Virus record (IMG/VR): IMGVR_UViG_3300042455_001086
Coordinates: 1-64,000 of that record
Strand: one strand, 5' to 3'
DNA length: 64,000 nucleotides
Every line of letters starts with the position of its first letter. Position 1 is the first letter of the stretch. Position numbers and translations under genes: made by a program. This document shows positions 1-64,000 of this stretch, piece by piece. Below the pieces are notes generated by a model. The model saw only the letters and a list, made by a program, of their open reading frames with translations, was not told the origin of the DNA and made no database searches.

Positions 1-2012
1 GTGCAAACTCTGGTGATAATTTATGGGTTAATAGTAAAACATTACCAGGATCATATACTATTACTGGTGATACAAGTATTGGTGGAAATTTAACTGTTAG
101 TGGTAATACATCATTACAAGGTTTAACTGCTACTACAACAAATATTAATGGAAACTTAACAGTTACTGGTAATACTTCTTTACAATCATTTACCGGAACT
201 TCTGGAATAATTAATGGAAATCTTACCGTTACTGGTAATACTTCTTTACAATCATTTACCGGAACTTCTGGAATAATTAATGGAAATCTTACCGTTACTG
301 GTAATACTTCATTACAAGGTTTAACTGCTACTACAACAAATATTAATGGAAACTTAACTGTAACTGGTAATACTAGAACACAAACATTAAGAGTAACATC
401 AGGTTCAACTGCTGGATATGTTTTAACAGCAATTGATACTAGTGGTAATACTGAATGGAGGGCTTTAGGGTCTACAACAAGTAGTGAATTAGATCCTGTA
501 ATCTCAATAACAGGAACAAGTGCTACTACCGTAAATATTGGTGATAGATATCTAATAAGTGGTGGTACGGGTAGTTGGTCAACAAGAAACAATCAAATCG
601 CAGAATATACGGGAACATCATCACCTAACTGGTCATACACAACAGCGGTAACAGATAATATTGTATTTGTAACAAATACTTTAACAACATATAGGTTTGA
701 TGGTAATAATTGGATACCTTGGCAAGGAACATCAATACTTCAAAACGGTAACTCTTTAGGTACCGCAATTAATATTGGAACTAACGATAATCAAAACCTA
801 ACCTTTAAAACTTCTGGACAGACAAGGATGTTAATTTCCGGAAGTACTGGGAGAGTTTATATAGGAACCGGAACAACAATGCCAATAGATGAAACATTGG
901 TTATTGATGGTGGCGGATCAACAAATCCTGGTGGTAGTAATGGTGGTGGTAGTATAAAATTTGCAGATTCAAGATATTTTGGTTATAGAAATGGTAATCC
1001 CATTTCAGGAATAACTGGAACAACACTTACTATCGCACAAACAGCAGCTTCCACATTTAGAATTAACCATGATTTTAGAAGTAACGAAAATATTACATTT
1101 GGACCTTCAAATAGGATTTTTATTACAGCACCTGAAATTGTTGCCAATGGAGATTTTTTTATCAACCAACATCCATCCAACACTAGTAACCCTTCTAGAC
1201 TAATCGGTAGAAATTTAAATGGGTTTAATATTGATAATAGTTTAGGAATACAGAATAACACTACAATAAATGGAATTATACTTCAAGGTCGTACATCTTG
1301 GAATGGCGGCACAGGAACTACGGCAACATCTACAATAAATTCAGTAAAAATTAGTCCAGAGGCTAATATGATTGTTGGTACAACAAATGGTAATCTATTA
1401 GTATTAGACCCAACCATAAACTACACAGGCGGATCTTTAAGTTTAAGAGGAATTTATTATAATCCAATAATTTCTGCAACAACAAGTGCATTTACTGAAA
1501 CAGCTATTGAAACAGTAAGAGGTAATGTGTTATTTAACACTCTAACAGGAAACACCGGTATTGGTACGTCAAACCCAACGAGAAAGTTAGATGTGGCTGG
1601 TGATTACAAATTTGTTCACAACCCAGTAACTGGATTAACATCATCTGTTAGTGGTTATGGTGATATTGTTACCTTTGGTTCAGGTAGTTTAACTGCAGGT
1701 AATTTATACTATTTAAATAGTTCTTCAGTATGGACTATTGCCGATGCCGACTCAGTATCAGGATCAACAGGACTTTTAGCAATAGCTTTAGGTACAACTG
1801 CAAGTGCTGGTATGTTAATTAGAGGTTATGTTAGATCTGCAACATATACAGAGGCAACTGGTGCGATTTTATATGTATCAACAACCGATGGAGCAATTAC
1901 TGCAACCGCACCAATAGGTGCTGGTGACGTAGTTAGAATTGTTGGTTATCAAATTGATTCGGGAAATAATGTTATTTATTTTAATCCATCAAATGATTGG
2001 AGGACTATATAA
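1..2012 (+). CDS. Tail fibre / virion structural protein, 5'-truncated at the window edge
   Basis: The frame of ORF 828..2012 is open back to nt 3 (ANSGDNLWVN...). G/T/N-rich, with 22-aa GNTSLQ...INGNLTVT repeats, a GNTGIGTSNPTRKLDVAG fibre motif and a C-terminal VRIVGY domain. Confidence 0.7.
   Translation, partial: ANSGDNLWVNSKTLPGSYTITGDTSIGGNLTVSGNTSLQGLTATTTNINGNLTVTGNTSLQSFTGTSGIINGNLTVTGNTSLQSFTGTSGIINGNLTVTGNTSLQGLTATTTNINGNLTVTGNTRTQTLRVTSGSTAGYVLTAIDTSGNTEWRALGSTTSSELDPVISITGTSATTVNIGDRYLISGGTGSWSTRNNQIAEYTGTSSPNWSYTTAVTDNIVFVTNTLTTYRFDGNNWIPWQGTSILQNGNSLGTAINIGTNDNQNLTFKTSGQTRMLISGSTGRVYIGTGTTMPIDETLVIDGGGSTNPGGSNGGGSIKFADSRYFGYRNGNPISGITGTTLTIAQTAASTFRINHDFRSNENITFGPSNRIFITAPEIVANGDFFINQHPSNTSNPSRLIGRNLNGFNIDNSLGIQNNTTINGIILQGRTSWNGGTGTTATSTINSVKISPEANMIVGTTNGNLLVLDPTINYTGGSLSLRGIYYNPIISATTSAFTETAIETVRGNVLFNTLTGNTGIGTSNPTRKLDVAGDYKFVHNPVTGLTSSVSGYGDIVTFGSGSLTAGNLYYLNSSSVWTIADADSVSGSTGLLAIALGTTASAGMLIRGYVRSATYTEATGAILYVSTTDGAITATAPIGAGDVVRIVGYQIDSGNNVIYFNPSNDWRTI
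84..374 (+). repeat. 66-bp coding tandem repeat in A-B-B-A arrangement
   Basis: Units start at 96, 162, 228, 294 and 360. The two central units are identical; the outer units encode GLTATTTNIN. Confidence 0.9.
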
Positions 2013-2103
2013 TAATTTTAAAAATGATTTCTTTTGGATTAGCAAATACTTATAAGAAACAGATAAAAATTTAAATAGTGAATAAAAAATAAAAAAATAT
2101 AAA

Positions 2104-2721
2104 ATGGCAAATTTTTTAATAAAAAGTTGTGATGATTTAATTAATATTGTTGTTAATCCAGGAGAAAATACAATAACAATAGGTGATATATATTATGTCA
2201 ATTTTACTGGTGAAACAAACTCTGGTTGTTTTACGGTTATTTCAGAATCCACAGATTCAATAGAAGAAGGTATATCTTCTGTTGTAATGTATGATAGTTG
2301 TTTAGAATGTTATCAAGATAATAACTGGTCATATATTGTAAGTGCATGTACCGATAGTGAATTATTGGGACCCGTAAATGCTAATTTCTTTTATGAAAAT
2401 CCAATTGGTAAATATTATACGATTGAAGGTCCATTTTGGGAAGGACAATTGTGTTTTAATGTGATTGCGGTTGAGGATAATGATTTTGAAGCACCGTTTT
2501 TAGTGAGTGGATCTTTCACCGACTGTACTTGTACTGGTAATATACCAAGAAGTGCAAATACTGAAGTTTTAGTTTGTGAGATTTGTAATGATTTCACAAC
2601 TGGTGATATAACTCTAAATCAAATTACACCCCCACATCCGGTATGGACAGATGGATATGGAACATCAGTTACACAATTAAATATGATTACCCTTGGTGGT
2701 GTAGATGGGCTTAATAGTTAA
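2104..2721 (+). CDS. Cys-rich acidic hypothetical protein, probably virion-associated
   Basis: ORF track; repeated SC..GC..YDSCLEC modules. Confidence 0.6.
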   Translation: MANFLIKSCDDLINIVVNPGENTITIGDIYYVNFTGETNSGCFTVISESTDSIEEGISSVVMYDSCLECYQDNNWSYIVSACTDSELLGPVNANFFYENPIGKYYTIEGPFWEGQLCFNVIAVEDNDFEAPFLVSGSFTDCTCTGNIPRSANTEVLVCEICNDFTTGDITLNQITPPHPVWTDGYGTSVTQLNMITLGGVDGLNS

Positions 2722-2726
2722 TAGTT

Positions 2727-3161
2727 ATGAATTTAAATAGAATAATAAAAAAAGTTTTAAAAGAACAAGAAGAAAGGTCAACAAGATATATGTTCTTTTC
2801 TAACCTTGAGCAAATGAAAAGACAATGTGAGTTACTTCTTGACCTTGACGAGAATGAGGTAGAATCTATTTTAGAAGACGGACACGATTGGGCTCAAGAT
2901 CATATTGCTGAAGCCAAAAATAATATGGATCAAGTATTTGATTTTTTAATGAATGAAACCGAAGGTGGTGAAGATGGTGATTATGATGAGGATATGATGA
3001 TGGAAGGTAAAAAGAAAAAGAATGTTGCAACTAATAAAAAATTATGGCAACAATCTTTAGCTTGGGCTAGGGCTAGATATGATGTTTGTCCAAGTGCGTA
3101 TTGTAATGGTGCTGCAGTAAAGAGGTACAATTCTAAAGGTGGTAAGTGGACAAAAAAATAA
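2727..3161 (+). CDS. Hypothetical protein with a shared N-terminal IIKKVLKE leader
   Basis: ORF track; acidic middle and basic C-terminal domain. Confidence 0.7.
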   Translation: MNLNRIIKKVLKEQEERSTRYMFFSNLEQMKRQCELLLDLDENEVESILEDGHDWAQDHIAEAKNNMDQVFDFLMNETEGGEDGDYDEDMMMEGKKKKNVATNKKLWQQSLAWARARYDVCPSAYCNGAAVKRYNSKGGKWTKK

Positions 3162-3233
3162 TTTTTAAAATTTAATTTTTAGATTCAATTCTTTTGTTTA
3201 TATTTGTAGAATAAATCAATAAAAATATAAACT

Positions 3234-3689
3234 ATGATGTCTAAAGTTGAGAGGTTTTTCAAAAGATTAAAATTAAAATTTTACATTTGGTCAAAAAAAG
3301 GTGGTGTAAATTTTGCAAACCAAGAAGAAGAAATATCTTCTTATGAAAAGACTTGTTTTCTTATATGTCTTAAAGCAATCAAACACAAAAATACAAAATT
3401 TATGATTGCCCCAATGTCGAATAAAAGATATTTGGAGAACAAAGAAATGGATATATTCATCACAATGAATGATGGTCGAGTTGATTTAACAAATCACATA
3501 TATCACTACGATGTAAAATTATCAAAAAGAGATTGGGAACGAATTACTTATGTCTTTGATACGGAAACAGAAAAAAGAAGATTAAATTATGAGGACACAA
3601 TAAATTCTCAAATTAAAAATTCTCTACACAATATTCTAGAAAGAGTTTCTAATCTCACTGATAATTCTACCAACCAAGGAATCAATTGA
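3234..3689 (+). CDS. Hypothetical protein
   Basis: ORF track; TATATTTG promoter at 3199-3206. Confidence 0.65.
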   Translation: MMSKVERFFKRLKLKFYIWSKKGGVNFANQEEEISSYEKTCFLICLKAIKHKNTKFMIAPMSNKRYLENKEMDIFITMNDGRVDLTNHIYHYDVKLSKRDWERITYVFDTETEKRRLNYEDTINSQIKNSLHNILERVSNLTDNSTNQGIN

Positions 3690-4556
3690 TTCCTTTTTGG
3701 ATTTATATGATGTCATAACTGGTTTTTGTCCCTTACCACTTTGCGGATCTTTTTTCTCAGCTCTTCTTTTTTGTTGGCAAGCTGCTTTCTTTTGTGAATC
3801 GGACATTTTACCGGCAACACCAGCTGCTCTACATTTGGGATAAGATCCGGTGTCGGCATCTTTTCTACCACAAGGTGGATGTTTTCCATCAACTTTCCGA
3901 CAAATATCAACCCAAGGTCCCTTTGGTTGTGATGAACCCTTTGGTTTTTTCTTTTTTCCAAACCAAACCGCCAAATCTTCATTTATTGTGTGTGTGGGAT
4001 GTGTATCATCTTTTAATTTTTTAAAAAATTCTGAACCTTTATAATATGTTTTACTTTTTTTATTATTTTTTAGATTTGATTTTTTTGCATGGTGATTTGT
4101 GTGATGATCAACCACATAATCAAAAGGAGTTAGTGTTGATTTTGGCCATTTTTTTAAACCTAATGAAAATGGTCCATTAAATTCACCAGCAGTAACAGAT
4201 GAATTTGCTTCATTTATTGGGACAATTTTTTTATTTTTTCCTGGTGTTGCATTTATATTATTCCCATCGTCATCACTTGTAAAAACATCTGGGTGTTTTT
4301 TCATATAGTTTGTAACTTTTTTTGCTATCCCCTCAATTTTTTTTATTTTATTTTTAGGTGTATCCATTTTTCCATCATAACTGTCGTATTCTAACTCTGG
4401 TGAGTCATAGTTTGAAACTGGATTTATATAAGGACCATTTTGTGTGTCTTTAAATTTTCTAACTCCGGGAACCAAAGGTCCGATATAAGAACCTCTACTC
4501 CCACCAGATGATGTTGCCTCCCTTATTATTTCTTTTATCCTTATATCACTTATCAT
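3636..4556 (-). CDS. Hypothetical basic protein, putative head protein
   Basis: IKEIIRE leader, ATATTTAT motif upstream, Cys/Lys-rich C-terminal domain (GPWVDIC..PCGR..YPKCR). Confidence 0.7.
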   Translation of the reverse strand: MISDIRIKEIIREATSSGGSRGSYIGPLVPGVRKFKDTQNGPYINPVSNYDSPELEYDSYDGKMDTPKNKIKKIEGIAKKVTNYMKKHPDVFTSDDDGNNINATPGKNKKIVPINEANSSVTAGEFNGPFSLGLKKWPKSTLTPFDYVVDHHTNHHAKKSNLKNNKKSKTYYKGSEFFKKLKDDTHPTHTINEDLAVWFGKKKKPKGSSQPKGPWVDICRKVDGKHPPCGRKDADTGSYPKCRAAGVAGKMSDSQKKAACQQKRRAEKKDPQSGKGQKPVMTSYKSKKESIDSLVGRIISEIRNSF

Positions 4557-4578
4557 TATTTTATAAATATCTTAAAAT

Positions 4579-4788
4579 ATGGAAAACACAAAAACAAACT
4601 TTGGTAATTTATTTGGGACGATTGAACTTCTAAATGAGGAACATTTGGATGCAATCCTTACAACAATGGAAAAAGAAGCTGCAACATATTATTTAATAGA
4701 GTCCATTAAAGCAGCATATAGTAGAGGAGCATACACAATAGGTGAAACTGAAGTAATTTCAAAAGCAATTAGAGTGGTTTCAAAATAG
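4579..4788 (+). CDS. Hypothetical protein
   Basis: 69-aa ORF filling the gap between neighbours. Confidence 0.6.
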   Translation: MENTKTNFGNLFGTIELLNEEHLDAILTTMEKEAATYYLIESIKAAYSRGAYTIGETEVISKAIRVVSK

Positions 4789-4790
4789 AA

Positions 4791-6092
4791 TTATCTAATA
4801 ATTTTTTTAGAAGTTCCATCTTCGTATATCTCAAATAGAACGCCTTTATATTCAAATCCTACTTCTTGTCCTAATGAATTAACATATTTAATCACTGTTT
4901 TAGTTTTGGTTTCATTATTCAAAACAATTGGTCCATATATTTTAAAATATCCATCAATATCATATTGGACTAACCTATAATAATGAATTGTAAATTGATC
5001 AATTTTATCCGAATGAGAATAATCCAAATGAGTATTTGAATTTCCAGCGGCCGGACTTATACCAATTGTTTTCCAGTCAATTCCATTTGTTGATCGTTCT
5101 ATGTCAAAATAAAATGAGTTATGTTCCGAAGCTGTTGCCCATTTTAAAACATTATGTGTAGGGTATGCAATACCTTCAAAATACAATAACTCAACTGGAA
5201 GACCAATTGGCACACTTAATGTTGCAATAAATCCACCCCAAGAACCGGTGTTTGAAACATCCGTTGTCCATCTTAATGTTAGTTCTCCGTTTGCGTTGGT
5301 TGCCGTAATATCTGCTGGTGTTGTCGTACCAGTAAGAGTCCCCACAAGTGTTGCTGAAGTGTTGGGACCATCATAAACATATAAATAATCATAATTTGTT
5401 TCCAAATCTAAACTAGTAAAAGAAAGCTTTAATTTTTTTGTCGCATCAGATGGTGTGAATGTCAATGTTCTATTTAAACCGTTTCCACCCGTACCACCAT
5501 AATTACCAGATGCTGGTCCTAGATTATCTGTTATTGTATATGTGTAATTCACATTTAGTGTTTGATTACAAGCGGCTAAAAAAGGAATTAGTGTATTTTC
5601 ACTAGCATCCGTTGATGTCAAACCCAAATCATCAACATATCTTTCAGCACTACCTGACGCTCGTTTATCAACAATTCGTATAAAAATATTTGTTAAACCC
5701 AATGCACCCAAATCAACCGAAGCAAGAGTATATGTTGTTGAAAATGATGTGACAGCTAACCGTTCAGTCCAGACTAAACCATCGGTTGAGGTTTCAACTG
5801 AAAATTTCGGAGTACCGGTTGATGTGGAACTTCTTCGGTAATAAAAACTAAAAACACCAGGATTTGCTATTTGTGGTAATCGCATAGCGTCATTTACGGC
5901 GTTAAATGTTAAATAACTCACACCAGTACGAGCCGTCGATGCTGTAGTACCATATAAAACAGATGTATTAACCCAAGTGCCTTGTTGGGTTGGTAGAGAC
6001 GATGAAAAACTTTCGTAGATAAGATATTGGTTACACTGATTAAAACCAAAAAAGGATAATGAAATTAAAAATAAAAATAATATTGTTTTCAT
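4791..6092 (-). CDS. Secreted CUB-domain protein with a Bacteroidota T9SS-like C-terminal domain
   Basis: Signal peptide; CUB motif LSFTSLDLETNYDYLYVYDG...LTLRWTTD..GF; LPVELLYFEG...YYRLVQYDIDG module; CTD-like YVNSLGQEV...KKIIR. Confidence 0.75.
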   Translation of the reverse strand: MKTILFLFLISLSFFGFNQCNQYLIYESFSSSLPTQQGTWVNTSVLYGTTASTARTGVSYLTFNAVNDAMRLPQIANPGVFSFYYRRSSTSTGTPKFSVETSTDGLVWTERLAVTSFSTTYTLASVDLGALGLTNIFIRIVDKRASGSAERYVDDLGLTSTDASENTLIPFLAACNQTLNVNYTYTITDNLGPASGNYGGTGGNGLNRTLTFTPSDATKKLKLSFTSLDLETNYDYLYVYDGPNTSATLVGTLTGTTTPADITATNANGELTLRWTTDVSNTGSWGGFIATLSVPIGLPVELLYFEGIAYPTHNVLKWATASEHNSFYFDIERSTNGIDWKTIGISPAAGNSNTHLDYSHSDKIDQFTIHYYRLVQYDIDGYFKIYGPIVLNNETKTKTVIKYVNSLGQEVGFEYKGVLFEIYEDGTSKKIIR

Positions 6093-6185
6093 AGTGATTT
6101 AGTTATATATATAAATATAAATAAGATTATTCATTATCAAAATTTTTTACTAAATAAATGAACAATATTTGGATTTGAATTAATA

Positions 6186-7886
6186 TTATATATTTAAATC
6201 CAAAACATATTTAAATAACCCACAATTCCATATTTTATCAAATCCAAGTTCTTCAGTTAATTGTGATTCAGATTTGGTGAAATCAAGGTTGGGATATTTT
6301 TTTTTCAAATTATTTTTACCCATAGAAAACTTATGAAATCTTTTGTATTTATTAATTTTTGAACTATAGTAATAGTAAGATGGTTTAACAACTGATGTAA
6401 GTTTAAATCCCAATTTTGTATATAAATTATTTTCTGAACTAATTGTCCATCTTCTATCAGCAAAACTAATAATTTGTTTTGGGTTATGTTCTTTTATAAA
6501 TTTTTTAAGGATTTTTGAAGCCAAACCATTGACAATAAATCCAGAATTTGTTGAATATCTGGACAATTCAAACTCACCGGTTTGTGTTTTGGTCATATTT
6601 CTTTTTCTATTAAAGGTCATGACACCAACCATTGTATCCCCATAAAATGCACCATAAAATATATCAGATTTATCATTTCCTTGTATATGGAAATCATTCA
6701 AAAAATTGGTTTTTTGTTCCTTAGTTATATTTTTTATTTTTACTTGTCTCGCCCCAATTTTTATCCCATCATTTTTATTTAGAATATGTTTGATTTTATT
6801 TTTGACAAGTTCTTTATTTTTAACCCATTCATCTTCATAAATGTGATATAGTTTATAACCCATAAGAAAACAATCAATTGTTTTATTTAAATGATATTTT
6901 GAGTCTTTACCCATCTTTTCGGTATTGTAATATAAACCATCATATTCAAAACAAATTTTTAAACTAGGAATTACCAAATCAATTTCTTTACCTTCCAATA
7001 TTTTTCTATTTTTACCCTTAACAACATCAAACCCCAAGGTCTCCAAAAATTCTTTAATTTCGGATTCACCTTTTGATGTCCAAGTTGGTTCCAATGTTTG
7101 ATTTAATATTTTTGTGGACTCACTTAATTTTTTTGAGGTTGTTTCAGATACGATTTTTGAATTTGGAAATTTCATTTTATACTCCTCAATATCCATATTG
7201 TGTTTGTTTTTCAAATGTGTGTTTGTTATTGATTTCATTTTTTCATTACAAATTTGACAAACAACAATATTTTCACTTTTATTTAACTCACTCTTCTTAA
7301 CAAGAGTTGGATGAAACTTATATTCCAATGGAAATTCATCAAGATATTCTTTAATTGTAATATTATGTGTTTTAATGATATGTTGCTCAAAACAACCGGT
7401 TTTGTTGTTTATATCAGTTGTTTCCCATTTACATAACGAACATTTTCTTATTTCTTTTTTTTCCTTCTTTATTATATCAAAATATTCTTCATACCATTTT
7501 TTACCATATTGTATTTCATATTTTTTTCTTTGGTAATTATTAATGGGTATATTAACATCACCATAGTTCTCAATTATATGTTTTGTTAATTTACCAGATA
7601 AATTGTTTGGATCATTTATAGTTATTTTTGTTTTTTTACAGACAGCAACAAATTCATATTCATCTGTTTCATATTTTTTTGTCTTTACAGATTCGATTTC
7701 TAAAGTTTGGAAATCTTTTACTTGACCTCTTTTTTTGTTAATTTTAATATTGTTATTTTTTAAAATTTGTGAAATTTTTTTATGTCCTACTTTAAATTTT
7801 TCTGCTAATTTATGAGTACTGGGAATTTGATTTTGATATAAAGAAATGATTTCCAAAATATCATCATTAGATAGGATTGTTTTCAT
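6186..7886 (-). CDS. Free-standing putative homing endonuclease (zinc fingers plus PD-(D/E)XK-like domain)
   Basis: C2H2-like CxxC..H motifs; SKGESEI...EIDL...FEYDGLYY; C-terminal ELSRY..SFADRRW..IWNCG domain. Lies behind the capsid-gene terminator. Start taken at MKTILS. Confidence 0.65.
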   Translation of the reverse strand: MKTILSNDDILEIISLYQNQIPSTHKLAEKFKVGHKKISQILKNNNIKINKKRGQVKDFQTLEIESVKTKKYETDEYEFVAVCKKTKITINDPNNLSGKLTKHIIENYGDVNIPINNYQRKKYEIQYGKKWYEEYFDIIKKEKKEIRKCSLCKWETTDINNKTGCFEQHIIKTHNITIKEYLDEFPLEYKFHPTLVKKSELNKSENIVVCQICNEKMKSITNTHLKNKHNMDIEEYKMKFPNSKIVSETTSKKLSESTKILNQTLEPTWTSKGESEIKEFLETLGFDVVKGKNRKILEGKEIDLVIPSLKICFEYDGLYYNTEKMGKDSKYHLNKTIDCFLMGYKLYHIYEDEWVKNKELVKNKIKHILNKNDGIKIGARQVKIKNITKEQKTNFLNDFHIQGNDKSDIFYGAFYGDTMVGVMTFNRKRNMTKTQTGEFELSRYSTNSGFIVNGLASKILKKFIKEHNPKQIISFADRRWTISSENNLYTKLGFKLTSVVKPSYYYYSSKINKYKRFHKFSMGKNNLKKKYPNLDFTKSESQLTEELGFDKIWNCGLFKYVLDLNI

Positions 7887-7940
7887 ATGTATAATTATAT
7901 AAAAAATAAATTTATAATCCATTCAATTTTACACCAAATA

Positions 7941-7968
7941 AAAAAGGTCAGATTTCTCTGACCTTTTC
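7941..7968 (-). terminator. Intrinsic terminator after the major capsid gene
   Basis: AAAAGGTCAG/CTGACCTTTT inverted repeat with a U-tract on the minus strand. Confidence 0.75.
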
Positions 7969-7989
7969 CTTATATTTTTAAGATTTTGA

Positions 7990-9828
7990 TTATCTCAATT
8001 CTCTTAAATCAAATGTACGAACACCATCAACAGTGATACGAGCGTAGAAACGGTTATTAACCATTTTCTTCGCGTATCTTGTCATAATCCCTTTAATTGG
8101 TGTGAAATTAAATGGGTTATACATTGTAGGTGTTAATTGAAGAGGCACATACGGTGCGTAGATGTAACCTGTGTCAAGTAAAGATGTACCTTTGTGACCC
8201 AACAAGATTGTGTTTGGTGGGAAGTAAGGATCTCTATACACTTGGTAACGACCAGCTAATGTTCCAACTCTTTCAATACCCATATTGTATTGATCTTGCT
8301 CTGGAGATGCGTTAGATACGTGGAAGTATTCTAAATCATCAAAGATTGCAGAAACCTCAGAAGATACAACAATCCAGTTTGCACCACCTCTTAAAGTAGA
8401 TTTGTGGATTTGTGCAGACAATTGGTTGATTGCAGTAATCAATGTTTGGTTCCAATCTTTTTGAGTGTAAGAAGTTGTTAAGTTCAATCTTCTCCATCCG
8501 TTGTAATCCCATCTCAAAGTCCAAGCAGCACCTTTTCTAAGGTCTCTTAGGATTTCTCTGTCGATTTCAGCAGCAACTTGCTCAGAAAGTAAAGCAGTAA
8601 GTTCAGCTTCAGCGTCGATGTTATGGAATGCAGCAACATCTTGTGCAAGTTCTGGAGACCATTGAGCTCTTAATTTTCTTTCGGTTACAGAAACTGTTAC
8701 TGACTCAAGATCAAAAGATACTTCACCGATTTCATCTTGGAATTCCAAGTTTTCGTAAGTTCTATATACAGCAGTGAACGCATTTGCACCAAAACCTTCT
8801 TCATTTAATGTTGTTCCAGTATATCCATCAAGTGTGTCAGCACCACAAGTAGCACATGCTGGACAAGAAAGATCTACTTCTAAGTAGATACAACCTTCAG
8901 CATCACAGATGTCATAGTAAGAACCACCATTTCCACTATCAGGGAATGAAGTTGTTTTTTTAGAACCGTAATTTACGATTCCTTTACCATATTGTTGAGT
9001 AACAACTCTAAATAAAAGTGGTTGACCAACAACGATTTGACAAGCTTCGTCCTCAACACTAATTTCTGCGTTAGCGAAGATTTTAAGGTCAGAAAGGAAA
9101 GTTTCAGTATCAACTTCGTTTCCGTCAGGTCCGATTAATTTACCAGCACCTTCACCTAAAGTTCTAAAATTACAAAGTTGTAAAAGAACTTTTCTTACAT
9201 TAACTTTATCAAGGTAAGATTGAACAGCACCTGAAGTAGTTAAACCACCATCAGCACTCCACTTAATAACATCAGTAGCTACAGTAACTGCAGACCATTT
9301 TCCTTTTGAATAGTCAAATAAACCAGCAGGATCTAAACTAGCTTCAGCACCTTCATAAAATAAGTCATAAAGATTCTTTTTGTATGAACCAGCAGCAGGT
9401 GGATAACCAGCACCAAGAGCTTCTGGAATTTCATAATTGTTTGGTGAACCAATTGGTGGATAATGTGCGTTCCCAGCTTCAAGAGGATTATATCCTTGGA
9501 TACGAGGTACGAAGTAGAACAATTTACCGATAGGTAAGTTCATTGCTTGTACTGATACGATGTCGTTAGCTAACAATTTAGAGAAAACTCTTCTTACGAT
9601 AGGGAAAACAACTGTTTCAAAAGCTCCGTTTGAACCTTCTGAAGTTGCTTCGTTAATCAAGTGAGAAGCTTGGTTTTCATATAACTGTGCTACGTTCTCT
9701 TTTAGGTGGCCTTTAAGACCTTCTAGGAACCCTAATTTGTCCCATTTGTTAATTGTATCTTCTTTAATAACTTTAAGGTGTTTCAACCCAATGTTACCAA
9801 CAAGACCTGATTCTAATAATGCTCCCAT
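7990..9828 (-). CDS. Major capsid protein (T4 gp23-like)
   Basis: LYENQ, IVSVQAMNLP, RKLRAQWSPELAQD, EIDREI, YAPYVPL, GIMTRY motifs. Confidence 0.97.
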   Translation of the reverse strand: MGALLESGLVGNIGLKHLKVIKEDTINKWDKLGFLEGLKGHLKENVAQLYENQASHLINEATSEGSNGAFETVVFPIVRRVFSKLLANDIVSVQAMNLPIGKLFYFVPRIQGYNPLEAGNAHYPPIGSPNNYEIPEALGAGYPPAAGSYKKNLYDLFYEGAEASLDPAGLFDYSKGKWSAVTVATDVIKWSADGGLTTSGAVQSYLDKVNVRKVLLQLCNFRTLGEGAGKLIGPDGNEVDTETFLSDLKIFANAEISVEDEACQIVVGQPLLFRVVTQQYGKGIVNYGSKKTTSFPDSGNGGSYYDICDAEGCIYLEVDLSCPACATCGADTLDGYTGTTLNEEGFGANAFTAVYRTYENLEFQDEIGEVSFDLESVTVSVTERKLRAQWSPELAQDVAAFHNIDAEAELTALLSEQVAAEIDREILRDLRKGAAWTLRWDYNGWRRLNLTTSYTQKDWNQTLITAINQLSAQIHKSTLRGGANWIVVSSEVSAIFDDLEYFHVSNASPEQDQYNMGIERVGTLAGRYQVYRDPYFPPNTILLGHKGTSLLDTGYIYAPYVPLQLTPTMYNPFNFTPIKGIMTRYAKKMVNNRFYARITVDGVRTFDLRELR

Positions 9829-9865
9829 TTTTTTTATTTTTTTAGCTTTATTTTTATTGTTATGT

Positions 9866-9878
9866 ATAAATAAATATA
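9866..9878 (-). promoter_or_regulatory. Putative late promoter ATATTTAT (coding strand); over 20 copies
   Basis: Found 5-40 nt upstream of the capsid, scaffold, terminase and many other genes on both strands. Confidence 0.7.
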
Positions 9879-9910
9879 CGGTTATTTAAAAAAGTTTATT
9901 TTTTTTTTAT

Positions 9911-11410
9911 TTATTTTATTTTTGTCATCAAATCTTTCATTCTCAAGAACTGAGGATTTTCATATGTTTTTGATTCAATCAAATTAACAGCAGATCCAGA
10001 AGCAGGTGCTTTAGATACTTTTCTTTCAATTGACTCATTTAATGAAACACCTTCAGTTAATGAAGTGTTAGAAATTTCATTTTTGATGATTCTATAAAGA
10101 TTTTTAGATTCTTTTAAACTTTCAACATCATCAAATCTTCTTAAAATATTGATTTTTTCTTGTTTAGTTGTTGAATGTTCTGTGAATAATCTTGTAGCGT
10201 AAGCCAAGTTAGAGTTAAATACTGCAACCTCATTTAATTTAGTTCTGAACAAATCAAGAGCTTTTTTGTATTCATCATTTTTACTTCTTAATTCTTCAAC
10301 TTCTTCTTTTAAATGTTTTGGAGCAGCCATTAAACCTCTTTTAACTTTTCTGTCAATTGATTTAACGAATCTTGAAGCTTCTTTAGCTTCAACCTTTTTT
10401 GGTTTTACTTTAAAATCACCATCAAGATTTTCACCATCTTTGTACTCAAACTTTGCTTTACCGGTGCCAACAGCTTTAGTACCTTTACCGAATGCCTCTT
10501 TTTTCTTTTCGTCAAATCCACCTTTAGTGTTTGAAGTGTAATCTACTTTTTTAACTTTACCAATTCTACCTTTTGGTTTGAAAGATTTAGATTCGTACAT
10601 TACTTCTTCTTCCATTTCTTCCTCTTCCAATTCGTCCATTTCAATTTCGTAAATTGTTTCTTCTTCAGCTTCAAAGTCGAAATCGTCCATATCATCTTCT
10701 TCTGAGTCAAGGTCGTCCATATCATCTTCTTCTGAGTCAAGGTCGTCCATATCATCTTCTTCTGAGTCAAAATCGAAATCATCCATTTCAAAAAGTTCTT
10801 CATCTTCGTCTTCTTCCGAATCAAAAATATCAGACATATCTTCTTCTTCTTCTTCTTCTTCAGCTTCAAAGTCGAAATCATCCATATCTTCCCACTCTTC
10901 ACTAAACATTTCTTCTAATTCTTTTTCCATGTTCTCTTTTTCTAATTGTTCATTTATTTTAATTATGTATTCTTCATCACCATCGTTAAGTGTTATAATG
11001 TTGTCATCTTTTGTAACAACAATACCATCACTATCTCCCATAGCTTTGAATACTTTTAATACCTCAGCATCAGATGCTCCGGTTAAATCCACTGTCTCAT
11101 CATCATCAGCAGGTATTTCTTCAACATCGTCCATACCTAATTCATCACCTTCAATGTCAGCCGAATCACCATCAATCATTTCCGGTTCTTCACCTTCCAT
11201 ATCTGGCTCTGCTACCATTTCTGGTTCCGTAGGTTCAACTACTGTTTCAGGGTTTTCAATCTCCTCTTGTTCCATAAGAGATTCTTTTACTAGAGAACTG
11301 ATTTCTTTCTTCATTGTAGATGAAAGTATTCCTTCTGCATTTTTGTTAATAGCTTGTTCAACATTTTTAATCTGTAACAAAGCTTCTTCAACCATTGATT
11401 TTTTACTCAT
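9911..11410 (-). CDS. Prohead core/scaffold protein (gp22-like)
   Basis: Lies between protease and capsid genes; extremely acidic; coiled-coil C-terminus; many L/I-x-E sites. Confidence 0.8.
   Translation of the reverse strand: MSKKSMVEEALLQIKNVEQAINKNAEGILSSTMKKEISSLVKESLMEQEEIENPETVVEPTEPEMVAEPDMEGEEPEMIDGDSADIEGDELGMDDVEEIPADDDETVDLTGASDAEVLKVFKAMGDSDGIVVTKDDNIITLNDGDEEYIIKINEQLEKENMEKELEEMFSEEWEDMDDFDFEAEEEEEEEDMSDIFDSEEDEDEELFEMDDFDFDSEEDDMDDLDSEEDDMDDLDSEEDDMDDFDFEAEEETIYEIEMDELEEEEMEEEVMYESKSFKPKGRIGKVKKVDYTSNTKGGFDEKKKEAFGKGTKAVGTGKAKFEYKDGENLDGDFKVKPKKVEAKEASRFVKSIDRKVKRGLMAAPKHLKEEVEELRSKNDEYKKALDLFRTKLNEVAVFNSNLAYATRLFTEHSTTKQEKINILRRFDDVESLKESKNLYRIIKNEISNTSLTEGVSLNESIERKVSKAPASGSAVNLIESKTYENPQFLRMKDLMTKIK
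10683..10770 (-). repeat. 3 x 30-bp coding repeat (DSEEDDMDDL) in the scaffold gene
   Basis: tcgtccatatcatcttcttctgagtcaa repeated with a 30-nt period. Confidence 0.9.
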
Positions 11411-11526
11411 TTGTTAAGTTGTTTTCATAATAAATATATTGACTTTGTAAAAAATCATTTTTTTGACAATAAAAAAAGGGAATAATGTAAATTATCCCCT
11501 TTTCTAAAAAATTATAAAAGATTATT

Positions 11527-11742
11527 TTAATCTATAACTTCATCAATTTTACTTTCAGTTATTGATGTTATTCTCCAATCCATTGTGTAGTTTTCATACA
11601 CTTTTGTTACTTTGGCCTCAACATCTGTTGGTGTATAACCCAATACCAATTTTTCTTCTTTTACTTTTTTTACACGACCAGATTCACTATCCAAAAGATC
11701 TGATGCGATTTTTGCTACAAAATACTTTTCTCCTTGCTCCAT
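11527..11742 (-). CDS. Small conserved protein (DUF4494-like)
   Basis: KKVKEEKLV..YTPTDVEAKV...ITSITESKIDEV resembles the Bacteroidota DUF4494 family (from memory). Confidence 0.5.
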   Translation of the reverse strand: MEQGEKYFVAKIASDLLDSESGRVKKVKEEKLVLGYTPTDVEAKVTKVYENYTMDWRITSITESKIDEVID

Positions 11743-11777
11743 AATTATTTTTTTTTCAAATGATAGGAACACTTATT

Positions 11778-12563
11778 TTATTTATCAAGAAAAGATGAAA
11801 GTTTATCCATTAATTTTTTTGTCTTATCAAGACTTTCTTCTTCCATTCCGGAAATTCTCTGATTTCTAATTTTATTTTCTTCATCCAGATTCTCTTCAAA
11901 TTTGTGTCGATCACCCTTATCCAAAAATAAATAAGCACCAGGTGTTGATGGTGATGATACAAGGTCAAAACATATTAATTCAAAATCGTCTTGGACTTCA
12001 TTTTGTTCTCCAACTTTTTTTAAAGATCCCACACCACGAGAAGAAATACCCAAAGTAACCCCTTGTCTTAAATAATTGGCGGCCATATCCCCCTTTGTTG
12101 ATACAATTCCTCTTTCGTGAAAACCAGGTGAGGTAAGTAATTTTAATTTACCCAACAATACTGGTCCATCCCACCAAATATCAGTAATTATATGCGATAC
12201 TCTATCAAGGTCAATTAAAGAAGATTCTGGGTGATTAAGTTCGGAAAGTGATGTTCCCTTCTCAATCATTTTTTTATAATTGTCGGCTTCCCTTTTTAAT
12301 ATTTTTTCCGGATATACCCTTCCATTTCTATTTGGTGTGTTATATTTTTGTAAAACAGCGTAGAATTCAAATGGTTTTGAGTGGTCCAAAAATGATTTTG
12401 ACTCCATTATGAAATGGTTATTTTCACTCTTTGGGTTAATATAACCGGCGTCGTATTCGATAAGAATTAATTTTTTATTTAATTCGTTCTTTGTGTTTAT
12501 ATACATTTTTTTATTTAAATTTCCATTTATATCCACCAGCACTCTTTCGTTGATTATTTGCAC
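11778..12563 (-). CDS. Prohead protease (T4 gp21-like)
   Basis: NRNGRVYP, ELNHP, RVSH, LGISSRGVGS, FDLVSSPSTPGA. True start uncertain (possibly MYINTK). Confidence 0.93.
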   Translation of the reverse strand: MQIINERVLVDINGNLNKKMYINTKNELNKKLILIEYDAGYINPKSENNHFIMESKSFLDHSKPFEFYAVLQKYNTPNRNGRVYPEKILKREADNYKKMIEKGTSLSELNHPESSLIDLDRVSHIITDIWWDGPVLLGKLKLLTSPGFHERGIVSTKGDMAANYLRQGVTLGISSRGVGSLKKVGEQNEVQDDFELICFDLVSSPSTPGAYLFLDKGDRHKFEENLDEENKIRNQRISGMEEESLDKTKKLMDKLSSFLDK

Positions 12564-12927
12564 ACATCCTAATTGAGTTTCGGTTTATAGATAAATATTC
12601 TGATACTTCTTTTAGTGATTTCCAACTTTTTATAAAATCAACATTTAAATCATATTGATTTACTTGTTTATATTTACCTTCAATACAATTTTTTGATTGT
12701 TTTTTACCAAACATAGGGTTTTTTACACCTTTTCTTTTTTCAGATAATGATTTTCTACCTTCTTTAATTAGTTTTTGAATCCAAATATTTTTATATGTTT
12801 TTTTATACTTACTTTTTCTTATGTGTTCAATAATCCTTTCTTTTGGTTTATCAGATTTACCAACATATCTAACATCATTATTAACCGGATCTTTCAATAC
12901 ATAAATATATGTTACGGATTCTGACAT
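12511..12927 (-). CDS. GIY-YIG/NUMOD homing endonuclease, probably internally deleted
   Basis: YIYVLKDP..VRYVGKS..R..EH; NUMOD3-like KNPMFGKKQS; NUMOD1-like QYDL..SAGGYKWK. The catalytic Glu/Asn region appears to be missing. Confidence 0.7.
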   Translation of the reverse strand: MSESVTYIYVLKDPVNNDVRYVGKSDKPKERIIEHIRKSKYKKTYKNIWIQKLIKEGRKSLSEKRKGVKNPMFGKKQSKNCIEGKYKQVNQYDLNVDFIKSWKSLKEVSEYLSINRNSIRMCANNQRKSAGGYKWKFK

Positions 12928-12953
12928 TACTTAATATTACTTTCATATAAATA

Positions 12954-13421
12954 TCAAGTTTTTTCAGTTTTTAATACAGCAACCTTTGAATTTCCGTTTT
13001 TTGTTAAATAAAATTTAAAATATTCGTTATTTGAAAAGACATCAGAATATATATCTTTTGTTAATTTTTTTAGAGTTCGTTTTAATTTTAAAGATTTAAA
13101 ATCAATTTCTTGTGTTAAAAACAAATTTATCTCCAAGTTCATAAATGATTTCTTTTTTAATTGTAATCCAGATGTTCTTAAATCCAAATCAACAATAAAT
13201 TTGTCGTCAAACATTTTTTTATCAATGTGCTCATACACGGAATGTTTAACTGCTCGTGTTAAATTTAAAACAACACGAGTCCAATTTTCGGGGTCTTGTT
13301 TTGGTTCAACCCAAGTTTGAATGTTTAAATAGAGGGATTTAAATTCTTTCGAATCTACAGTTCCATAATGAACCTTGGATGTTCTAAAACCAGTTAGTTT
13401 TAATGTTTTTCCTTTTTTCAT
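12954..13421 (-). CDS. Conserved hypothetical protein of the head module
   Basis: ORF track. Confidence 0.7.
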   Translation of the reverse strand: MKKGKTLKLTGFRTSKVHYGTVDSKEFKSLYLNIQTWVEPKQDPENWTRVVLNLTRAVKHSVYEHIDKKMFDDKFIVDLDLRTSGLQLKKKSFMNLEINLFLTQEIDFKSLKLKRTLKKLTKDIYSDVFSNNEYFKFYLTKNGNSKVAVLKTEKT

Positions 13422-13487
13422 AAAAATTTTTCATAATTTTCGGTTTATTTTATTAAAATATATGTAATTTTGTGATATATATCAAAT

Positions 13488-13670
13488 ATGTTAATAGTAA
13501 ATGTTAAAAAGGGTGGGATTGAAAGGGCTCTAAAGGAATTAAAAGGTAAGGTAATTAAAACCAGACAAAGCTCACATCTAAACGAAAGAAAAGAATACAA
13601 AAAAAAATCTGTCATAAAAAGACAGATTTTAAATAAAGCAAAATTTAAACAAAAGTTTTTAAATTTATAA
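13488..13670 (+). CDS. rpsU: Ribosomal protein bS21
   Basis: MLIVNVKKGGIERALKELKGKVIKT...ERKEYKKKSVIKR matches bS21. Placement among head genes is as described for bS21 phages. Confidence 0.9.
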   Translation: MLIVNVKKGGIERALKELKGKVIKTRQSSHLNERKEYKKKSVIKRQILNKAKFKQKFLNL

Positions 13671-14378
13671 TTCTTTTTCCAGTTCTTTTAATTTTAAATA
13701 ATTTAACTTATCAAAATTTTCAGTTTGAACTTTATTGATTGTTTGATCTATTTTACTCAACACCTCATTATCATTTTCCTTTTCTTTGAGTTCTGTTAAT
13801 TTCTCAACAATCGTTTCTTTTAATAAATCAAATTTTACTTGTAGTTTGTCGTCAGATTCTTTTAAAACATTTTTTACTTTTAGTTTTTCAGATTCACTTA
13901 ATGTTGATAAATAATCATTTATTGTTTTATTCCCAACCTCAACTAATTCTGATAATGATGTATTAATTTCCACCTCATCCTCTGATTTTTTTTGTAAATT
14001 TTCCAAAATTAAATTTTTACTTTTTAATTTGTTTTCTAACAGAGAAACATTAGATGAGAATAAATTATCTATATCTTCATAATTATTTTTACCTTTTATT
14101 TCATTAGTCCAAAGTTCAAGTTCTTTAATTTCGTTTATTGTAATTTTATTTACAGTATTTTCAAATACAATAATACATTCGTTAATAAAACTTTCTGCCA
14201 AATTTTTGTCTAGACCTTTATTTGATGAAAGTTCATCATAAAGAAAATATAATTTTTTGATGTTTTTATTTTTCAAAACAAGTTCTTCAAAAACAAACAT
14301 TTGGTCTTTAAATGTGTTATTTGTGAAACCTTCTGTTAGTATATTTTCTATTCTACTTTTTATTAAACCAAATTTCAT
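13665..14378 (-). CDS. Hypothetical coiled-coil protein
   Basis: ORF track; ATATTTAT upstream. Confidence 0.7.
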   Translation of the reverse strand: MKFGLIKSRIENILTEGFTNNTFKDQMFVFEELVLKNKNIKKLYFLYDELSSNKGLDKNLAESFINECIIVFENTVNKITINEIKELELWTNEIKGKNNYEDIDNLFSSNVSLLENKLKSKNLILENLQKKSEDEVEINTSLSELVEVGNKTINDYLSTLSESEKLKVKNVLKESDDKLQVKFDLLKETIVEKLTELKEKENDNEVLSKIDQTINKVQTENFDKLNYLKLKELEKEL

Positions 14379-14399
14379 AACAATTTTTTTTTATAAATA

Positions 14400-17300
14400 T
14401 TACCCATTTAGTAATTTGTCCAATTCTTTTTCAATATCACCCAATGAATTACGACCTTTTGATAGATCAATATATTCATCTTCGACCAAATCATTACTCT
14501 CAAGTAAGATGTTAAAGTTTCTTTTTTCTACACTATCCATCATTGGTTCTCCTCCTCCTGGTGGTGGGGGTGGTGCTCCTTCTCCTCCTGGTGGTGGGGG
14601 TGGTGCTCCTCCTGCTGTTACAGTTTCACCCGATACTGTTTTATATAATTTATCAATATTATCAAACATACCAGTTTTAGTAATTACGGTTGCGGTATTT
14701 GCTAGCTCAGCGGCAACAGCTCTTTCTAATCTTATTTGTTGTATTTCAAGTTTAATTTCTTCGTCGGAGAACCCAAATATGTGTTTTTTAGCCCAAGTTG
14801 CAGAAGTTGGTTGTAATGTGTTTGCAATTTCTGTAACCATATCTTTATACAATAAAACTTTTTCTTTCCAAACTGAAACCATAAGTAAATCAGCTTGTTT
14901 TGAGGGATTAGTAAGTCCTAGAGTAAAGTTGTGTAGTTCGTCTTCAAAACCTAATAAAAATAAATGAATGATTGCAATTTTATTCAGTTCGGCAATCATA
15001 CTTTTTTGTATTTTATTTATGGTTCTAGCAAAACGAATATCAAGTAATGATAGATTATCACCATTTCCAACCGGTTCTTCAAAACCTAAAAATGCTTTTG
15101 GTATTCTTAACGCTGTTACAAGTTTCTTTTGGATATATTCAATATCGGCAATCTCCGATAAGTTTTGAGCACCAGGTAATGTTTCAATTGGCATAGTTGC
15201 CGCTGGATCTCTAACAGGAATAAAATAATCTTGATCTACGGCCATTTGATTAAATCTTAAATCAACATTACCAGTTTTAGAATCAACAACCTGATCCCTT
15301 TTAAATTTGTTTGCAACTCTTTGTACATAAGCCTCAACATCCTTATCATCCATATTTCCAACAAACACTTTAAACACCCTTCTTTCTGGTGCTCTTGATG
15401 TTCTATATATTAACATCGCATCTTCAGCCAAAACAAGTTGTTTCCAAATTCTACGAGCTTTTTCAAGCATTGATGTTCCGTATGGAAGTTTTCTATCATC
15501 ACCTAATAATCTGAAATGAGCCATTTCCCAAGTGTTAAACTCCATGTCTTTGTTTTTCCAAACAAACTTTAAATTTTTATTTTTGAATTGAACTTCAGGA
15601 CCCAAAACCGAATTCATAGTTCTGGCTTCCATTCCTCTTTCTAGTCTTTCAATTTCTATGTTTGGTAGTTGAAGACAGCCGACAACACCTTTTTCTGGGT
15701 CTAATTTTAAATAAACGAAATTATCGCCATATTTACAGTTGGACAAAAACACACCGGTTTCTCTTGAATGATTACCATTTACATCAAAACCACAGACTGG
15801 GAAATTATGTCTATCATGTTCTCCGTTCGGACCAACAGCTTCTAAACAATAAACATCAGATGTTTCATCTAACTTAATTACTGAAACAACTTTATGGTTA
15901 ATAACTTTTACTTTAGTTTTTCCTTCAAAAATTGACTTAGCTTTAATATATTTTTCATCTAAAATAATTTCTGGTTTAATATCAGATATAAAATCAAAAT
16001 AATTTTTATTTGTTTTTCTTAAAATAACTTTTTTTAATGTTGTTGGATTAATTGATTTTGTGATATTTTTATTTAATTTATAATTTTCTTTGAATAGTTT
16101 GATAAACTCATTATCTGATTTGAGAATTTTTGACAACTCATTTACTCCCACATATGTCTCACAATTTTTAATTAAATTAGAAATATACGATAAACAAGTA
16201 TCATTAATTTCAATTGTCATCCCCTTTTTTGTTTTTTCTATAAAATTATTATCTCTCCAATGATTTAACATTTTATTTGAACGAATTATATTGTGTTTGA
16301 CATGTAATTCACTATTATTATAATTTTCAAAATATCTATTATAGACACCAGTCATTTCTTTGGATAGTCTTTGTCTTCGTTTTTCTGAACGCAAATACCT
16401 ATCAATTCCATCCATTCTTTTTTTAACAACTTCTGGCGAACCTAATATTTTATTAAAATGTTCCACATGTAATTTAAAATGATCCGAATGTCTCATTCTA
16501 CTCAAATTTTTTGGGTGATTATTTAGTTTGTTAAAATCAATGTGATGTGTGTCAAATTGCTCACCAATTATTTTTTCATTTTCCAAATCTCTAACACATT
16601 CATGTGAAACCATTGTGTGGGTAAATTTATATTTTCCTGTACTTGGGTTAAATACCTTTTCATAACCGACAATTCGGTCTTTTTTCTTTTCACTTTTTTT
16701 AGTGTAAAACGGCATTAATGATTCACCTTTAGTTAATTTATCAGCTCGTTTAAATGACCCATCCCTAAGCATATATTCGTGATCTGGTGTCGTGTCAATA
16801 TATGTACCATCATCTAGTGTGACCCTATACAACTCACTATTTTTTCTAGTTAGGTCACACCATATAATTTTACTAGGAACAATTGCTTTAGTTCCATCTT
16901 GTATTGAGTAAGACCAAATCTCCTCACCATTCTTAATCCTATCACTCAATTCTTTTATTGATACTTCTGTACCATCTAATAATGGTATCATAGTATTCTC
17001 TCTAATTGGAGTGTTTCTTACCCACATTGGTAAATTGATTGATATGTCCAAAACATTATTAAACAAATCAGTTAAAATTGATTTGATTCTCTTTGATTCT
17101 GAATATATCTGTAGAACATAACCATCTTGATTTGGTGTTGTAGATTCCTCAGAATAAATGTCTAAAGCCGTTGATATTTCAGGAGTATTATGTGAAAATA
17201 TAGTATCAGTTGCAAAGTTTTTATATCCTGGAACTGTTAAATCATAAACAGGTATGACACCATTTTCTTCTATTGATACTATTTTATGATTAAATACTAA

Positions 17301-18422
17301 TGTGTTTCCCTTACTTTTTACTGTTGCGTATATTGATTTTTTAATCCCGTATGCTTCTAAAAATGTGGACCAATCTTTATACCCACTATTTACGATTTCT
17401 CTTTGTATTTTTCTATATGATACATTTAATTTTTTTGCAGTACCCTTTAATGTTTTTATTTCTCTGGCGGTTTCTATGATACTATCAAAAGGTATTTTAA
17501 AGTAAGCTGGGTTATTAATACCACTTCTCTTACCATCCCAACTATGTTCACCTGTTCTTTTTGCAACTTCAGACATTTTTTGTCTATACTCTGGGTTTGT
17601 CCACAATTTTTCGTTGTTTAATCTTGCGTGATAAGCTCTATGTTCGGAAATATTCATTATTTGTAAATTTTCCGGTTTGTTATTTTTACCGTTAAAATCT
17701 ATATGATGAACTTCTTCATCTTTGTTAATTTTTTTACCATAAAACCATTCTGCAATTAAATTATGTTCCGAAACCCATCCATTATGACCTTCTTCTGAAT
17801 TACAAGTATATACCCAATTATATTTTTCATTATTGTAAAATGATTTTCTATAAAAAGGCATCATTGAGTCCCCTTCTTTTAAGTTCATTACACGTTCAAA
17901 TGAACCATCTCTTTTCATTAGTTGATGTTCCCATGTTGTTACAATATATGAACCGTCGTCAAATGTAATTTTATATGTCATTTCATCTCTCGTATAATGA
18001 GCATTTCTAGCTAAAGCCGGAACAACTTTTTTTAAATTGTGGTCATATGCGTACGTAATAAATTCATAATCTCTACCTTTTTCGGCTAATTCTTTAATTG
18101 TTATAAAACCATCTGTGGTTGCGATTTTAGTATCTCCCGCAATACAATATTCCATTGATTCATAATCATAAAAAGCCGCAATTCTATTAGGTTCATAATA
18201 CACCGCTTGAGCATATAAATTATTCTCAATTTTTTGCCATTGATTACTTAAAAATAAACTTTGTTGGTATTCTAATTTTTCTTTTTCGTATTCTTGTTTA
18301 TCTGTTGTTTTTAATAAAACCGTTTTATCCAATTTAACTGTTGGTTGGTCTAGATTCAAAAGTGAGTTGGGGCCAAATGTTTTGGATAATTTCTGCCATA
18401 TTGTCAAGTTATTTTTTTCCAT
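14400..18422 (-). CDS. Portal protein (T4 gp20-like) with two inteins
   Basis: LAEDAMLIYRTSRAPERRVF, DYFIPVR, IETLPG, DIEYIQKKL, DIRFAR. Confidence 0.95.
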   Translation of the reverse strand: MEKNNLTIWQKLSKTFGPNSLLNLDQPTVKLDKTVLLKTTDKQEYEKEKLEYQQSLFLSNQWQKIENNLYAQAVYYEPNRIAAFYDYESMEYCIAGDTKIATTDGFITIKELAEKGRDYEFITYAYDHNLKKVVPALARNAHYTRDEMTYKITFDDGSYIVTTWEHQLMKRDGSFERVMNLKEGDSMMPFYRKSFYNNEKYNWVYTCNSEEGHNGWVSEHNLIAEWFYGKKINKDEEVHHIDFNGKNNKPENLQIMNISEHRAYHARLNNEKLWTNPEYRQKMSEVAKRTGEHSWDGKRSGINNPAYFKIPFDSIIETAREIKTLKGTAKKLNVSYRKIQREIVNSGYKDWSTFLEAYGIKKSIYATVKSKGNTLVFNHKIVSIEENGVIPVYDLTVPGYKNFATDTIFSHNTPEISTALDIYSEESTTPNQDGYVLQIYSESKRIKSILTDLFNNVLDISINLPMWVRNTPIRENTMIPLLDGTEVSIKELSDRIKNGEEIWSYSIQDGTKAIVPSKIIWCDLTRKNSELYRVTLDDGTYIDTTPDHEYMLRDGSFKRADKLTKGESLMPFYTKKSEKKKDRIVGYEKVFNPSTGKYKFTHTMVSHECVRDLENEKIIGEQFDTHHIDFNKLNNHPKNLSRMRHSDHFKLHVEHFNKILGSPEVVKKRMDGIDRYLRSEKRRQRLSKEMTGVYNRYFENYNNSELHVKHNIIRSNKMLNHWRDNNFIEKTKKGMTIEINDTCLSYISNLIKNCETYVGVNELSKILKSDNEFIKLFKENYKLNKNITKSINPTTLKKVILRKTNKNYFDFISDIKPEIILDEKYIKAKSIFEGKTKVKVINHKVVSVIKLDETSDVYCLEAVGPNGEHDRHNFPVCGFDVNGNHSRETGVFLSNCKYGDNFVYLKLDPEKGVVGCLQLPNIEIERLERGMEARTMNSVLGPEVQFKNKNLKFVWKNKDMEFNTWEMAHFRLLGDDRKLPYGTSMLEKARRIWKQLVLAEDAMLIYRTSRAPERRVFKVFVGNMDDKDVEAYVQRVANKFKRDQVVDSKTGNVDLRFNQMAVDQDYFIPVRDPAATMPIETLPGAQNLSEIADIEYIQKKLVTALRIPKAFLGFEEPVGNGDNLSLLDIRFARTINKIQKSMIAELNKIAIIHLFLLGFEDELHNFTLGLTNPSKQADLLMVSVWKEKVLLYKDMVTEIANTLQPTSATWAKKHIFGFSDEEIKLEIQQIRLERAVAAELANTATVITKTGMFDNIDKLYKTVSGETVTAGGAPPPPPGGEGAPPPPPGGGEPMMDSVEKRNFNILLESNDLVEDEYIDLSKGRNSLGDIEKELDKLLNG
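15738..17009 (-). mobile_element. Intein 2 in portal (424 aa, Pro1, class-3-like, HNH endonuclease)
   Basis: WVRNT|PIRENTMIP ... TTPDH ... DVYCLE ... FLSN|CKYGD; THHIDFNKLNN. Confidence 0.85.
17187..18146 (-). mobile_element. Intein 1 in portal (320 aa, HNH endonuclease)
   Basis: Y|CIAGDTKI ... VYDLTV..NF...SHN|T; EVHHIDFNGKNN. Confidence 0.92.
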
Positions 18423-18524
18423 AATTAAAATTTATTTATATTTTTTCAATTCTAAATGTTTAACACCAAATTAATTTATTATATAAATAGTTTAAAATTA
18501 TTTATGTGATATTATTGATTAAGC

Positions 18525-19475
18525 TTAAATTGTTGGGTAACATAAAGTTGTTACAAGGTTTTCTACTTCATAACCACCATCAAAAACCCAATTATCAAAC
18601 GTAGGACATAAAACATCAGCACTATTTGTATAAACAATATTATCTAAAGCTACTCCTTGTATTATTATTAGCCAATAAGTTTCATTCCAAAATATTTCAA
18701 TAAATACTGGAGCATCTGGATCGAAAGCATATTTATTTCTTCCATTAACTATTTCATCTGATTTTGGTACATCATATTCATAATCAACACCATTATAAGT
18801 AAAAGATACACGAATACATTCATCACAACTTATAGGTATTGGTGTTGGTGTAGGAGTAGGTGTTAGACCACATTCAGAAACTACAAATGATTCAAAAATA
18901 CTACCTTCTTGTATTGTGTATATCCCAAAAGGACAAAATGTATCGGATTCTAAATTTGCTTGGTAGAAGGGTCCTTCCCCATCTACATTTTCAACAACCC
19001 AATTTATATCGCCTTCAAAATCATTTCTCCAATATATTATATTGGTTTCTTCATTTACCTCGAATGAATAAACATTTTTACCATTATATGATTCAGGTTC
19101 TTTTATTACATTAACCGTAACAGGTTCTTCACCTATTAATTGATATGTAACTTGTATGCAGTCACAACTTATAGGTATTGGTGTCGGTGTAGGGGTAGGT
19201 GTTGGCGTTATATTACAAATATCCCAAACTAGTTTGAAGTTATCTTGTGTTATAATATCTTCATAAAATTGTGTTTCAATTCTACAAGTTTCTAAAGTTG
19301 GTATTGGTGTTGGTGTTGGGGTTGGAATTTCTTCACCATCAATAAATTCATCTAATTTTCTTTCTTTTTTAATATCTGGGATAAATTTTAATACGGAATA
19401 AATTGGTTCTCCATCAACAACCAATCTTGATCCACCAATCAATCTGCCAGATTTTTTTCGTCTTTCTAACCCCAT
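18525..19475 (-). CDS. Protein with Pro-Thr linker repeats, probably a virion surface protein
   Basis: Three TPTPTP linkers; two similar ISCD.CI.V...NG.N.Y modules. Confidence 0.6.
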   Translation of the reverse strand: MGLERRKKSGRLIGGSRLVVDGEPIYSVLKFIPDIKKERKLDEFIDGEEIPTPTPTPIPTLETCRIETQFYEDIITQDNFKLVWDICNITPTPTPTPTPIPISCDCIQVTYQLIGEEPVTVNVIKEPESYNGKNVYSFEVNEETNIIYWRNDFEGDINWVVENVDGEGPFYQANLESDTFCPFGIYTIQEGSIFESFVVSECGLTPTPTPTPIPISCDECIRVSFTYNGVDYEYDVPKSDEIVNGRNKYAFDPDAPVFIEIFWNETYWLIIIQGVALDNIVYTNSADVLCPTFDNWVFDGGYEVENLVTTLCYPTI

Positions 19476-19486
19476 ATAGATAAATA

Positions 19487-22400
19487 CTATCTTTTACCAA
19501 ATAACCAACCATATTCCATATAATCTCTTCTTGACGGTCCGGAATTATTTCTATTAAATCTATCGTTATTAACTCCCATATTTGGTATTACAGGATCAAA
19601 ATGAATTTGTTTTCCAATATTATCATTATTTGCAACAGTCCAAGATTCAATCATTATTTTTGTTTTTTCTGTAACTTTTTCAAGTTTTGAGAATGATGAC
19701 TCACCAACATATATTGCCATTGATATACCCATTATAAGATCATCGTGTTGTCCTTTTTGGTGATCTGGCCTTCCGTTTATATAGACAAACGTATTCATCT
19801 CATTATACAAACGAACACTTCTGATTTTAAATTTATGTCTTACATATTCCTCAAATGCCGCAATAATTTGAACTCTTTTGTTATTAAAATTTATTCCTGG
19901 TATTTTATCTGCCGATGTTTTATTAACAGCCCAAATATTCATAGAATCAACACCATCAATATAAAGGTTTTTATATCCAAGTTCTTGCATTTTTCTTACA
20001 GTTGTGATTCCCATACCACCGGTGATATCCACAACACAAAATGCGTTATACATTATCCCCCATTTATACGCAATTTCAGCTAAAGCATCAGGAGGGATCT
20101 TTCCAACATATTCTAATACTTGTTCTCTTTCATCAAAATCAATAATCTGGAGTGAGGAAAAGTCCTCACTATCACCACGAGAAACATCACAGTTGTGTGT
20201 GGTAATGTGGTGACACATAAAAGTATGTGTTTCACACTCAAAGTTATACACATTTCCAGTAAATTGATTCTTATCAATATCTTTAATCCTAAAGTAAATA
20301 TATTTATTATCCTTACTAAAATGACACCCACTTATAATCCTTTTATTATTAATACTAAAATCACTTAACTCAAATCTATTTAATTTGGGGTCAAGTTTAT
20401 CATTATTCAAAATTTTAATTAAATCCAAACTATCTTGATTTGATAATGATAAACTGTATGTTTCTTTATGTTTTATAGTTTTACCCTTTATTTGTGATTG
20501 TTTTTCATTTCGTAACTTACTTAACGATGAAACAACACCAAATGAAAACAATATGTCTTGGATTGACTCCAATAGTTCCAAATTTATACTAACAAATGTT
20601 ATTTTAGAATTTACTTTACCTTTTTTTTTGGTTTTCAACCAACAACCGTCACTAGCTAAATAACCTTTTATCAATTCAATTTTATATTCTTTAGGTATAA
20701 ATTTAACCCATTCTGATATTTTTTTACCATATGAATATTTACCAAAATTTTCTAATATAAAATGATATAGAAATTTTGAATTAAACACTAATTCATAACT
20801 ATTCTGATCTTTATCAAAAAATGACGGACTTCTGTCAAATAATCTTTTTATTATATTTTTTGTTTTATCCAAATAATACAAATCTTTAGAATCAAAACAG
20901 ATATTTATTGTAAAACTATGACCAACATCATACATACAACCATCACCTAACCACATACCTATAAACCACCAAAAATCTTTATCCTTTAATGGTGATTTAA
21001 TATTAAAATCGGTTCTAATATTTTCAGAAATAACCCATTTATCCTCTAATATATTTTCAATTTCTTTATTATAAATATTCGGAGTTTTAACCCAATCACC
21101 AACCTCAACTTCCTCAACCCTTGTGTATTTAAAATTAAAATCCCAATATCTTTCATTAAAATCTAATGAATTATGTTTTTTACTATAATTACGTTTTAAA
21201 ACTGGATTACTTATTAACAACGGATGTTCTTTTGTGAATGTCGTTTTTCTAAAAGTGTTGTCGACCTTAATTGTAAAAATATCCTCATCAACGACTGGGT
21301 ATATTTGTTTATTATAAATCTTAACATATTCACCATTTTCACTAACTAACTTATCATCTAATGTAACATCTTCAATATTTTTTAACCCACAATCAGTTAA
21401 TACTTTTTCACTAGGTGGCAAACAACCTAAAATGTATTTATGTCCCGGTACTGGTTCTTTCCAAATCCAAAGAGCATTACCCATCATTTTTGTTGGAGCT
21501 TCTTGTATTGTGTTTTGTTTTATGTAATCAAGTTGTTTTCCGTCAAATACATTATCTCCAGACCCTAAAAATTCACAATTTAACTCTTGGTTAATTTTTC
21601 TTTTATCGTATTTTAATTTTTTAACCATCTTCTCATACCAAGTAGAACATGGTTTATATCCTTGTGAAAAATATTCTCTTATTTTCTCATAATCCCTATT
21701 ATATGGATCCGAGTCCTCAAATGATATATTCCCAGAATGATCTCTTTCATCTTTATTAAGTAGATAATCAACCATATCATCAGTTGGAACTAAATATAAA
21801 TCTTTTGAATATCTTGGGTCTTTCCACCAAAACATTTCAGAAATTTTAAAATTGTTAATTCCTTTATTTGCCTGATTATATATTTCATAATAAATTGGAT
21901 CATAACCGTTTGGTGTTGAAACAACAATAACTTTACCACCGGTAGATAGGGACGCCATACAAGCTGCCCAGAAATCACCATCAGCTTCGATAAACGCCGC
22001 CTCATCAAATACAAGTATTGTTGGTGTATAACCCCTCAACGCATCTCGTGATGTTGCAACAGCTTTAACTTCACAACCATTTGTTAGTTTATAGTGTCTT
22101 TGTGAGTTTTTATCAGCTGAAAATCCGGTTCCAACCCAAGAAGGCCATTGTTCTACAAAGGCTCTAATTTTATTTGCCATCTCCATTGATGTATCAAGTT
22201 TGTTGGCAATAATCAATATTTTTTCTGGTCGTTCTTTTTTTGCAAAAACCAGTCTTTTTGATATCCAAGCAGCGGTTACTGTTGATACACCAGCCTGACG
22301 ATATTTTAAAGCTATATTTTCTTCAAAATCTTCATAATCTTTAAGTAGTGATATTTGATCTGGAAATAACTCTAATGGTACATATTTGGAAACGGTATTA

Positions 22401-22492
22401 TCATATGTTTGTAAATATGTTCTTAAAGCATATGGAGTGTCTTTCATACATCTCACATACTCCAACATCACCTGTTCTTTTGTTAAACCCAT
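19487..22492 (-). CDS. Terminase large subunit (gp17-like) with an intein
   Basis: KYRQAGVST Walker A, LVFDEAAF Walker B, STPNG, QELNCEF, G|CDVSRG..DFS, HDDLIM. Confidence 0.96.
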   Translation of the reverse strand: MGLTKEQVMLEYVRCMKDTPYALRTYLQTYDNTVSKYVPLELFPDQISLLKDYEDFEENIALKYRQAGVSTVTAAWISKRLVFAKKERPEKILIIANKLDTSMEMANKIRAFVEQWPSWVGTGFSADKNSQRHYKLTNGCEVKAVATSRDALRGYTPTILVFDEAAFIEADGDFWAACMASLSTGGKVIVVSTPNGYDPIYYEIYNQANKGINNFKISEMFWWKDPRYSKDLYLVPTDDMVDYLLNKDERDHSGNISFEDSDPYNRDYEKIREYFSQGYKPCSTWYEKMVKKLKYDKRKINQELNCEFLGSGDNVFDGKQLDYIKQNTIQEAPTKMMGNALWIWKEPVPGHKYILGCLPPSEKVLTDCGLKNIEDVTLDDKLVSENGEYVKIYNKQIYPVVDEDIFTIKVDNTFRKTTFTKEHPLLISNPVLKRNYSKKHNSLDFNERYWDFNFKYTRVEEVEVGDWVKTPNIYNKEIENILEDKWVISENIRTDFNIKSPLKDKDFWWFIGMWLGDGCMYDVGHSFTINICFDSKDLYYLDKTKNIIKRLFDRSPSFFDKDQNSYELVFNSKFLYHFILENFGKYSYGKKISEWVKFIPKEYKIELIKGYLASDGCWLKTKKKGKVNSKITFVSINLELLESIQDILFSFGVVSSLSKLRNEKQSQIKGKTIKHKETYSLSLSNQDSLDLIKILNNDKLDPKLNRFELSDFSINNKRIISGCHFSKDNKYIYFRIKDIDKNQFTGNVYNFECETHTFMCHHITTHNCDVSRGDSEDFSSLQIIDFDEREQVLEYVGKIPPDALAEIAYKWGIMYNAFCVVDITGGMGITTVRKMQELGYKNLYIDGVDSMNIWAVNKTSADKIPGINFNNKRVQIIAAFEEYVRHKFKIRSVRLYNEMNTFVYINGRPDHQKGQHDDLIMGISMAIYVGESSFSKLEKVTEKTKIMIESWTVANNDNIGKQIHFDPVIPNMGVNNDRFNRNNSGPSRRDYMEYGWLFGKR
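20192..21424 (-). mobile_element. LAGLIDADG intein in the terminase nuclease domain (411 aa)
   Basis: G|CLPPSEKV..TKEHP..IGMWLGDG..IKGYLASDG..VYNFE..THN|C. Confidence 0.93.
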
Positions 22493-22570
22493 AAAGATAT
22501 TTTAATATAAATATCAAAACCCCCAAATATAATAGATGGGGGTTTAAAAATATTCTAAAATAAATAATTA

Positions 22571-22678
22571 CTAAGCCGGTACCGCTGGTTGTCGTAAAGG
22601 TATTGTAACTGTAATTATTTTATTATTAGGTAATTTAACATCAAATTTAATGTAACTATTTTCAGGTGTTGTCTTCAT
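22571..22678 (-). CDS. 35-aa small ORF ending PAVPA
   Basis: Hand-translated: MKTTPENSYIKFDVKLPNNKIITVTIPLRQPAVPA. Confidence 0.45.
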   Translation of the reverse strand: MKTTPENSYIKFDVKLPNNKIITVTIPLRQPAVPA

Positions 22679-22711
22679 TTTTTTAATTTTCTTTTATTGT
22701 TTATTTTCTAG

Positions 22712-22999
22712 TTATGCTGGTATTTGTAGTTTAAAAGCACATCCACCAGTTGGTTTTTGATCAATCACAACTTCAATATCTGAATATTCTAAAAGTCCAA
22801 GACTTCCAACTAATTCTTCATCCCTATTTGATGCTGTAATTATCACACCATATTGGTTTAATAACTGTTGTGCTGTTAATTTTTGTGAAATCTCACCATT
22901 ACCATCTATCCAATATGTTCCTACTTGAACTTGGAAACTTCCTTCAACAATTGTTGATCCTTTTGGAAGTAATATTTTTTCTGTAAAACTTTGTCCCAT
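22712..22999 (-). CDS. Hypothetical protein
   Basis: ORF track. Confidence 0.6.
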   Translation of the reverse strand: MGQSFTEKILLPKGSTIVEGSFQVQVGTYWIDGNGEISQKLTAQQLLNQYGVIITASNRDEELVGSLGLLEYSDIEVVIDQKPTGGCAFKLQIPA

Positions 23000-23033
23000 A
23001 TTTTTATTTTTTTAATTTTTATTTATTTATTTA

Positions 23034-23318
23034 CTAAGCCGGTCCTCCTACATCAGTGCGAACACCAATATGGATTAAACCATTATTATCTTCGTAGAAT
23101 GAAAAAGGTTGGTTTGATAAGTTCCCAGAATTTAAAACTGATCCATCACCATAAAATAAATTGTTTTCAATTCCATAAAGATTAATAACACCACCGCTTT
23201 GATCCCCATTCAGTTGTAATGGAATCCAAATGTTTGTAAGAGATCCTTCTTTACCAGTAACCTCATTTCCGTCAACAAAAACTTCGGTTGCTATTAGTTT
23301 ATCAATTTTTAAAGGCAT
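23034..23318 (-). CDS. Hypothetical protein
   Basis: ORF track; ATATTTAT upstream. Confidence 0.6.
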   Translation of the reverse strand: MPLKIDKLIATEVFVDGNEVTGKEGSLTNIWIPLQLNGDQSGGVINLYGIENNLFYGDGSVLNSGNLSNQPFSFYEDNNGLIHIGVRTDVGGPA

Positions 23319-23451
23319 ATTTTTTTGTTTTTTAAATTGTTTATTTACTAATAAATATTTACAATTTTATAAAATTTAATATTTTTTATTTTTTTATTAA
23401 AAATAAAAAACCCCACCGGTTGGTAGGGTTTTAATTATTCTTATATATTAC

Positions 23452-24726
23452 TTATAATCCCAATTGAGAAAGAATATCATCATCTTCTTCGTCCTCTTCT
23501 TCGTCTTCGTCATTTTCTTCTAACTCTCTTACAAGTTCATCAACCATTCTTTGTATTTTTTGTTTTCCAGATGGTTTTTCTTCTAAAATTTCCTTAAATA
23601 AGTCAAAAAATTCTTTAGCCGGCATAGCACTTATTTTACTAAAAAGATATAGTTGAATGTGTTTTTTATCTTCATCACTTAAAATGTCAATTGGATATGA
23701 TCTTTGTAATAATTCCCAAAATACTGGACCTAACTTTAAATCCCAAGCTTCAGCTGGAACTGTATCTTCAGCTGCCATAACCATTTCAGCTTGTCTTGGG
23801 TCATCTGGTAATCCTTGTGTCCCAAGTATTTCGTGAACACCTTTAATAAGTTCATGAACTAATGTCGGAAAATTAACTCCTCTTGCGATTACTGTTGGTG
23901 GATCTGTTGTATCGTCAATTTCTGATGTTCCAGCTTCACTACCTCCTTGTGCTGACATTGCGGCTAAAGTTTGTTCTGGATACAACCAGTATAAGTGGTC
24001 TATAATAGCAGTTGATAAACTATAATATTCAATTAAATCTGGGTGAATGTCATTTAATTTTTCTGAAACCAAATGATACATATATTGTCCCTTTTTTGCT
24101 GCACCACCAATAAGAGCGTTAATCATTCTTCTTTTTGCTCTCTCCATATCAAAATTATCCATAGCATCCAAAAAAGCCTCAACATCATTTTCGTGTTTTT
24201 GCGCATTTTTAAATGCTTGTGTCATGTCTTCTCGTGAAGGTTCTTCAGCTTGTCTTCTCATTCTTTCATTTGACTCACTTTGACCCATACCAACAAGTTT
24301 TGCGTCAAATTGTAATTGTCCCGAAGGAATACCCAATTCTTTTTTAACCAATTCAACGGCCATATTTTCAAGATCTTCTTTATGTTGAGATTCAATTCTT
24401 GAAGTTTGGTTGATTGCTTGTGAAACCAACATCAATAAACTCACCATAGGATTACGACTCGTAAGTTGAGAAGTTGTTCCGGTTGTTCTTTGTAGAATAG
24501 TTCTTAATTTACTAACAGTATCTTTAAACCTTTTTGAAGAAATAAGTTCAACAAAATCTCTATCCATTTTTGGCATTGCCGGATGTTTTGAATATGGAGT
24601 TTCCTTACCCAATATTTTTCTTTCAATACTTGGATCCATTCTTTCTGGACCGTCATAATCAATCGGAGCTTCTTTTAAAACTCTTTTTACAATGTTGTCA
24701 ATTTCTCTATTTGTAATATTTCTCAT
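23452..24726 (-). CDS. Conserved virion-module protein with an HExxK metalloprotease-like motif
   Basis: IVKRVLKE leader; FPTLVHELIKG..E. Confidence 0.65.
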   Translation of the reverse strand: MRNITNREIDNIVKRVLKEAPIDYDGPERMDPSIERKILGKETPYSKHPAMPKMDRDFVELISSKRFKDTVSKLRTILQRTTGTTSQLTSRNPMVSLLMLVSQAINQTSRIESQHKEDLENMAVELVKKELGIPSGQLQFDAKLVGMGQSESNERMRRQAEEPSREDMTQAFKNAQKHENDVEAFLDAMDNFDMERAKRRMINALIGGAAKKGQYMYHLVSEKLNDIHPDLIEYYSLSTAIIDHLYWLYPEQTLAAMSAQGGSEAGTSEIDDTTDPPTVIARGVNFPTLVHELIKGVHEILGTQGLPDDPRQAEMVMAAEDTVPAEAWDLKLGPVFWELLQRSYPIDILSDEDKKHIQLYLFSKISAMPAKEFFDLFKEILEEKPSGKQKIQRMVDELVRELEENDEDEEEDEEDDDILSQLGL

Positions 24727-24732
24727 TTTAAA

Positions 24733-25806
24733 TTATTTTAAATTAACTCCAAGTTTATCCCAAGTTAAGAAGTTCGGTAAAGATGATTTTCCTGCTTTTG
24801 GTGCCGGTTTATGTTTTGGTTCAAAAGGATTTTTCTTCCCTGGATTTTTTTCTTTTGTTCTTTCCTTTGTTCCCGGTTTCGTTGGTGCTATAGTTTGTTC
24901 ATTATATTCGCCTTTTCCTGCTTTTGGTGCCGGTTTATGTTTTGGTTCAAAAGGATTTTTCTTCCCTGGATTTTTTTCTTTTTTGTCTGTATCTGTATCC
25001 GGTTTTGTTCTTGTTTTTTCTTTTGTTTCTTCTGACATTTCTCCACCCATAGAGAACATTCTTCCAATTGGTTTTTTCATTTCTTTTCCTTCGTCTTGTG
25101 AAAACATACTATTTTTTTTAGGTTGTTTCAACATAAAAGACTCAGAATTTTTTCTCTCATTAACAGATTGAATTAATTTTCCTTTTGTCATCGCAGGATT
25201 GATATAATCACCTAACATCTCAACAATTCTGTTTTCCAAAAACTTCTCATAATTTTCTTTTGTTGTTTTCTTTTTAACAGTTTTTTCTGGATGTTTTTTC
25301 TCCGGCATATCTTTGTATTGTTTTTTTGATGTACTATCAGAAAATTCTTTAGCCATCTTACACCATTTTTCTTTTGTTTTTCCGGTTGAGTTATTACACT
25401 TAGCCCAGAATAACCCTTGTTGTGCTTTAGATTCAAATTTTTCATTCATTTCACCTTCAGTTGTTGGCATACCATCAGCAGTAGCATCCGGATCATTAAC
25501 AATGTCCATTGTTTCGTCTTCTGTCATTTCACCTTCAGCTTGAGTAACCACAAGTTTTCCACCTTCAAGACCAACCATTGTTTTTTTGGAAGGATCTGTT
25601 GGTGGTGGAATAGCTGCTGGTTTTCCACCTTGTAAATTAGTAATCGGTGTTGAATATTTAATCTCGGTACTTTGTTGTTTTGTCCATTGTTCGGAAACAA
25701 TGAATCTTTTAGCCAAAACTTCAATTTGTGATAAGTTCAAATTTTCAATCGTGTTTGCTTTAATACCGTTTTCCAATAACACTTTTATGTATTCTTTAGT
25801 TTTCAT
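24733..25806 (-). CDS. Hypothetical Lys/Glu-rich protein with a duplicated basic tail
   Basis: ORF track; start taken at MKTKEY. Confidence 0.7.
   Translation of the reverse strand: MKTKEYIKVLLENGIKANTIENLNLSQIEVLAKRFIVSEQWTKQQSTEIKYSTPITNLQGGKPAAIPPPTDPSKKTMVGLEGGKLVVTQAEGEMTEDETMDIVNDPDATADGMPTTEGEMNEKFESKAQQGLFWAKCNNSTGKTKEKWCKMAKEFSDSTSKKQYKDMPEKKHPEKTVKKKTTKENYEKFLENRIVEMLGDYINPAMTKGKLIQSVNERKNSESFMLKQPKKNSMFSQDEGKEMKKPIGRMFSMGGEMSEETKEKTRTKPDTDTDKKEKNPGKKNPFEPKHKPAPKAGKGEYNEQTIAPTKPGTKERTKEKNPGKKNPFEPKHKPAPKAGKSSLPNFLTWDKLGVNLK
24787..24982 (-). repeat. 70-bp direct repeat (KEKNPGKKNPFEPKHKPAPKAGK x2)
   Basis: 24787-24856 equals 24913-24982. Confidence 0.9.
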
Positions 25807-26203
25807 AAACCATTTTTTTTTCAAATTCTAAAATTATGTCTCTTTCGTACAATTTGTCTTTTACTTCCTGTTCTGTTTCACCAAATTTAAAAACCAATCT
25901 TTTAACAACAGAAAAATCAACATCATTACTTTCTTTTTCCCATCCCAAACATAAAACACCATCCATTGAATCCAAAACAGAAAAAACATCAGACTCTTGA
26001 ACCAAATCTAATGTTATATTCCCTTTATGTAATATCCCAACCTTTTTGATGTATTCAATGTCCGGTGGTGATGGGTAACCATTTGCTGGTCTTGTTTCCC
26101 AATTTTCACCCCAAACTTCAGTTGTGTCGGAAAAAATAAATTCATAAATATTCTCACCCTTATAATTAGGACCCAAACCATTTATGTAAATTAAATAATT
26201 CAT
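25796..26203 (-). CDS. Conserved hypothetical protein
   Basis: ORF track; translationally coupled to its neighbours. Confidence 0.7.
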   Translation of the reverse strand: MNYLIYINGLGPNYKGENIYEFIFSDTTEVWGENWETRPANGYPSPPDIEYIKKVGILHKGNITLDLVQESDVFSVLDSMDGVLCLGWEKESNDVDFSVVKRLVFKFGETEQEVKDKLYERDIILEFEKKMVYEN

Positions 26204-27648
26204 AGTAATTTTCCAGTAGGTGAAACTCTATAATTTTTATTTTTATTTTGGAAAATCAAATTTCCAGTTTTTGATTTTCCTAATAAATTTGATGTTGGGT
26301 ATTGCTCAATAAACTTTAAAGAAGCTCTTTCTTGTGAAATACTCTCTGAAAGATTTTTGATTCTTTTTGAAGTAAGATTTATATTTTTTTCAATTTTTTT
26401 TCTATTTTCTTCTTCTTTTACTAAAATTTCGTTTTCGTCTATTTTGAAGTAGCTTGAAATTATTTTATCAACCTTTGACTCACCGAATGTTCCGTGTGCT
26501 AAATGTCTATGTCTTTTACCGGCAGCTCCGTGTTTTGGATAATCATCACCTTCTTCCATCATTTGGTCGGCAACATTTGCTGTATAAGCACCTTTAAACT
26601 TATTTGTAAAAGCATCTGAAAGATTTTCATAACCTTCTTCTAATTCTGGTTCTATTGCTGCCTCAGCATTACCTTCTGGTGGTACTGGTGCTCCTTCTAA
26701 TCCTGGTTCTGGCATTCCACCTTCTTCACCACCCATTTCTTCACCGGCCATTTCTTCTGGATCCATCCCTTCTTCTTCACCTTCAATTTCCTCACCTTCT
26801 AATCTGTCAATAATTTCATCAACATCTTCATCATCTAAAACATCCAATTCAAGGGACGATAAAATTGAGTTGATAATATATTTTGTATCATCAGAAGTCA
26901 TTTCTTCCTCTTCTGTGTATTTTCTAATTTTTTGTGTTAATCTACCTGTAAGTTTTTGAATTGACTTAAAAGAAACCTCTTCTTTTTTATCACCTTCAGT
27001 TTCACCTTCTGGTTCTTCCATATCCATATCTGGCTCTTCCATTGGAACTTCATCACCCGCAACCATATCTGGTTCTGCTGGTGCTGCCGTAGGGTCAACT
27101 GGAGCAGGAGCCGTAGTTGCAGTCGGATCAACTGGAGCAGGAGCTGGAACGGCAGTTGGGTCAACAGCTTGTTCACCCAATTCAGCTGTAGGAGCTGTCG
27201 CACCACTTACTGGTGTTGATACTTGAGCTGGCGTTGCCTCCTTTTTATCGGAACTTGGTGTTTTTAAAAAGTATTGTTTATCCTTTTTTTTTTCGTCTTG
27301 CTCAAACAAAGAAATACCTTTTTTATTACCGTGAAGAGTGTTTAACTCTTTGGTTATAATATTCAATCTTTTTAAAGCTTCAGAATATGATCTATAATAT
27401 TTTCTTTCCTGTATTGGTTCAATATAGTCAGTTTCATTTTCATTTATCGCAGATTTGATAATATACCCCAACTTCTCTCTTACAATAGCATAAACATTTC
27501 CATCAGCAAGTTTAACGGTGTATTCTGTGTTTCTATTCTCATTTACCGGATTTGGTATGTTTTCGTTATATGTGGCAATTTCCATAATTCTACGAATTTT
27601 GTCCATCCCTTGTAACTTTTCACTTCCGATAGGTCTTAATCCTCCCAT
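26200..27648 (-). CDS. Acidic Pro/Ala-rich hypothetical protein, putative prohead core
   Basis: ORF track; VDPTA repeats. Confidence 0.7.
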   Translation of the reverse strand: MGGLRPIGSEKLQGMDKIRRIMEIATYNENIPNPVNENRNTEYTVKLADGNVYAIVREKLGYIIKSAINENETDYIEPIQERKYYRSYSEALKRLNIITKELNTLHGNKKGISLFEQDEKKKDKQYFLKTPSSDKKEATPAQVSTPVSGATAPTAELGEQAVDPTAVPAPAPVDPTATTAPAPVDPTAAPAEPDMVAGDEVPMEEPDMDMEEPEGETEGDKKEEVSFKSIQKLTGRLTQKIRKYTEEEEMTSDDTKYIINSILSSLELDVLDDEDVDEIIDRLEGEEIEGEEEGMDPEEMAGEEMGGEEGGMPEPGLEGAPVPPEGNAEAAIEPELEEGYENLSDAFTNKFKGAYTANVADQMMEEGDDYPKHGAAGKRHRHLAHGTFGESKVDKIISSYFKIDENEILVKEEENRKKIEKNINLTSKRIKNLSESISQERASLKFIEQYPTSNLLGKSKTGNLIFQNKNKNYRVSPTGKLL

Positions 27649-27724
27649 AATATAATTTTTTTAGTTAAATTATTTTTTCTTAATAAATATATCAATATTT
27701 AAGATTATTTTATTTTTTAATAAA

Positions 27725-28456
27725 TTATTGGTTCATAGATAATTTTTTATCTATAATATCACTTGTCAAATTATGTAATTTTTCAATATATCCGTTTCTC
27801 CTTAATATTTTGAATACCAAATTTTCAGTTGAGTATTCACCGTCTTTTTCTAGTCCGCAAGTTCTATACTTTTTTAATTTTTCTTTATATTTTTTTACTA
27901 GATTTTTAGCCGAATCAATATCTTCGTCTTTTAAGCTATCAATTAGTTCATCAATCATTTTCATCCATTGTTTAGATTTTTCTTTCAATAGACTTTTGTC
28001 AATTTCAACGGTCTCCTTTTTTGGTTTATTTGACCATTCGTCAAATAAGATAGAATAGACACCACTAGAAAAATGTGTCTCGGCTTCACTTTGAACATAT
28101 AGTTCAACTTCATAACCTTTAATTTTAATATCGTGTTTTTGATTAAATAACATTTTTTTCAAGTTGAATAATTTTTCATATAGTTCAACTTGGTTTTCTG
28201 GGTATTGTTGAAAGTTTGCAACAATGTGAAGATCAAAATCCGAATATTTTGACCAGTTGTAGTTTGATAGTGATCCGGTTAGAATAATATCTGTTATAAC
28301 AATATCAACATCTAAAAAATCGATAAATTCATATGCGATTTCTAATAATTTTTTTCTAATATCATTTTTAATTTTTGGTTCCTCCCCACTAATATCCCAG
28401 ACATTTGGATTTAGTTCTTTTTTTGGTTCAAAACTTTTAATTAAATCTTTTTCCAT
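27725..28456 (-). CDS. Pol-beta superfamily nucleotidyltransferase
   Basis: IILTGSLSNYNW..SDFDLHI and a downstream VELY (hGS..DhD motif). Confidence 0.75.
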   Translation of the reverse strand: MEKDLIKSFEPKKELNPNVWDISGEEPKIKNDIRKKLLEIAYEFIDFLDVDIVITDIILTGSLSNYNWSKYSDFDLHIVANFQQYPENQVELYEKLFNLKKMLFNQKHDIKIKGYEVELYVQSEAETHFSSGVYSILFDEWSNKPKKETVEIDKSLLKEKSKQWMKMIDELIDSLKDEDIDSAKNLVKKYKEKLKKYRTCGLEKDGEYSTENLVFKILRRNGYIEKLHNLTSDIIDKKLSMNQ

Positions 28457-28481
28457 TATATATAAATATACCAGAAATGAT

Positions 28482-28727
28482 TTAACTTAATTTCTTATAT
28501 TTAAAAGTTTTTGAAATATTGGTGTTAAAAAAAGAACCTTGCGATTTTGCAACTCTAAATGCTGTATATGTTTGTAGTGGAACTTCATCGTATTCGTATT
28601 TCATACCATTTTTAAATTCGGTAATCAATTTTTTTGTTTCCACATCATATTCAGTTCTAACAATATTAGATGACTCAATTTCGTTTATAATTTTTGTTCC
28701 TTTAATTTCTTCTCTTGTGATTGCCAT
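28482..28727 (-). CDS. KTSC-domain protein
   Basis: ESSNI...YD...L..EFKNG..YEY..VP...Y..F..A.S.GSFFN..I. Confidence 0.85.
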   Translation of the reverse strand: MAITREEIKGTKIINEIESSNIVRTEYDVETKKLITEFKNGMKYEYDEVPLQTYTAFRVAKSQGSFFNTNISKTFKYKKLS

Positions 28728-28745
28728 ATTTTTTTTATTTTAATT

Positions 28746-30668
28746 TTACCAAATGGGACAATTAGTTTTTCTTTTTGGTATTACCGCTTTATTTCTAGTA
28801 ACAGCTCTTTTTAATCTTACAAAAGCAATATGTCTTGCGCTTTTTCTTTTGTTTGGTCCGTCACCGATATTTATATTTATATCCCAATTTATACTTGTCC
28901 AAGTAATCATAACACCCAATCCACCAGAAGTAGATACCACAAATTCTAATTCTTTCTCTTCTTTTGAAACCCCTTTTGGTGCTTCTATTGACATATTAAA
29001 TCCACAAGTTGCGTATCTAAATTCACTATATAAATTTTCATACTCTTCTGTCAATGCTACACCACCAATTTGTACGCCAGCCAATTTACTTGCATTTCTA
29101 ACAGCATTTCCGTCTCTTACACCATAAAATTGTCTTGGTGTTAAATTTGGGTTACGAGTACGAGCCTTCAAATATAATGGTGCGTTTGCATAAGCTGTTT
29201 TAAAATCCATTGGTGTACCATCTAAAAAAGTACTTTCTGTGTTATTCCAACCAGGACCTCTATTAGGATCTGATAAATCTAAAACCGTTATTTTTTCAAA
29301 AACATTTAATTCAGAATTATCGATAATTTCATTTAAATACTCTTTCATAGTCGCAATCCTATCAAGAGATAATGGTACATTATTGGTTTCCGAATATTCT
29401 CCTTTTTTATCTGAATATGCGGTTCTAACTTTACTTGTTGATGAATAAAAATTTAAATACAAACCTTTAGGTACTGCTTTATTTCCAGAATCGGCCATAA
29501 TTTTTTTGTATTCAGCAACAGCTTCATTTACTTTTTTCTGAAGTTCAGTTTTAGTCTCATCAGTTAATGTTACATCATCATCTTCAAAAAAGTTTCTGGA
29601 AATTTCATCTCTTTGTTCAACATTCATATTTTCTGGCGGCCAACTATATGTTGTTGTAATTAACTCAACACCAGTTTCATCATCCTTTTTCTTTTCTTCT
29701 TTATATTTTGATAAAACAGAAACATCAGCTGATTCAATAACAATATCTTTGGCTTTGATAATCATATCACTTAAAGTTGGGTTAATACCTCTAAAAAACC
29801 CATCCAAAAATGCTTTGTTTTGTAATTGTTTTCCAGCTTCAGTAGTCAATGTTGCAATAATACTTTCTTTATATGGTTCAACTTGTTTTTTTGAAAGTAC
29901 AACACGAGAATCACTTTCAGCCGAACTTCTTAAATCAACACCTTTTAAATATCCATTTATTTCATTTCCAGTCAATGACCCATAAGTTGGACTTTCGTAA
30001 TCTACTGAATATTGTACATCAGACCCAAAAGCACCCAATATGTGGTTCATTAGATTTATAATTTCATCACTTGTTTGTGTTGACATTATAACATTTTTAG
30101 AATTAAATGCCGTTAATTCTGTTAATAATCTATCCACTTGTTTTTTCATTTCAACATATAAACCCTGATTTACAATTGTAGATAGTTTAGTTTTTACTTT
30201 TGTAAGTAAATCTAATGCTTGTTTTTGTTTTATATTAGTTTGCTCTGTTGAAGAAGTTGTTTGGTTGTTTGAAAGTTTTTTTGTTTTATCAAAACCAGAA
30301 AGTGTTGATGCGTCTACAACTTTATTTAATGTTGTTTCAGGACTTTGTCCAATTCCAGATGTTAATTCATTACCAAGCCAATTTTTAAGAGATTGTCTGG
30401 TTTCTGATGAATCATTTTGTTCAAACCATTTTAACATCGCAAGATAAACTGGTGATTTTGAAAAATTATTTCCAGCATCTACTTCTTTTATATATTGAAT
30501 TATTTTTATAATATCGGCATTCTCAAATGTTTTAGAACCACCGTCAGTCCAATCTGTTACTTGTTCTTTTATTAACCAAGTATTTTTTTGTTCTGAAATA
30601 ACCTTACCCGGTTTATAGTCAAAATAGAATTTCATTCTATTTATTTCTTCTAAAATATTTTTTTTCAT
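28746..30668 (-). CDS. Large hypothetical protein, putative internal/ejection protein
   Basis: ILEEINRMK..ISEQ leader; possible OmpA-like segment (NVPLSLDRIATMKEYL). Confidence 0.6.
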   Translation of the reverse strand: MKKNILEEINRMKFYFDYKPGKVISEQKNTWLIKEQVTDWTDGGSKTFENADIIKIIQYIKEVDAGNNFSKSPVYLAMLKWFEQNDSSETRQSLKNWLGNELTSGIGQSPETTLNKVVDASTLSGFDKTKKLSNNQTTSSTEQTNIKQKQALDLLTKVKTKLSTIVNQGLYVEMKKQVDRLLTELTAFNSKNVIMSTQTSDEIINLMNHILGAFGSDVQYSVDYESPTYGSLTGNEINGYLKGVDLRSSAESDSRVVLSKKQVEPYKESIIATLTTEAGKQLQNKAFLDGFFRGINPTLSDMIIKAKDIVIESADVSVLSKYKEEKKKDDETGVELITTTYSWPPENMNVEQRDEISRNFFEDDDVTLTDETKTELQKKVNEAVAEYKKIMADSGNKAVPKGLYLNFYSSTSKVRTAYSDKKGEYSETNNVPLSLDRIATMKEYLNEIIDNSELNVFEKITVLDLSDPNRGPGWNNTESTFLDGTPMDFKTAYANAPLYLKARTRNPNLTPRQFYGVRDGNAVRNASKLAGVQIGGVALTEEYENLYSEFRYATCGFNMSIEAPKGVSKEEKELEFVVSTSGGLGVMITWTSINWDININIGDGPNKRKSARHIAFVRLKRAVTRNKAVIPKRKTNCPIW

Positions 30669-30752
30669 TTTTTTTAAATAAAATTTCTATTTGATAAATA
30701 TCATAATAAAAAAAAAGTGTTATATTTGTATTATAATTCTAAAATATATAAT

Positions 30753-31265
30753 ATGAAATCATTGACAAGTCTTTTTGTAATTTTTATTTCTGTCATTTGT
30801 TTTACCCAAACAAAAAATAGTAAATCAGATGAAATGTTTATCGCCAGAAATAAAAAAGAATACAACAAAACTAATTTTGATAGTTTGAATAATTGTTTAG
30901 TTGGTTTAATTAACGATTATAGAGTTAAAAATAAATTAAACAAATTGTCTGTTGATACTAATTTGATTCACTATTCCAAAAATTGGGCAAAAGTTTTGTG
31001 TGATAGAAATACACTTGTTCATTCAGATTTTAATGGAACAAACATAATTGGTGAAAACATTTATGGACTTTTTACTTACGGTACATTTATTTGTAGTGTT
31101 GAATATTTCAATAAACAGCCCCAAATAATTTTTGATTCTTGGAGGACATCAATTGTTGGTCACAATGAAAATATGTTAAATGTTAAAGCAACTAAAATTG
31201 GTTTGGTTATTTACACAGAATATAACACCAAATTTAAATTAAGAGCTGTGATGGTTGTTGAATAA
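30753..31265 (+). CDS. Secreted CAP/SCP-domain protein
   Basis: Signal peptide; INDYR...L..L..D, HS, GENI, W..S.GHNENML. Confidence 0.8.
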   Translation: MKSLTSLFVIFISVICFTQTKNSKSDEMFIARNKKEYNKTNFDSLNNCLVGLINDYRVKNKLNKLSVDTNLIHYSKNWAKVLCDRNTLVHSDFNGTNIIGENIYGLFTYGTFICSVEYFNKQPQIIFDSWRTSIVGHNENMLNVKATKIGLVIYTEYNTKFKLRAVMVVE

Positions 31266-31292
31266 AAAGACCCCCAAAAAATGGGGGTTTTT

Positions 31293-31661
31293 TTATTTTA
31301 GGGAGTTAATTTTATCTCTCACTTCTATAGCCCTCTCAAAGTTTTGTGTTTTAATACAATCTTCAAGTTCTTTATTGAGCTCACTTATTTTTTCTTTGTT
31401 TTCTTCTAGATTTTTTATTCTATCTCTTAACTCCACAGCTTCCTCAAAATTTTGTTCCTCAACCGCCATATCCAATTTTTGTTTTAATAGTGTTATTTCA
31501 TCGGATTTGGTTAAATTACCTCTTTTATTTGTAATGTAGGTAAATGAAATTGACCCATCTGGTGAATGATAAGTTTTTTTATCCCAATCATTAGTATTCC
31601 CAAATAATGGATCCGAATTAAAAAATTCATTAAATAATCTTTCTAAATTTCTGTTAAACAT
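31293..31661 (-). CDS. UVR (UvrB/C motif) coiled-coil protein, McsA-like Clp partner
   Basis: Two repeats of AVEEQNFEEAVELRDRI; divergent from the clp gene. Confidence 0.8.
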   Translation of the reverse strand: MFNRNLERLFNEFFNSDPLFGNTNDWDKKTYHSPDGSISFTYITNKRGNLTKSDEITLLKQKLDMAVEEQNFEEAVELRDRIKNLEENKEKISELNKELEDCIKTQNFERAIEVRDKINSLK

Positions 31662-31822
31662 TTTTTTATATTTTAAAGGTTTATTTTGTAATTTTTTTTA
31701 ACCAATTTTGTTCCAAACAAAAAAGTATGACAAAATGTCAGTATAAAATTTTAGTATATGACAAAAAGACAAATATTGACAACAAATCTATTTATATCTA
31801 AAATTAGATAAAACTTTTAGAT

Positions 31823-32110
31823 ATGGCAATAGAATTTGTAGATGATGGAGACAAAAACAAAAGAAAAGGTGATGGTAGCACACCTATTTTAGACAATTTC
31901 AGCAAAGATTTAATTAAAGCTGCTGAACAAGGAAAATTGGATCCTGTTATTGGGAGGCAAAAAGAAGTGTTAAGAATTGCACAGATATTATCAAGGAGAA
32001 AAAAAAATAATCCAATTATAATTGGTGAACCCGGATGTGTATTAGGAGACACTTGGATTGAGGTTGAGAAAGTATCTAATGTTGATACTCACAATTTTAA
32101 AAAGTTGTGA
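31823..32110 (+). CDS. ClpC-like ATPase N-fragment fused to a 24-aa N-intein
   Basis: [28 protein letters not shown]|CVLGDTWI...stop. Confidence 0.9.
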
Positions 32111-32126
32111 TATTTATTATTAGGTA

Positions 32127-33335
32127 TTGGTATATCCCAACACCTGGATTATTATGTTTATCAAGAAAAACGGTAAGAATTTAATTGAAATTAATACAGT
32201 CATTGAGTTTCAAAATTTTATATTAGATAAAAAATTTTATAAATATTTTATAAAATTTAGGGATTCAGACATCCAAAAAGTTAATGACTTAATTAATCAG
32301 ACTGAGTTTTTAAATTATAAAAAAATAAAACCAGTGTTAAGGTCGGTATTAAACTATCCTGAAAGTATCTATAATAAAGATTTTTTATTAAGTATGGGTT
32401 GGGAATTGGATATGATTGATATTTTTATATCCGAAAAACAAAGTAAAAATTCTAATATTTTAAAACAAAAGAAACAATCAAACCCAGAAAAATATAAAAG
32501 TAGTGAAACTACAAATATTGAATATTGGTTAAATAAGGGATATAACCTAAATGATGCTAAAATTAAATTGAGTGAGCGTCAATCAACTTTTAGTTTAAAA
32601 AAATGTATAGATAAATATGGTGAAGTTGTTGGGACTGAAAAATTCTTAAATAGACAAAAAAAATGGATAAACACATTAAAAAATAAAGAAAATTTTCAAG
32701 AAGTGCAGTTGAAAAAAAATGTATTTAAATATGATGTGAAAGAAACAAAATTGTTATTACAACACGCAAACTATAAAGAAAAAACAAAAGGAATTATTAT
32801 GGGTTGTTCTACCTATAATACAATTAATGAATTTATTGATTGTATCATTAAAAATGATGACATAAAAAAATATTCGGATTTGACACAGTATGTTAATAGT
32901 AAAGTCATTTGTAATATATTTAAAACAACACCAACAATCATAAAAAATTTATTTTATGAGAAAATAAATCTAAATCAAAATAGACAATATTATGGTATAT
33001 CTGTATATCATAATGGTATTAGATATAAAAGTGTTGGTGAATATAGAGTTGCGTTATTTTTGGAAGAAAATAAAATTAATTTCGACTACGAAAAAAATTA
33101 TCCAAACTCAAATTTAAAGTGTGATTTTTATCTAAAAGAGAAAGATACATACATTGAATTATATGGACTATTAAATAAGAAAAATTTAAACAAATTAGAT
33201 GATAATCAACAGATATATAAACAAAAAGTTGATTTTAAAAATCAATTTTGTATAGACAATAATATAAAATTGATTTATGATTTTGACTATAACTTATTAA
33301 TTAATAAAATACAAAATTATTATTATGAAAATTAA
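32127..33335 (+). CDS. Free-standing endonuclease between the split-intein halves
   Basis: EYWLNKGY / CIDKYGE repeats; KSVGEY..CDFYL....IELYG PD-(D/E)XK motif. Start may be ATG 32154. Confidence 0.7.
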   Translation: MVYPNTWIIMFIKKNGKNLIEINTVIEFQNFILDKKFYKYFIKFRDSDIQKVNDLINQTEFLNYKKIKPVLRSVLNYPESIYNKDFLLSMGWELDMIDIFISEKQSKNSNILKQKKQSNPEKYKSSETTNIEYWLNKGYNLNDAKIKLSERQSTFSLKKCIDKYGEVVGTEKFLNRQKKWINTLKNKENFQEVQLKKNVFKYDVKETKLLLQHANYKEKTKGIIMGCSTYNTINEFIDCIIKNDDIKKYSDLTQYVNSKVICNIFKTTPTIIKNLFYEKINLNQNRQYYGISVYHNGIRYKSVGEYRVALFLEENKINFDYEKNYPNSNLKCDFYLKEKDTYIELYGLLNKKNLNKLDDNQQIYKQKVDFKNQFCIDNNIKLIYDFDYNLLINKIQNYYYEN

Positions 33336-35574
33336 AATTAAAGATTTTTTCGAGTTAATTGAAAAAGAAGGGGGGACATATAAAATTAAAACTCCATCAG
33401 GATATAAATTAATTGGTAATTTATATGAAAAACAAAATAAACTTTGTTATGAAATAAAATTATCTAACGGTAATACTTTATCGGGTTCTGAAGATCATTT
33501 AGTTGAGGTTGATTCAACAACAACTAATGAAAATTCAGAATTGATAAATGAATCATTTTGGGTTAAATTAAAAAATATCAATTTGGGCGACTTTATTTTT
33601 TGTGAAGATAATAATTTATACGATGTTATTGAAAAAAATGAAATTGGTATTCATAATACATATGATCTTGAAGTTCTTGATAATGAGCGTAAATATATTT
33701 CAAACGGTATTGTGTCACACAATTGTGGTAAAACGGCCATTGTTGAAGGGTTAGCAATGATGATACATTCTGGTGAATGCCCAAAAAATTTAGCTGATAA
33801 AAGAATTGTATCATTAGATATTAACTCACTTGTTGCTGGAACAAAATATAGAGGACAATTTGAAGAAAGAATGAAGGTTATAATTGAAGAATTACAATCA
33901 AACCCAAATATTATAATCTTTATTGATGAAATTCATACAATGGTTGGTGCTGGTAATAGTTCTGGATCATTAGACGCTTCAAATATTCTTAAACCTTCAC
34001 TATCAAGGGGTGAAATTCAATGTATTGGTGCTACAACACTTGACGAATACAGAAAACATTTTGAAAAGGATGGTGCGTTAGAAAGAAGATTCCAAAAGAT
34101 AATTGTTGACCCTTCATCAAAAGAAGAGACATTTCAAATTTTAAAACAGAGTAAGGAAAAATATGAGGAACACCACAAAGTAAATTACACAGATGAATCA
34201 CTTTGGTTATGTGTTGAGTTAGCGGATAGATATATTACGGATCGTGAATTTCCAGATAAGGCTTTTGATATTTTAGATGAGATTGGTTCTCGTATGCAAA
34301 TTGATATTAAACTTCCGGAACATATAGAAAAATTAAAACAAGAAGCCGCAGATATTAAACTAGAAAAAGTTGATGTTATTAAAAAACAAAAATATGAATT
34401 AGCTGCCGAACTTCGTGATAGAGAAAAAAATATTTTATCTAAACTTGAGGAAGAAAAGAAAAAATTTGAGGACGAACTCAAAAATAGTAAAAGAGGTATT
34501 CCGGAGGACTTAATTTACGAAGTCGTTTCAAATATGACAAAAATTCCAGTTAGTAAGATTAATATAGACGAAAAAAATTCACTTGTTAATTTGGAAGACT
34601 CACTTAATGGTTCTGTTATTGGTCAAGAAGAAGCGGTTAAAAAGATTTCAAAAGCAATTAGACGAAATAGAGTAGGTATTAAGGATCCAAATAGACCAAT
34701 TGGTTCATTTATCTTCCTAGGATCTACTGGTGTGGGAAAAACATTTTTGGCGAAAAAGTTGGCAAAAGAAATTTTTGGGAGTAAAGATAGTTTAATTAGA
34801 GTAGATATGTCTGAATATCAAGAAAAACACACAATTTCACGACTAATCGGCTCACCTCCTGGTTATGTTAATTCAGACGAAGGTGGTCAATTAACAGAGC
34901 AAGTTAAAAATAAACCATATTCCGTGATATTATTTGATGAAATAGAAAAAGCACACAAAGACATTTTTTCAACACTTTTGCAAGTATTAGATGACGGACA
35001 TATTACTGATAGTCTTGGTAGAAAAATTAATTTTAAAAATTGTTTAATTATAATGACATCAAATATTGGTGTTAAAAAATTGCAAGATTTTGGTAGTGGT
35101 GTTGGTTTTAAAACATCAAATAATAGTGAAGCTGTTCAAGAAGAATATAAACGAGATGTTCTAAAGAAAGAACTAAGTAAGTTTTTTGCACCAGAATTTT
35201 TAAATAGAATTGATGATGTTGTTGTCTTTAATTCATTAAAAAAAGAACAAATCAATAAAATTGTTAAACTTGAAATTGATAAACTAATAAAACGGTTAGA
35301 TTCAATGAAGTATAAAATTTCGTATGAAAATTCAGTAATTGATTTAATTGCCAAAGTTGGGTTTGATGAACAATATGGTGCAAGACCAATAAAGAGAGCA
35401 ATCCAGGATAAAATTGAAGATTTAATTTCAGAAAAAATATTATTGAATGAAGTTATTGAAGAAAAGGAATATGTGTTATTTGTCAAAGGAGAAGGTGATG
35501 GCCAGACAATAGAAATTGAAGATAGATCAAAACCAGAACCGAAAAAAAGAGGTAGAAAGAAAAAGGAGGATTAA
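33325..35574 (+). CDS. 133-aa C-intein fused to the ClpC-like AAA+ ATPase C-fragment
   Basis: SEDH..TYDLEV..YISNGIVSHN|CGKTAIVEG; AGTKYRGQFEE, FIDEIH, UVR motif, GSTGVGKT, LFDEIEKAH, GARP. Confidence 0.92.
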   Translation: MKIKIKDFFELIEKEGGTYKIKTPSGYKLIGNLYEKQNKLCYEIKLSNGNTLSGSEDHLVEVDSTTTNENSELINESFWVKLKNINLGDFIFCEDNNLYDVIEKNEIGIHNTYDLEVLDNERKYISNGIVSHNCGKTAIVEGLAMMIHSGECPKNLADKRIVSLDINSLVAGTKYRGQFEERMKVIIEELQSNPNIIIFIDEIHTMVGAGNSSGSLDASNILKPSLSRGEIQCIGATTLDEYRKHFEKDGALERRFQKIIVDPSSKEETFQILKQSKEKYEEHHKVNYTDESLWLCVELADRYITDREFPDKAFDILDEIGSRMQIDIKLPEHIEKLKQEAADIKLEKVDVIKKQKYELAAELRDREKNILSKLEEEKKKFEDELKNSKRGIPEDLIYEVVSNMTKIPVSKINIDEKNSLVNLEDSLNGSVIGQEEAVKKISKAIRRNRVGIKDPNRPIGSFIFLGSTGVGKTFLAKKLAKEIFGSKDSLIRVDMSEYQEKHTISRLIGSPPGYVNSDEGGQLTEQVKNKPYSVILFDEIEKAHKDIFSTLLQVLDDGHITDSLGRKINFKNCLIIMTSNIGVKKLQDFGSGVGFKTSNNSEAVQEEYKRDVLKKELSKFFAPEFLNRIDDVVVFNSLKKEQINKIVKLEIDKLIKRLDSMKYKISYENSVIDLIAKVGFDEQYGARPIKRAIQDKIEDLISEKILLNEVIEEKEYVLFVKGEGDGQTIEIEDRSKPEPKKRGRKKKED

Positions 35575-36616
35575 AAACCCTCCTTTTTTTTATTAAAAAC
35601 CAACATAATCTAAATTATCAAATATTTATATAATATAAATTATATTATAGGATATGTTGGTTAATAAAGAACAATATTATAGTTATACTGAATTAAAAGA
35701 TTTAATTAAAAATCAAAACATAACAACAAAAGAATCATATATTTCTAATTATAAAAATCTTAAGATTTATGGTAAAAAGGCACCAATAAATCCAATAACA
35801 TTTTACGGTAAAAATATTTGTAAAAATTGGTCTGAATTTTTAGGAAAACCAATATATAAAAAAAATAAATATGGTGTGTACTACACATACGAAAAATGTA
35901 AAAAACAAATTAGACTTCTAAATATTAAAAGTAAAAATGATTATTATAATCAAATAAATAAAATTATGTCTGAAGAAACTGGGATACCATATAATCCGGT
36001 CTCAATATATAAATCAGAATGGGAAGGTTGGGGTATTTTTTTAGGAACTAACCGAATACAAGATAATCTTAAAAAATACAAACCATTTGATGAGGCTCGT
36101 GATTGGGCTCGTAGTTTAAATCTAAAAATGGGTAAAGAATGGACAAAATTAGAACTAACAAAATTACCAACCAACATACCAAAAAAACCAGAAAAAACAT
36201 ATAAAGATAAAGGATGGATTGATTATTACGATTGGCTGGGGATTGACAAAAGAACTAAAATTAGTTATGGTGAAAAGGTAATTTTTGATTTTCTAACTAA
36301 AAACAAAATAAAATTCCAGTACGACAAGTCTCTTTTAAATTGTAGAGATAAAAATAAACTTCGTTTTGATTTCTATCTCCCAGAAAAAAATATATGTATT
36401 GAATTTGATGGGATACAACATTTTAAACCTATTTCAATATTTGGTGGTGAAAGTGAGTTTGAAAAAGTTAAAATAAGAGATAGAATAAAAAATGATTTTT
36501 GTGAATTAAACAGTATAAAATTAATTAGAGTTAATTATTCACAATCAAATGACGAAATAATTAAAATATTGGGCTGTTTATAAAAAGGAGGATTAAAAAC
36601 CCTCCTTTTTTATTAA
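35560..36616. repeat. Duplicated ~30-bp bidirectional terminator flanking an endonuclease gene
   Basis: aaaaaggaggattaaaaaccctcctttttt starts at 35560 and at 36582. Confidence 0.85.
35654..36583 (+). CDS. Putative homing endonuclease (repeat domain plus Vsr/DUF559-like nuclease)
   Basis: IP.NP..Y..W.GW..FLG repeats; SYGE..FDFYL..IEFDGIQH..D..KN.FC. Confidence 0.75.
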   Translation: MLVNKEQYYSYTELKDLIKNQNITTKESYISNYKNLKIYGKKAPINPITFYGKNICKNWSEFLGKPIYKKNKYGVYYTYEKCKKQIRLLNIKSKNDYYNQINKIMSEETGIPYNPVSIYKSEWEGWGIFLGTNRIQDNLKKYKPFDEARDWARSLNLKMGKEWTKLELTKLPTNIPKKPEKTYKDKGWIDYYDWLGIDKRTKISYGEKVIFDFLTKNKIKFQYDKSLLNCRDKNKLRFDFYLPEKNICIEFDGIQHFKPISIFGGESEFEKVKIRDRIKNDFCELNSIKLIRVNYSQSNDEIIKILGCL

Positions 36617-37398
36617 TGTTTGGTATAACCTAGTTCTTCAATCATCAGCTTACCCACCTTAATTCCGTTGTATGTATCCTCAACAACAACATATTCATTT
36701 TTTGTGTGGTAGTTGTAATAACCAATTGATATGTTAAAACAAGATAAATCAAAATTTTTATTTAATGGATAAATGTCCGTATATGGATGACTATGATATT
36801 TTGTGTCACTTGGGAAATGTTCTGTAATCAAACGACCACCAACCTTAAAAAATTCAGAATTTCTATTAAACATAGGTTTGCTCATCAGATATTCGGAAAT
36901 CATATTATTCTCCGGGGCATCAAATTGAATCACATAACCAACATTCTTGAAAAATTCTGGGTCGGCGTTAAATGAACCTTTACAACCGGTTTCTTCAGCC
37001 ACAAAAAATGCTACCTTCAAGTTTGGCAATTCTTTTAGAAGTTCAAGACAAGCATAGACACCACACTTATCATCACCACCAATTCCGGTTGGGTTTCCTT
37101 TATCATTATACGCTTTAAGTGCCAGTTTTATTTCTTTCTGTGCGTTTGGTAATTGTTCCTCAACAACATTTATTGTGTCAATATTATGAACCGTATCCGT
37201 ATGTGCAACAACACAAGGAAAATAAGAAATATCTTCATCAGTTTGTTTTGTTGCATAAACATTATTAAACTGATCCACATAAAATGGTATATTGTTTTCG
37301 CTCAACCAATTACAAATGAATTCAACCATTAAACCTTCTTGATAAGTTTTTGTGGGAATTGATAATACTTCTTTTAATAATTCAAAATTTCTTTCCAT
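36613..37398 (-). CDS. Zn peptidase (M20/M28 family)
   Basis: AHTDTV, GGDDKCG, EETGC.GS, D, YH. Confidence 0.85.
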   Translation of the reverse strand: MERNFELLKEVLSIPTKTYQEGLMVEFICNWLSENNIPFYVDQFNNVYATKQTDEDISYFPCVVAHTDTVHNIDTINVVEEQLPNAQKEIKLALKAYNDKGNPTGIGGDDKCGVYACLELLKELPNLKVAFFVAEETGCKGSFNADPEFFKNVGYVIQFDAPENNMISEYLMSKPMFNRNSEFFKVGGRLITEHFPSDTKYHSHPYTDIYPLNKNFDLSCFNISIGYYNYHTKNEYVVVEDTYNGIKVGKLMIEELGYTKH

Positions 37399-37425
37399 AC
37401 CACAAATATAGAAACATTATTTGAT

Positions 37426-38472
37426 TTATAAAAGTTTTCTTAATATTTTTCTAACACTTTCAAATAATTCCGGATGATAGAGGATTAAGTTCAAATCATC
37501 AAGATTATTAACAGACCTTTTTTCTTGTTGGTTATTTTTCCAAAGTTTAATAATTAGTCTATTTGTTTTTAAATCCAAGGTTTCAAAAATAACCTCAATA
37601 TTTTTTTCCGGAATTTTAATTAATTTGTTAAAACCACCAAGGCTAATTACTTTTTTATATAATTTATTATATTCGTCAAAATTAGTATTTTCACCCATCA
37701 AATCATCTTCAATTGTTTCTAATATATCATCTAAAGCCTTACCTATATTTTTTTGTGTTTCCTCATTATCGTAATCATCACACCAAGAATTATATTCAAG
37801 TTCAGACCAATCCCCAACATTATTATTACCATATTTTTCATATAATAACTTTAATAAACCTTTTAAATCTTCATCTTCAGCGTTTAACATTTTATACAAT
37901 CTTAAAAGAATTCTAACATCAGTTATAAATTTATAGGCAGGTATCAACTCAAAAATACCAAATTTATAAAATGGATTTTTAACATCATTCAATATTTCTT
38001 CTTTAACTGCCCTTCCGATACATTCAGAATGTGTCGTACCATAGTCATATATTAAATTATCAATATGGTTTGAAAACATCTTATCAAGAAATTTGGCAAC
38101 ATTCGATTCATTTTCCTCAATTTCTAAAGTTGGATTTACAAGTTTTACTATTCTTTTAAGTTTTTCAAGATTTATTGGATTGAAGTCTTTAATAATATAC
38201 CCTTCTTTCCAATCATCTTCGTATTTATATCTATCATAATCATCATTATAATACTGACCACCAACAAATCTAGCCCAGGTATATCTATCTGGATTATCAC
38301 GATCAATATCAAAAATCGCTAGAAAGTCATCGTCATCGTCAAATGTTATTGTAATTTTTGGCGTTTTACTACTATAATCAACATACGAAATTAGATCATC
38401 AGGATAATGCCATCTACTAATTTCTTCACCTTTAGCAATTTTTTTTAAAAATTCATAAGTTTCACTTGCCAT
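37426..38472 (-). CDS. Hypothetical acidic protein
   Basis: ORF track. Confidence 0.7.
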   Translation of the reverse strand: MASETYEFLKKIAKGEEISRWHYPDDLISYVDYSSKTPKITITFDDDDDFLAIFDIDRDNPDRYTWARFVGGQYYNDDYDRYKYEDDWKEGYIIKDFNPINLEKLKRIVKLVNPTLEIEENESNVAKFLDKMFSNHIDNLIYDYGTTHSECIGRAVKEEILNDVKNPFYKFGIFELIPAYKFITDVRILLRLYKMLNAEDEDLKGLLKLLYEKYGNNNVGDWSELEYNSWCDDYDNEETQKNIGKALDDILETIEDDLMGENTNFDEYNKLYKKVISLGGFNKLIKIPEKNIEVIFETLDLKTNRLIIKLWKNNQQEKRSVNNLDDLNLILYHPELFESVRKILRKLL

Positions 38473-38523
38473 ATTAGATAAATATAATTATATTTGTATT
38501 TATATATAGTTCTTTGAAAATAT

Positions 38524-38914
38524 GGGGGTGTTTTTGGATTTGACAGGTATTGGCTGAGGAATAAGGGCATGTAGGGACTAAGTTAATCTCTTTAAAAACT
38601 GACTTGGAAAACAACTGGCAATGTGCTAAACAAAATGGAAACTCTTGGATTAGTAAGAGGTTCTGAAGTTACTGTAGCTTAAGATAAGTTCGGAAACGGG
38701 GGGTCGGCAGACATATAACCTAGCAACAGAAGTCGTAGTTTGATAGAGCACACCGGATGGCTCTCTAAATCCGATTCGGGACCATTGGTTGTTGATTTAC
38801 GATGGTGAAGAACAAATCAACTATTTTGGGATATTAGAAAATATCAACCTAAACATGTAGTCCTTATCTGACAGGATATTATGGACCGGAGTTCGACTCT
38901 CCGCACCTCCACCA
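38524..38914 (+). ncRNA. ssrA: tmRNA
   Basis: 5' GGGGGTG..GGATTTGAC; 3' T-arm CGGAGTTCGACTCTCCG and CACCTCCACCA with G3.U70; tag ORF 38617-38682; promoter and boxA upstream. Confidence 0.95.
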
Positions 38915-38977
38915 ATTGTAAAACCTCATCATAAGATGGGGTTTTTTTTATTTAAAATAAAATTGTATATTTGTAGA

Positions 38978-39703
38978 ATGAAAACAATAAAAACATATTT
39001 GACAAATTTACCAAGTGGTGTAAAAACTATTTTTGGAATCAATATTATTGTTTATATTATAAGTTGTATATCGTTATTTTTGTTTTCATTTGATATTAAC
39101 CAACATCTTGGATTTTACCCAACCGATTCTGGAAATTTTGTTATTTATCAGATTCTAACATTTATGTTCACACATTCATATGAACCGACACATATATTTA
39201 TCAATTTAATTTTATTTTTATTTTTTTCTGTTTCATTCGAAAAAAAATTCGGTACAGAAAACTACTACTGGATGTATGTTTTATCAAGTTTAACTTGTGT
39301 GTTGTTTTATAACACTTTGAAAAACCAAGAACTTGATTATTGTAAAAGACAATTAATAAGTAAAGATGTTAATATTTTTTCTGTAAAGTATAGTGATAGA
39401 TTTAAACATCCAAAAGAAGAAAGGGTTTTGATTGAACGGTATTACGATTCTAAATCGTATGGTATTGGTGCTTCGGGGGCTTTATTCGGATTTGTTGGTT
39501 CTTTTTTAGTTTTTAATCTAAGATTTACAAGAAAAATAAGAACAATACTACTATTATGTCTGGCATCATATATGGTCTATAGTAATTTAATTGTTCTCTA
39601 CCCATATGATTATACCTCATCTGGATCCTCAATTGGACATATAGGAGGGCTTATAACTGGATTGATATTTTCAATGTTTCTTAAAATAAAAAAGGAGGTT
39701 TAG
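38978..39703 (+). CDS. Rhomboid intramembrane serine protease
   Basis: YQILTFMFTH..HIFIN, GASG, GHIGG; several TM segments. Confidence 0.9.
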   Translation: MKTIKTYLTNLPSGVKTIFGINIIVYIISCISLFLFSFDINQHLGFYPTDSGNFVIYQILTFMFTHSYEPTHIFINLILFLFFSVSFEKKFGTENYYWMYVLSSLTCVLFYNTLKNQELDYCKRQLISKDVNIFSVKYSDRFKHPKEERVLIERYYDSKSYGIGASGALFGFVGSFLVFNLRFTRKIRTILLLCLASYMVYSNLIVLYPYDYTSSGSSIGHIGGLITGLIFSMFLKIKKEV

Positions 39704-39733
39704 ACCTCCTTTTTTAATATTTTAATTTTTTAA

Positions 39734-40192
39734 TTATCTAAGACCCTGGAATGGTTTTTTTTGTGAAGATTGTTGTGTTCTTCCATGTGCCGAACCTTGA
39801 GCTGAGAGTGTTTTAACTCTTTCTTCTGGGTTAAACTGTTGTAAATGTCTATTTATTTCACTTATAATTTTATTTTGTTTATCAGCAAAACCAAAAACAT
39901 TCATACCATAACTTACTTCTTCCATATCCGTTGAGATGTAAGATCCTATTGTGCTATATCCAAGTTTTTTTACGGCAGCCAAAGCTTCCATATAATCAGC
40001 TTTATTTTTGATCATATATACGGCGTTTAAAACACCTCTCTCATCAGTACCCAAACCAGCTATTCCTTTTTTAATCGCATTAACAGCATTTTGTCCGTTT
40101 CCTTCATTTAGAAGACTTGTATTATTTTCATTAATCACTCTTTTTACAATTCTCACCAAATCTGACTCAGTTAATTTTACTATTTTTTTCAT
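39734..40192 (-). CDS. Protein with LTESDL leader and an annexin-like repeat
   Basis: MKKIVKLTESDLVRIVKRVINE; IKKGIAGLGTDE. Confidence 0.7.
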   Translation of the reverse strand: MKKIVKLTESDLVRIVKRVINENNTSLLNEGNGQNAVNAIKKGIAGLGTDERGVLNAVYMIKNKADYMEALAAVKKLGYSTIGSYISTDMEEVSYGMNVFGFADKQNKIISEINRHLQQFNPEERVKTLSAQGSAHGRTQQSSQKKPFQGLR

Positions 40193-40252
40193 ATTTTAAT
40201 TTTAATTTGATTATTTACAATATAAATATATCGTGAATTGAAAAAGGAATAA

Positions 40253-41812
40253 TTATCCGTAAGTTTCCTCACTTCCTTCCTTATCAGTTGTTCCAACACC
40301 TTTAGTTATTGTTTTAGTCCCGGCTTTAGTTGCCCCTATAATTTTTTCAGCTTTCTCAATCCCAGTTTCAGCTTTTTTAATACCTTTTGCTAACTTTACA
40401 GTTTCTTTTCCGGTTTTTTTAGTTCCTTTTACAGAATGTGTAGCAACAACACCATTCATAATAACATCAAAAGTGTCACAATATGTTTTACCAGCTTGAC
40501 AAATCAAGGGTCTTACATTTTCTGTTGTTGCATTAGAACCAAGTTCAAATATTTTATCTTTAATCCAACTAACAGTTTTTTCATTTAACTTACTCATTAT
40601 ATCTTTACCCAGAACATTTTCAATGGATTGGAATATTGGTCCTAAATTTGTTTTTGCGTATGTTGTAAAATATGCTGTTCCCTTTTGTAGTAATGTTGTT
40701 GTTTTTGGTATTGTTTTGGTTACTACTTTTCCTGCTGTTCCTTTTATTGCATTTACAATCTCATCCAAAAAAGCTGTAATCTTATTTAAAGATCCCAATA
40801 ACATATTACCAAAATTCTTTAGAAAGGATAATTTTGTAATTAACCAATTTACACCTTTTTTAATACCATCAATAACCCACTTTGCACCACCGGCGATTTT
40901 ACCAATAATACTATTAAAAAATTGACTTAATTTTGGGAATTTTTGTGCCATTTTTCCAAAAAAACCAACTGCGGTTTTTTCAGCACCAAGAACTGCTTTA
41001 GTCCCTTGTAGTGGTTTTAAAGAGGTCTGTAATCCAATTCCAGACAATAATAATGAAAATGTGTCTAAAATTGCATCAAAAAAACTACCTTTACCTTTAT
41101 CCATTTGAACAAAATCCCAAGCTGTTAAAGCACCATAAATTAACATATTTGCCGCTTGCCCACCTGGTATAGCGGTTAAAATTAATGTTGCAACAGTTCC
41201 ACCAATACCATTTACAATATCCCTAAATCCTTCCATTATTTGTTCTAAAGATAAACTTCTTAAAGAATCAATTGCTTTATCAGCACCTTTTACTACCATA
41301 CCAACTGGTGTATATCCCACAACCTTTAGTAATACATTTCTATTGGCGCCGGCATAACCCATTTTCTCAAGATTGTTCCAGATATTACCGTATTCACTAT
41401 CAAAATCACTCATTTCCGCATTCAACCAAGACTTTAAATTTGGATATTGTTTCCAACTTGCGATATACTTGTTTAAAGCATCAAGAGTTTCTTTATTCTG
41501 AATTTTTTTGATTGCAGCTAAAGCTACACCCTCATTCGTTCCATCATTATCTTTTAGATCCTTATCACCATCCATATCGAAGGCTTTCATTAATTCACCA
41601 AAAACGGCATAAGCTGTTTTATTAGCACTTGCTTGGATTTTTTGTTTTGCTGCTTGGATTTGTTCTGGTGTTAATTGTTGAGGTTGTGTTTGTTCAAATA
41701 TAGTTTGCTCGGATATTTGAACTTCTTTTTGGTCTTCGATACTTTTATTAATATCAAAATTCATTAAGTAGTTAATTCTATTGACCTCTTCTATTAATAG
41801 GGATTTTTCCAT
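40253..41812 (-). CDS. Putative internal/ejection protein with an annexin-like repeat and hydrophobic helices
   Basis: LIEEVNRI leader; GTNEGVALAAIKKI; Gly/Ala-rich helices. Confidence 0.6.
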   Translation of the reverse strand: MEKSLLIEEVNRINYLMNFDINKSIEDQKEVQISEQTIFEQTQPQQLTPEQIQAAKQKIQASANKTAYAVFGELMKAFDMDGDKDLKDNDGTNEGVALAAIKKIQNKETLDALNKYIASWKQYPNLKSWLNAEMSDFDSEYGNIWNNLEKMGYAGANRNVLLKVVGYTPVGMVVKGADKAIDSLRSLSLEQIMEGFRDIVNGIGGTVATLILTAIPGGQAANMLIYGALTAWDFVQMDKGKGSFFDAILDTFSLLLSGIGLQTSLKPLQGTKAVLGAEKTAVGFFGKMAQKFPKLSQFFNSIIGKIAGGAKWVIDGIKKGVNWLITKLSFLKNFGNMLLGSLNKITAFLDEIVNAIKGTAGKVVTKTIPKTTTLLQKGTAYFTTYAKTNLGPIFQSIENVLGKDIMSKLNEKTVSWIKDKIFELGSNATTENVRPLICQAGKTYCDTFDVIMNGVVATHSVKGTKKTGKETVKLAKGIKKAETGIEKAEKIIGATKAGTKTITKGVGTTDKEGSEETYG

Positions 41813-41910
41813 ATATTATAATATATAAACTATAAATATATGATATATATAAAAAAAGGATAACCAACCGTTATCCCCAATTTTTTTTTAATAAGATCTT
41901 ATATTTTTAA

Positions 41911-42765
41911 AAAAAGCCTGAGATTACAGCTTGGTTTGAGAACCTTTTGAAGGATTATTTTTTCCCTTCGTATCCACCATCTTTTGAATGGTATTTCTCA
42001 GTGACGGTTTTTTAGGTATACCACTCCTTTAGGTTTGAATTACTCTCATCTTACTTGACTCTTTCCGAGGATGCCTCCCCAGTTCGTCCTTGCGGGATTA
42101 AAGGTTTTTCGGATAATTACACATCGACTTGGGATCTTTGTGTGCAATGAACGGCTCATTACTATGTAGTCACCTTTCATCCAAACCTGACGGACACTTT
42201 TCCTTTCTGTAGTTAATAATAGAATCATTACTTTCCATAAAGTATTTGTGTTGTGGATTGTGAAAGTAGTGGTCCGTCAACCAAGCCAACCCATCTTTTG
42301 AACGGATCGATACTTAACTACTCTCTGAAATGTCCCCATTTCCATATTTTTAGACTACTTCAAAACAATTCCCTTGGTAAGGAATAATTAGGGTTGGTAA
42401 CAGCACCATCTGTACACGAACATACCTTTCGGTTTTAAGTATCCTATTATATTGGAACACGCAATAATAAAATTGGATAATTCTATTTTTTGCAATATTC
42501 CTACGAGTTATTCCTATTGGTGTTCCCACCTCAAACTGACAACCCACATTGCCAGTTCATCTAACCACTTTCCCTACAGCGTTGCCCTCGGTACTAAAGG
42601 TTAAACGGTATCCCGCTTGTGTACTCAAGTTCAGTTACCCAAACCGCAAACCATTTACACGAATGATTCACTTTATCCCACTTTCGTGGTTTATTTTATG
42701 GACTATACACGGCCCAATATCTTTATCAGTTTCATTTCTTACTCCTGAAAGGATAATCTAATTTT
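41911..42765 (-). ncRNA. Large (~850 nt) structured ncRNA, probably GOLLD-class
   Basis: No credible ORF; GC richer than its surroundings; TAACTTTG promoter at 42803-42810 and boxA at 42766-42775; many hairpins; 3' hairpin plus U-run. Size and tRNA-proximal phage context fit GOLLD. Family assignment not verified. Confidence 0.65.
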
Positions 42766-42851
42766 TCAAAGAACTTTTTCGGACTTTTCCGAATTTGTTT
42801 TACAAAGTTACGACATTTATTCTAATTTGTCAAGTGCTTTGTGATTATTTT

Positions 42852-43001
42852 TTAATATTTTTCGATATAAAGCTTACCGTTACCATATTTATTTACCATA
42901 ATTTTGGCAAACTCTAAATTAGGTGTATAAACTTTTTGACCTTTATCGTTGATATATCCGTAGATTTCAACTTCAACTAATTCATTTTGTGTTTCACTCA
43001 T
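42852..43001 (-). CDS. 49-aa hypothetical protein
   Basis: Hand-translated MSETQNELVEVEIYGY...YIEKY. Confidence 0.55.
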   Translation of the reverse strand: MSETQNELVEVEIYGYINDKGQKVYTPNLEFAKIMVNKYGNGKLYIEKY

Positions 43002-43061
43002 TTTGTTTGTTTTTTAAATACATTACAAACATATAATAAATATTTGGGTGAGTCAAGAAAA

Positions 43062-43796
43062 TTAAAACATTTTTCTAATTCTTTCTATTTCCTCATTCAG
43101 TTTTGACGATCTTTTTTGCAAACCATTATTTTCATTTAAAGAAAACACCTTACTTATCAATTCTCTATATTTTTCTTTTCTTTGTTCTTCAGGCATATTA
43201 AAAATATCCGAAAGTGAATTGATAATACTATTTTGTTTTGAGGTTCTGTCTATATGTTGTATTTCTTCTTCGTCATCTTTTGTTGGGAAACCGGGTATGT
43301 CGGAAATTGTTAAGTTTGATTCGTCAGGAATGGTTAAATCCTCAATACTTTTTGGTTCTGAACTTGCTCCACTTTTTCTTGATATATGTATGTGATTTTC
43401 GTGATTTGGAAACCCAAAAGTTAAAACGGCTTTATCATTACCTTTTTCGCTATTTTTTTTATAACCCATAGAAACTAAAGTGTCGACAAACTTTTGAATA
43501 GCATCATATATTCCTTTTTGTTTTGCATCTGAAACACCACCAGAAAATCCTTTACCATTAACAATAGCAATATCTACAGCATTTCCAGTTTCGTGTCTTG
43601 TACCCTTTTTGTGTCCAGTGATTGCAGTAGTAATTGTAACCTCCACACCAGCTTTTTTTGCTGCATCACTAACATCTTTTAAAAGTTCTGGATTTATTTT
43701 GTCTTTGGATGGTGTTGCACTACCAACAATATTATCACCAAACATAACATTTGACAATCCAGAAGACTTTACTGATTCACGAATTTTAAATTTCAT
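43062..43796 (-). CDS. Peptidase M15-like peptidoglycan hydrolase
   Basis: ITTAITGH...RHETGNAVDI...HENHIHIS. Start taken at MKFKIRES behind ATATTTAT. Confidence 0.7.
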   Translation of the reverse strand: MKFKIRESVKSSGLSNVMFGDNIVGSATPSKDKINPELLKDVSDAAKKAGVEVTITTAITGHKKGTRHETGNAVDIAIVNGKGFSGGVSDAKQKGIYDAIQKFVDTLVSMGYKKNSEKGNDKAVLTFGFPNHENHIHISRKSGASSEPKSIEDLTIPDESNLTISDIPGFPTKDDEEEIQHIDRTSKQNSIINSLSDIFNMPEEQRKEKYRELISKVFSLNENNGLQKRSSKLNEEIERIRKMF

Positions 43797-43797
43797 A

Positions 43798-44268
43798 TTA
43801 TATAAATATGAACCAATCTGGAATTTGTCTATTTTTCCATCTTGCAAAATCTTTTTTTGCTCTCATATAATAATTTCTATAAGATTTAATAACATCATTA
43901 CCAATTTTAAATTCATCACCCATTGCTAGTGGTGGTGTTGTAAAATTAATATCGTTAATATTTGGTTTATTGGTTAAACACCATTCAATTACATCCTGTG
44001 ATTTATGTCTTTTACCATATCGGTAGGTATATTCTTTACAGAGTTCCAAACCTAAATCACACAAATAAAGATAATTTGATAATGATTCTCTAACCCAAAT
44101 AGAACAAGGGTGATTTTTGTGGGATAATTTATATGGGGCTTCAGAACCTAAAACCCAATGAGAACCACATAATAATTGTGCTGATTCAACTATTAGCTTA
44201 CAAACATGCTTATCACAATGGTATTGAGCACATTTTTTTGTGTCAAAATCAAGGAAAAATATATTCAT
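43798..44268 (-). CDS. Pyrimidine-dimer DNA glycosylase (DenV-like) family protein
   Basis: MNIFFLD..AQYHCDKHV.K...E.AQLL, HKNHPC..W, EYTYRYGK.H. Confidence 0.8.
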   Translation of the reverse strand: MNIFFLDFDTKKCAQYHCDKHVCKLIVESAQLLCGSHWVLGSEAPYKLSHKNHPCSIWVRESLSNYLYLCDLGLELCKEYTYRYGKRHKSQDVIEWCLTNKPNINDINFTTPPLAMGDEFKIGNDVIKSYRNYYMRAKKDFARWKNRQIPDWFIFI

Positions 44269-44308
44269 ACCACAAAGATATAAAATAATATATTAACTAG
44301 AAAAAAAA

Positions 44309-44920
44309 TTATTGTGATAAATGATTCATTAAAACACCACCCAAAGATGTTGCATGCACTTGTAGATGATTTATCGATTCCATATCAAGTTTTGTTTTTC
44401 TTTTTGTAAAATCAATACCCAAAGTTCCGATAAATTTATCATCAATAGTTTTAATTGCAAATAAATAACCGGATTTACAACCAGTATCTTCGGCAATATA
44501 TTTTAATCCATAAGTTGCAATTGATTCATCTTTATAATCAGGAATTTCAATTACATCATTCCGATATAGTTGATTAATTGATTTTGAAAATAGATTTACC
44601 GGAATGTTATAAAAATTTGATTGCACTGAAGATATACCAAGACCTACAGTTTCATAAATAATTGAAAACTTTGCCATAGATTTTCCTGTTGGATAAAAAT
44701 TACCACCATTATGAAATTGTGTTACCCAAACTCTATCAGCATTAAATTCATCTTTTATATGTTCTATTCTTGAATTTATTAACTCGCTCACACGAAGTGT
44801 GTCTGTAACCATATCTGGTTTTTGTTTTCTTTTGTCCAAAAAATTTTTTAAAAAAATAACCGATAAAGGACCCAAAATACCGGTTATAAATGCAATTGTT
44901 ATTTCTACCCAATTCTCCAT
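44309..44920 (-). CDS. N-terminal TM plus GAF-like domain protein (T4 gp t-like holin candidate)
   Basis: Single TM; ADRVWVTQFHNGG...IGTLGIDF. Confidence 0.55.
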   Translation of the reverse strand: MENWVEITIAFITGILGPLSVIFLKNFLDKRKQKPDMVTDTLRVSELINSRIEHIKDEFNADRVWVTQFHNGGNFYPTGKSMAKFSIIYETVGLGISSVQSNFYNIPVNLFSKSINQLYRNDVIEIPDYKDESIATYGLKYIAEDTGCKSGYLFAIKTIDDKFIGTLGIDFTKRKTKLDMESINHLQVHATSLGGVLMNHLSQ

Positions 44921-45002
44921 TCACATAAATTTACTTAATAAATATATTGTAATATTAAAAAACCCCACCTAAAAAGATGGGGTTTATAAAATTTTGTTAA
45001 AA

Positions 45003-45170
45003 TTACTTCTTAACAACCACTGACCAAACAGCCCCAATTAGTGTTAAAATACCACCAATAGTTTGAGTTACGACCGCTTCACTAGCATAACCTTTCATTA
45101 TGACAATACCACCAACAAAGGTTAATATGTGTCTTGCAATCCCAAGGACTTGTTCTTGTGTAAGTTTCAT
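45003..45170 (-). CDS. 55-aa two-TM holin-like protein
   Basis: MKLTQEQVLGIARHILTFVGGIVIMKG...IGAVWSVVVKK; ATATTTAT upstream and a terminator downstream. Confidence 0.65.
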   Translation of the reverse strand: MKLTQEQVLGIARHILTFVGGIVIMKGYASEAVVTQTIGGILTLIGAVWSVVVKK

Positions 45171-45231
45171 AAAATTTTGTTTTTTATGGTTTATTTGTTA
45201 TAGATAAATATCTAAAAAACCATAAAAAGTT

Positions 45232-45438
45232 TTAATCTTTAATTTTGAACAAACGTCTGAACACTTCTTCCCACTGATTAATTGCTGGATTTATTGCAAT
45301 AAAAAAACCAATTAATCCGATCAAAAATGGAAAAACTCCACCGTCACCTTTAATAAAATACATAGCCATTTGAAGCCCAATCCCAACAACAATTACTGAT
45401 AATACAGTAGATAAAATAGTAAAAAAAACATCTCTCAT
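45232..45438 (-). CDS. Small membrane protein
   Basis: Two hydrophobic segments. Confidence 0.6.
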   Translation of the reverse strand: MRDVFFTILSTVLSVIVVGIGLQMAMYFIKGDGGVFPFLIGLIGFFIAINPAINQWEEVFRRLFKIKD

Positions 45439-45454
45439 AATATATAAATTTTAG

Positions 45455-45570
45455 ATGCCAGGGTGGGATTCGAACCCACATTTAGCAACCTTATAACTTC
45501 TCGCGTCCAAATTGCTCTTGGACCATGGTGTCTTTAGGACTTGGCACCGTGCCGCATTACGCTCCTGACA
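45455..45570 (-). ncRNA. tRNA-like RNA (acceptor and T-arm, non-canonical interior)
   Basis: TGTCAGG/CCTGGCA and GTGGGTTCGAATCCCAC; no standard anticodon arm. Confidence 0.6.
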
Positions 45571-45573
45571 AAC

Positions 45574-45652
45574 CAGGGTTGAGAAGACCTCAGTGTTGTA
45601 GTGGTTACTTGGTCCACTATTTCCGGCATTCCTTTCTCAAGGGAACAACACG
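45574..45652 (-). ncRNA. Structured RNA motif, copy 1
   Basis: 24-nt identity with 47967-47990; kissing loop UUGAG/CUCAA. Confidence 0.6.
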
Positions 45653-45789
45653 ACTCTTCAGCTTTCTACTCCCAGCACCGAGGAATTGTATCTAACTTAG
45701 CCCGTCTCACCGCTGTATGGGAACTGAAGTTCATCGTCTTTTTCTTACCGTAAAGATAAACAAAATAAATAATATAAACAATAATGGTG

Positions 45790-46200
45790 TCATAATTTAT
45801 CTGTATTTTCCAAAAGTTCTTTTGCAATCATAGATACTGTTTTATTATCAACAAGTCCTTTATAGTTTTTATTAAACTCACCCATAATCTGTCCGAGATT
45901 GGTCAATCCACTCATTATATATGTGGTAACCTTTTCACGGATTAGATTTTCACTCATCATTTGTGGTAAATATGGTTTAATATATTCCAATTCTTTTAAA
46001 GATTCCGGTGTATTAGTTTGTGTTAAAGATTTTTCCATTTTCTTTAATATACCTAATACCACATCATCAGATGCAATACCTGATCTTCCTTCTTCGTTTT
46101 GGATTTCACCCTTAACAACTCCAAGGAAGTTTTTCTTTTCCATTTCTTTGTTCTTAAATGCTGACATAAAATCGGCATTTATTTGTTCTTTTAATGTCAT
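45790..46200 (-). CDS. GatB/YqeY-domain protein
   Basis: MTLKEQINADFMSAFKNKE...YLPQMMSE...GQIMG. Confidence 0.85.
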   Translation of the reverse strand: MTLKEQINADFMSAFKNKEMEKKNFLGVVKGEIQNEEGRSGIASDDVVLGILKKMEKSLTQTNTPESLKELEYIKPYLPQMMSENLIREKVTTYIMSGLTNLGQIMGEFNKNYKGLVDNKTVSMIAKELLENTDKL

Positions 46201-46379
46201 AATTTTTTTAATTTAAAAAAAAGGTGGAGATTTGTAACCAACATATGATCACCCATATGTCTCGTTTCTTTTGTCTTAGGCACTCCACCATTGCAAGTTC
46301 TTCTTTGCTTGCGCCCCCATTCACGGATTTCCGATTTCCCAATGGGTTTTACCGTCCTATCGGAGTCAGGTAACCGCTG

Positions 46380-46480
46380 AAGTCAGGACCGGATTTGAAC
46401 CGGTATGTCATATATCTGGGCACCCATACGTTGCCCCATTTTGACACTTGTCGTTGCGTCTACCATTCCGCCACCTGACT
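46380..46480 (-). ncRNA. Leu-type tRNA shell with replaced anticodon arm
   Basis: AGTCAGGTGGCGGAATGGTAGACGC ... ACCGGTTCAAATCCGGTCCTGACT. Confidence 0.65.
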
Positions 46481-46589
46481 ATTTTATGATAGTATCATAA
46501 TTGTTATAGCTACACCCAGTACGATTACTGTAAGTAAAGCTACTGCCGCTCTAATAAATGTTTTGTCGTGTTCTTTCATAGTATATGTT

Positions 46590-46988
46590 TTATTCTGGTT
46601 TGTATGTTAAGATCAATGGTGTTCCATTCTCATCTAAAACATTGAAGAATCGTTTTTCTCTAGTGCCATCAAATTCACCAAACATTATTTTGTATACTTC
46701 ATCTTCGTATAGGAGAATGCTTATGTACATTGTTCGGGCTTCAGCTGGTTTCTTAAAGAATCCGAAATCAATGGGATTCACCATTATGTCGTAAACAAAT
46801 CCACTTGTATCAGCACCCAATTTATCAATTACCGTGTTGTATTTAATTATTGCCGCTCGCGGATTGGTGAATCTCATCTCATAGAGATCATATTCATTTT
46901 TCTTGAATCCGCTCATATTACGTAACTGAAACTGACCGATTACCGTACTGGTAACGAGCAAACTAAATGCTAAAATTAATTTTTTCAT
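46590..46988 (-). CDS. Secreted hypothetical protein
   Basis: Signal peptide. Confidence 0.65.
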   Translation of the reverse strand: MKKLILAFSLLVTSTVIGQFQLRNMSGFKKNEYDLYEMRFTNPRAAIIKYNTVIDKLGADTSGFVYDIMVNPIDFGFFKKPAEARTMYISILLYEDEVYKIMFGEFDGTREKRFFNVLDENGTPLILTYKPE

Positions 46989-47004
46989 ATAACTTTTATT
47001 TTTG

Positions 47005-47079
47005 CCGTCAGGAGTGGATTCGAACCACTTACCGATTCAGATTTGAGTACTGTCCGCTCTGCCATTGAGCTACCTGACT
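47005..47079 (-). ncRNA. Aberrant tRNA, anticodon unresolved
   Basis: Normal D and T arms; 3-bp anticodon stem with a 9-nt loop UACUCAAAU. Confidence 0.55.
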
Positions 47080-47088
47080 ATTGTTTTA

Positions 47089-47121
47089 CAAAGATATGTA
47101 TTTTATTTCAATCTACCAAAT
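47089..47121 (-). promoter_or_regulatory. Bacteroidota sigma70 promoter cassette (TTTG-N20-TATCTTTG); copies at 48455 and 48960, variants at 52485 and 54730
   Basis: caaagatatgtattttatttcaatctaccaaat is repeated. Other TAnnTTTG sites: 3199, 30721, 37403, 38489, 38966, 42803, 44273, 52858, 58447, 58861, 60671. Confidence 0.85.
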
Positions 47122-47331
47122 GTTTTTTTTAAAAATAAAAGGGGGAATTAAGGTGTTACCCCCTTTTTGTTTCTGTCGTTTGAAGTTTCGATTTTAGGTC
47201 TTGGAAACCCCATTCGGTAAAAAAAGAGACCGCAGTTTCTGGAAACTTACCTAACCCCAACATTTCTACCTTGTTACTTTAACGTCTCAACAATGGGACT
47301 CACTTGGGCGAGCATCAAAAAAGACGACCTG

Positions 47332-47417
47332 TAGTCAGGACCGGATTTGAACCGGTATTGTTGAATTACCCAGCTTCAACTGCTTAAGTATAGCGTCTAC
47401 CATTCCGCCACCTGACT
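47332..47417 (-). ncRNA. Leu-type tRNA shell with truncated anticodon arm
   Basis: Acceptor, D and T arms identical to 46380-46480; different interior. Confidence 0.65.
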
Positions 47418-47424
47418 ATTTTTT

Positions 47425-47664
47425 TTACTTAGATAATTCAAATTGATAAACACAACTTTGAATTCCCAATTCATTCTTCACCAAATAATCGTGTCTTCCA
47501 GTTTCAATTATTGTGACAGATTCACCTGGTGTAAATCCGGTGTTTTCGGTGTAACAAAAATGAATCTTACACTTTTCACCGATCTTAAATCGTTGTTGGA
47601 TTGGTGTTGAATAACCCCAATTATCGTCAACCAATTTTAATAATTTCCAAAGTAACTTTTTCAT
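47425..47664 (-). CDS. Hypothetical protein
   Basis: ORF track; start taken at MKKLLW, downstream of the tRNA-like element. Confidence 0.5.
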   Translation of the reverse strand: MKKLLWKLLKLVDDNWGYSTPIQQRFKIGEKCKIHFCYTENTGFTPGESVTIIETGRHDYLVKNELGIQSCVYQFELSK

Positions 47665-47680
47665 AATTTTAATTTTTTCG

Positions 47681-47799
47681 TAGTCAGTCAAGGAATCGAA
47701 CCTGTATTCAACCCAATCTCGATGTTGGCATTGTTATTCCCAGCGTCTACCAATCACAGTCAATCCAATTGACATATATGGCTATTCCGCCACCTGACT
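47681..47799 (-). ncRNA. Leu-type tRNA shell with ~30-nt D-loop insertion
   Basis: GGCGGAAT[insert hairpin]TGGTAGACGC; T-loop GGTTCGATTCC. Confidence 0.55.
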
Positions 47800-47899
47800 A
47801 AAAATAAGATTGATTTAGTGGACATATATAATCCCGCCTTGAGCAATTCGTTTCCACTAAGCTTTGACTTTACGGGCTTAGCTTTAAATCAATCTATAC

Positions 47900-47990
47900 G
47901 AGGTTGAGGTCCTCTATGTTGTAAGTTGCCTACCATAAATGGTATCCTTTATCGTCTACTCAAGCAATTCCTTTCTCAAGGGAACAACAC
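47900..47990 (-). ncRNA. Structured RNA motif, copy 2
   Basis: See copy 1 at 45574. Confidence 0.6.
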
Positions 47991-48153
47991 AATAATGTTG
48001 ATAGTGTTGGTGTACCCGCCTATTTCCAATCTTAACTGCCTTTTTAAGTTTTATGGTGCACCGGCAGTGGGCCATATCTATCCTTAACCTACGTAGTTTG
48101 TCGACAACTTCCGTAGAGGCGATCACTATCAATTTTTTCAAAGAACTTTCTTT

Positions 48154-48227
48154 TGGCGGGCTATGACGGTTACAATCCGTCGACTTACGGTAGACAGCCG
48201 TATATGATATCATTTCACCAATAGCCC
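48154..48227 (-). tRNA. tRNA-Asp(GUC), atypical T-loop AUUGUAA, encoded CCA
   Basis: TACGG-CTGTCTA-CCGTA anticodon arm. Confidence 0.85.
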
Positions 48228-48288
48228 AAAATTAACACTTTAAAACCATAGAGGTACAACTTGTGTGTATGTGTTGTTCATTTCATTG

Positions 48289-48362
48289 TAGTCCGTATGA
48301 GAATCGAACTCATGTTGCCGGGATGAAAACCCGGATTCCTGTAACCACTAGAAGAACGGACC
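48289..48362 (-). tRNA. tRNA-Glu(UUC)
   Basis: CCGGG-TTTTCAT-CCCGG. Confidence 0.92.
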
Positions 48363-48648
48363 GTTTAAGATGAGTCGTGGACTTGTGTACCACTTGTCCC
48401 CCTTTAAGTTTCTCACTAACCCCGGATGTAGGGAAACTCACCTTATTTGTCTTACAAAGATATGTATTTTATTTCAATCTACCAAATCTTTTTTTAATTT
48501 TTGTTGAGGATTAATCCTAAATTTTTTCTTTAAGGCCCTTAATAAATCAGTTTTTATGTTAGTTTTAACAAATTTAACCCTTCCTGATTCACAAGTCCCT
48601 GATAAAACTTCCTTCATCATTCATTGTTTTTAATTGTTTATTTTTTGA

Positions 48649-48725
48649 ACTACCCATAGGACTCGAACCTACAACCTTCGGGCCGAAGTAGACCCGTGTG
48701 CAAACCAAATTTACACCATAAGTAG
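48649..48725 (-). ncRNA. tRNA-like RNA with an 8-nt anticodon loop
   Basis: CGGGT-CTACTTCG-GCCCG; intact D and T arms. Confidence 0.6.
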
Positions 48726-48819
48726 TTACGCAAGAAGACAGACAGGAATTAGTGTCGACAAATTTCCTTAGGCTATATGACCCATCTTCTTGTTAGGTTC
48801 GGTTAATTACTCCGAACTT

Positions 48820-48951
48820 TGCTGATTAAAAAGGATTCGAACCAGCGGTTTCAGATTGACATTGAGTACCACAATACTTGTTACTCCGATTTCACGTTCT
48901 TGACTCAATACGCTTCTTATTCAATCTTCCATACTCCCGTCCACCTGACTA
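48820..48951 (-). pseudogene. Degenerate tRNA-like element
   Basis: 5' AGTCAGGTGG and GGTTCGAATCC are retained; the acceptor is unpaired. Confidence 0.4.
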
Positions 48952-48978
48952 TTGTTTAACAAAGATATGTATTTTATT

Positions 48979-49776
48979 TCAATCTACCAAATATTTCTTA
49001 TCCCAATCTTCAATTTTTTTCAAAAGTTCATCAATTGTGATGTCTGATTTTTTATTTTTAGATATATTATCATTATGAATCATCAATCTACAATTTGCGG
49101 GATGAGATATGATTTTTGGATCAATATTATTTTTAAATCCTTCATTTACAGAATAAATATGATCCCTACTTATTCCACCTAAATTGTTACCCCTATTTTT
49201 AGGTTTATACCAACCATATTTCTCAATAAGAGAAAATTCAAATTCACTTGGGAAGTCGGACAAATTAAAATTAAATTTAGAGTCTTGTTTGTATTTGCAA
49301 TATTCCGTCATCAAATGTCTCTCATGTATCCTTCTACATTCAACGCAACAGAATTTATTGTTTCGTTTTTTAAAATTTAATGGTATATCACAATTACTAC
49401 ATTTACTTGGGTTTAATTTATAGTCGTTATACTCATCCAAAATACCTAATCTTTTAAAATTAGATTGGATTATATTTTGTTTACCTTCTTCGGACATATT
49501 ATATTTAAGTCCTTTTTTGTTTACCTGATTTATTACAGATTTACTACATTCTTTGGAACAATATAAATTAAGTCTATTTTCATAATCTATAAAATTTTCG
49601 CATTTTTTACATTTTTTAGGATTTTGTAAATATTTTTCCCTTGAGTTTTTTTTTAAACTTTCTCCTACTTTAGTGTAGTCTCTTAAATTTTTATTTACAT
49701 ATATATTTCTACAAGTTAAAGAACAATATGTATTTTTTTCTTTAATATCTTTACCACAATTTTTACAATTTTTCAT
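48979..49776 (-). CDS. Zn-finger HNH homing endonuclease in the tRNA cluster
   Basis: CxxC..YCS..C repeats; SRDHIYSV..HPANC..N..K. Confidence 0.8.
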   Translation of the reverse strand: MKNCKNCGKDIKEKNTYCSLTCRNIYVNKNLRDYTKVGESLKKNSREKYLQNPKKCKKCENFIDYENRLNLYCSKECSKSVINQVNKKGLKYNMSEEGKQNIIQSNFKRLGILDEYNDYKLNPSKCSNCDIPLNFKKRNNKFCCVECRRIHERHLMTEYCKYKQDSKFNFNLSDFPSEFEFSLIEKYGWYKPKNRGNNLGGISRDHIYSVNEGFKNNIDPKIISHPANCRLMIHNDNISKNKKSDITIDELLKKIEDWDKKYLVD

Positions 49777-49828
49777 ATAAGTATTTATATATAAATATCT
49801 GAATTTGTGGAAAAAGTGAATAACGAAG

Positions 49829-49905
49829 TGGAGGAGGTGGGACTCGAACCCACATAAAACCCTCTCGTTGCAAACGAGCCGCTCAGCCAATTGAGCTACA
49901 CCCCC
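49829..49905 (-). tRNA. tRNA-Ala(UGC)
   Basis: G3.U70; CTCG-TTTGCAA-CGAG. Confidence 0.88.
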
Positions 49906-49911
49906 AAATTT

Positions 49912-50120
49912 CCCCCTCCTGAGATTACAGAGGAGTAGTTAATTCGGTTTTTTCTGTTTCAAAAACCTGCGGGGCATCCCCCATAAAAAAGTCAGTTCTT
50001 ACTTGGGGGTGGGAGAACTTTCCGACCTTATTCCCAATGAGTACTCCGTCACGTAGTAGTACCAGCTCCGTTAAGTTTTTATGAAGAAAACTTAAAAACT
50101 TCGGGCATCTCTTTCCCATT
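49912..50120 (-). ncRNA. ~200-nt structured RNA sharing its 3' motif with the large ncRNA
   Basis: 13-nt identity with 41917-41929; bounded by tRNA-Gly and tRNA-Ala. Confidence 0.5.
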
Positions 50121-50123
50121 TTG

Positions 50124-50194
50124 AGCGGGTAGAGAGAATCGAACTCTCGTCTTCAGATTGGAAGTCTGAAGTAATACCATTATACGATACCCGC
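50124..50194 (-). tRNA. tRNA-Gly(UCC)
   Basis: TCAGA-CTTCCAA-TCTGA. Confidence 0.93.
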
Positions 50195-50409
50195 AAGTTG
50201 TGACAACTTTGGGTTGGTTGTCACATTTACGTGAATGAGGGGATCAATCCTACTAACATCACGGGTATAAGTTCGTCACATCAAACTATTACCAAAAACA
50301 ACGTCAGTTTTTATCCGACAAAACTGATTAAACGACCTGATCTCTTGTTACCCCCCTTTTAAGTGCGTGAACTCCTTCTCAAGTTGAACTCTACTGTATA
50401 CACTCCCAG

Positions 50410-50483
50410 TACCGAAGACGGGACTCGAACCCATAACCTTGACGATATAAGCGTCCTGCTCTCACCAATTGAGCTACGTCGGC
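50410..50483 (-). tRNA. tRNA-Ile(UAU)
   Basis: GACG-CTTATAT-CGTC. Confidence 0.85.
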
Positions 50484-50488
50484 ATAGT

Positions 50489-51115
50489 TTATTTTTTTCT
50501 TCTGTAAACCTCACCTTTATAGTGTTTATCAACAAATCTTTTTACTTGTGAATGTGTTAAACCTAAAATATCAGATACTTTTTTTACCCACCCATACGTT
50601 GTCATATCAACACCTTTAATTAAATCTAACCTTTCACTAACAATATCTTCAGTCAATTTATTAAAACCACCGAATTTATCACCCATTTTTTTTGCATTAT
50701 TAATTCTAAATTCTAAAGGTACCGATTCCCAAGTTTTTTTTCTTTTTTCTTTGTTATCCCACGAGCCGGCAATACTTCCATATTTTAATCCGTGTAACCG
50801 TCTTTTTTCTTCTGTCCAATAATTTTTATTTACATGATCAAAAGAACCTAAACCACCCAAAGAAATGTTATATGTGTTTTTATTAGTTACAAAACTTTCA
50901 TTAACTATTTCACTTTCCATCTGAAACATTTGTGTTGGGTTGTCGAATATTGCTAAATATTTTTTATCAAAGTTATTAATCCCGTATTTTTTAATAGCAT
51001 CTTTTATGTTTTTTCCAGAACCCATATACCCATCGTTAATATTATCAGTTTTATGTACACCAACATAAATCTTACCATTAACTTTATTTCTTATTTCATA
51101 AACTATGTATTTCAT
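50489..51115 (-). CDS. GIY-YIG homing endonuclease (Seg-like)
   Basis: YIVYEIRNKVNGKIYVGVH...YMGSG...E...YNISLGG. Confidence 0.88.
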   Translation of the reverse strand: MKYIVYEIRNKVNGKIYVGVHKTDNINDGYMGSGKNIKDAIKKYGINNFDKKYLAIFDNPTQMFQMESEIVNESFVTNKNTYNISLGGLGSFDHVNKNYWTEEKRRLHGLKYGSIAGSWDNKEKRKKTWESVPLEFRINNAKKMGDKFGGFNKLTEDIVSERLDLIKGVDMTTYGWVKKVSDILGLTHSQVKRFVDKHYKGEVYRRKK

Positions 51116-51378
51116 TTTGAACCTCCGTTTATATATAAATATAACGATAGTTCAAAAAATGTCAGTCTTTCCTGACCGTCACCCCTAACCCACAGGTATG
51201 AACCCGTATTGTAGTAAAGCTTGGTTAGCTATAAAGTAAGGATGAACACGGGCCTAGCAAGCCATCTTTCAGGAAAGGCCCTTCCACCTATTCATCCTAT
51301 TATTAAAAGTTTCGTTAAAAAGGTTTAGAAAACATACTTTTTTACAAAACCAAGATATTTATATATACACTTTTTAAT

Positions 51379-52062
51379 ATGAAAACACTATTCACAGAAG
51401 AAGAATATAAAAATTCAAAATCAACATCTAAATTACCTTGTGAATGTTTACTATGTAAAAAATCATTTCTTGTTGAAAAAAAACTAATAACTTATGAATT
51501 AAAAAATAATCGTAATCGTCATATCTATTGTTCTACCGAATGTTATTATAATGCTCAAAAAGTATTACCAATAATTTTTAAATGTAAAAATTGTAATTGT
51601 GAGTTTGACAGAAAAGAATCCTCAAATAAAAAAGATTCTTCTGGTAACTATTTTTGTTCTCAATCGTGTTCGACCACATTTAATAATAAAAACAAAACAC
51701 ACGGAAATCGACGCTCTAAACTTGAAATTTGGTTGGAGGACCAATTAAAAGTTATTTATCCCAACCTTCCAATCGACTTTAATAAAAAAGAAGTTATCGG
51801 TTCTGAATTAGACATTTATTTCCCAACACTTAATTTTGCAGTAGAATTAAATGGTATTTTTCATTATGAACCTATCTATGGTATAGATAAGTTAAATAAA
51901 ATCCAAGAAAACGACCAATCTAAAACTAAACTTTGTCACGATTTAAAAATAGACCTCTGTATTATTGATGTTTCGGAACAAAAATATGTCAAACCCTCAA
52001 CATCAAAAAAATACCTTGATATTATCACCAATATTGTCAATGAACGTTTGTTAATCTCTTAG
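51379..52062 (+). CDS. Zn-finger PD-(D/E)XK endonuclease, antisense to the tRNA operon
   Basis: CxxC/FCS..C; RSKLE..ELDIY..AVELNGIFH. Confidence 0.75.
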   Translation: MKTLFTEEEYKNSKSTSKLPCECLLCKKSFLVEKKLITYELKNNRNRHIYCSTECYYNAQKVLPIIFKCKNCNCEFDRKESSNKKDSSGNYFCSQSCSTTFNNKNKTHGNRRSKLEIWLEDQLKVIYPNLPIDFNKKEVIGSELDIYFPTLNFAVELNGIFHYEPIYGIDKLNKIQENDQSKTKLCHDLKIDLCIIDVSEQKYVKPSTSKKYLDIITNIVNERLLIS

Positions 52063-52118
52063 CCGGCTTTACCCGTTTCCAACAATCACCTCGTGGCGGT
52101 GGATTAACTCCGATTGTT

Positions 52119-52190
52119 TAGCGTGTTGTGGACTCGAACCACCCCGTAGACGTTATGAGCGTCCCATGCAACCAATTACACCTTCACGCG
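52119..52190 (-). tRNA. tRNA-Met(CAU), initiator-like
   Basis: C1xU72 mismatch; GGACG-CTCATAA-CGTCT; lacks the three consecutive G-C pairs. Confidence 0.75.
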
Positions 52191-52195
52191 ATATG

Positions 52196-52302
52196 TAGTC
52201 AAAGAAGGATTCGAACCTATCACGAGATAAGTGTGAAATTCACCTTATCCCAAGGACTTTTGAGTATTGTGTCCCAGCGTCTACCAATTCCGCCACTTGA
52301 CT
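52196..52302 (-). ncRNA. Leu(CAA)-like tRNA with a 13-nt anticodon loop and extended V-arm
   Basis: GGGAC-ACAATACTCAAAA-GTCCT. Confidence 0.6.
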
Positions 52303-52525
52303 GTTTTTTGTAGTTTAGTAGTTAGATTAAACTCTCGTTTCACTATCTTAATCTAACAGGTTGATACACTTAACGAGTTTCCCGTTTCTTACAACCACAA
52401 TATTTCTAATTTCAATGAACTTCCTTCCTTTTTCTGGAGGTGGGGTTACCATCCCTAACTTCCCCACCTCCGTTGTTTGTTTTACAAAGATATGAAGAAT
52501 TTTTTAATCTACCAAATCTTTTTTG

Positions 52526-52817
52526 TACTTGGAGCGGGAATCGAACCCGCACGGGCAAATGCCCACAGGATTTTCTTACCACTATAGTTTTCACTACCAA
52601 CCAAATTGTTGTTTGTGGTCTGGACTATACCTTAACCTTATCTTTTTAGACTTAGGTTCTCCGTGTCTAGTCTCTACACCTTACTCATTTCTGAGTCTTG
52701 GCTCGGTATTCCCATTTTAAAAGGTTCACCGAATTTACGGAGTTCTACTCAGAGGGTTTCCACTCTGGCACTCAAATTATATAAGTCCGGCGTGTCTACC
52801 TATTCCACCACCCAAGC
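52526..52817 (-). tRNA. tRNA-Leu(UAA) interrupted by a group I intron
   Basis: Exon 1 ends GGACTT and exon 2 begins AAAATCC; long V-arm. Confidence 0.92.
52575..52782 (-). mobile_element. Group I intron (IC3-like, 208 nt) at U^AA
   Basis: AAATTCGGTGAA (P), AATACCGAGC (Q), GTAGAGACTAGAC (R), GTATAGTCC (S), terminal G. Confidence 0.92.
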
Positions 52818-52900
52818 ATTTTACCAATATGTCAAAGAACCTTTGTCTTTTGTTTTACAAATATAAAAACTTTTTTTCAATTACACAATACCCTTAAACG

Positions 52901-52929
52901 AAAAAACCCCTCTTTTTTGGAGAGGGGTT
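52901..52929 (-). terminator. Attenuator terminator A
   Basis: AACCCCTCT/AGAGGGGTT stem plus U-tract. Confidence 0.85.
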
Positions 52930-52955
52930 CATTTTAATTTTGTATGTATAAAATA

Positions 52956-53024
52956 TTACACCCTCTTCTTAAAAGTTGCCTCAGCTAAATCGCCCCCTAT
53001 CAATAATATGTGTAAATTTTTCAT
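52956..53024 (-). CDS. Leader peptide A (22 aa) of tRNA operon A
   Basis: MKNLHILLIGGDLAEATFKKRV; follows ATATTTAT and precedes a terminator. Confidence 0.75.
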   Translation of the reverse strand: MKNLHILLIGGDLAEATFKKRV

Positions 53025-53091
53025 TTGCGGTTTTATTTGTTTTGTTATAAATATATGATACTTTTTAAAAGTGTCAAGTTATTTAATTATT

Positions 53092-53598
53092 TTAATCTTC
53101 AATACTATCAAGTAATTCCACAACAGCATCTACTGATTTTTCTAACGCCTTTAAATTTCTTATTGTTACATCATCTTCTACCAAATCTTCTAAATCCCTA
53201 ACTTTATCATAAGCAGATTCCAAGTCATTTAATATTTCATTAAGATCTATATCGTAATCTTCAAAATCACTTTTATGAAGTTTAACATCTTTTTCTTTAT
53301 AAGATTTAACTAATTGTTTAATAGTGCTTAATGTTTTTTTCATTTTAATAAAATCATCCATCAACCCTTCAGCAACTTTATATTGACTATGTTCAAAAGA
53401 ATCGCCTTTTATCATTGTTTTTAATTTACCAAATGCGATCATCATTCTACCAATACCATTGAATAATCCCATAGTAATGTTGTTTGCGGTTTTTCTGACT
53501 TTCAAATCTTTTTTTACACTTTCATAACCACCTTCGTTGATTACTCTTTTAACAATTCTTGTTAAATCTGATTCTGTTAATCTTATTACTTTTTTCAT
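53092..53598 (-). CDS. LTESDL-leader protein
   Basis: MKKVIRLTESDLTRIVKRVINE. Confidence 0.7.
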   Translation of the reverse strand: MKKVIRLTESDLTRIVKRVINEGGYESVKKDLKVRKTANNITMGLFNGIGRMMIAFGKLKTMIKGDSFEHSQYKVAEGLMDDFIKMKKTLSTIKQLVKSYKEKDVKLHKSDFEDYDIDLNEILNDLESAYDKVRDLEDLVEDDVTIRNLKALEKSVDAVVELLDSIED

Positions 53599-53767
53599 AA
53601 TGTTATTTAATTATTTTATTATTAAGTTTCCCCAAATGTTAATCATTTTTTTAATTTCATCTTCAGTATAAATATCAAATACTGGTAAATTTTTCATTTC
53701 TTTTTATTTATAATAAATATTCAACTTTTCAATTATTAATGTATTTATTGGTTAAATACATAATATT

Positions 53768-54277
53768 GTGAAACGAACAATAAGACTAACCGAATCTGAA
53801 TTAATTAATGTAATTCAACGAGTAATTGAAGAATCAAAAGGTGGAAATTTGATGGAAGATGTCAGACTTTTATTTGTCACAATGAATCTTTTTATTCCTT
53901 TAATTGAAAAAGATGGAAAAAAATCATTAGATTACAATGGTGAGATTAAATTTTCTATACCAAAAACTAAAATGGAACAAGACCCTAAAAAAACTGGTTC
54001 GTGGTGGGACGGAAAAAAAGTTAAAAACCTAAGTATTGACATCGCTGGTGATGAGAAATATATGATATTAAAAGAACTTACAAACGACACTAATCAAATT
54101 TCTGGTGTTGGTCCTAGGGTTAGTGAAATTGTTAGACCAAACTCAAATGGTTCATCTGCTCTTTTTGGTTTAATAGGTAAACAAATTGATGGTACAAAAA
54201 ACAAACGTACACAAGTTAATTTTAATGATGGTCTAGTATATGGTGTCGTTAATTTTATAGCAAAACCAACCCAGTAA
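53768..54277 (+). CDS. LTESEL-leader protein
   Basis: MKRTIRLTESELINVIQRVIEE (GTG start). Confidence 0.7.
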   Translation: MKRTIRLTESELINVIQRVIEESKGGNLMEDVRLLFVTMNLFIPLIEKDGKKSLDYNGEIKFSIPKTKMEQDPKKTGSWWDGKKVKNLSIDIAGDEKYMILKELTNDTNQISGVGPRVSEIVRPNSNGSSALFGLIGKQIDGTKNKRTQVNFNDGLVYGVVNFIAKPTQ

Positions 54278-54700
54278 CTAGGATGGTTTTATTATTTCAA
54301 AATTTGTCATAACATTTATTTCCGTTAATGAAGAATAAAAAACATAACGTGTAACGGATTCGTTTTTAATATCGGTGTTTACAATCAACCCATAATCAAA
54401 TCCCTCCTCCAAGATTTCAATTTGAAATTGTGTTTGGTTTAATTTAATTATATTGATAGGTAAAACTGAAACAAGTTTGCCGTTTCTGTAAAATGAGGAT
54501 GTTTTTTCATCAAAATCAATAAGATATTGAGTGTTTACAACATCATTTGACACCAAAGAAGAATTCTCTAATAAAACTTTAAGATTTTTTGACTCAGAAT
54601 ATGAGTAAAAGGTGTTTGATTCCTGAATTTTTATTATCAATTTTTGTGAGAATGAAAATGTCGAAATAAGTAAACCAACTAAAAGAATTAAATTTTTCAT
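54278..54700 (-). CDS. Secreted hypothetical protein
   Basis: Signal peptide ending SFSQ; host-type promoter at 54730. Confidence 0.65.
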   Translation of the reverse strand: MKNLILLVGLLISTFSFSQKLIIKIQESNTFYSYSESKNLKVLLENSSLVSNDVVNTQYLIDFDEKTSSFYRNGKLVSVLPINIIKLNQTQFQIEILEEGFDYGLIVNTDIKNESVTRYVFYSSLTEINVMTNFEIIKPS

Positions 54701-54782
54701 AAATTTTGTTTTTATATTAGTTATATCAACAAAGATATGTACTTTATTTTAATCTGCCAAATTTTTTTCAAACTTTTTTTTG

Positions 54783-54856
54783 TACCCCCAGCAGGACTCG
54801 AACCTGCAAAAATATGAGCCTAAATCATACTCGTATGCCAATTCCGACATAGGGGC
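54783..54856 (-). tRNA. tRNA-Leu(UAG), short variable loop
   Basis: TATGA-TTTAGGC-TCATA. Confidence 0.85.
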
Positions 54857-54868
54857 GTTTTTTTTTTG

Positions 54869-54953
54869 AGTAAGTGGCCAGATTCGAACTGACGTAAGAC
54901 TTTCGTCTATCGGTTTTGCAGACCGACGGTTTCAACCGCTCACCCACACTTAC
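54869..54953 (-). tRNA. tRNA-Cys(GCA) with a long variable arm
   Basis: TCGGT-CTGCAAA-ACCGA; U73; AGAC-GAAA-GTCT V-arm. Confidence 0.8.
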
Positions 54954-54956
54954 ATA

Positions 54957-55412
54957 TTAACGGCAGTGGTGATCTGCCGCTCTTGTTGCAATTTGATTAT
55001 GGGGTTTTATATTTGTTTTATACCCCAATGACATTGCCCATCCTGTTGCCGGTTGAACCAACTTTGAACTAAAATGTTTATCATCACTATTATAATCCAA
55101 ATCTATTTCAACTTTAACACTAACTTTTTGTGTTAGCCATTCAGCAACTTCAATTGAATAATCGGCCTCATTCCATAATCGTGTCCATTTGTCTTTTACT
55201 TTTTTCACTTTTTGTTTGTGGTAAATATAGTGGACACCTCTATTACCATACCTATATGCTATTGCAGTTACATAAACAGTACTTCTTCTATGATTTTGAG
55301 AATCAGTTCCTATGTGAACCTCAGCCCAGGGACAATCTTTAAGAATGTCTATTGTATGTTTTACAATGTCTGACACAGGTTCACCAGTGACTTTTCTGAA
55401 TACTCTGTTCAT
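54957..55412 (-). CDS. RNase H-like YkuK (DUF458) family protein
   Basis: IGTDSQ..YVTAI..RL..E...S...IDLD.N...A..AAD. Confidence 0.8.
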   Translation of the reverse strand: MNRVFRKVTGEPVSDIVKHTIDILKDCPWAEVHIGTDSQNHRRSTVYVTAIAYRYGNRGVHYIYHKQKVKKVKDKWTRLWNEADYSIEVAEWLTQKVSVKVEIDLDYNSDDKHFSSKLVQPATGWAMSLGYKTNIKPHNQIATRAADHHCR

Positions 55413-55434
55413 TTTAGTTAATTTTAATTGTTTG

Positions 55435-55509
55435 TGGAACCCAACCGATTCGAACGGTTACCTTCTGATCTTCAGTCAGACGTGACACACCTGCTTACAC
55501 CAGGGTTCC
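55435..55509 (-). tRNA. tRNA-Phe(GAA)
   Basis: TCTGA-CTGAAGA-TCAGA. Confidence 0.88.
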
Positions 55510-55515
55510 TTTTAG

Positions 55516-55587
55516 CGCAAAACTTCCGAGTCGAACAGAAATTTGATGGTTTGGAATCATCCGTGTTAGCCATTACACTAGTCTTGC
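55516..55587 (-). tRNA. tRNA-Trp(CCA)
   Basis: GATGA-TTCCAAA-CCATC. Confidence 0.85.
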
Positions 55588-55625
55588 AGTAGTGCCCGAC
55601 CTAGCTCGGGACCGACATCGGATTG

Positions 55626-55699
55626 TACCCCCACCAAGATTCAAACTTGGATAAAACATCTTAGAAGGATGTTGCATTATTCAATTATGCTATGGAGGC
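55626..55699 (-). tRNA. tRNA-Arg(UCU)
   Basis: ACATC-CTTCTAA-GATGT. Confidence 0.88.
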
Positions 55700-55881
55700 A
55701 AATAAAAGATGATAAATGACTTTATCAGGAATCTGGGATTCGTATTTCTACGACGCTTCACACACCATTAGAGAGTTGGGTTATTACATCAATACAATTA
55801 AGATTGAATACCTATCCTTAGTGTGTACCCTTGCGACACGTCTCTCCACGTCTGTCATTCTACGCTTTGTATCATCTTTTG

Positions 55882-55954
55882 TATCCTCGGAGAGATTCGA
55901 ACTCCCATCTTATGGTCCGTAGCCATAGGTTCTTCTCCGTTGAACTACGAGGAT
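55882..55954 (-). tRNA. tRNA-Arg(ACG)
   Basis: TATGG-CTACGGA-CCATA. Confidence 0.9.
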
Positions 55955-55960
55955 ATGTTG

Positions 55961-56034
55961 TGTGTATGATGGGTCACGATCCCATGGCCTCCACTTTCAC
56001 AGAGTGGTACTCTACCAACTGAGCTACATACACC
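55961..56034 (-). tRNA. tRNA-His(GUG)
   Basis: CCACT-CTGTGAA-AGTGG; T-loop AUCGUGA. Confidence 0.87.
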
Positions 56035-56040
56035 ATGTTG

Positions 56041-56108
56041 TCCCGTATGTTGGACTTGAACCAACCTCAAGTCGGATATGAGCCAACTTTGATCCCTGAT
56101 CATACGGG
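56041..56108 (-). tRNA. tRNA(CAU) Met with a minimal D-arm
   Basis: AGTTGG-CTCATAT-CCGACT; D-arm GATC-AGG-GATC. Confidence 0.7.
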
Positions 56109-56114
56109 TTGTTG

Positions 56115-56198
56115 CGGAAGACATTGGAATCGAACCAAATACCCGAAGGTACATCTCGCTTAGCAGGCGGACCCTATCGCCATCAAGGTTTATCTTCC
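56115..56198 (-). tRNA. tRNA-Ser(GCU), 8/4 fold
   Basis: GGAAGATA/TGTCTTCC acceptor; 4-bp T-stem. Confidence 0.82.
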
Positions 56199-56202
56199 GT
56201 AG

Positions 56203-56279
56203 TCGGCACAGTAGGAATCGAACCTACATGGGACCTATTAACCTTTCAACCGCGTATCAGGCGGAGGGTATATGTACCG
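56203..56279 (-). tRNA. D-armless tRNA-Ile(GAU)-like RNA
   Basis: CGGTACA/TGTGCCG acceptor; CCGC-CTGATAC-GCGG only 8 nt after the acceptor; canonical T-arm. Confidence 0.65.
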
Positions 56280-56447
56280 TGGTACGTATTTAGGGGTATT
56301 TCTTAACCACCCCCCTCAGCTCGTCAGCATCTCGGTGGTCGATACTTTAGTCGTGACGAACCCATCTGTCACTTCTTACTAGATTCTTGTGGCTTACTTA
56401 CCTAGGTTTAATCCGTTACCACTACAGGGAGCCCAACATTGTATCTT

Positions 56448-56523
56448 TGGCGGACAAGGTAGGGTACGATCCTACACCTTTCATATTAACAGTATGACGC
56501 TCTCCCAATTGAGCTACTTGTCC
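56448..56523 (-). tRNA. tRNA-Asn(GUU), encoded CCA
   Basis: TCATA-CTGTTAA-TATGA. Confidence 0.9.
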
Positions 56524-56527
56524 AGTG

Positions 56528-56608
56528 TGGAAGTGGTAGGGTTCGAACCTACACGCCTTTCGGACTTGATTTACAGTCAAGCGAGCCAGCCAATTGCTCA
56601 ACACTTCC
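56528..56608 (-). tRNA. tRNA-Tyr(GUA)
   Basis: CTTGA-CTGTAAA-TCAAG. Confidence 0.9.
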
Positions 56609-56614
56609 TTATTG

Positions 56615-56688
56615 TACACCCTACAGGGATCGAACCTGTGACCTGTTGTATGTAAAACAACCGCTACTACCATCTGAGCTAAGAGTGT
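56615..56688 (-). tRNA. tRNA-Val(UAC)
   Basis: GTTGT-TTTACAT-ACAAC. Confidence 0.9.
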
Positions 56689-56842
56689 GTAAAGATAATA
56701 CTTTTTTTTAATTATTCAGACATTTTCTGAATTTTTTTAAGAATCCCTTCGTTGGTACTCGTCGTTTCTATAGTCGTCACTTTCCCCGTTTTTGTTTTTT
56801 AAGTGTACTTCCCTACTGGGACTTGAAGTCAACACTTGTTTG

Positions 56843-56916
56843 TGTCCCCGGTGAGACTCGAACTCACACTCTTTCCATTAAAAGTGGAAAGCTTTAACCA
56901 GTTAAGCTACGAGGAC
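56843..56916 (-). tRNA. tRNA-Lys(UUU)
   Basis: TTCCA-CTTTTAA-TGGAA. Confidence 0.92.
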
Positions 56917-56956
56917 TTCTGTTTGTCATACTTGTCACTTTCCATAACACTTATTT

Positions 56957-57733
56957 TTATTTGTTTATTATTTCATTTAATTGGTTAATTAAGTAATTAA
57001 CATCACCAAAAATTATTTTATATTTTTTTGATACAACTTCCATTTTTTCTTTATCTAACACCAAACAATGTGGGTTTTTAGGATCCAAAAATAAATCATA
57101 TTTAGGGAGATAAAAGTCTGGATAATATAATTTATTTTTACCATTACTATTCACCCACTTTAATGGTTTAGGTCTAACCCAATCTACATTTTTTTCATCA
57201 AGGTACATCGCAACCTCTAACTCCCAAGTAGATTCTAAAGTCACATTTTTGTATTTTATAGTTTTTCTACTACCATTTCTGTATTTTCTACTTGTTGACG
57301 CTTCAATTCTACAATGTTCGGAACAAGTAACTTTATTACTATAATTTCTTTGTGTGAATAATTTATTACAAATTTTACAGTTAGTGTATTTTATTTTACA
57401 AGTTCCAAATTTTATAGTTTTAGATAATGATAATAAAATTTTATCTCTTGTTTCTTGTGATAAAGTCCTACCTACCAATGTTTTTGATATTTTATCTTTT
57501 GTTTCTTCATTACGCCTCCCTCTTTTTATGTTATTATATGTTGCCGCACAAGAATTACCACAAAATTTGTTTCTTTTTTTGTAGAAATCTAAATCACAAT
57601 CACATTGTAAACATTTATTTGGGTTTTTATAATATTCATCTCTTATAAGTTTTTTATTATTCTTAATAACTTCTACCGCAATTTTTTGTGCTTTTAATGC
57701 GTTTTCATAATGTCCAACATATAGTTCTTTCAT
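56957..57733 (-). CDS. Zn-finger/NUMOD3 PD-(D/E)XK homing endonuclease in the tRNA cluster
   Basis: CxxC, ETKDKIS repeats, ESTWE..YYPDFYL..LDPK. Confidence 0.78.
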   Translation of the reverse strand: MKELYVGHYENALKAQKIAVEVIKNNKKLIRDEYYKNPNKCLQCDCDLDFYKKRNKFCGNSCAATYNNIKRGRRNEETKDKISKTLVGRTLSQETRDKILLSLSKTIKFGTCKIKYTNCKICNKLFTQRNYSNKVTCSEHCRIEASTSRKYRNGSRKTIKYKNVTLESTWELEVAMYLDEKNVDWVRPKPLKWVNSNGKNKLYYPDFYLPKYDLFLDPKNPHCLVLDKEKMEVVSKKYKIIFGDVNYLINQLNEIINK

Positions 57734-57801
57734 AATCTACTTTCTATATAAATATCTCAAAAGTCAAAAAAAGTTAGTCGAACCTATAAATTATTTATCG
57801 T

Positions 57802-57874
57802 TGCAAGTGCCGGATTCGAACCGTTCTTGAATGTCCCAAACATCCCGTGCTCACCTGTTTACACCACACTCGCA
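57802..57874 (-). tRNA. tRNA-Pro(UGG)
   Basis: GGATG-TTTGGGA-CATTC. Confidence 0.8.
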
Positions 57875-57943
57875 ATAAAAATCAATACCCTGACTCCTTT
57901 CGAGTTTTGGAGGACTCGTATCATTCATTCTGTATTGATTTAG

Positions 57944-58029
57944 AGGAAGCCTGAGGTGTCGATCCCCATACCGGTCAAGGTACCGCCCGTTTTCAAGACG
58001 GGGTTGCAGACCGCTGCAATTAGACTTCC
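57944..58029 (-). tRNA. tRNA-Ser(UGA), SelC-like 8/4 fold
   Basis: 8-bp acceptor; 6-bp D-stem with CGGT loop; CCCGT-CTTGAAA-ACGGG. Confidence 0.82.
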
Positions 58030-58038
58030 AATTTATTG

Positions 58039-58109
58039 TTGTTCCCCAAGGACTCGAACCTCGATTCCACGGACCAAAACCGCGTGTCCTGCCATTAGAC
58101 GAGGGAACA
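58039..58109 (-). tRNA. tRNA-Gln(UUG)
   Basis: CGCGG-TTTTGGT-CCGTG. Confidence 0.92.
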
Positions 58110-58119
58110 TTATGAAGCC

Positions 58120-58135
58120 AATATGTCAAAGAACT
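58120..58135 (-). promoter_or_regulatory. rrn-type boxA (AGTTCTTTGACATATT); also at 38508(+), 42766, 48138, 52037, 52412, 52832
   Basis: GTTC(T/A)TTGA occurs ahead of RNA genes. Confidence 0.75.
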
Positions 58136-58147
58136 TTTTCTTTTTTG

Positions 58148-58220
58148 AGGTTTCTATCGGGTTCGAACCGATGACTCCGGGTTACAAAGCCGGGATATTA
58201 CCAAACTATACTAAGAAACC
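58148..58220 (-). tRNA. tRNA-Thr(UGU)
   Basis: CCGGC-TTTGTAA-CCCGG. Confidence 0.88.
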
Positions 58221-58230
58221 AATATAAAAC

Positions 58231-58260
58231 AAAAAACCCAAGGTTTGTCGCCTTGGGTCT
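58231..58260 (-). terminator. Attenuator terminator B
   Basis: AGACCCAAGG/CCTTGGGTTT stem plus U-tract, directly before tRNA-Thr. Confidence 0.85.
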
Positions 58261-58291
58261 TATATTTCTTTATTATGTTTGTTAATCGTTA

Positions 58292-58399
58292 TTAACTCAT
58301 AAATGAAAATGCCCTCGACGGTTTAAGCGTGTTATAACAGAACGACCACTGATTGCGCGGTTGCTTGCTAATGACCATATGTCTAAGATTTGTTTTCAT
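58292..58399 (-). CDS. Leader peptide B (35 aa) of tRNA operon B
   Basis: MKTNLRHMVISKQPRNQWSFCYNTLKPSRAFSFMS; rich in rare G/C-ending codons. Confidence 0.78.
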   Translation of the reverse strand: MKTNLRHMVISKQPRNQWSFCYNTLKPSRAFSFMS

Positions 58400-58493
58400 T
58401 TTTGTTATAAATATATCGTTATTTCTAAAAGTTTTAATTTACTCTACAAAGATAGGTATTTTTTTCTAATAAACAAGTGTTTTTGGAAAAAAA

Positions 58494-58784
58494 TTAGTGC
58501 AATCTCAATATATGTTTAATTATTTTATTTATATCTTCTTCTGTTTGGTAACCTAATACGTCATTTGTTAGTTCCGTATCGTAACAAATTTCCCACTGAT
58601 CTTTTGTTCCTTTTAAAATTGCAACTTCCCAAGTATCATCATCTGCGTAAGACGAATATCTGTTACTATAAGGAATTTTACATCTAACAACAGAAAGTCC
58701 GTATCCACCAGGAAAGAAAATTAATCCGTGTAACCCATTACCAGATTTGTTTGGTATAAACTCTATATCATTAAATGTAATCAT
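58494..58784 (-). CDS. Hypothetical phage protein
   Basis: F..GYG.SVV...WEVAIL...DVLGY. Confidence 0.7.
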   Translation of the reverse strand: MITFNDIEFIPNKSGNGLHGLIFFPGGYGLSVVRCKIPYSNRYSSYADDDTWEVAILKGTKDQWEICYDTELTNDVLGYQTEEDINKIIKHILRLH

Positions 58785-58872
58785 AGAACAAATGTAAGTT
58801 TTTTTTTAAATAAAAAATCAATAATATTAAATTTTATTTTTTTAATTCAAACTAATATTATATATTTGTATA

Positions 58873-59292
58873 ATGAAGACAATAAAAGTATATAAAATTA
58901 AAATTGACAACCAAGAGTTGGCAAATGATATTATGGACGATTTTACTAATATTGTTATTGGTGACGATATTTTAAATGTGATTTTTAATTCAATTAGTGA
59001 AACTGAAGATTTTGTTTTTTGTTTTTTAACTGATGATAAACAAGAGATGATTTTTAATTTGTTTATTGATTATGGTGTTTTAAGATCACACTTTGATATA
59101 ACAAAAGATGTTTTATATCAAAAAGATACGGGCATTGTTGTTGAATGTCTAAGTGATATTAAATTGATTAAAAATTTTATTAGTGAGTTTTTGGATTCCG
59201 ATACGGTTTTGGATAAAATTATTGAACTTGGTATTGATTCGTTAAATGATATTGATTACCAAGTATTACAAAATGAGAATCCCCAAGTATAA
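58873..59292 (+). CDS. Hypothetical protein
   Basis: D.VLDKI.E.GIDSL motif; host-type promoter at 58861. Confidence 0.7.
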   Translation: MKTIKVYKIKIDNQELANDIMDDFTNIVIGDDILNVIFNSISETEDFVFCFLTDDKQEMIFNLFIDYGVLRSHFDITKDVLYQKDTGIVVECLSDIKLIKNFISEFLDSDTVLDKIIELGIDSLNDIDYQVLQNENPQV

Positions 59293-59306
59293 CCTGGGGA
59301 TTTTTT

Positions 59307-59729
59307 TTATTTATTTCTTTTTCTACTTTCTGACATTGTTCCAGGACTAAATGGTGATCCAGCACCTAATCTTCTTTTTGGGTCAGAATGACGAGGAACC
59401 CATTTAACATATTTGTCTTTGTTACCAACAATTTCCCATCTTCCTCTATAATTATCTTCTTCAGCTTGACGCATAAGGGATTCTTTTTTTCTATCCCAAT
59501 TATCATAAAACACATCTTCTTCTGGTATAGAGTCTAATTCAGATTTTAAATCATCACGCTTAGCATCTTTTTCTGATTCATCACCGTAACCAGTAAAACC
59601 TCTTTTAATTCCTTTTCCTAAATCACCAAAGAAACCTTCCTCTACTTCAACATCTTGTTGTTCTTTGATTATTCTCTCAACCAAATGAATTAGTTCTGAT
59701 TCGGTTAATCTAACTATTTTCTTTCCCAT
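59307..59729 (-). CDS. LTESEL-leader protein
   Basis: MGKKIVRLTESELIHLVERIIKE. Confidence 0.7.
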   Translation of the reverse strand: MGKKIVRLTESELIHLVERIIKEQQDVEVEEGFFGDLGKGIKRGFTGYGDESEKDAKRDDLKSELDSIPEEDVFYDNWDRKKESLMRQAEEDNYRGRWEIVGNKDKYVKWVPRHSDPKRRLGAGSPFSPGTMSESRKRNK

Positions 59730-59903
59730 ATTTTTATTTTTTATTTCTTATTTTAATAATAAATATATGGGAGACTAAAAAAAAACAAAAAAAGGAGATA
59801 AAAATCTCCTTTTAATTTTTTTGTTCTTCTAAGATTTTAAGATAGACTATATAATCTTCAGATGTTATAAACTCGTAATGTATCTGTTCAAAAATATCTT
59901 CCA

Positions 59904-60641
59904 TTATTCGTTGTATAACATTTTAATAATTTCAACATCGATAGGTGCGTATTCAGTTGTAGTAGTCCAACCTTGGTAAAACATACTATTTGGATAATCG
60001 TAAGAATCTTGTTTGAAACCTAAAGCTTGAGTAAATTCTTCACGAAGTAAGTGTTTTTGACCGTCAATATCTGTACATCTAAAAATATCAACAAACATAT
60101 TTGCATCATAAATAACAGAACCAGAATTTGTAGTAAATAAACCCCAATTGTCCTCAACATAATTAGCAGCATATGGTTCTACATTTACATAATCTTGAGC
60201 TGAACCGAAAACAACAACAAAATTAGCCTCACTTCTTGAATTAACAAATTTGATGTTAATCGGATCAATATAAGAATTTAATTCATTTACAATACTTTTA
60301 AATTCGTCCATAAGGTAATCACGCTTTTGACCCATAACATATACCTTAACATCACTATTCCACTTTGAGATTTGGTCACCTGAACCATACTCTGAACCTC
60401 TACAAATAGTATTAAAGTAGTTGATTGCTTCTTTTGAATGTTCAACAGGCTCACTAGGTTCAGTAGGTTGATTATCACTTTCAGTTTGAGTTTGTGTTTT
60501 ATTACCACTACCATATTGAGTTGATAATGTATCAACCAAATCTGAAATATTGTTTAAATCAGATAATGACTTATTTTTTGAGTTTTCATACATAAAAAAT
60601 GCTACACCCAAAACTACGACTAAAGAGAAAACTGTTTTCAT
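59904..60641 (-). CDS. Membrane-anchored DUF2927-like zincin-fold protein
   Basis: KW..D..V, LLREEFTQALG..D....SMF...D.EII.MLY. Confidence 0.7.
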   Translation of the reverse strand: MKTVFSLVVVLGVAFFMYENSKNKSLSDLNNISDLVDTLSTQYGSGNKTQTQTESDNQPTEPSEPVEHSKEAINYFNTICRGSEYGSGDQISKWNSDVKVYVMGQKRDYLMDEFKSIVNELNSYIDPINIKFVNSRSEANFVVVFGSAQDYVNVEPYAANYVEDNWGLFTTNSGSVIYDANMFVDIFRCTDIDGQKHLLREEFTQALGFKQDSYDYPNSMFYQGWTTTTEYAPIDVEIIKMLYNE

Positions 60642-60996
60642 ATTTTTTATTGTTTTAATTGATTACAATACAAAGATATATGTTTTATTTGGATTTACAA
60701 AACATTTTTTGAAAAAAATATTAAATTCTTTTAAGATTTGATATGGTCATCACTAATATGAACTCATTGTATAAATTCTTTATTACAGTTAATACAGTTT
60801 GATTTTTTTATTTTACCATAGTTATGTAGTTTAAAATCAATAGGTAAATTCTTCATTTTTTTTAAAGTTATACCTAATTTATTTGCAATTTTTTTTATAT
60901 ATGTATCACTTACAGAATAAATTCTTCCTATTTCTCGATAAGATTTACCATCAACAAAAATTAATCTTTCTAAATCTTCTTTATTATATTTTTTTG

Positions 60997-61069
60997 TATC
61001 CCTATCAGGGTTCGAACCTGAATAATTTCTTTAGAAGAGAAATATGTTATCCAGTTACATCATAGAGAC
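60997..61069 (-). tRNA. tRNA-Arg(UCU), second solitary copy
   Basis: TTTCT-CTTCTAA-AGAAA. Confidence 0.87.
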
Positions 61070-61074
61070 ATATA

Positions 61075-61251
61075 TTAAATCTTTTTAACTTCGTATTTAT
61101 GTCCAGAATCCGAGTTGAGTTGAAATGTATCTTTCATTTTTTCCGCTTCTTTTTCTGTATCAAATTCCCATATTTCACCTTGACTATCTAATAAAATAAC
61201 CGGGACTCTTTTTTTATTTTCAGTTTTTACATGTTTAACAATTACATACAT
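61075..61251 (-). CDS. 58-aa hypothetical protein
   Basis: MYVIVKHVK...SGHKYEVKKI. Confidence 0.6.
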   Translation of the reverse strand: MYVIVKHVKTENKKRVPVILLDSQGEIWEFDTEKEAEKMKDTFQLNSDSGHKYEVKKI

Positions 61252-61461
61252 AGCTTATCTTTTTTATTCAATTATGAGTAATTGATTTTGTTTTGTCAAA
61301 TTAAATATTAAATTTTTAATCTTTTTTCCCTTAACCAAATCTAATATAAAACAAAATAGGAACCGAAGTTCCTACTTTGCTAGATAATTAACACCTCCTT
61401 CTTTTGTTGGTTTATCCTTACCGGACAACTACATCCAGTAAGTGTTTTTGAGACATTATCC

Positions 61462-62868
61462 TTATCTCATTGTTTTTCTTTTTATTTCTTTCAAACTCAA
61501 TCTAATGTTTCTTGAAAGAGATTCCTCAAGTTGTGTTCCTGCTTGTTGTGATGCTTTATTTTCTTCGGCATTAGGGCTAAATCTATTTGTTGATGTATTT
61601 AATTCTCTTAACATTGTTTCATAATCTTTTCCACCAACACCAAGGAAACCTTTTAGATTTACTCTACCACATTTTCTAACCAATTTTTTTAATGTTGTTA
61701 AAGTATCAAAATATTCATTCTCACCACCTTTATAATTACTACTATAAGTTTGGTTCATTGAATCAGCACATTCAGCGTCATCATTAGATGCCATACAAGC
61801 ATGTAATACTGTTATTGCAGCTCTACACGAATCTTTATCAGCATATTGACTTTGGACATCTTTTATTGCTCTTTTAGCTTGTCTTCCAGATGCTGAGGTT
61901 TTTACAAATTCTTTATAATCTGAAACATTTATACCTTGTTTTCTAGCATCTTCTTTTTGTTTTGCATTCATCGGCCATATTTGTCTATCACCCTCAATCT
62001 CATTTGCATATTTTAATAAGACTTCATCACAATCACCACCTTGACAAAGTTTTTTAACTGAAGTTGGGTTTTTCGCCTCCTGTGTTCCCGGTAATGCAGC
62101 GTCTCTTGTATAACCCATTCTTTTTAACATACTCTCAACTTCATCTGGAATATCAAAACCTCTTTCTTCCCCACCTAAACTCACCCAAATAAAATATTTT
62201 CCTGGTTCTGTAAATTCTTGTTTTAAACCATCCAATGATGTTTTTTTAATATATTGTTTTTTATCATTTACACCCATACCAGTATTCAAATCAACAGGTT
62301 CATATAGTGTTCCGATTCCAGATTTTGGTCTAACTTTTGTATAACTAAAACCGGTTTCTTTAGCACCACTCGGACCAACAAGTTCATCAACTCTAATTGA
62401 TTGCTCAGCAGAAAGATTTTTAACATCAGACACAAAACTTTCACCTCTTTTTAATTCTGGACATACTAACTGATTTTCAGAATATGGTTTTTCTTTATTT
62501 CCAGTATCTTGTTTTACAAGTAAAAAAGCTCCTTTTGAATTTCTTTTGGCAAATACAAAAAATCTAAGATCATTTAACATAAATGATACATATTGGTCAC
62601 CGGCGTTGACATTATTAACACCAGAATTTCTTAATTTTTGAATATTCTCTGGTTTAATATTTCCGATTTTACTTATATTTTTAGCCCCTTTATTCGTTAA
62701 ACAACCAGCAGGTCCTGAAATCCAGGTTAGCCATTCTTCTGGTGTTTTAAAAGAAATAGCACTATCTTGTTCATTTAATATTTGTTCAGAAATAAGTGGT
62801 TTTACATCACCCATTTTTGTTTCAAGAAGTCCAAGCATTCTTTTAATTTCTAAATTAACATTTTTCAT
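61462..62868 (-). CDS. Putative internal virion protein
   Basis: LLETKMGDVKPLISEQILNEQ leader. Confidence 0.6.
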   Translation of the reverse strand: MKNVNLEIKRMLGLLETKMGDVKPLISEQILNEQDSAISFKTPEEWLTWISGPAGCLTNKGAKNISKIGNIKPENIQKLRNSGVNNVNAGDQYVSFMLNDLRFFVFAKRNSKGAFLLVKQDTGNKEKPYSENQLVCPELKRGESFVSDVKNLSAEQSIRVDELVGPSGAKETGFSYTKVRPKSGIGTLYEPVDLNTGMGVNDKKQYIKKTSLDGLKQEFTEPGKYFIWVSLGGEERGFDIPDEVESMLKRMGYTRDAALPGTQEAKNPTSVKKLCQGGDCDEVLLKYANEIEGDRQIWPMNAKQKEDARKQGINVSDYKEFVKTSASGRQAKRAIKDVQSQYADKDSCRAAITVLHACMASNDDAECADSMNQTYSSNYKGGENEYFDTLTTLKKLVRKCGRVNLKGFLGVGGKDYETMLRELNTSTNRFSPNAEENKASQQAGTQLEESLSRNIRLSLKEIKRKTMR

Positions 62869-62887
62869 TTTCTTATATATTTAAATT

Positions 62888-63754
62888 TTATAATTCACCA
62901 CAAATATCAGAAATATCGGATGTGGTTATTTTACTTTTTTTAATTTCACTTTGAACCAATTTATCAAGTTCATCATCATATTTACCTGTTTGTTCAAGAC
63001 CTAAACATCCTTGAAGTTTTTTAATCTGGCCACCAGAAATTCCATCTTTACATCCTTTATAAAACTCACCAGAACAAACAACATAAGATAGATCATCATC
63101 TTTTTCCGTTTCTGAACCCTTATTACCCCCACCTGGATCACGAAGACCTTCGTCCTCTTTGGTTTTATTTTCAATTTTTTTATAACCTGGAACATCTCCA
63201 TCAACTTCCATTGTTTTCTTTACAGCACCTGATAAACCATTCATTACAATTGTGTCAAAATTTTGATAAACCTCATCCATCAAAACTTCACCCAAGTCTT
63301 GAGTATAAAGTTTTTCATATTCTTTTTTAACTTTACAATAATCACCAATTGATCTTATTTTCTTTAATAATTTTGTTACAGTTTCATTATATGTTCCCCA
63401 ATCCATCCCCAATGTGTACCAATCACTCCAATTAAAAGACTTATTTAATTTTTTTGCAATATATTGATAATCATTTGGGTTGTTAAATGTTTTTAATTTA
63501 CTAGAAGTTGGTATATCACACCCTTTATTGATTTGACTAAAAGCATCTTTACTTTTTTGTCCGGTTAATGAATCCCAATTTTTATAAAGTGCCGCAGCAC
63601 CACCAGCCGCAAGACCAATACCAAGTAATGTCAAAAAAAACTCGTTTAGTGGTTCTTTATCCTCCTTTAGATACAATTGGTTTGTTGCTTTTTTGTGCAT
63701 TTCAAGGATTCTCTGTTTCTCATATTGATCCAAAAAATATAAAGGTTTTTTCAT
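62888..63754 (-). CDS. Putative internal protein: TM, annexin-like repeat and PG-binding-like tail
   Basis: EKQRILEMH leader; WGTYNE..YEKLYTQDL; IKKLQGCLGL..TGKYD. Confidence 0.55.
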   Translation of the reverse strand: MKKPLYFLDQYEKQRILEMHKKATNQLYLKEDKEPLNEFFLTLLGIGLAAGGAAALYKNWDSLTGQKSKDAFSQINKGCDIPTSSKLKTFNNPNDYQYIAKKLNKSFNWSDWYTLGMDWGTYNETVTKLLKKIRSIGDYCKVKKEYEKLYTQDLGEVLMDEVYQNFDTIVMNGLSGAVKKTMEVDGDVPGYKKIENKTKEDEGLRDPGGGNKGSETEKDDDLSYVVCSGEFYKGCKDGISGGQIKKLQGCLGLEQTGKYDDELDKLVQSEIKKSKITTSDISDICGEL

Positions 63755-63999
63755 AATAATGTATTTGCTTTTCCTCTTGTTAATTTATTTAAAGATTTCC
63801 AGGTTACTTTATAGTCAATTTGATTTGCAACACTCCTTGTAAGTCCGGTTTCCCACTTTGTTACAGTCGGATAACCATTGCCACCACCAGAAGTCGCCGT
63901 TGATCCACCACCTTCTTCTTGTTCATCAATTTCACCTTCGCTTTTATCACTAAAAGTAAATTTTTGCATAATTGAAATTAAATCTTCAAGATTATCCAT
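63751..63999 (-). CDS. Small hypothetical protein
   Basis: KWETGLTRSVANQI / LTRGKAN repeat. Confidence 0.6.
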   Translation of the reverse strand: MDNLEDLISIMQKFTFSDKSEGEIDEQEEGGGSTATSGGGNGYPTVTKWETGLTRSVANQIDYKVTWKSLNKLTRGKANTLL

Positions 64000-64000
64000 A

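What the first reader, a model, noticed from the sequence alone, without database searches (positions are those of the whole stretch)
52901..58420. tRNA-pool-auditing attenuators: two leader peptides whose codons mirror the anticodons of their own downstream tRNA operons
Seen: both minus-strand tRNA operons begin with the same architecture: ATATATTTATAACAAAAA promoter motif, short ORF, intrinsic terminator, then tRNAs with boxA. Leader A (53024-52956) codons 4-16 are TTA CAC ATA TTA TTG ATA GGG GGC GAT TTA GCT GAG GCA. Twelve of these 13 fall in the boxes of operon A: Leu-UAA, Ile-UAU, Gly-UCC, Asp-GUC, Ala-UGC, Glu-UUC. Leader B (58399-58292) has codons for all 18 tRNAs of operon B (Thr, Gln, Ser-UGA, Pro, Lys, Val, Tyr, Asn, Ile-GAU, Ser-GCU, Met, His, Arg-ACG, Arg-UCU, Trp, Phe, Cys, Leu-UAG). 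It contains no Asp, Glu, Gly, TTR-Leu or ATA-Ile; its only off-set codon is one Ala. The match reaches isoacceptor level (TTR vs CTT Leu, ATA vs ATT Ile, AGR and CGC, AGY and TCR). Established: trp/his/ilv-type attenuation, and host anticodon nucleases (PrrC, PARIS AriB, retron PtuAB) that phage tRNAs counter. Inference: stalling on any depleted tRNA would allow read-through into the operon that replaces it. I know of no description of this design.
Basis: partly seen in the sequence, partly recalled or inferred. Interest (0 to 1): 0.97.

Follow-up and report, generated by a model that had tools for sequence, protein, structure and literature searches.

The report
Leader-peptide attenuators before phage tRNA arrays
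An uncultured giant phage and about 40 relatives carry two short translated leaders, each followed by a transcription stop signal and a tRNA gene block; they are built like classical bacterial attenuators, so the phage may tune tRNA output to how fast ribosomes read the leader.

Summary
Both minus-strand modules (shared promoter motif, short ORF, intrinsic terminator, boxA, tRNAs) lie at the stated coordinates and recur in about 40 related IMG/VR phage contigs, always leader B - 'B' tRNA array - leader A - 'A' tRNAs.

Leader A has classical attenuator anatomy. The 3' end of its ORF pairs with the terminator's 5' arm. This antiterminator covaries as well as the terminator itself and forces Met/Arg codon changes. 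Leader B has a helix that sequesters its start codon, a hairpin over its stop codon, and a weaker, partly covarying antiterminator.

The codon partition exceeds chance. Leader A has 12/21 'A-set' codons and leader B 1/34, and leader B covers 18/18 B classes. Substitutions in relatives keep the bias, including TTR versus CTN leucine.

Leader content does not co-vary with array content. 'Operon A' in this window is several transcription units. A separate promoter sits between terminator A and tRNA-Leu.

Verdict: ribosome-mediated attenuators gating phage tRNA transcription are well supported for A and moderately for B. The isoacceptor-level 'tRNA audit' is plausible but unproven. I found no precedent in the literature searched.

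The parts
53050..53077 (-). Promoter of leader A: TTGACA, 16 nt, TATATT(TA). It contains the 17-mer shared with leader B (53056-53040).
   Evidence: The motif is conserved in all but one (L055) of the 27 leader A variants. It also fits the Bacteroidota TTG-N19-TAnnTTTG type except for the last base (my reading).
52956..53024 (-). Leader A ORF (MKNLHILLIGGDLAEATFKKRV, 22 codons plus TAA). Codons 4-16 form the block rich in TTR, ATA, Gly, Ala, Glu and Asp codons.
   Evidence: The frame is open in all 22 distinct ORF variants, indels are in frame, and the other frames carry stops.
53010..53015 (-). Region 1 of attenuator A (codons 4-5, TTACAC; extends further 3' in relatives). It pairs with the ORF end and stop codon (GTGTAA, 52961-52956).
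   Evidence: MFE folds. Pairing potential is 91-93% but shows no covariation, so it is inconclusive.
52961..52968 (-). Region 2 of attenuator A: antiterminator strand GAAGAGGG inside codons 19-22, ending 3 nt before the stop codon.
   Evidence: It pairs with 52926-52919. Across 27 variants 96.3% of cells are paired, 4 of 8 pairs change on both sides, and 0 of 500 shuffles match. Duplex energy is -11.6 kcal/mol.
52898..52930 (-). Intrinsic terminator A (stem 52930-52904 plus T-tract). Its 5' arm CCCTCTCC (52926-52919) is region 3.
   Evidence: Energy is -15.1 kcal/mol. 94.7% of cells are paired and 3 pairs change on both sides.
52858..52880 (-). Extra Bacteroidota-type promoter (TTG ... TATATTTG) between terminator A and boxA. 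It is present in the window and some relatives and absent in many.
   Evidence: Read. In L019, L011, L009 and others boxA abuts the T-tract directly.
52824..52840 (-). boxA-like element of module A.
   Evidence: It is conserved after the terminator in relatives.
52525..52817 (-). tRNA-Leu(UAA) with a 208-nt intron, the first gene behind attenuator A.
   Evidence: The same position holds an intron-less Leu-UAA in L019, L011, L009, L020 and L064.
58447..58476 (-). Canonical upstream promoter of module B (TTG-N19-TATCTTTG).
   Evidence: Read. It is conserved in relatives.
58400..58437 (-). Second promoter-like element of module B (TTAAAA, 16 nt, TATATT) carrying the shared 17-mer. It ends directly at the ATG.
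58292..58399 (-). Leader B ORF (MKTNLRHMVISKQPRNQWSFCYNTLKPSRAFSFMS, 35 codons plus TAA).
   Evidence: The frame is open in 22 distinct variants with in-frame indels.
58381..58401 (-). Region 1 of module B: the translation start region (AAATGAAAA) plus codons 4-6. It pairs with the ORF's 3' end.
   Evidence: The 9-bp core is paired in every variant and nearly invariant. The extension covaries (column pair 26-98: GC 9, AU 7).
58301..58320 (-). Region 2 of module B (GTCGAGGGCATTTTCATTT). TTTTCATTT shows no synonymous variation in 24 variants.
   Evidence: It pairs alternatively with region 1 or with the spacer plus the terminator's 5' arm.
58281..58296 (-). Small hairpin GTTAAT-AACG-ATTAAC that encloses the stop codon.
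   Evidence: column pair 128-133: UA 17, AU 3.
58227..58261 (-). Intrinsic terminator B plus T-tract. tRNA-Thr starts a few nucleotides after the T-rich tail, with no room for a promoter between them.
   Evidence: Energy is -15.1 kcal/mol. Covariation is strong, with column pairs 168-171/182-185 changed on both sides in 6-13 sequences.
58147..58220 (-). tRNA-Thr(UGU), the first gene behind leader B.
58118..58134 (-). boxA-like element of module B, between tRNA-Thr and tRNA-Gln.
54782..58109 (-). Rest of the B array: Gln, Ser-UGA, Pro, Lys, Val, Tyr, Asn, (Ile-GAU), Ser-GCU, Met, His, Arg-ACG, Arg-UCU, Trp, Phe, Cys, Leu-UAG. It is interrupted by an endonuclease-like ORF and an RNaseH-like ORF.
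   Evidence: The same order holds in relatives.

Best explanation
Both elements are ribosome-mediated (leader-peptide) transcription attenuators. They decide how much transcription from a dedicated promoter reads through into phage tRNA genes.

Shown for A. A conserved short ORF ends 3 nt after a purine-rich strand (region 2). That strand is complementary to the 5' arm of the intrinsic terminator (region 3). Region 2, region 3 and the terminator's 3' arm covary three ways. boxA follows the T-tract, and tRNA-Leu(UAA) follows boxA.

Inferred for A. A ribosome that reaches the stop codon covers region 2, so the terminator forms and transcription stops. A ribosome delayed anywhere in codons 2 to about 17 leaves region 2 free to hold the terminator's 5' arm, and RNA polymerase continues. 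It then picks up boxA-dependent antitermination and transcribes the tRNAs.

Shown for B. There is a conserved ORF. A helix pairs the start-codon region with the ORF's last codons. A hairpin encloses the stop codon. The terminator covaries and tRNA-Thr lies directly behind it. A weaker alternative pairing joins the ORF end to the spacer and the terminator's 5' arm.

Inferred for B. The logic is trp-like: no ribosome, or a ribosome at the ORF end, gives termination, and a ribosome delayed early gives read-through.

Codon content. Leader A is rich in UUR-Leu, AUA-Ile, Gly, Ala, Glu and Asp codons. Leader B has one to four codons of each of 18 other classes and almost none of the A set. This matches the family-wide split of tRNA genes between the two arrays. 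The most likely signal is therefore the decoding speed of those codons, which gives negative feedback on tRNA supply. This last step is inference from composition statistics only.
For: Conservation and synteny. Both modules occur in the same order in all related contigs found.

Open frames. All 22 + 22 distinct ORF variants are open, indels are in frame, the other frames have 1-3 or more stops, and P(open by chance) is 0.13 and 0.07.

Antiterminator A. 96.3% of cells are paired, 4 of 8 pairs have compensatory changes, slide controls reach 68% or less, and 0 of 500 shuffles match. This equals the terminator. Column 81 switches ATG(Met)/AGG(Arg) together with columns 122 and 137, so RNA pairing overrides the amino acid. 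In truncated-transcript folds the 5' arm pairs with region 2 in all 27 variants.

Ribosome-mask simulation. Pairing is lost only when the A-site is at codon 17-18 or later.

Module B. The TIR:ORF-end helix is paired in every variant, and TTTTCATTT has no synonymous change. Columns 26-98-170-183 covary in a chain. Cognate region 2:region 3 duplexes are more stable than non-cognate ones, permutation p = 0.0014. The mask simulation behaves like trp in most variants.

Codon statistics. Across the family, leader B has 6 of 88 derived codon states in the A set against 14.8 expected, and leader A has 22 of 49 against 14.0. Leucine states are 10 TTR: 1 CTN in A and 1 TTR: 7 CTN in B.

boxA directly after the terminators.
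Against: - There are no expression data; everything is comparative and thermodynamic.
- The 1:2 helix of A has no covariation.
- At equilibrium, untranslated A transcripts prefer the antiterminator, so the behaviour without translation is unclear.
- The B antiterminator is weak (-4 to -10 kcal/mol). In the L030, L074, L079 and L082 group it reduces to GGG:CCC.
- Codon-position bias of substitutions is weak: 12/15/16 for A and 36/39/52 for B.
- Neither leader has a tandem run of one regulatory codon, which classical attenuators use for sensitivity.
- The window has a promoter between terminator A and boxA. Canonical promoters at 52516, 48991, 48486 and 47120 mean most 'A-set' tRNAs here need not depend on leader A.
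- Leader codons do not track the tRNA content of the arrays.
- One relative (L065) lacks terminator A altogether.
Confidence: 0.55

Rival explanations
1. These are generic translation-coupled attenuators. They are real, but they report only whether ribosomes follow RNA polymerase at all (global translation capacity or stage of infection). On this view the codon partition is a by-product of RNA-structure and peptide constraints plus shared ancestry.
For: The structural evidence is the same as for the main explanation. Leader codons do not co-vary with array content. A-set codons (GAT, GGT, GGG, TTA) are tolerated at variable positions of leader B, and TCA, TCT, ACA, AGA and CTA are tolerated in the leader A block. 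There are only two modules, so the partition amounts to two evolutionary observations.
Against: The partition is extreme against small-ORF and proteome nulls. Substitutions keep the bias (6/88 against 14.8 expected). The highly diverged L080 and L027 leaders again have 0-1 A-set codons. The TTR/CTN leucine split is synonymous and is not explained by the peptide. In leader A the codon-rich block ends near the boundary where the mask simulation says a stall stops mattering.
Confidence: 0.27
2. These are small independent genes, not regulators. Each ORF encodes a functional micro-protein with its own promoter and a constitutive terminator. The tRNAs are made from other promoters or from leaky read-through.
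For: The peptides are fairly conserved (MKNLHI..., QWSF, RAFSFMS). In the window a promoter follows terminator A. In many relatives leader A precedes a 96-101-aa protein gene rather than a tRNA.
Against: Amino acids change to keep RNA pairing (Met/Arg at column 81). The most conserved peptide stretch of B is conserved at all three codon positions and pairs with the start region. tRNA-Thr sits a few nucleotides behind terminator B's T-rich tail with no promoter in between. Pfam has no match for either peptide. The alternative pairings overlap the terminator arms.
Confidence: 0.08
3. The leaders are nascent-peptide (arrest-peptide) sensors. The leader B peptide would stall the ribosome in response to a small molecule or a translation factor, as TnaC, SecM or Erm leaders do, rather than in response to tRNA supply.
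For: Order-conserved residues in leader B (W18, the S-F motif, RAFSFMS next to the stop codon) and a hairpin around the stop codon.
Against: The C-terminal conservation is at nucleotide level and is explained by the helix with the start region. No known arrest motif was recognised. Nothing was tested directly.
Confidence: 0.07

Closest known systems
Amino-acid operon attenuators of bacteria (trpL, hisL, leuL, thrL, ilvGMEDA/ilvBN leaders; predicted Bacteroidota trp leader)
   Same: A short leader ORF and an intrinsic terminator, with an antiterminator that uses the ORF-proximal strand and an upstream helix competing with it. The outcome is set by the ribosome's position. Leaders sensing several amino acids (ilv, thr) are a precedent for sensing several tRNAs at once.
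   Different: The genes behind the terminator are tRNA genes, and in some relatives a small protein gene, not biosynthetic enzymes. There is no tandem run of one codon: leader B spreads 18 codon classes over 35 codons. The element is viral. No Rfam leader family matches.
pheST (pheM leader) attenuation of an aminoacyl-tRNA synthetase operon in E. coli
   Same: Leader-peptide attenuation applied to a component of the translation apparatus, giving feedback from decoding speed to decoding capacity.
   Different: It regulates a synthetase, senses one amino acid, and is cellular. Here the product is the tRNA itself.
T-box riboswitches
   Same: The decision between terminator and antiterminator depends on the state of a specific tRNA.
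   Different: T-boxes bind uncharged tRNA directly and need no ORF. No T-box match was found here, and the conserved ORFs point to ribosome sensing.
rrn-type boxA (NusB/NusE) processive antitermination
   Same: GTTCTTTGACA-type boxA elements, some preceded by a boxB-like hairpin, lie in front of structured RNA genes.
   Different: boxA is a downstream accessory here. The regulatory decision is made at the preceding leader terminator.
tRNA clusters of phages such as T4, T5 and mycobacteriophages
   Same: Large phage-borne tRNA arrays, often interrupted by homing endonucleases and introns.
   Different: I found no description of a leader-peptide attenuator in front of such arrays.

Membership tests
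Ribosome-mediated leader-peptide transcription attenuator (trp type) | Short ORF in the leader whose reading frame is maintained | tested here: met
   22 + 22 distinct variants are all open, indels are in frame, and the other frames are closed.
Ribosome-mediated leader-peptide transcription attenuator (trp type) | Intrinsic terminator between the leader ORF and the downstream genes | tested here: met
   Covariation is shown (A; B).
Ribosome-mediated leader-peptide transcription attenuator (trp type) | Antiterminator mutually exclusive with the terminator and reachable by the translating ribosome: leader A | tested here: met
   Columns 76-83 pair with 120-127. 96.3% of cells are paired, 4 pairs are compensatory, and 0 of 500 shuffles match. 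The strand ends 3 nt before the stop codon.
Ribosome-mediated leader-peptide transcription attenuator (trp type) | Antiterminator mutually exclusive with the terminator: leader B | tested here: inconclusive
   83.8% of cells are paired, and column pair 98-170 is UA 10, CG 9. Cognate duplexes beat non-cognate ones, p = 0.0014. It is strong in L027 and L080 but only GGG:CCC in the L030 group.
Ribosome-mediated leader-peptide transcription attenuator (trp type) | Upstream helix (1:2) that competes with the antiterminator | tested here: inconclusive
   A: 91-93% of cells are paired with no covariation. B: the core is paired in every variant and nearly invariant, and the extension has some covariation.
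Ribosome-mediated leader-peptide transcription attenuator (trp type) | Tandem run of regulatory codons for the sensed amino acid | tested here: not met
   There is no run. Leader A has 3-4 dispersed TTR and 2 ATA codons. Leader B has 1-4 codons of each of 18 classes.
Ribosome-mediated leader-peptide transcription attenuator (trp type) | Read-through depends on translation of the leader and on charged tRNA | not testable with these tools
   This needs reporters, Term-seq or Ribo-seq.
Curated Rfam leader families (Leu, His, Thr and Trp leaders, Bacteroid-trp, and others) and T-box | Match to the family covariance model | tested here: not met
   A permissive cmscan of 45000-62000 (E up to 5) lists no leader or T-box family.
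boxA-dependent (rrn-type) antitermination | boxA consensus downstream of the promoter and upstream of structured RNA genes | tested here: met
   There are two exact copies in the window and the element is conserved in relatives. Binding of Nus factors is not testable here.

The most novel reading that the evidence does not exclude
The phage splits its tRNA repertoire into two blocks and puts each block under its own leader-peptide attenuator. Each leader's codons sample the isoacceptors of its own block (UUR against CUN leucine, AUA against AUY isoleucine). A shortage of any one of those tRNAs, from codon-usage mismatch with the host or from host tRNA-cleaving defences, would then raise transcription of the block that replaces it. 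This would be a homeostatic multi-tRNA sensor with tRNA genes as its output.
Probability: 0.3. Interest if true: 0.92.

Novelty: new variant of a known kind. Interest (0 to 1): 0.8.

Why it matters
Attenuation by leader peptides is a textbook mechanism. As far as I could find, it has been described for amino-acid biosynthesis, synthetase and resistance genes, and not for tRNA genes or phage tRNA arrays.

If these elements work as their anatomy suggests, they close a direct feedback loop from decoding speed to tRNA production. They would also give a concrete, testable answer to how large phages regulate their tRNA sets. Finally, they offer compact natural parts (about 150 nt) that could report the supply of many tRNAs at once.

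Tried and rejected
- **Cultured-phage relatives.** blastn and tblastn against GenBank phages found only scattered tRNA hits.
- **Bacterial genomes.** The leader A pattern gave nine chance matches inside unrelated genes.
- **False positives.** Three IMG/VR pattern hits (L045, L049, L059; 'MKNLHRL*') were unrelated.
- **Pfam on both peptides and the flanking 96-aa and 168-aa proteins.** No families matched.
- **Antiterminator for leader B by eye and by plain alifold.** It was not recovered. It appeared only when the start region was masked.
- **Covariation for the 1:2 helix of leader A in two registers.** None was found.
- **Third-codon-position excess as proof of translation.** It is weak.
- **Co-variation of leader codons with array tRNA content.** The result is negative. 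The only hint is CGN codons against the Arg-ACG tRNA: all 4 leaders with a CGN codon have the tRNA, against 4 of the 10 without one (my hand-computed Fisher p is about 0.07).
- **A third leader module.** The boxA at 42774-42758 has a promoter and a boxB-like hairpin but no ORF or terminator.

Full report
**1. What is in the window**

The window is the first 64 kb of IMG/VR contig IMGVR_UViG_3300042455_001086, which is 257 kb long. On the minus strand of 45-61 kb ARAGORN finds 24-25 tRNA genes, and Rfam adds class-II and weak candidates.

Module A:
- a promoter, TTGACA-16-TATATT, at 53077-53050;
- a 22-codon ORF at 53024-52956;
- a terminator at 52930-52904;
- in this window a further TTG...TATATTTG promoter at 52880-52858;
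- boxA at 52840-52824;
- tRNA-Leu(UAA) with a 208-nt intron at 52817-52525.

Module B:
- a canonical Bacteroidota-type promoter at 58476-58447;
- a second promoter-like element carrying the shared 17-mer at 58416-58400;
- a 35-codon ORF at 58399-58292;
- a terminator at 58261-58233;
- tRNA-Thr starting a few nucleotides after the T-rich tail (58220);
- boxA at 58134-58118;
- then the remaining tRNAs down to Leu-UAG at 54782.

The 17-mer and the boxA 17-mer each occur exactly twice in the window. Both terminators fold to -15.1 kcal/mol.

**2. Relatives**

GenBank phages hold no relative. IMG/VR does.
- The 96-aa protein upstream of leader B retrieved 24 loci at 62-100% identity.
- Pattern scans retrieved 47 stretches for leader A and 32 for leader B. 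Three of the leader A stretches are chance matches.
- This gives 27 distinct leader A regions and 24 distinct leader B regions, with 22 distinct ORFs each.

The layout is the same throughout:
- leader B, then Thr, boxA, Gln, (Ser), Pro, Lys, Val, Tyr, Asn, Ile-GAU, ..., His, Arg, Arg, Trp, Phe, an RNaseH-like ORF, Cys and Leu-UAG;
- one or two ORFs;
- leader A, boxA and, in many contigs, Leu-UAA;
- a 96-101-aa ORF;
- a promoter and boxA, then Met/Ile-UAU/Gly/Ala/Glu/Asp.

The split of the tRNA repertoire into a 'B' block and an 'A' block is therefore a family character.

**3. Are the ORFs real?**

Three observations support maintained reading frames.
- The frame is open in every variant.
- The other two frames carry at least 1-3 stops in every variant.
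- A shuffled sequence of the same composition stays open with probability 0.13 (A) and 0.07 (B).

All indels inside the ORFs are multiples of three, whereas spacer indels are of 1-2 nt.

Substitutions are only weakly biased to third positions: 12/15/16 for A and 36/39/52 for B. So the frame is maintained, but much of the conservation is at the nucleotide level.

**4. Leader A is built like a classical attenuator**

Folding every variant gives the terminator plus a hairpin that joins codons 4-9 to the ORF end and stop codon. When the terminator's 3' arm is left out, which mimics the moment before it is transcribed, the 5' arm pairs with the last codons of the ORF in all 27 variants.

On alignment A2 this antiterminator (columns 76-83 with 120-127) scores as follows:
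- 96.3% of cells form standard pairs;
- four of eight pairs change on both sides;
- no shuffle out of 500 reaches its covariation score;
- sliding the partner strand drops pairing to 68% or less.

The terminator scores about the same (94.7%, three pairs).

Column 81 inside the ORF switches between T (ATG, Met) and G (AGG, Arg) together with column 122 of the 5' arm and column 137 of the 3' arm. The amino acid therefore yields to RNA pairing. L027 (GAAGATGG/CCATCTTC) and L031 (GGAGGG/CCCTCC) add further compensatory states.

The antiterminator strand ends 3 nt before the stop codon, so a terminating ribosome must cover it. Masking a ribosome footprint codon by codon shows that the 5' arm stays sequestered unless the A-site is at about codon 17-18 or later.

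The upstream helix (region 1 with region 2) keeps its pairing potential (91-93%) but shows no covariation. What happens without any translation is therefore open.

Two natural variants are informative. L065 lacks the terminator, and L055 lacks the promoter because an upstream gene runs into the leader.

**5. Leader B**

RNAalifold finds three structures:
- a 9-bp helix, paired in every variant and nearly invariant, between the start region (AAATGAAAA) and TTTTCATTT in codons 31-33;
- a small hairpin that encloses the stop codon, with some compensatory change;
- a strongly covarying terminator.

TTT TCA TTT shows no synonymous variation in 24 variants, although other Phe and Ser codons vary. 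This fits an RNA constraint.

No antiterminator appears in plain folds. With the start region masked, the ORF's last third folds onto the spacer and the terminator's 5' arm. That structure is 83.8% paired, against 58% or less when slid.

Column 98 pairs alternatively with column 26 (GC 9, AU 7) and with column 170 (UA 10, CG 9). Column 170 in turn pairs with column 183 in the terminator (GC 12, AU 11). This chain through regions 1, 2, 3 and 4 is the signature of alternative pairing, but it rests on few independent events.

Duplexes between a variant's own region 2 and region 3 are more stable than non-cognate ones (-6.9 against -5.9 kcal/mol, permutation p = 0.0014).

The pairing is strong in L027 and L080 (11 contiguous base pairs plus the arm) but reduces to GGG:CCC in the L030 group.

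The mask simulation gives trp-like behaviour in most variants:
- with no ribosome, the arm is free;
- with a ribosome on about codons 1-14, the arm is paired 60-80% of the time;
- with a ribosome at the ORF end, the arm is free again.

I rate B as a probable attenuator, less secure than A.

**6. The codon partition**

I define the A set as TTR, ATA, GGN, GCN, GAR and GAY.

| Sequence set | A-set codons |
|---|---|
| 43 long ORFs of the window | 32.3% |
| 275 small ATG ORFs (20-45 codons) | 21.1% |
| Leader A | 12 of 21 |
| Leader B | 1 of 34 |

Leader A is the only small ORF that high, and leader B is one of two that low.

Leader B also contains all 18 B-array codon classes. This has P = 2e-5 under proteome usage and P = 1e-3 even when only B-set codons are drawn. 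It is unique among the 95 small ORFs of similar length.

The bias is kept by evolution.
- Among derived codon states across the family, leader B has 6 of 88 in the A set against 14.8 expected from one-step neighbours. Leader A has 22 of 49 against 14.0.
- The very divergent L080 and L027 leaders have 0 and 1 A-set codons.
- Leucine states are 10 TTR: 1 CTN in leader A and 1 TTR: 7 CTN in leader B, although TTR makes up 70% of leucine codons in the phage's genes. The peptide cannot explain this synonymous-level signal.

In leader A the enrichment appears to come mainly from TTR and ATA (5-6 of about 16 codons). These are the codons of the tRNAs placed first behind it (my count).

**7. What speaks against the full 'audit' model**

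- Leader content does not follow array content. For example, the L094/L010 array has nine tRNAs in 2.2 kb, with no room for more. Its leader nevertheless keeps Asn, His, Trp, Val, Arg, Ser and Met codons. Several arrays lack Trp, Lys or Val while the codons stay. The only hint of co-variation is CGN codons with the Arg-ACG tRNA: all 4 leaders with a CGN codon have the tRNA, against 4 of the 10 without one (my hand-computed Fisher p is about 0.07).
- ARAGORN misses some tRNAs, and tRNAs elsewhere in the genomes were not surveyed, so the test is imperfect.
- GAT, GGT, GGG and TTA occur at variable positions of leader B, and non-A codons occur in the leader A block.
- In the window the repeated promoter TTTGGTAGATT...TATCTTTG occurs at 52516, 48991, 48486, 47120 and 54761. 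An opposite-strand ORF (51379-52062) also interrupts the region. 'Operon A' is therefore several transcription units, and only tRNA-Leu(UAA) is clearly behind attenuator A, where it also has its own promoter.
- In many relatives leader A is followed by boxA, a promoter and the 96-101-aa gene rather than by a tRNA.
- Single dispersed codons give weaker sensing than the tandem runs of classical leaders (established knowledge).

**8. Comparison and novelty**

No Rfam leader family or T-box matches the region. Pfam knows neither peptide. The leader A pattern found only chance matches in the representative bacterial genomes.

Full-text searches found no description of leader-peptide attenuation of tRNA genes or phage tRNA arrays. 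An empty search is not proof of absence.

The mechanism class is known. The regulated product (tRNAs), the viral setting, the pairing of two attenuators with two tRNA blocks, and the many-codon leader are new. I therefore classify the finding as a new variant of a known kind.

The host is probably a member of the Bacteroidota. This is an inference from the TTG/TAnnTTTG promoters, and no host was identified.

Noticed in passing
window 52050-52118 (-): Sub-threshold match to an HDV-like ribozyme family (29.4 bits, gathering score 44) directly after a CAU-anticodon tRNA candidate (52119-52190). It could be a tRNA 3'-processing ribozyme.
   Followed up: no
window 52310-52400 (-); also L005, L010, L019, L021 and others just downstream of a promoter and boxA: A conserved stretch of about 90 nt (TTGTGGTTGTAAGAAACGGGAAACTCGT...), apparently structured, precedes a tRNA-like gene in all relatives. 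No Rfam family matches it.
   Followed up: no
window 48647-48726 (-); L009 14490-14569: A tRNA-like gene that ARAGORN calls with a four-base anticodon (ACTT). It is conserved in at least one relative.
   Followed up: no
window 52525-52817 (-); L002 14777-15560: tRNA-Leu(UAA) is split after anticodon-loop position 36 by a 208-nt intron in the window. In L002 the intron is 699 nt and carries an ORF. Several relatives have no intron.
   Followed up: partly
window 54957-55412 (-): A 151-aa RNaseH-like protein (PF04308, E = 4e-24) is embedded between tRNA-Phe and tRNA-Cys in every relative's B array.
   Followed up: partly
window 46380-48960 (-): Several tRNA-like genes begin with AGTCAGGTGGCGGAAT... 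(about 48955, 47800, 47415, 47075, 46480). Some have large insertions, and ARAGORN gives them odd or no identities.
   Followed up: no
window 42758-42850 (-): Another promoter, boxB-like hairpin and boxA-like element (GTTCTTTGAAAAATTAG) without a leader ORF or terminator. It leads into a long G+C-richer stretch that looks structured.
   Followed up: no
window 47089-47120, 48455-48486, 48960-48991, 52485-52516, 54730-54761 (-): A near-identical 32-nt promoter (TTTGGTAGATTGAAATAAAATACATATCTTTG) is repeated five times within the tRNA region.
   Followed up: partly
window 50489-51115 (-), 56957-57733 (-), 48979-49890 (-), 51379-52062 (+): ORFs that look like homing endonucleases interrupt the tRNA arrays: one GIY-YIG protein and two Cys-rich ORFs with no Pfam call. 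A plus-strand ORF has a faint PvuRts1I-like match.
   Followed up: partly

Follow-up and report, generated by a model that had tools for sequence, protein, structure and literature searches.

Phage tRNA genes are common, and the control of their expression is largely unknown. The locus described here raises the question of whether a phage may set the transcription of its own tRNA genes by having a ribosome read a short leader open reading frame (ORF), the last codons of which can pair with one arm of a terminator lying between this ORF and the tRNA genes. The window, by which we mean the whole 64-kb stretch of DNA that was analysed, is the start of a single 257,166-bp contig with 30% G+C, and its minus strand encodes, between 45.4 and 61.1 kb, a GOLLD RNA, a tmRNA and approximately 25 tRNA genes. 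Judged by this gene make-up, we take the genome to be that of a jumbo phage. Logan contigs from lake-water and freshwater metagenome runs contained the phage sequence, while a cultured-phage database yielded group I intron matches only, with no close relative. A scan of genome contigs for host or prophage sequence returned just two unrelated matches, and Pfam searches on the neighbouring proteins gave no regulatory clue.

The leader unit ahead of the tRNA cluster, unit A, and the elements that follow it comprise the parts below, given in the order of transcription.

53050-53077, minus strand: promoter P1 of the leader, TTGACA-N16-TATATT, with 11 of 12 consensus matches.
52956-53024, minus strand: leader ORF A, 22 codons plus a TAA stop, encoding MKNLHILLIGGDLAEATFKKRV.
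52977-53015, minus strand: putative sensing block, codons 4-16 (L H I L L I G G D L A E A), with 12 of the 13 codons read by downstream tRNAs.
52961-52968, minus strand: antiterminator 5′ strand, within codons 19-22 of the ORF tail and including AGAGGG (52966-52961).
52930-52955, minus strand: A/U-rich spacer, with an inner helix of UAUUUUA (52955-52949) with UAAAAUG (52936-52930).
52919-52926, minus strand: antiterminator 3′ strand, made up mostly of terminator 5′ arm bases (52928-52920).
52901-52928, minus strand: intrinsic terminator, with 5′ arm 52928-52920, an A-rich loop, 3′ arm AGAGGGG (52913-52907) and a T6 run (52906-52901).
52858-52889, minus strand: internal promoter P2, conserved and of the Bacteroidota type, ATTG-N20-TATATTTG, downstream of the terminator and upstream of the first tRNA gene.
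52824-52840, minus strand: motif GTTCTTTGACATATTGG, immediately 5′ of the first tRNA gene.
52525-52817, minus strand: tRNA-Leu(UAA), the first gene of the putatively regulated cluster, split by a group I intron (52792-52600).
52516-52485, minus strand: a further internal promoter, downstream of tRNA-Leu(UAA).

P1 may also be read as a promoter of the Bacteroidota type, (C)TTG-N19-TATATTTA, and it carries a palindrome, ACTTTT-A-AAAAGT, at 53072-53060. A 17-mer in the P1 region, ATATATTTATAACAAAA (53056-53040), was present in exactly two copies in the 257 kb genome, the other belonging to a second leader (leader B, described below), and a 33-nt promoter block common to units A and B was nearly invariant in 27 viral loci. 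Across the genome, promoters of the TTTG-N19-21-TAnnTTTG type occurred and the TAnnTTTG box was enriched upstream of genes, while Shine-Dalgarno signals preceded 4% of genes compared to a background of 7.7% and the upstream regions were A-rich. The missing Shine-Dalgarno signals and the TTTG/TAnnTTTG promoters, and only these, suggest that the host is probably a member of the Bacteroidota. Because the genome uses no Shine-Dalgarno signals, their absence in front of leader A is no objection to its translation. A TAnnTTTG box was also seen 3′ of the terminator in most relatives inspected by eye, some of them having only AAGATTTG. The first-pass annotation of this DNA had cautioned that a host-type promoter at 52858 and others further in lie past the terminator, and this was borne out by P2 (52889-52858) and by the promoter at 52516-52485; the attenuator would therefore act only on transcription initiated at P1 or upstream of it, and the internal promoters would supply a basal level outside its control. 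The tRNA genes behind unit A, referred to as operon A, are broken up by an ORF on the opposite strand (51379-52062).

The same annotation had noticed that the last codons of the ORF (AAG AGG GTG) supply an AGAGGG that is complementary to CCCUCU in the terminator 5′ arm (52926-52921), with an A/U helix between the two strands. The coordinates of this complementarity proved exact on the minus strand and the A/U helix was found as well. The outer helix could be widened from the 6 bp noted earlier to eight alignment columns (52968-52961 with 52926-52919), one of which is an A.C mismatch in the window itself. Base 52919, in the terminator loop, is the sole base of the antiterminator 3′ strand outside the terminator 5′ arm, and the segment 52919-52926 is the strand common to both predicted structures. 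The terminator stem has up to nine aligned pairs, which in the window comprise seven G-C/A-U pairs and an A-U extension. When folded separately, the 50-nt segment 52970-52921 adopted the proposed hairpin (-11.6 kcal/mol, z = -2.9), with 4 of 200 shuffled sequences being as good, while the complete leader A folded into the terminator. No dispersed repeat of GGAGRKGG-type motifs was found.

Relatives of the unit were collected by pattern scans of IMG/VR and of JGI and ENA lake metagenomes. A first scan of viral contigs with the promoter 17-mer alone gave at least 120 loci, mostly random AT-rich sequence, and the relatives among the matches listed were only L040, L047, L075 and L119; longer patterns, which replaced the 17-mer, recovered further relatives. 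Ten candidates, L128, L137, L142, L165, L168, L170, L172, L175, L200 and L206, were discarded as random pattern matches. The alignment used below (A3) holds 45 distinct sequences of leader A plus terminator, and the corresponding set for unit B holds 14 distinct sequences; all homologues are relatives of at least ~75% identity, so the counts that follow represent few independent events. The gene order was kept among the relatives, running from leader B through the cluster B tRNAs to leader A and the cluster A tRNAs, the latter in the order tRNA-Leu(UAA), Met(CAU), Ile(UAU), Gly(UCC), (Ala), Glu and Asp, and unit A lay directly 5′ of this same tRNA cluster in every locus with enough downstream sequence.

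The first-pass annotation had named covariation across homologues as a check on the pairing, and the pairing was found to be both kept and compensated. Across the 45 sequences, the antiterminator (A3 columns 63-70 with 108-115) was paired in 95.6% of cells, with four of its eight pairs changing on both sides, in 12 cells. This conservation was on par with that of the terminator helix (94.1% of cells paired, n = 45), in which three pairs changed on both sides; the two helices exclude each other, and compensatory substitutions maintain both. None of 500 column shuffles reached the native antiterminator value, slid controls were 45-67% paired, and when the 18 nt before the stop were shuffled, a median of 0.5% of trials (45 homologues) gave a fold as stable as the native one. 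RNAalifold predicted only the helix of tail and 5′ arm when the 3′ arm was left out, and the terminator when it was included. Likewise, the minimum free energy fold without the 3′ arm was the antiterminator of tail and 5′ arm in 13 of 13 homologues folded individually; the inner helix was present in these 13 folds, the spacer alignment being too gapped for pair counts. Folds without the 3′ arm ranged from -10.4 to -19.6 kcal/mol (mean -14.2, n = 45), and the terminators averaged -15.6 kcal/mol.

Individual substitutions bear on which of the two helices is being maintained. Independently compensated pairs included A-U at 64-114 in L040, A-U at 63-115 in L143 and G-C at 65-113 in L147, and the change in L147 is compensated in the antiterminator and leaves a mismatch in the terminator 3′ arm, which argues specifically for the helix of tail and 5′ arm. 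The tail motif variants AGAGGG, AGATGG, AGGTGG and TGATGG shifted in step with their pairing partner. Pair 68-110 was G-C in 9 sequences and U-A in 29, and 6 of the 45 sequences were mismatched there, joining the leader of one subtype to the terminator and downstream region of another; these six look like recombinants between leader and terminator modules, and they keep a register-shifted helix (for example, -17.5 kcal/mol in L141). A clean three-way match of tail, 5′ arm and 3′ arm at pair 68-110 is ruled out by these mismatched sequences, and the case therefore rests on the helix as a whole and on the three other compensated pairs. Covariation lifts the pairing of tail and arm from a coincidence in one sequence to a conserved structural switch, and we are highly confident that the alternative helices are real and under selection.

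The position of the ORF relative to this switch was also constant. ORF A was intact and in frame in all 45 distinct homologues, the two length differences being 3-nt indels; the leaders have 22 or 24 codons, and the stop always lies 2 nt after the helix strand, in the same alignment columns. The ribosome was modelled on nascent RNA without the 3′ arm, with a footprint spanning -15 to +12 nt relative to the first base of its A-site codon. In this constraint folding, the probability of pairing between tail and 5′ arm was 0.6-0.77 for an A-site no further than codon 16 (22-codon leaders) or 17 (24-codon leaders), and fell to ~0 from codon 17 or 18 on, respectively, and at the stop, the exact cut-off codon varying with the assumed footprint. 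The earlier idea that a ribosome at codons 4-16 would spare the antiterminator, whereas one at the stop would mask it, agrees with these folds, in which the switch-off falls between codons 16 and 17 and applies at the stop too. At equilibrium the full-length RNA was 99% terminator whatever the ribosome position, so the switch would have to be kinetic, as it is in the classical attenuators; the direct-path refolding barrier from antiterminator to terminator was 9-18 kcal/mol. RNAalifold detected no conserved 1:2 anti-antiterminator or pause hairpin between the tail and the upstream leader, and the element would be a three-segment variant of the leader-peptide attenuator. With no upstream anti-antiterminator, an untranslated leader would also read through.

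We propose that the antiterminator of tail and 5′ arm would form first in the nascent RNA, that a ribosome delayed at codons 4-16 would allow it to persist, and that RNA polymerase would then read through. A ribosome reaching the stop would cover the tail, the 5′ arm would pair with the 3′ arm, and transcription would end at the T run. It is likely that a ribosome would drive the switch, and we consider it fairly likely that unit A acts as a leader-peptide transcription attenuator, operated by the ribosome and controlling the passage into the phage tRNA cluster of transcription that begins at P1 or further upstream. Metatranscriptome contigs over the leader came from relatives and were short, with a depth of ~3, and the one that runs through the terminator may reflect DNA carry-over, as may the others.

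If a delayed ribosome is the signal, the codons on which it would be delayed indicate what is being sensed. Across the family, codons of the types served by operon A occupied positions 4 and 6-16 of the 22-codon leaders and positions 4 and 7-17 of the 24-codon leaders, and then dropped sharply, this compositional boundary coinciding with the footprint boundary. In the window, 12 of the 13 codons at positions 4-16 were of operon-A type (P = 2e-5 with relaxed wobble rules, P = 7e-4 with strict ones), and Fisher's test of leader versus operon gave p = 0.0014 (relaxed) and p = 0.022 (strict); the sensing codons in leader A are TTA/TTG, ATA, GGN, GCN, GAG and GAT. Substitutions in the block were chemically radical yet stayed within the set L/I/G/A/E/D, as illustrated by position 14 (I, G, L and E in 26, 4, 2 and 1 sequences, respectively) and position 13 (A, D, E and V in 29, 2, 1 and 1 sequences, respectively). 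The residues encoded by the tail varied (K/M/R/V, then E/V/K, then M/V/R/L) while its bases kept pairing. Such a pattern is expected of a codon sensor joined to an RNA strand and not of a functional peptide. The first-pass annotation had attributed the failure of the tail peptide, TFKKRV, to match operon A to the role of the tail in pairing, and this explanation holds, since the tail codons vary as their bases pair and the operon-A-type codons end at position 16 or 17.

The correspondence between leader and operon extended to Arg and was also imperfect in places. In all 9 informative loci with AGA (Arg) at position 10 of the leader, operon A included tRNA-Arg(UCU), compared to 1 of 26 others, a co-occurrence that is probably a single evolutionary event. 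Exceptions to the codon mirror were His at codon 5 and Ser at position 7 or 8, for which operon A has no tRNA, and in many relatives the leader contained Ala codons and a nearby tRNA-Ala was not detected. The first six codons (MKNLHI) were invariant.

A second unit, paralogous to unit A, was present further upstream in the direction of transcription.

58232-58437, minus strand: unit B, with the same promoter block, a 35-codon leader (58399-58292) and a terminator (58261-58233).

Unit B precedes tRNA-Thr, Gln, Pro, Lys, Val, Tyr, Asn, His, Arg, Arg, Trp, Phe, Cys and Leu(UAG), and in relatives cluster B reads tRNA-Thr, (Ser), Gln, Pro, Lys, Val, Tyr, Asn, (Ile-GAU), His, Arg, Arg, Trp, Phe, Cys and Leu(UAG). 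Leader B holds all 13 amino-acid species of its own operon (P = 0.003). In the folds of all 14 distinct copies, the near-invariant 3′ portion of the ORF paired with the terminator 5′ arm; these are per-sequence folds and give no pair counts, the register differing between copies and the 3′ region of the ORF being near-invariant. For Leu and Ile, the codons of the two leaders differed in the same way as the tRNAs behind them: leader A uses TTA/TTG for Leu and ATA for Ile and is followed by tRNA-Leu(UAA) and tRNA-Ile(UAU), while leader B uses CTT for Leu and ATT for Ile and is followed by tRNA-Leu(UAG) and, in relatives, tRNA-Ile(GAU). Rare synonymous codons were enriched in both leaders (P = 0.007 for leader A, P = 0.0005 for leader B), an enrichment that would also fit a non-optimised ORF. 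A candidate third attenuator upstream of tRNA-Arg(UCU) was rejected, as what follows the terminator and promoter at 61381-61271 is not a leader but an ordinary gene for a small protein.

These codon data also bear on whether the switch, though real and ribosome-controlled, might sense translation in general and report whether any ribosome engages the leader, responding for instance to host shut-off, a shortage of ribosomes or a translation-targeting defence, with the codon content being largely historical. Such a sensor would fit the default to read-through of an untranslated leader that lacks a conserved anti-antiterminator, the six invariant first codons, which are not of operon-A type, and the exceptions to the codon mirror. 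It is hard to reconcile, however, with the sharp end of operon-A-type codons at the footprint limit, with substitutions that remain within the amino acids served downstream, with a Leu and Ile codon choice that follows each leader's own tRNAs, and with the co-occurrence of leader AGA and operon tRNA-Arg(UCU), and we regard it as unlikely. We slightly favour instead an attenuator that would sense the supply of the very tRNAs under its control. This would probably constitute negative feedback, in which scarce cognate tRNAs slow the translation of the leader and thereby increase tRNA gene transcription. For the two units together, the balance tips, if only just, towards a freshwater jumbo phage family, probably infecting Bacteroidota, that regulates its tRNA supply through two 'mirror' leader peptides, the sensing codons of each sampling the cluster behind it (Leu TTR/CTN, Ile ATA/ATT) and its last codons doubling as the antiterminator strand.

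A different possibility is that unit A stands alone as a small gene or small RNA, ended by a terminator of its own, whose peptide or RNA acts elsewhere, in which case the complementarity would only shape the transcript or its stability. The unit is self-contained, with promoter, ORF and strong terminator, another promoter follows immediately so that the tRNA genes do not need P1, and attenuator RNAs and leader peptides that act in trans are reported for Sinorhizobium (PMC6614838, PMC7298713). Yet a constrained peptide would not tolerate I/G/L/E or A/D/E/V at single positions within the downstream tRNA set, a compensatory change such as that of L147 in a helix competing with the terminator is unexpected for a plain terminator, and the unit lies just upstream of the same tRNA cluster in every sufficiently long locus, all of which makes this reading quite improbable. 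Slightly less probable still is that a protein or RNA factor of the phage or host chooses the fold by binding the G-rich tail motif and its direct repeat in the 3′ arm (GAGRKGG), with the ORF being incidental: tail and 3′ arm are by construction near-identical direct repeats, and the palindrome in the P1 spacer suggests at least one DNA-binding regulator, but conservation extends to the ORF, its frame and the position of its stop, the footprint boundary matches the codon boundary, the tail motif varies with its pairing partner instead of staying fixed, and no Rfam protein- or ligand-dependent leader was matched at E <= 1 except a sub-threshold Thr_leader.

Compared with known systems, the proposed ribosome-mediated attenuator most resembles the classical leader-peptide attenuators of Proteobacteria (trpL, hisL, leuL, thrL, ilvL and pheL), which serve amino-acid biosynthesis operons. 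Shared with these are a promoter-proximal short ORF, regulatory codons upstream of the point of contact with the switch, an antiterminator that shares a strand with an intrinsic terminator, and a stop placed to block the antiterminator; the sensing of several amino acids together is likewise seen in thrL (Thr, Ile) and ilvL (Ile, Leu, Val). In contrast to the classical cases, the genes regulated would be phage tRNA genes where the classical targets encode biosynthetic enzymes, each of six tRNA species is represented by one or a few codons instead of by a run of a single codon, the element has three segments with no conserved 1:2 anti-antiterminator or pause hairpin, and the unit is duplicated, with two leaders splitting the tRNA repertoire; a sequence relationship to the classical attenuators is absent. 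The pheST attenuator of E. coli (pheM leader) belongs to a cellular operon, controls an aminoacyl-tRNA synthetase and senses one amino acid. Attenuation there also acts on a gene of the translation apparatus with the supply of charged tRNA as the signal, whereas here the output would be the tRNA genes themselves and the loop, accordingly, directly autogenous.

A single leader family, Rfam Thr_leader (RF00506), was aligned to the unit by cmscan, at 52897-53024, with 21.6 bits against a gathering threshold of 55 and E = 0.24; unit A shares with this family the overall layout of an ORF followed by a terminator and is not a member of it. T-box riboswitches bind uncharged tRNA through a specifier codon and a T-box bulge and need no ORF. 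They too are switches between transcription antiterminator and terminator that respond to tRNA status and control translation-related genes, but in phage leader A a conserved ORF overlaps the switch, and no T-box covariance-model match was obtained in 51900-53100 at E <= 1. In a search of the full-text literature, we found no description of leader-peptide attenuation acting on tRNA genes or in a phage.

If the proposed attenuator operates as described, a direct read-out of decoding capacity would set tRNA gene transcription, and attenuation would proceed via a decoding speed that is itself set by the tRNAs being controlled, which amounts to an autogenous feedback over multiple tRNAs. It would offer a handle on the near-complete tRNA sets of large phages, as compensation for a poor or depleted host pool, and the leader would be a compact natural sensor for several tRNAs at once. 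The codon content of such leaders should then track the tRNA gene content behind them, a relationship that other phages can be screened for. Some relatives have the start of leader A within ~20-200 nt of the final tRNA gene of cluster B, and in these the leader may also gate read-through out of cluster B.

A paralogue of unit A, the proposed ribosome-mediated attenuator ahead of the tRNA genes that begin with tRNA-Leu(UAA), precedes the other tRNA cluster:
58232-58437, minus strand, unit B
58261-58233, minus strand, terminator of unit B

The promoter block of unit B is the same as that of unit A, and its 35-codon leader B peptide, MKTNLRHMVISKQPRNQWSFCYNTLKPSRAFSFMS, contains each amino acid for which a tRNA is encoded downstream. 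The block immediately adjoins the leader B start codon, so the leader B mRNA may be nearly leaderless. Both leader ORFs (52956-53024 and 58292-58399, minus strand) are written in unusually rare synonymous codons, with a GC3 of 0.43-0.47 versus 0.19 in phage genes, and many of these codons end in G or C (NNG or NNC); decoding of these by the phage tRNAs would involve wobble pairing.

Several short elements lie in or near the promoters and tRNA genes:
53060-53072, minus strand, palindrome ACTTTT-N-AAAAGT in the spacer of the leader A promoter
52824-52840 and 58118-58134, minus strand, 17-mer GTTCTTTGACATATTGG just 5' of a tRNA gene at both sites
52516-52485, minus strand, internal promoter TTTG-N20-TATCTTTG
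52471-52436, minus strand, G+C-rich 10-bp hairpin after the internal promoter

Among the relatives (homologous loci from IMG/VR and from lake metagenomes), both arms of the palindrome are conserved and its central position is variable. The leader B promoter lacks this palindrome, a possible operator. The 17-mer occurs exactly twice across the 257-kb genome and immediately adjoins terminator A in many relatives; when tried as a promoter, it gave no fit with correct spacing. The hairpin has no T run on the minus strand.

Further features lie among the tRNA genes:
52525-52817, minus strand, tRNA-Leu(UAA), its anticodon loop split by a group I intron
52196-52302, minus strand, class-II tRNA-like gene whose anticodon loop spans 13 nt and whose variable arm is ~30 nt long
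52050-52118, minus strand, HDV-like ribozyme candidate (RF02682), directly 3' of the tRNA(CAU) gene at 52190-52119
48647-48726, minus strand, tRNA with a four-base anticodon (actt), an ARAGORN call within cluster A, the tRNA genes following leader A

The intron (52792-52600, 53.7 bits) is missing from tRNA-Leu(UAA) in most relatives and thus looks mobile. For the class-II gene and its orthologues in relatives, no anticodon could be assigned by ARAGORN. The ribozyme candidate, which scored 29.4 bits (E = 0.003), under the gathering score of 44, may process tRNA 3' ends.

Three paralogous proteins, sharing an N-terminal (I/V)RLTESEL...RVI motif and without a Pfam match, are encoded between the tRNA clusters:
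53092-53598, minus strand
53768-54277, plus strand
59307-59729, minus strand

Further protein genes scattered between tRNA genes (54957-55412, minus; 50489-51115, minus; 51379-52062, plus) gave an RNase H-like protein (PF04308, E = 4e-24), a GIY-YIG homing-type endonuclease and a weak PvuRts1I-like match. Two other RNA genes adjoin the tRNA region:
41915-42325, minus strand, full-length GOLLD RNA (321.6 bits)
38524-38914, plus strand, tmRNA gene (110.2 bits)

What the first reader, a model, noticed from the sequence alone, without database searches (positions are those of the whole stretch)
56041..56279. D-armless tRNA-Ile(GAU) and minimal-D-arm tRNA(CAU) may be real decoders
Both break the canonical cloverleaf, yet they are the only Ile-GAU and elongator-Met candidates. 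Leader B contains the matching ATT and internal ATG codons. D-armless tRNAs are mainly known from mitochondria.
Basis: partly seen in the sequence, partly recalled or inferred. Interest (0 to 1): 0.6.

Follow-up and report, generated by a model that had tools for sequence, protein, structure and literature searches.

The report
Phage tRNAs with a rewired D arm
The "D-armless" tRNA-Ile(GAU) is one of a large, almost entirely unannotated family of phage tRNAs whose D-arm pieces are moved to the far side of the anticodon arm but still pair, a tRNA wiring I could not find described anywhere; the neighbouring CAU gene is a conserved tRNA-Met-type gene with a very small D arm.

Summary
The span 56041-56279 (minus strand) of a 257-kb, 30% GC lake jumbo phage holds three tRNA genes that default tRNA finders miss: CAU (56041-56108), type II Ser-GCU (56114-56198) and GAU (56203-56279).

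The GAU gene is real but not D-armless. It belongs to a family of at least 87 distinct sequences in more than 130 viral contigs and 77 cultured Streptomyces phages. The 7-bp acceptor stem, anticodon stem and T stem all covary (97-99% paired). A three-base-pair D' helix joins nt 11-13 to the three nt that follow a GAAA linker after the anticodon arm, and it covaries through all four Watson-Crick types. A D-loop-like AAYUGGU follows.

Swapping the two segments back in silico turns 0/34 ARAGORN detections into 34/34 (Ile-gat, Ile-tat, Met-cat). Anticodons are restricted to Ile-box (GAU, UAU, CAU) and Arg (ACG, UCG, UCU, CCU). Synthetase identity elements track the anticodon: A "20" in 31/31 Arg members, U in 51/53 Ile-box members, and A73 in 55/55 Ile-box members. 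A sister phage has a canonical tRNA-Ile(GAU) in the same slot.

The CAU gene is a conserved, compact-D-arm, elongator-type tRNA. Charging and decoding are inferred, not shown. No prior description was found.

The parts
56203..56279 (-). Rewired-D-arm tRNA-Ile(GAU) gene, 77 nt, no encoded CCA
   Evidence: Rfam tRNA 28.9 bits. Family models R1 and R2 score it 96.8 and 94.4 bits. All helices covary.
56273..56279 (-). Acceptor stem 5' strand CGGUACA, which pairs with 56204-56210; the discriminator A73 is at 56203
   Evidence: All 7 pairs show compensatory changes and 99% of cells are paired. A73 is present in 55/55 Ile-box members.
56267..56269 (-). D' helix 5' strand ACC (structural equivalent of positions 23-25), preceded by U8 A9 U10 at 56270-56272
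   Evidence: It pairs with 56241-56243. All 3 pairs change on both sides. Variants seen: CCC:GGG, CCA:UGG, CGC:GCG, CAC:GUG, CGA:UCG, CUC:GAG, CGG:CCG, AAC:GUU.
56249..56265 (-). Anticodon arm: U.U plus 4 Watson-Crick pairs (CCGC/GCGG) and the loop C-U-GAU-A-C. The anticodon GAU is at 56256-56258.
   Evidence: All 4 pairs covary. U33 and A37 are invariant, and the anticodon is GAU, UAU or CAU when left unconstrained.
56244..56247 (-). GAAA linker between the anticodon arm and the D' 3' strand
   Evidence: Invariant in the main family. It is replaced by other short linkers in divergent members.
56233..56243 (-). D' helix 3' strand GGU (56241-56243, equivalent to positions 10-12), U40, then the D-loop-like AAUAGGU (equivalent to A14 R15 Y16 N17 G18 G19 U20)
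   Evidence: Covaries with 56267-56269. It matches the D loop AAUUGGUA of the canonical Ile(GAU) in L002. The base after GG tracks isotype.
56211..56227 (-). T arm: GUAGG-UUCGAUU-CCUAC
   Evidence: 4 of its 5 pairs covary, and the G53:C61 pair and the T-loop consensus are conserved.
56114..56198 (-). Type II tRNA-Ser(GCU), below default thresholds
   Evidence: Found by ARAGORN -ps and -mt. Rfam tRNA-Sec model gives 30.9 bits. It is 98.8% identical in L002 and 95% in L007, and its L013 counterpart is called Ser(gct) by default ARAGORN.
56041..56108 (-). Compact-D-arm tRNA(CAU), elongator type, most likely Met. The D hairpin GAUC-AGG-GAUC is at 56091-56101, the AAA connector at 56088-56090 and the anticodon CAU at 56078-56080.
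   Evidence: Found only by ARAGORN -mt. It is conserved in 13 contigs with CAU invariant when the anticodon is left unconstrained. The sister variant GUUC-UAGGU-GAAC is called tRNA-Met by default ARAGORN in L002. C1:G72 is paired and A73 is present.
56280..56447 (-). 168-nt conserved element of unknown nature, immediately upstream of the GAU gene (context, not shown to belong to it)
   Evidence: 86-96% identical over its full length in six related loci. No Rfam hit. Too little variation to test a structure.

Best explanation
The span is part of a minus-strand tRNA array in a jumbo phage. The GAU gene encodes a tRNA-Ile in which two adjacent internal segments have traded places compared with the standard cloverleaf. 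The segments are the D-stem 5' strand plus D loop (positions 10-20) and the D-stem 3' strand plus anticodon arm (positions 22-44).

The order along the RNA is: acceptor 5' strand, U8-A9, N-ACC (acting as 22-25), C (26), anticodon arm, N-GAAA linker, GGU-U (acting as 10-13), AAYUGGU (acting as D loop 14-20), NNCAY (variable-like), T arm, acceptor 3' strand, A73. ACC pairs with GGU, so a D stem forms around the base of the anticodon arm and can stack on it as usual. The relocated GG can contact the T loop.

The expected result is a normal L shape built from a three-way junction. After RNase P/RNase Z-type processing and CCA addition (the phage has a CCA-adding enzyme homologue), the host IleRS charges it, since the phage has no IleRS. 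It then reads AUU/AUC. AUU is among the phage's most-used codons, and the phage has no other GAU tRNA.

The CAU gene is an elongator-type tRNA, most likely Met, with a minimal D hairpin of a 4-bp stem and a 3-nt loop that includes GG.

Shown here: all helices, the family, the anticodon restriction, the identity-element correlation, and the synteny with canonical genes. Inferred: the 3D fold, processing, charging and decoding.
For: Existence and structure:
- The family was recovered with an anticodon-free pattern in 61 contigs. A second pattern that left the anticodon, D' helix, linker and position 20 free found more than 120.
- The three classical helices are 98.7% paired, with 15/16 pairs compensatory.
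- The D' helix has 3/3 pairs with changes on both sides, and 97% and 95% (independent set; central pair GC 21, CG 17, UA 7, AU 6) of cells paired. Slid controls give 32-52%.

Segment swap:
- Cutting and pasting the two segments back, with no base changed, raises ARAGORN default detection from 0/34 to 34/34 (Ile-gat 22, Ile-tat 9, Met-cat 3).
- Controls gave 0/34, 0/34, 9/34 and 12/34.
- The relocated loop equals the D loop of the canonical Ile(GAU) in L002.

Function:
- Anticodons are limited to GAU 35, UAU 14, CAU 4 and Arg ACG 7, UCG 4, UCU 18, CCU 2.
- GAU and UAU copies occur in tandem in single phages.
- The base after the relocated GG is A in 31/31 Arg members and U in 51/53 Ile-box members. 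The discriminator is A in 55/55 Ile-box members.
- These match the bacterial ArgRS (A20, C35) and IleRS (A73, U12-A23, U20, C29-G41) identity sets in PMC9976931.
- Sister phage L002 (neighbour protein 98% identical) has a canonical Ile(GAU) and an ARAGORN-default Met(CAU) in the same Asn-X-Ser-Y-His slots, with the same CUAC spacer.
- ATT occurs at 43.9 per 1000 codons, and there is no other GAU tRNA in G000.
- G000 has no class-I Ile/Leu/Val/Met-type synthetase and no TilS, but it does have a CCA-adding enzyme homologue.
- RNA-library contigs cover the CAU, Ser and GAU genes.

CAU gene:
- It is found in 13 contigs with CAU invariant.
- Its two D-stem variants, GAUC/GAUC and GUUC/GAAC, differ by a compensatory swap.
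Against: - There is no direct evidence of a mature RNA, CCA addition, charging, EF-Tu binding or decoding. The RNA-library evidence consists of assembled contigs, which cannot show ends and could include DNA carry-over.
- The 3D equivalence to an L shape is an inference from connectivity and conserved bases. No RNA 3D modelling was available.
- The anticodon stem has only 4 Watson-Crick pairs plus a conserved U.U.
- The A20/isotype association rests on few independent switches: about 5 on the best tree and at least 2 on supported branches. The sign test has no power, and the Fisher value of 5.6e-21 ignores relatedness.
- Some phages, such as Mildred21, carry canonical Ile(gat) and Ile(tat) as well. 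9 of 53 loci with a rewired GAU also showed a canonical gat in the fetched stretch. The rewired copy is therefore not always the sole decoder.
- The CAU family is a shallow clade with little variation, so the evidence for selection on it is much weaker. Met versus lysidine-modified Ile2 cannot be decided from sequence.
Confidence: 0.75

Rival explanations
1. The GAU gene is a tRNA-like RNA that is not used in translation. It might be a decoy or sponge for host tRNA-targeting nucleases or modification enzymes, a regulatory RNA, or a processing signal within the array.
For: It fails tRNA gene finders. It coexists with canonical Ile(gat) in some phages. No charging data exist. In Streptomyces phages it lies beside a tRNA nucleotidyltransferase gene rather than inside the main tRNA block.
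Against: A decoy would not need wobble-position diversity (GAU, UAU and CAU, including tandem GAU+UAU sets), nor switches to all four Arg anticodons accompanied by the ArgRS determinant A20, nor an invariant A73 in Ile-box members. In this phage it fills the slot of a canonical Ile(GAU) and is the only GAU gene in a genome rich in ATT. A decoy for synthetase-like recognition could mimic identity elements, so this rival is weakened rather than excluded.
Confidence: 0.12
2. It is a truly D-armless, mitochondrion-like tRNA with a long unstructured extra region.
For: No hairpin lies between the acceptor and anticodon stems. The Rfam alignment shows 4 nt in place of the 15-nt D arm and an insertion of about 18 nt.
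Against: The 'extra region' is the most conserved part of the molecule. Its first three bases after GAAA covary with nt 11-13 through all four Watson-Crick types. The G18-G19-like GG and the full T-loop consensus are kept, unlike in mitochondrial D-armless tRNAs (PMC7609411). Swapping the segments restores a canonical cloverleaf in 34/34 members.
Confidence: 0.03
3. It is a tRNA-Leu(UAA), with the UUAA of GGUUAAY as the anticodon loop. This is how GenBank annotates the EGole homologue.
For: The EGole record labels the same 77-nt gene 'tRNA-Leu, codon UUA'. TTA is very frequent in this phage (42.5 per 1000). Neither ARAGORN on G000 nor the Mildred21 annotation lists a clear Leu(UAA).
Against: No stem closes that loop. 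Position 37 would be a pyrimidine in most members. U33 would be G in the CCC:GGG, CCA:UGG, CGC:GCG and CAC:GUG variants, because that base covaries as part of the D' helix. There is no long variable arm as in bacterial tRNA-Leu. Under this reading the 'anticodon' would stay UAA (or UAG) across members that carry both Ile and Arg identity elements. The window's 'Leu(aag)' gene at 47331-47417 can be read as C-U-UAA-G-C.
Confidence: 0.02
4. One or both genes are decaying pseudogenes of ordinary tRNAs in a fast-evolving array.
For: Both score below the thresholds of standard tools. The array holds other degenerate-looking genes. The CAU family shows little diversity, so selection on it is weakly documented.
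Against: GAU gene: 97-99% of cells are paired across at least 87 distinct sequences with compensatory changes everywhere. CAU gene: it is nearly invariant across 13 contigs whose spacers differ, it has a compensatory D-stem swap between variants, and the acceptor, anticodon and T stems are intact.
Confidence: 0.05
5. The transcript is rearranged after transcription, by cutting and re-ligation, into a canonical tRNA order.
For: These phages encode RNA ligase and other RNA repair-type enzymes (Mildred21 annotation). Permuted tRNA genes processed through circular intermediates are known in a red alga (own knowledge).
Against: The acceptor 5' and 3' strands are already at the gene ends, so circularisation and re-opening cannot produce the swap. 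It would need three precise cuts and two or more ligations. The D' helix and the GAAA linker are under selection in the native order.
Confidence: 0.02

Closest known systems
Canonical bacterial or phage tRNA-Ile(GAU), for example the gene in the same array slot of the sister phage (L002:9140-9213)
   Same: 7/5 acceptor/T architecture, A73, anticodon loop CUGAUAC, T-loop consensus, D-loop sequence AAUUGGU, G10:C25-like and U12:A23-like pairs, and the same position in the array.
   Different: The order of segments. The D-stem 3' strand and anticodon arm come before the D-stem 5' strand and D loop. This gives a three-way junction instead of a four-way one, adds a GAAA linker, and leaves an anticodon stem of 4 Watson-Crick pairs plus U.U.
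Mitochondrial D-armless tRNAs (mammalian mt-tRNA-Ser(AGY), nematode mt-tRNAs; PMC7609411)
   Same: No hairpin between the acceptor and anticodon stems, and standard gene finders miss them.
   Different: The mitochondrial forms have lost the D stem, G18-G19 and often the T-loop consensus, and they rely on flexibility and adapted factors. This family keeps all of those elements with new connectivity, is viral, and must work with ordinary bacterial machinery.
Circularly permuted tRNA genes of Cyanidioschyzon merolae (own knowledge, not checked here)
   Same: The gene order of tRNA segments differs from the cloverleaf order.
   Different: In those genes the whole molecule is permuted (3' half before 5' half), and processing restores a canonical mature tRNA. 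Here the ends are normal, an internal pair of segments is transposed, and the mature RNA is expected to keep that order.
allo-tRNAs and (8/4) or (9/3) tRNAs of bacteria and phages (PMC5389517)
   Same: Non-canonical tRNA classes found by metagenome mining, some of them in phage tRNA clusters.
   Different: Those alter the lengths of the acceptor and T stems and have long variable arms and Sec-like D arms in the usual place. This family is 7/5 with a relocated D arm.
tRNA-Sec and reduced-D-loop mitochondrial tRNAs (comparison for the CAU gene)
   Same: A very small D loop on a regular D stem (tRNA-Sec has a 4-nt loop; here it is 3-5 nt).
   Different: The CAU gene has a 4-bp stem that abuts the acceptor stem with no clear 8-9 connector and a 3-nt AAA connector to the anticodon stem. 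It has a normal 7/5 acceptor/T branch and no long variable arm.

Membership tests
Canonical cloverleaf tRNA (Rfam RF00005) | 7-bp acceptor stem with an unpaired discriminator, and a 5-bp T stem with a GTTCRANYC-type loop | tested here: met
   All 7 acceptor pairs and 4 of 5 T-stem pairs covary, with 96-99% of cells paired. The CAU gene has a perfect 7-bp acceptor stem and 5-bp T stem.
Canonical cloverleaf tRNA (Rfam RF00005) | Anticodon hairpin with a 7-nt loop, U33 and a purine at 37 | tested here: met
   The loop is C-U-NNN-A-H on a covarying stem of 4 Watson-Crick pairs plus U.U in the GAU family. The CAU gene has a 5-bp stem and the loop CUCAUAU.
Canonical cloverleaf tRNA (Rfam RF00005) | D hairpin located between nt 9 and nt 26 | tested here: not met
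   GAU gene: only UACC-C lies there. CAU gene: a hairpin is present but reduced to 11 nt with a 3-nt loop.
Canonical cloverleaf tRNA (Rfam RF00005) | Score at or above the family's gathering threshold (29 bits) | tested here: not met
   GAU gene: 28.9 bits. CAU gene: no tRNA hit at E<=10. Neither appears in the gathering-threshold scan.
Functional tRNA (any kind) | Mature, CCA-ended, aminoacylated RNA that decodes on the ribosome | not testable with these tools
   Only contigs from RNA libraries cover the genes. Identity elements are consistent with charging.
Mitochondrial-type D-armless tRNA | D stem and D loop elements absent and replaced by a short connector, with the G18G19/T-loop interaction motifs lost | tested here: not met
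   The D' helix covaries. GG, the A14-like A and the T-loop consensus are invariant or nearly so. The swap-back restores a cloverleaf.
Circularly permuted tRNA gene | The 3' half is encoded upstream of the 5' half, with the acceptor termini internal to the gene | tested here: not met
   The acceptor 5' and 3' strands are at the two ends of the 77-nt gene in all members.
allo-tRNA / (8/4), (9/3) tRNAs | 12-bp acceptor branch divided 8/4 or 9/3, with a long variable arm | tested here: not met
   The branch is 7/5 throughout. The extra region is not a hairpin arm.
Bacterial IleRS substrate (tRNA-Ile identity set, PMC9976931) | A73; G or C at 34, A35, U36, A37; U12-A23; U20; C29-G41; C4-G69 | tested here: inconclusive
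   The window gene has A73, GAU, A37, U39:A11 (equivalent to U12:A23 under the swap mapping), U after GG (equivalent to U20) and C17:G29 (equivalent to C29:G41). It has U4.G69, where close relatives have C4:G69, and C38 rather than A38. The mapping of positions is an inference, and charging was not tested.
Bacterial elongator tRNA-Met (for the CAU gene) | Anticodon CAU with C32, U33 and A37; A73; 1:72 paired; no run of three G:C pairs in the anticodon stem | tested here: met
   The loop is CUCAUAU, A73 is present, C1:G72 is paired, and the anticodon stem is GUUGG/CCGAC. The acceptor-stem determinants U4-A69 and A5-U68 are not present. Lysidine-dependent Ile2 identity cannot be excluded from sequence, and the phage has no TilS.

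The most novel reading that the evidence does not exclude
Rewired-D-arm tRNAs are fully functional Ile and Arg decoders, and the rewiring is adaptive. By changing strand connectivity in the core while keeping synthetase identity elements, phages would obtain tRNAs that their hosts' tRNA-targeting defences or D-arm-dependent enzymes no longer recognise or cleave. Those tRNAs would be a privileged supply for Ile and Arg codons during infection. This would also be the first natural demonstration that the tRNA L shape can be built from a different backbone topology and still serve bacterial synthetases, EF-Tu and ribosomes.
Probability: 0.15. Interest if true: 0.92.

Novelty: new variant of a known kind. 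Interest (0 to 1): 0.85.

Why it matters
The cloverleaf order of arms is treated as a near-universal invariant of tRNA, with known exceptions that lose or resize arms. A widespread family that keeps every arm but connects them in a different order would be a new structural class. If it is charged and decodes, it shows that bacterial synthetases, processing enzymes, EF-Tu and the ribosome read the three-dimensional arrangement rather than the backbone path.

Practical consequences:
- tRNA inventories of phages are undercounted. 76 of 77 Streptomyces BE-cluster records leave this gene unannotated and one mislabels it as Leu. That affects codon-usage and host-dependence analyses.
- A covariance model such as the R2 built here would find these genes.
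- The scaffold offers a natural template for orthogonal or engineered tRNAs.
- Because cultured Streptomyces phages carry the gene, the question is directly testable at the bench.

Tried and rejected
- ARAGORN in default, lowered-threshold, intron and mitochondrial modes never finds the GAU gene. Mitochondrial mode finds the CAU gene, but it makes about 60 calls outside the array across the genome, so that call alone is worth little.
- The Rfam permissive scan gave a sub-threshold tRNA hit for the GAU gene, a tRNA-Sec hit for what is really Ser(GCU), and a chance-level YrlA hit (E 2.3).
- RNAfold's own D'-like helix (13-15 with 36-38) is in the wrong register. The L103 and L104 variants break it.
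- MAFFT misaligned the linker of the most divergent members, so I used covariance-model alignments and an independent parser.
- My first parser miscalled position 20 where the sequence begins TAGAAAGG. This was corrected.
- The inventory argument for Ile versus Leu in Mildred21 was inconclusive: it has canonical Ile(gat) and lacks Leu(taa).
- Phage-encoded IleRS and TilS were searched for and not found.
- The tree-based test of the A20/isotype association had too few independent switches to be significant.
- Folding the alignment of the 168-nt upstream element gave only one compensatory pair.
- Seven literature searches and two reviews gave no prior description. The library holds open-access papers and bioRxiv only, so absence there is not proof.
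- Not attempted: RNA 3D modelling (no tool), the metagenome-contig scan, protein structure tools and complex prediction (not relevant here).
Full report
**Context.** The window is the first 64 kb of a complete 257,166-bp IMG/VR virus record with inverted terminal repeats. Its GC content is 30%. It recurs in lake-water metagenomes from 16 studies. All of its tRNA genes lie on the minus strand between 45454 and 61069, next to a GOLLD RNA and a tmRNA. Default ARAGORN and Rfam at gathering thresholds leave a hole at 56034-56447, between tRNA-His and tRNA-Asn.

**What is in the span.** Read on the minus strand, the finding's coordinates hold three tRNA-like genes separated by 4-5 nt spacers:

| Gene | Coordinates | Detection |
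|---|---|---|
| CAU gene | 56041-56108 | ARAGORN mitochondrial mode only; that mode makes about 60 calls outside the array in this genome |
| Type II Ser(GCU) | 56114-56198 | ARAGORN at lowered threshold; Rfam tRNA-Sec model, 30.9 bits |
| GAU gene | 56203-56279 | Rfam tRNA 28.9 bits against a cut-off of 29, with the 15-nt D arm replaced by 4 nt and an insertion of about 18 nt after the anticodon arm |

The next question was whether these genes are more than debris.

**The GAU gene belongs to a large family.**
- A search of IMG/VR with the anticodon arm found 11 contigs in which the acceptor and T stems differ by compensatory changes.
- To avoid circularity I searched with only the non-anticodon core, TATACC-N17-21-GAAAGGTTAAYWGGT. 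It hit 61 contigs, always with 19 nt between the anchors. These gave 33 distinct genes, nearly all exactly 77 nt, with fully paired acceptor stems and an A discriminator.
- On that alignment 98.7% of cells pair, against 64% in shuffles and 34-52% in slid controls. 15 of 16 pairs show changes on both sides.
- Among 185,579 species genomes the pattern occurs 5 times. Three of those are MAG contigs of 19-163 kb. The Paenibacillus chromosome hit scores only 18 bits with the model and looks like chance.
- It also occurs in 77 cultured Streptomyces phages (Stanwilliamsviridae, BE cluster). It is unannotated in 76 of them, and one record labels it 'tRNA-Leu, codon UUA'. The Mildred21 copy scores 94.7 bits with my model.

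**It is not D-armless.**
- A covariance model of the family (R1) separated family members (77-101 bits) from ordinary tRNAs (28 bits or less). It also exposed a tier of divergent members.
- In the main family U8-A9 is followed by U-ACC, and the anticodon arm is followed by N-GAAA-GGU-U. In the divergent members ACC:GGU becomes CCC:GGG, CCA:UGG, CGC:GCG, CAC:GUG, CGA:UCG or AUG:CAU. Later sets add CUC:GAG, CGG:CCG and AAC:GUU.
- Formal counts support this. On A4, 3/3 pairs change on both sides, none changes on one side only, and 97% of cells are paired.
- On an independent and more diverse set, A7, the pairs appear as CG 33/UA 8/AU 6/GC 2, GC 21/CG 17/UA 7/AU 6 and CG 23/GC 13. 95% of cells are paired, against 43-48% in slid controls.
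- RNAfold alone picks a shifted register that the CCA:UGG and CGC:GCG variants break.

So a D stem exists. It is formed by a strand before the anticodon arm and a strand after it.

The sequence that follows, A-A-Y-U-G-G-U, is the D-loop consensus A14 R15 Y16 Y17 G18 G19 U20. It matches the D loop (AAUUGGUA) of the canonical tRNA-Ile(GAU) in the sister phage.

The simplest description is a transposition of two adjacent segments. The canonical order is 8-9, [10-20/21], [22-44], 45-48. This family's order is 8-9, [22-44], linker, [10-20], 45-48-like.

Under this mapping the conserved pairs are G10:C25 and U12:A23, and U8, A14, G18G19, the T-loop consensus, G53:C61 and A58 are all retained.

By inference from the known tRNA fold, the three altered backbone joins connect residues that are neighbours in the L shape. 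The strand 39-44 already stacks onto 10-13, and U8/A9 lie beside 21/22. An ordinary L built on a three-way junction is therefore plausible. No 3D tool was available to test this.

**A direct test of the swap.** I cut the two segments out of each of 34 members and pasted them back in canonical order, changing no base.

| Arrangement | ARAGORN default detections (of 34) |
|---|---|
| Native order | 0 |
| Swapped back | 34: Ile(gat) 22, Ile(tat) 9, Met(cat) 3 |
| Relocated segment deleted | 0 |
| Relocated segment placed elsewhere | 0 |
| Relocated segment reversed | 9 |
| Relocated segment shuffled | 12 |

**Is the anticodon an anticodon?**
- With the anticodon arm unconstrained, the first family reads only GAU, UAU or CAU. 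U33 and A37 are invariant.
- Several phages carry GAU and UAU copies in tandem.
The model, plus a parser that does not rely on it, recovered 87 distinct rewired genes.

| Group | Anticodons (count) |
|---|---|
| Ile box | GAU 35, UAU 14, CAU 4 |
| Arg | ACG 7, UCG 4, UCU 18, CCU 2 |
| Doubtful | one parse reading AAA |

The four Arg anticodons span both arginine codon boxes, which share only the amino acid.

The base after the relocated GG was unconstrained by the search. It is A in 31/31 Arg members and U in 51/53 Ile-box members. The discriminator is A in 55/55 Ile-box members and G, A or U in Arg members.

These are the bacterial identity sets listed in PMC9976931: Arg needs A20 (the main ArgRS determinant), C35, U/G36 and A/G/U73. 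Ile needs A73, U12-A23, U20, C29-G41, G/C34, A35, U36 and A37.

The window gene has A73, GAU, A37, U39:A11 (equivalent to U12:A23), U at '20' and C17:G29 (equivalent to C29:G41). It has U4.G69, where close relatives have C4:G69.

One caveat applies. A tree built without the anticodon and position-20 columns implies only about 5 Ile/Arg switches, at least 2 of them on supported branches. Formal support for the association is therefore weak, and the Fisher value of 5.6e-21 ignores relatedness. Its weight comes from agreement with known biochemistry.

**Synteny and demand.**
- The closest relative, L002, has a neighbouring protein 98% identical to the window's. It keeps the order Asn - X - Ser(GCU) - Y - His. 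There X is a canonical tRNA-Ile(GAU), Y is a tRNA-Met(CAU) that default ARAGORN accepts, and the same CUAC spacer precedes Ser.
- The window's GAU gene is not derived from that canonical gene. It is 97-99% identical to family members in other contigs, so the slot was refilled by transfer.
- G000 has no other GAU tRNA.
- ATT is the most used of the codons I tabulated (43.9 per 1000).
- The phage has no class-I Ile/Leu/Val/Met-type synthetase and no TilS, but it does have a CCA-adding enzyme homologue at 113693-114115. Charging would have to be done by the host IleRS.
- Contigs assembled from four metatranscriptome libraries cover the CAU and Ser genes (56069-56203, no differences) and the whole GAU gene (56163-56281, two differences). 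This is consistent with transcription but is not proof, and it says nothing about the RNA ends.

**The rival 'tRNA-Leu(UAA)' reading.** The EGole annotation would place the anticodon in GGUUAAY. I reject it for these reasons:
- No stem closes that loop.
- Position 37 would be a pyrimidine.
- 'U33' is the base that covaries with nt 11 and becomes G in several variants.
- The supposed anticodon would stay constant across members with Ile and Arg identity elements.

The inventory argument is neutral. Mildred21 has canonical Ile(gat) and no Leu(taa), and the window's 'Leu(aag)' can be read as Leu(UAA).

**The CAU gene.**
- It has a perfect 7-bp acceptor stem (C1:G72 paired), A73, the anticodon arm GUUGG-CUCAUAU-CCGAC, a 5-nt variable loop and a regular T arm. 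Only 14 nt lie between the acceptor and anticodon stems: GAUC-AGG-GAUC-AAA.
- A search anchored on the acceptor, D stem and T arm, with the anticodon left free, found it in 13 contigs. All have CAU. The gene is nearly invariant while the downstream spacers differ.
- A second variant, GUUC-UAGGU-GAAC, differs in the D stem by a compensatory U:A to A:U swap. It is the form that ARAGORN calls tRNA-Met in L002.
- The other CAU gene in the genome, at 52118-52193, shares a C1xU72 mismatch with L002's second Met gene and looks initiator-like. The 56041 gene is therefore the elongator-type candidate.
- The genome has a canonical Ile(UAU) for AUA codons and no TilS. Met is therefore more likely than lysidine-dependent Ile2, but sequence cannot decide this.
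- This clade is shallow, so the evidence for function is clearly weaker than for the GAU family.

**What is known.** The 2020 review of non-canonical tRNAs lists D-arm loss only for mitochondrial tRNAs. It mentions no phage case and no permuted arm order. The paper on 8/4 and 9/3 tRNAs concerns the acceptor/T branch. BE-cluster genome announcements only count tRNAs. Other searches found nothing. Rfam 15 has no family for it. The library is limited to open-access papers and preprints, so I cannot exclude a description elsewhere.

**Verdict.** The structural label is wrong in an interesting way.

The GAU gene represents a widespread phage tRNA class for Ile and Arg with a transposed, still-paired D arm.

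| Claim | Confidence |
|---|---|
| Structured, selected gene with this topology | above 0.9 |
| Charged with Ile and decodes AUY | about 0.75 |

I rate it a new variant of a known kind, with high interest. It challenges the assumed invariance of arm order, it is hidden in cultured phage genomes, and it is directly testable.

Noticed in passing
window 56280-56447 (minus strand): A 168-nt element lies between tRNA-Asn and the rewired GAU gene. It is conserved end to end (86-96%) in six related loci, ends in ...ACCA directly before the tRNA, has no Rfam match and no ORF, and shows too little variation to test a fold. The sister phage L002 lacks it along with the rewired gene.
   Followed up: partly
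L019:7912-7987, L028:5066-5139, L174, L124, L128, L180, L140, L176 and others: The same rewired scaffold is used for tRNA-Arg with anticodons ACG, UCG, UCU and CCU in other phages. All 31 have A at the base after the relocated GG, the ArgRS determinant A20. Some phages carry rewired Ile and Arg genes together.
   Followed up: yes
GenBank MK494112.1 75265-75341 (L116), MF155946.1 73703-73779 (L115), and 75 other Streptomyces phage records: Cultured BE-cluster Streptomyces phages carry the rewired GAU gene beside a tRNA nucleotidyltransferase gene. 76 of the 77 records leave it unannotated. EGole labels it tRNA-Leu (codon UUA), which the covariation contradicts.
   Followed up: yes
window 56114-56198 (minus strand): A type II tRNA-Ser(GCU) sits between the two genes of the finding. 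It falls below the default ARAGORN and Rfam thresholds, and its best Rfam match is the tRNA-Sec model at 30.9 bits. It is conserved in L002, L007 and L013.
   Followed up: partly
window 52118-52193 (minus strand): A second CAU gene has C1xU72 and A7xA66 mismatches in the acceptor stem. It is homologous to a tRNA-Met in L002 that also has the 1:72 mismatch. It is initiator-like but lacks the three G:C pairs in the anticodon stem.
   Followed up: partly
window 48647-48726, 47004-47079, 47331-47417, 45454-45546 (minus strand): ARAGORN makes other odd calls in the array: a tRNA with a 4-base anticodon ACUU, a 'Ser(ACU)' with a poor anticodon stem, a 'Leu(AAG)' whose loop can be read C-U-UAA-G-C, and a 93-nt Cys(GCA) with a long extra arm.
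   Followed up: no
window 41915-42325 (-) and 38524-38914 (+): A full-length GOLLD RNA (321.6 bits) and a tmRNA (110.2 bits) lie just outside the tRNA array.
   Followed up: no
G000:C1:113693-114115 (minus strand; outside the window): The phage encodes a CCA-adding enzyme homologue (PolyA_pol domain, 67 bits) but no Ile/Leu/Val/Met-type synthetase and no TilS. None of the three genes in the span encodes CCA.
   Followed up: partly
window 56203 joined to 56341 in an RNA-library contig (run X18): One contig from a freshwater transcriptome library joins the Ser gene directly to the middle of the 168-nt element, skipping the GAU gene. Other contigs run from the GAU gene into a different upstream tRNA. 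The array composition therefore varies among close relatives.
   Followed up: no
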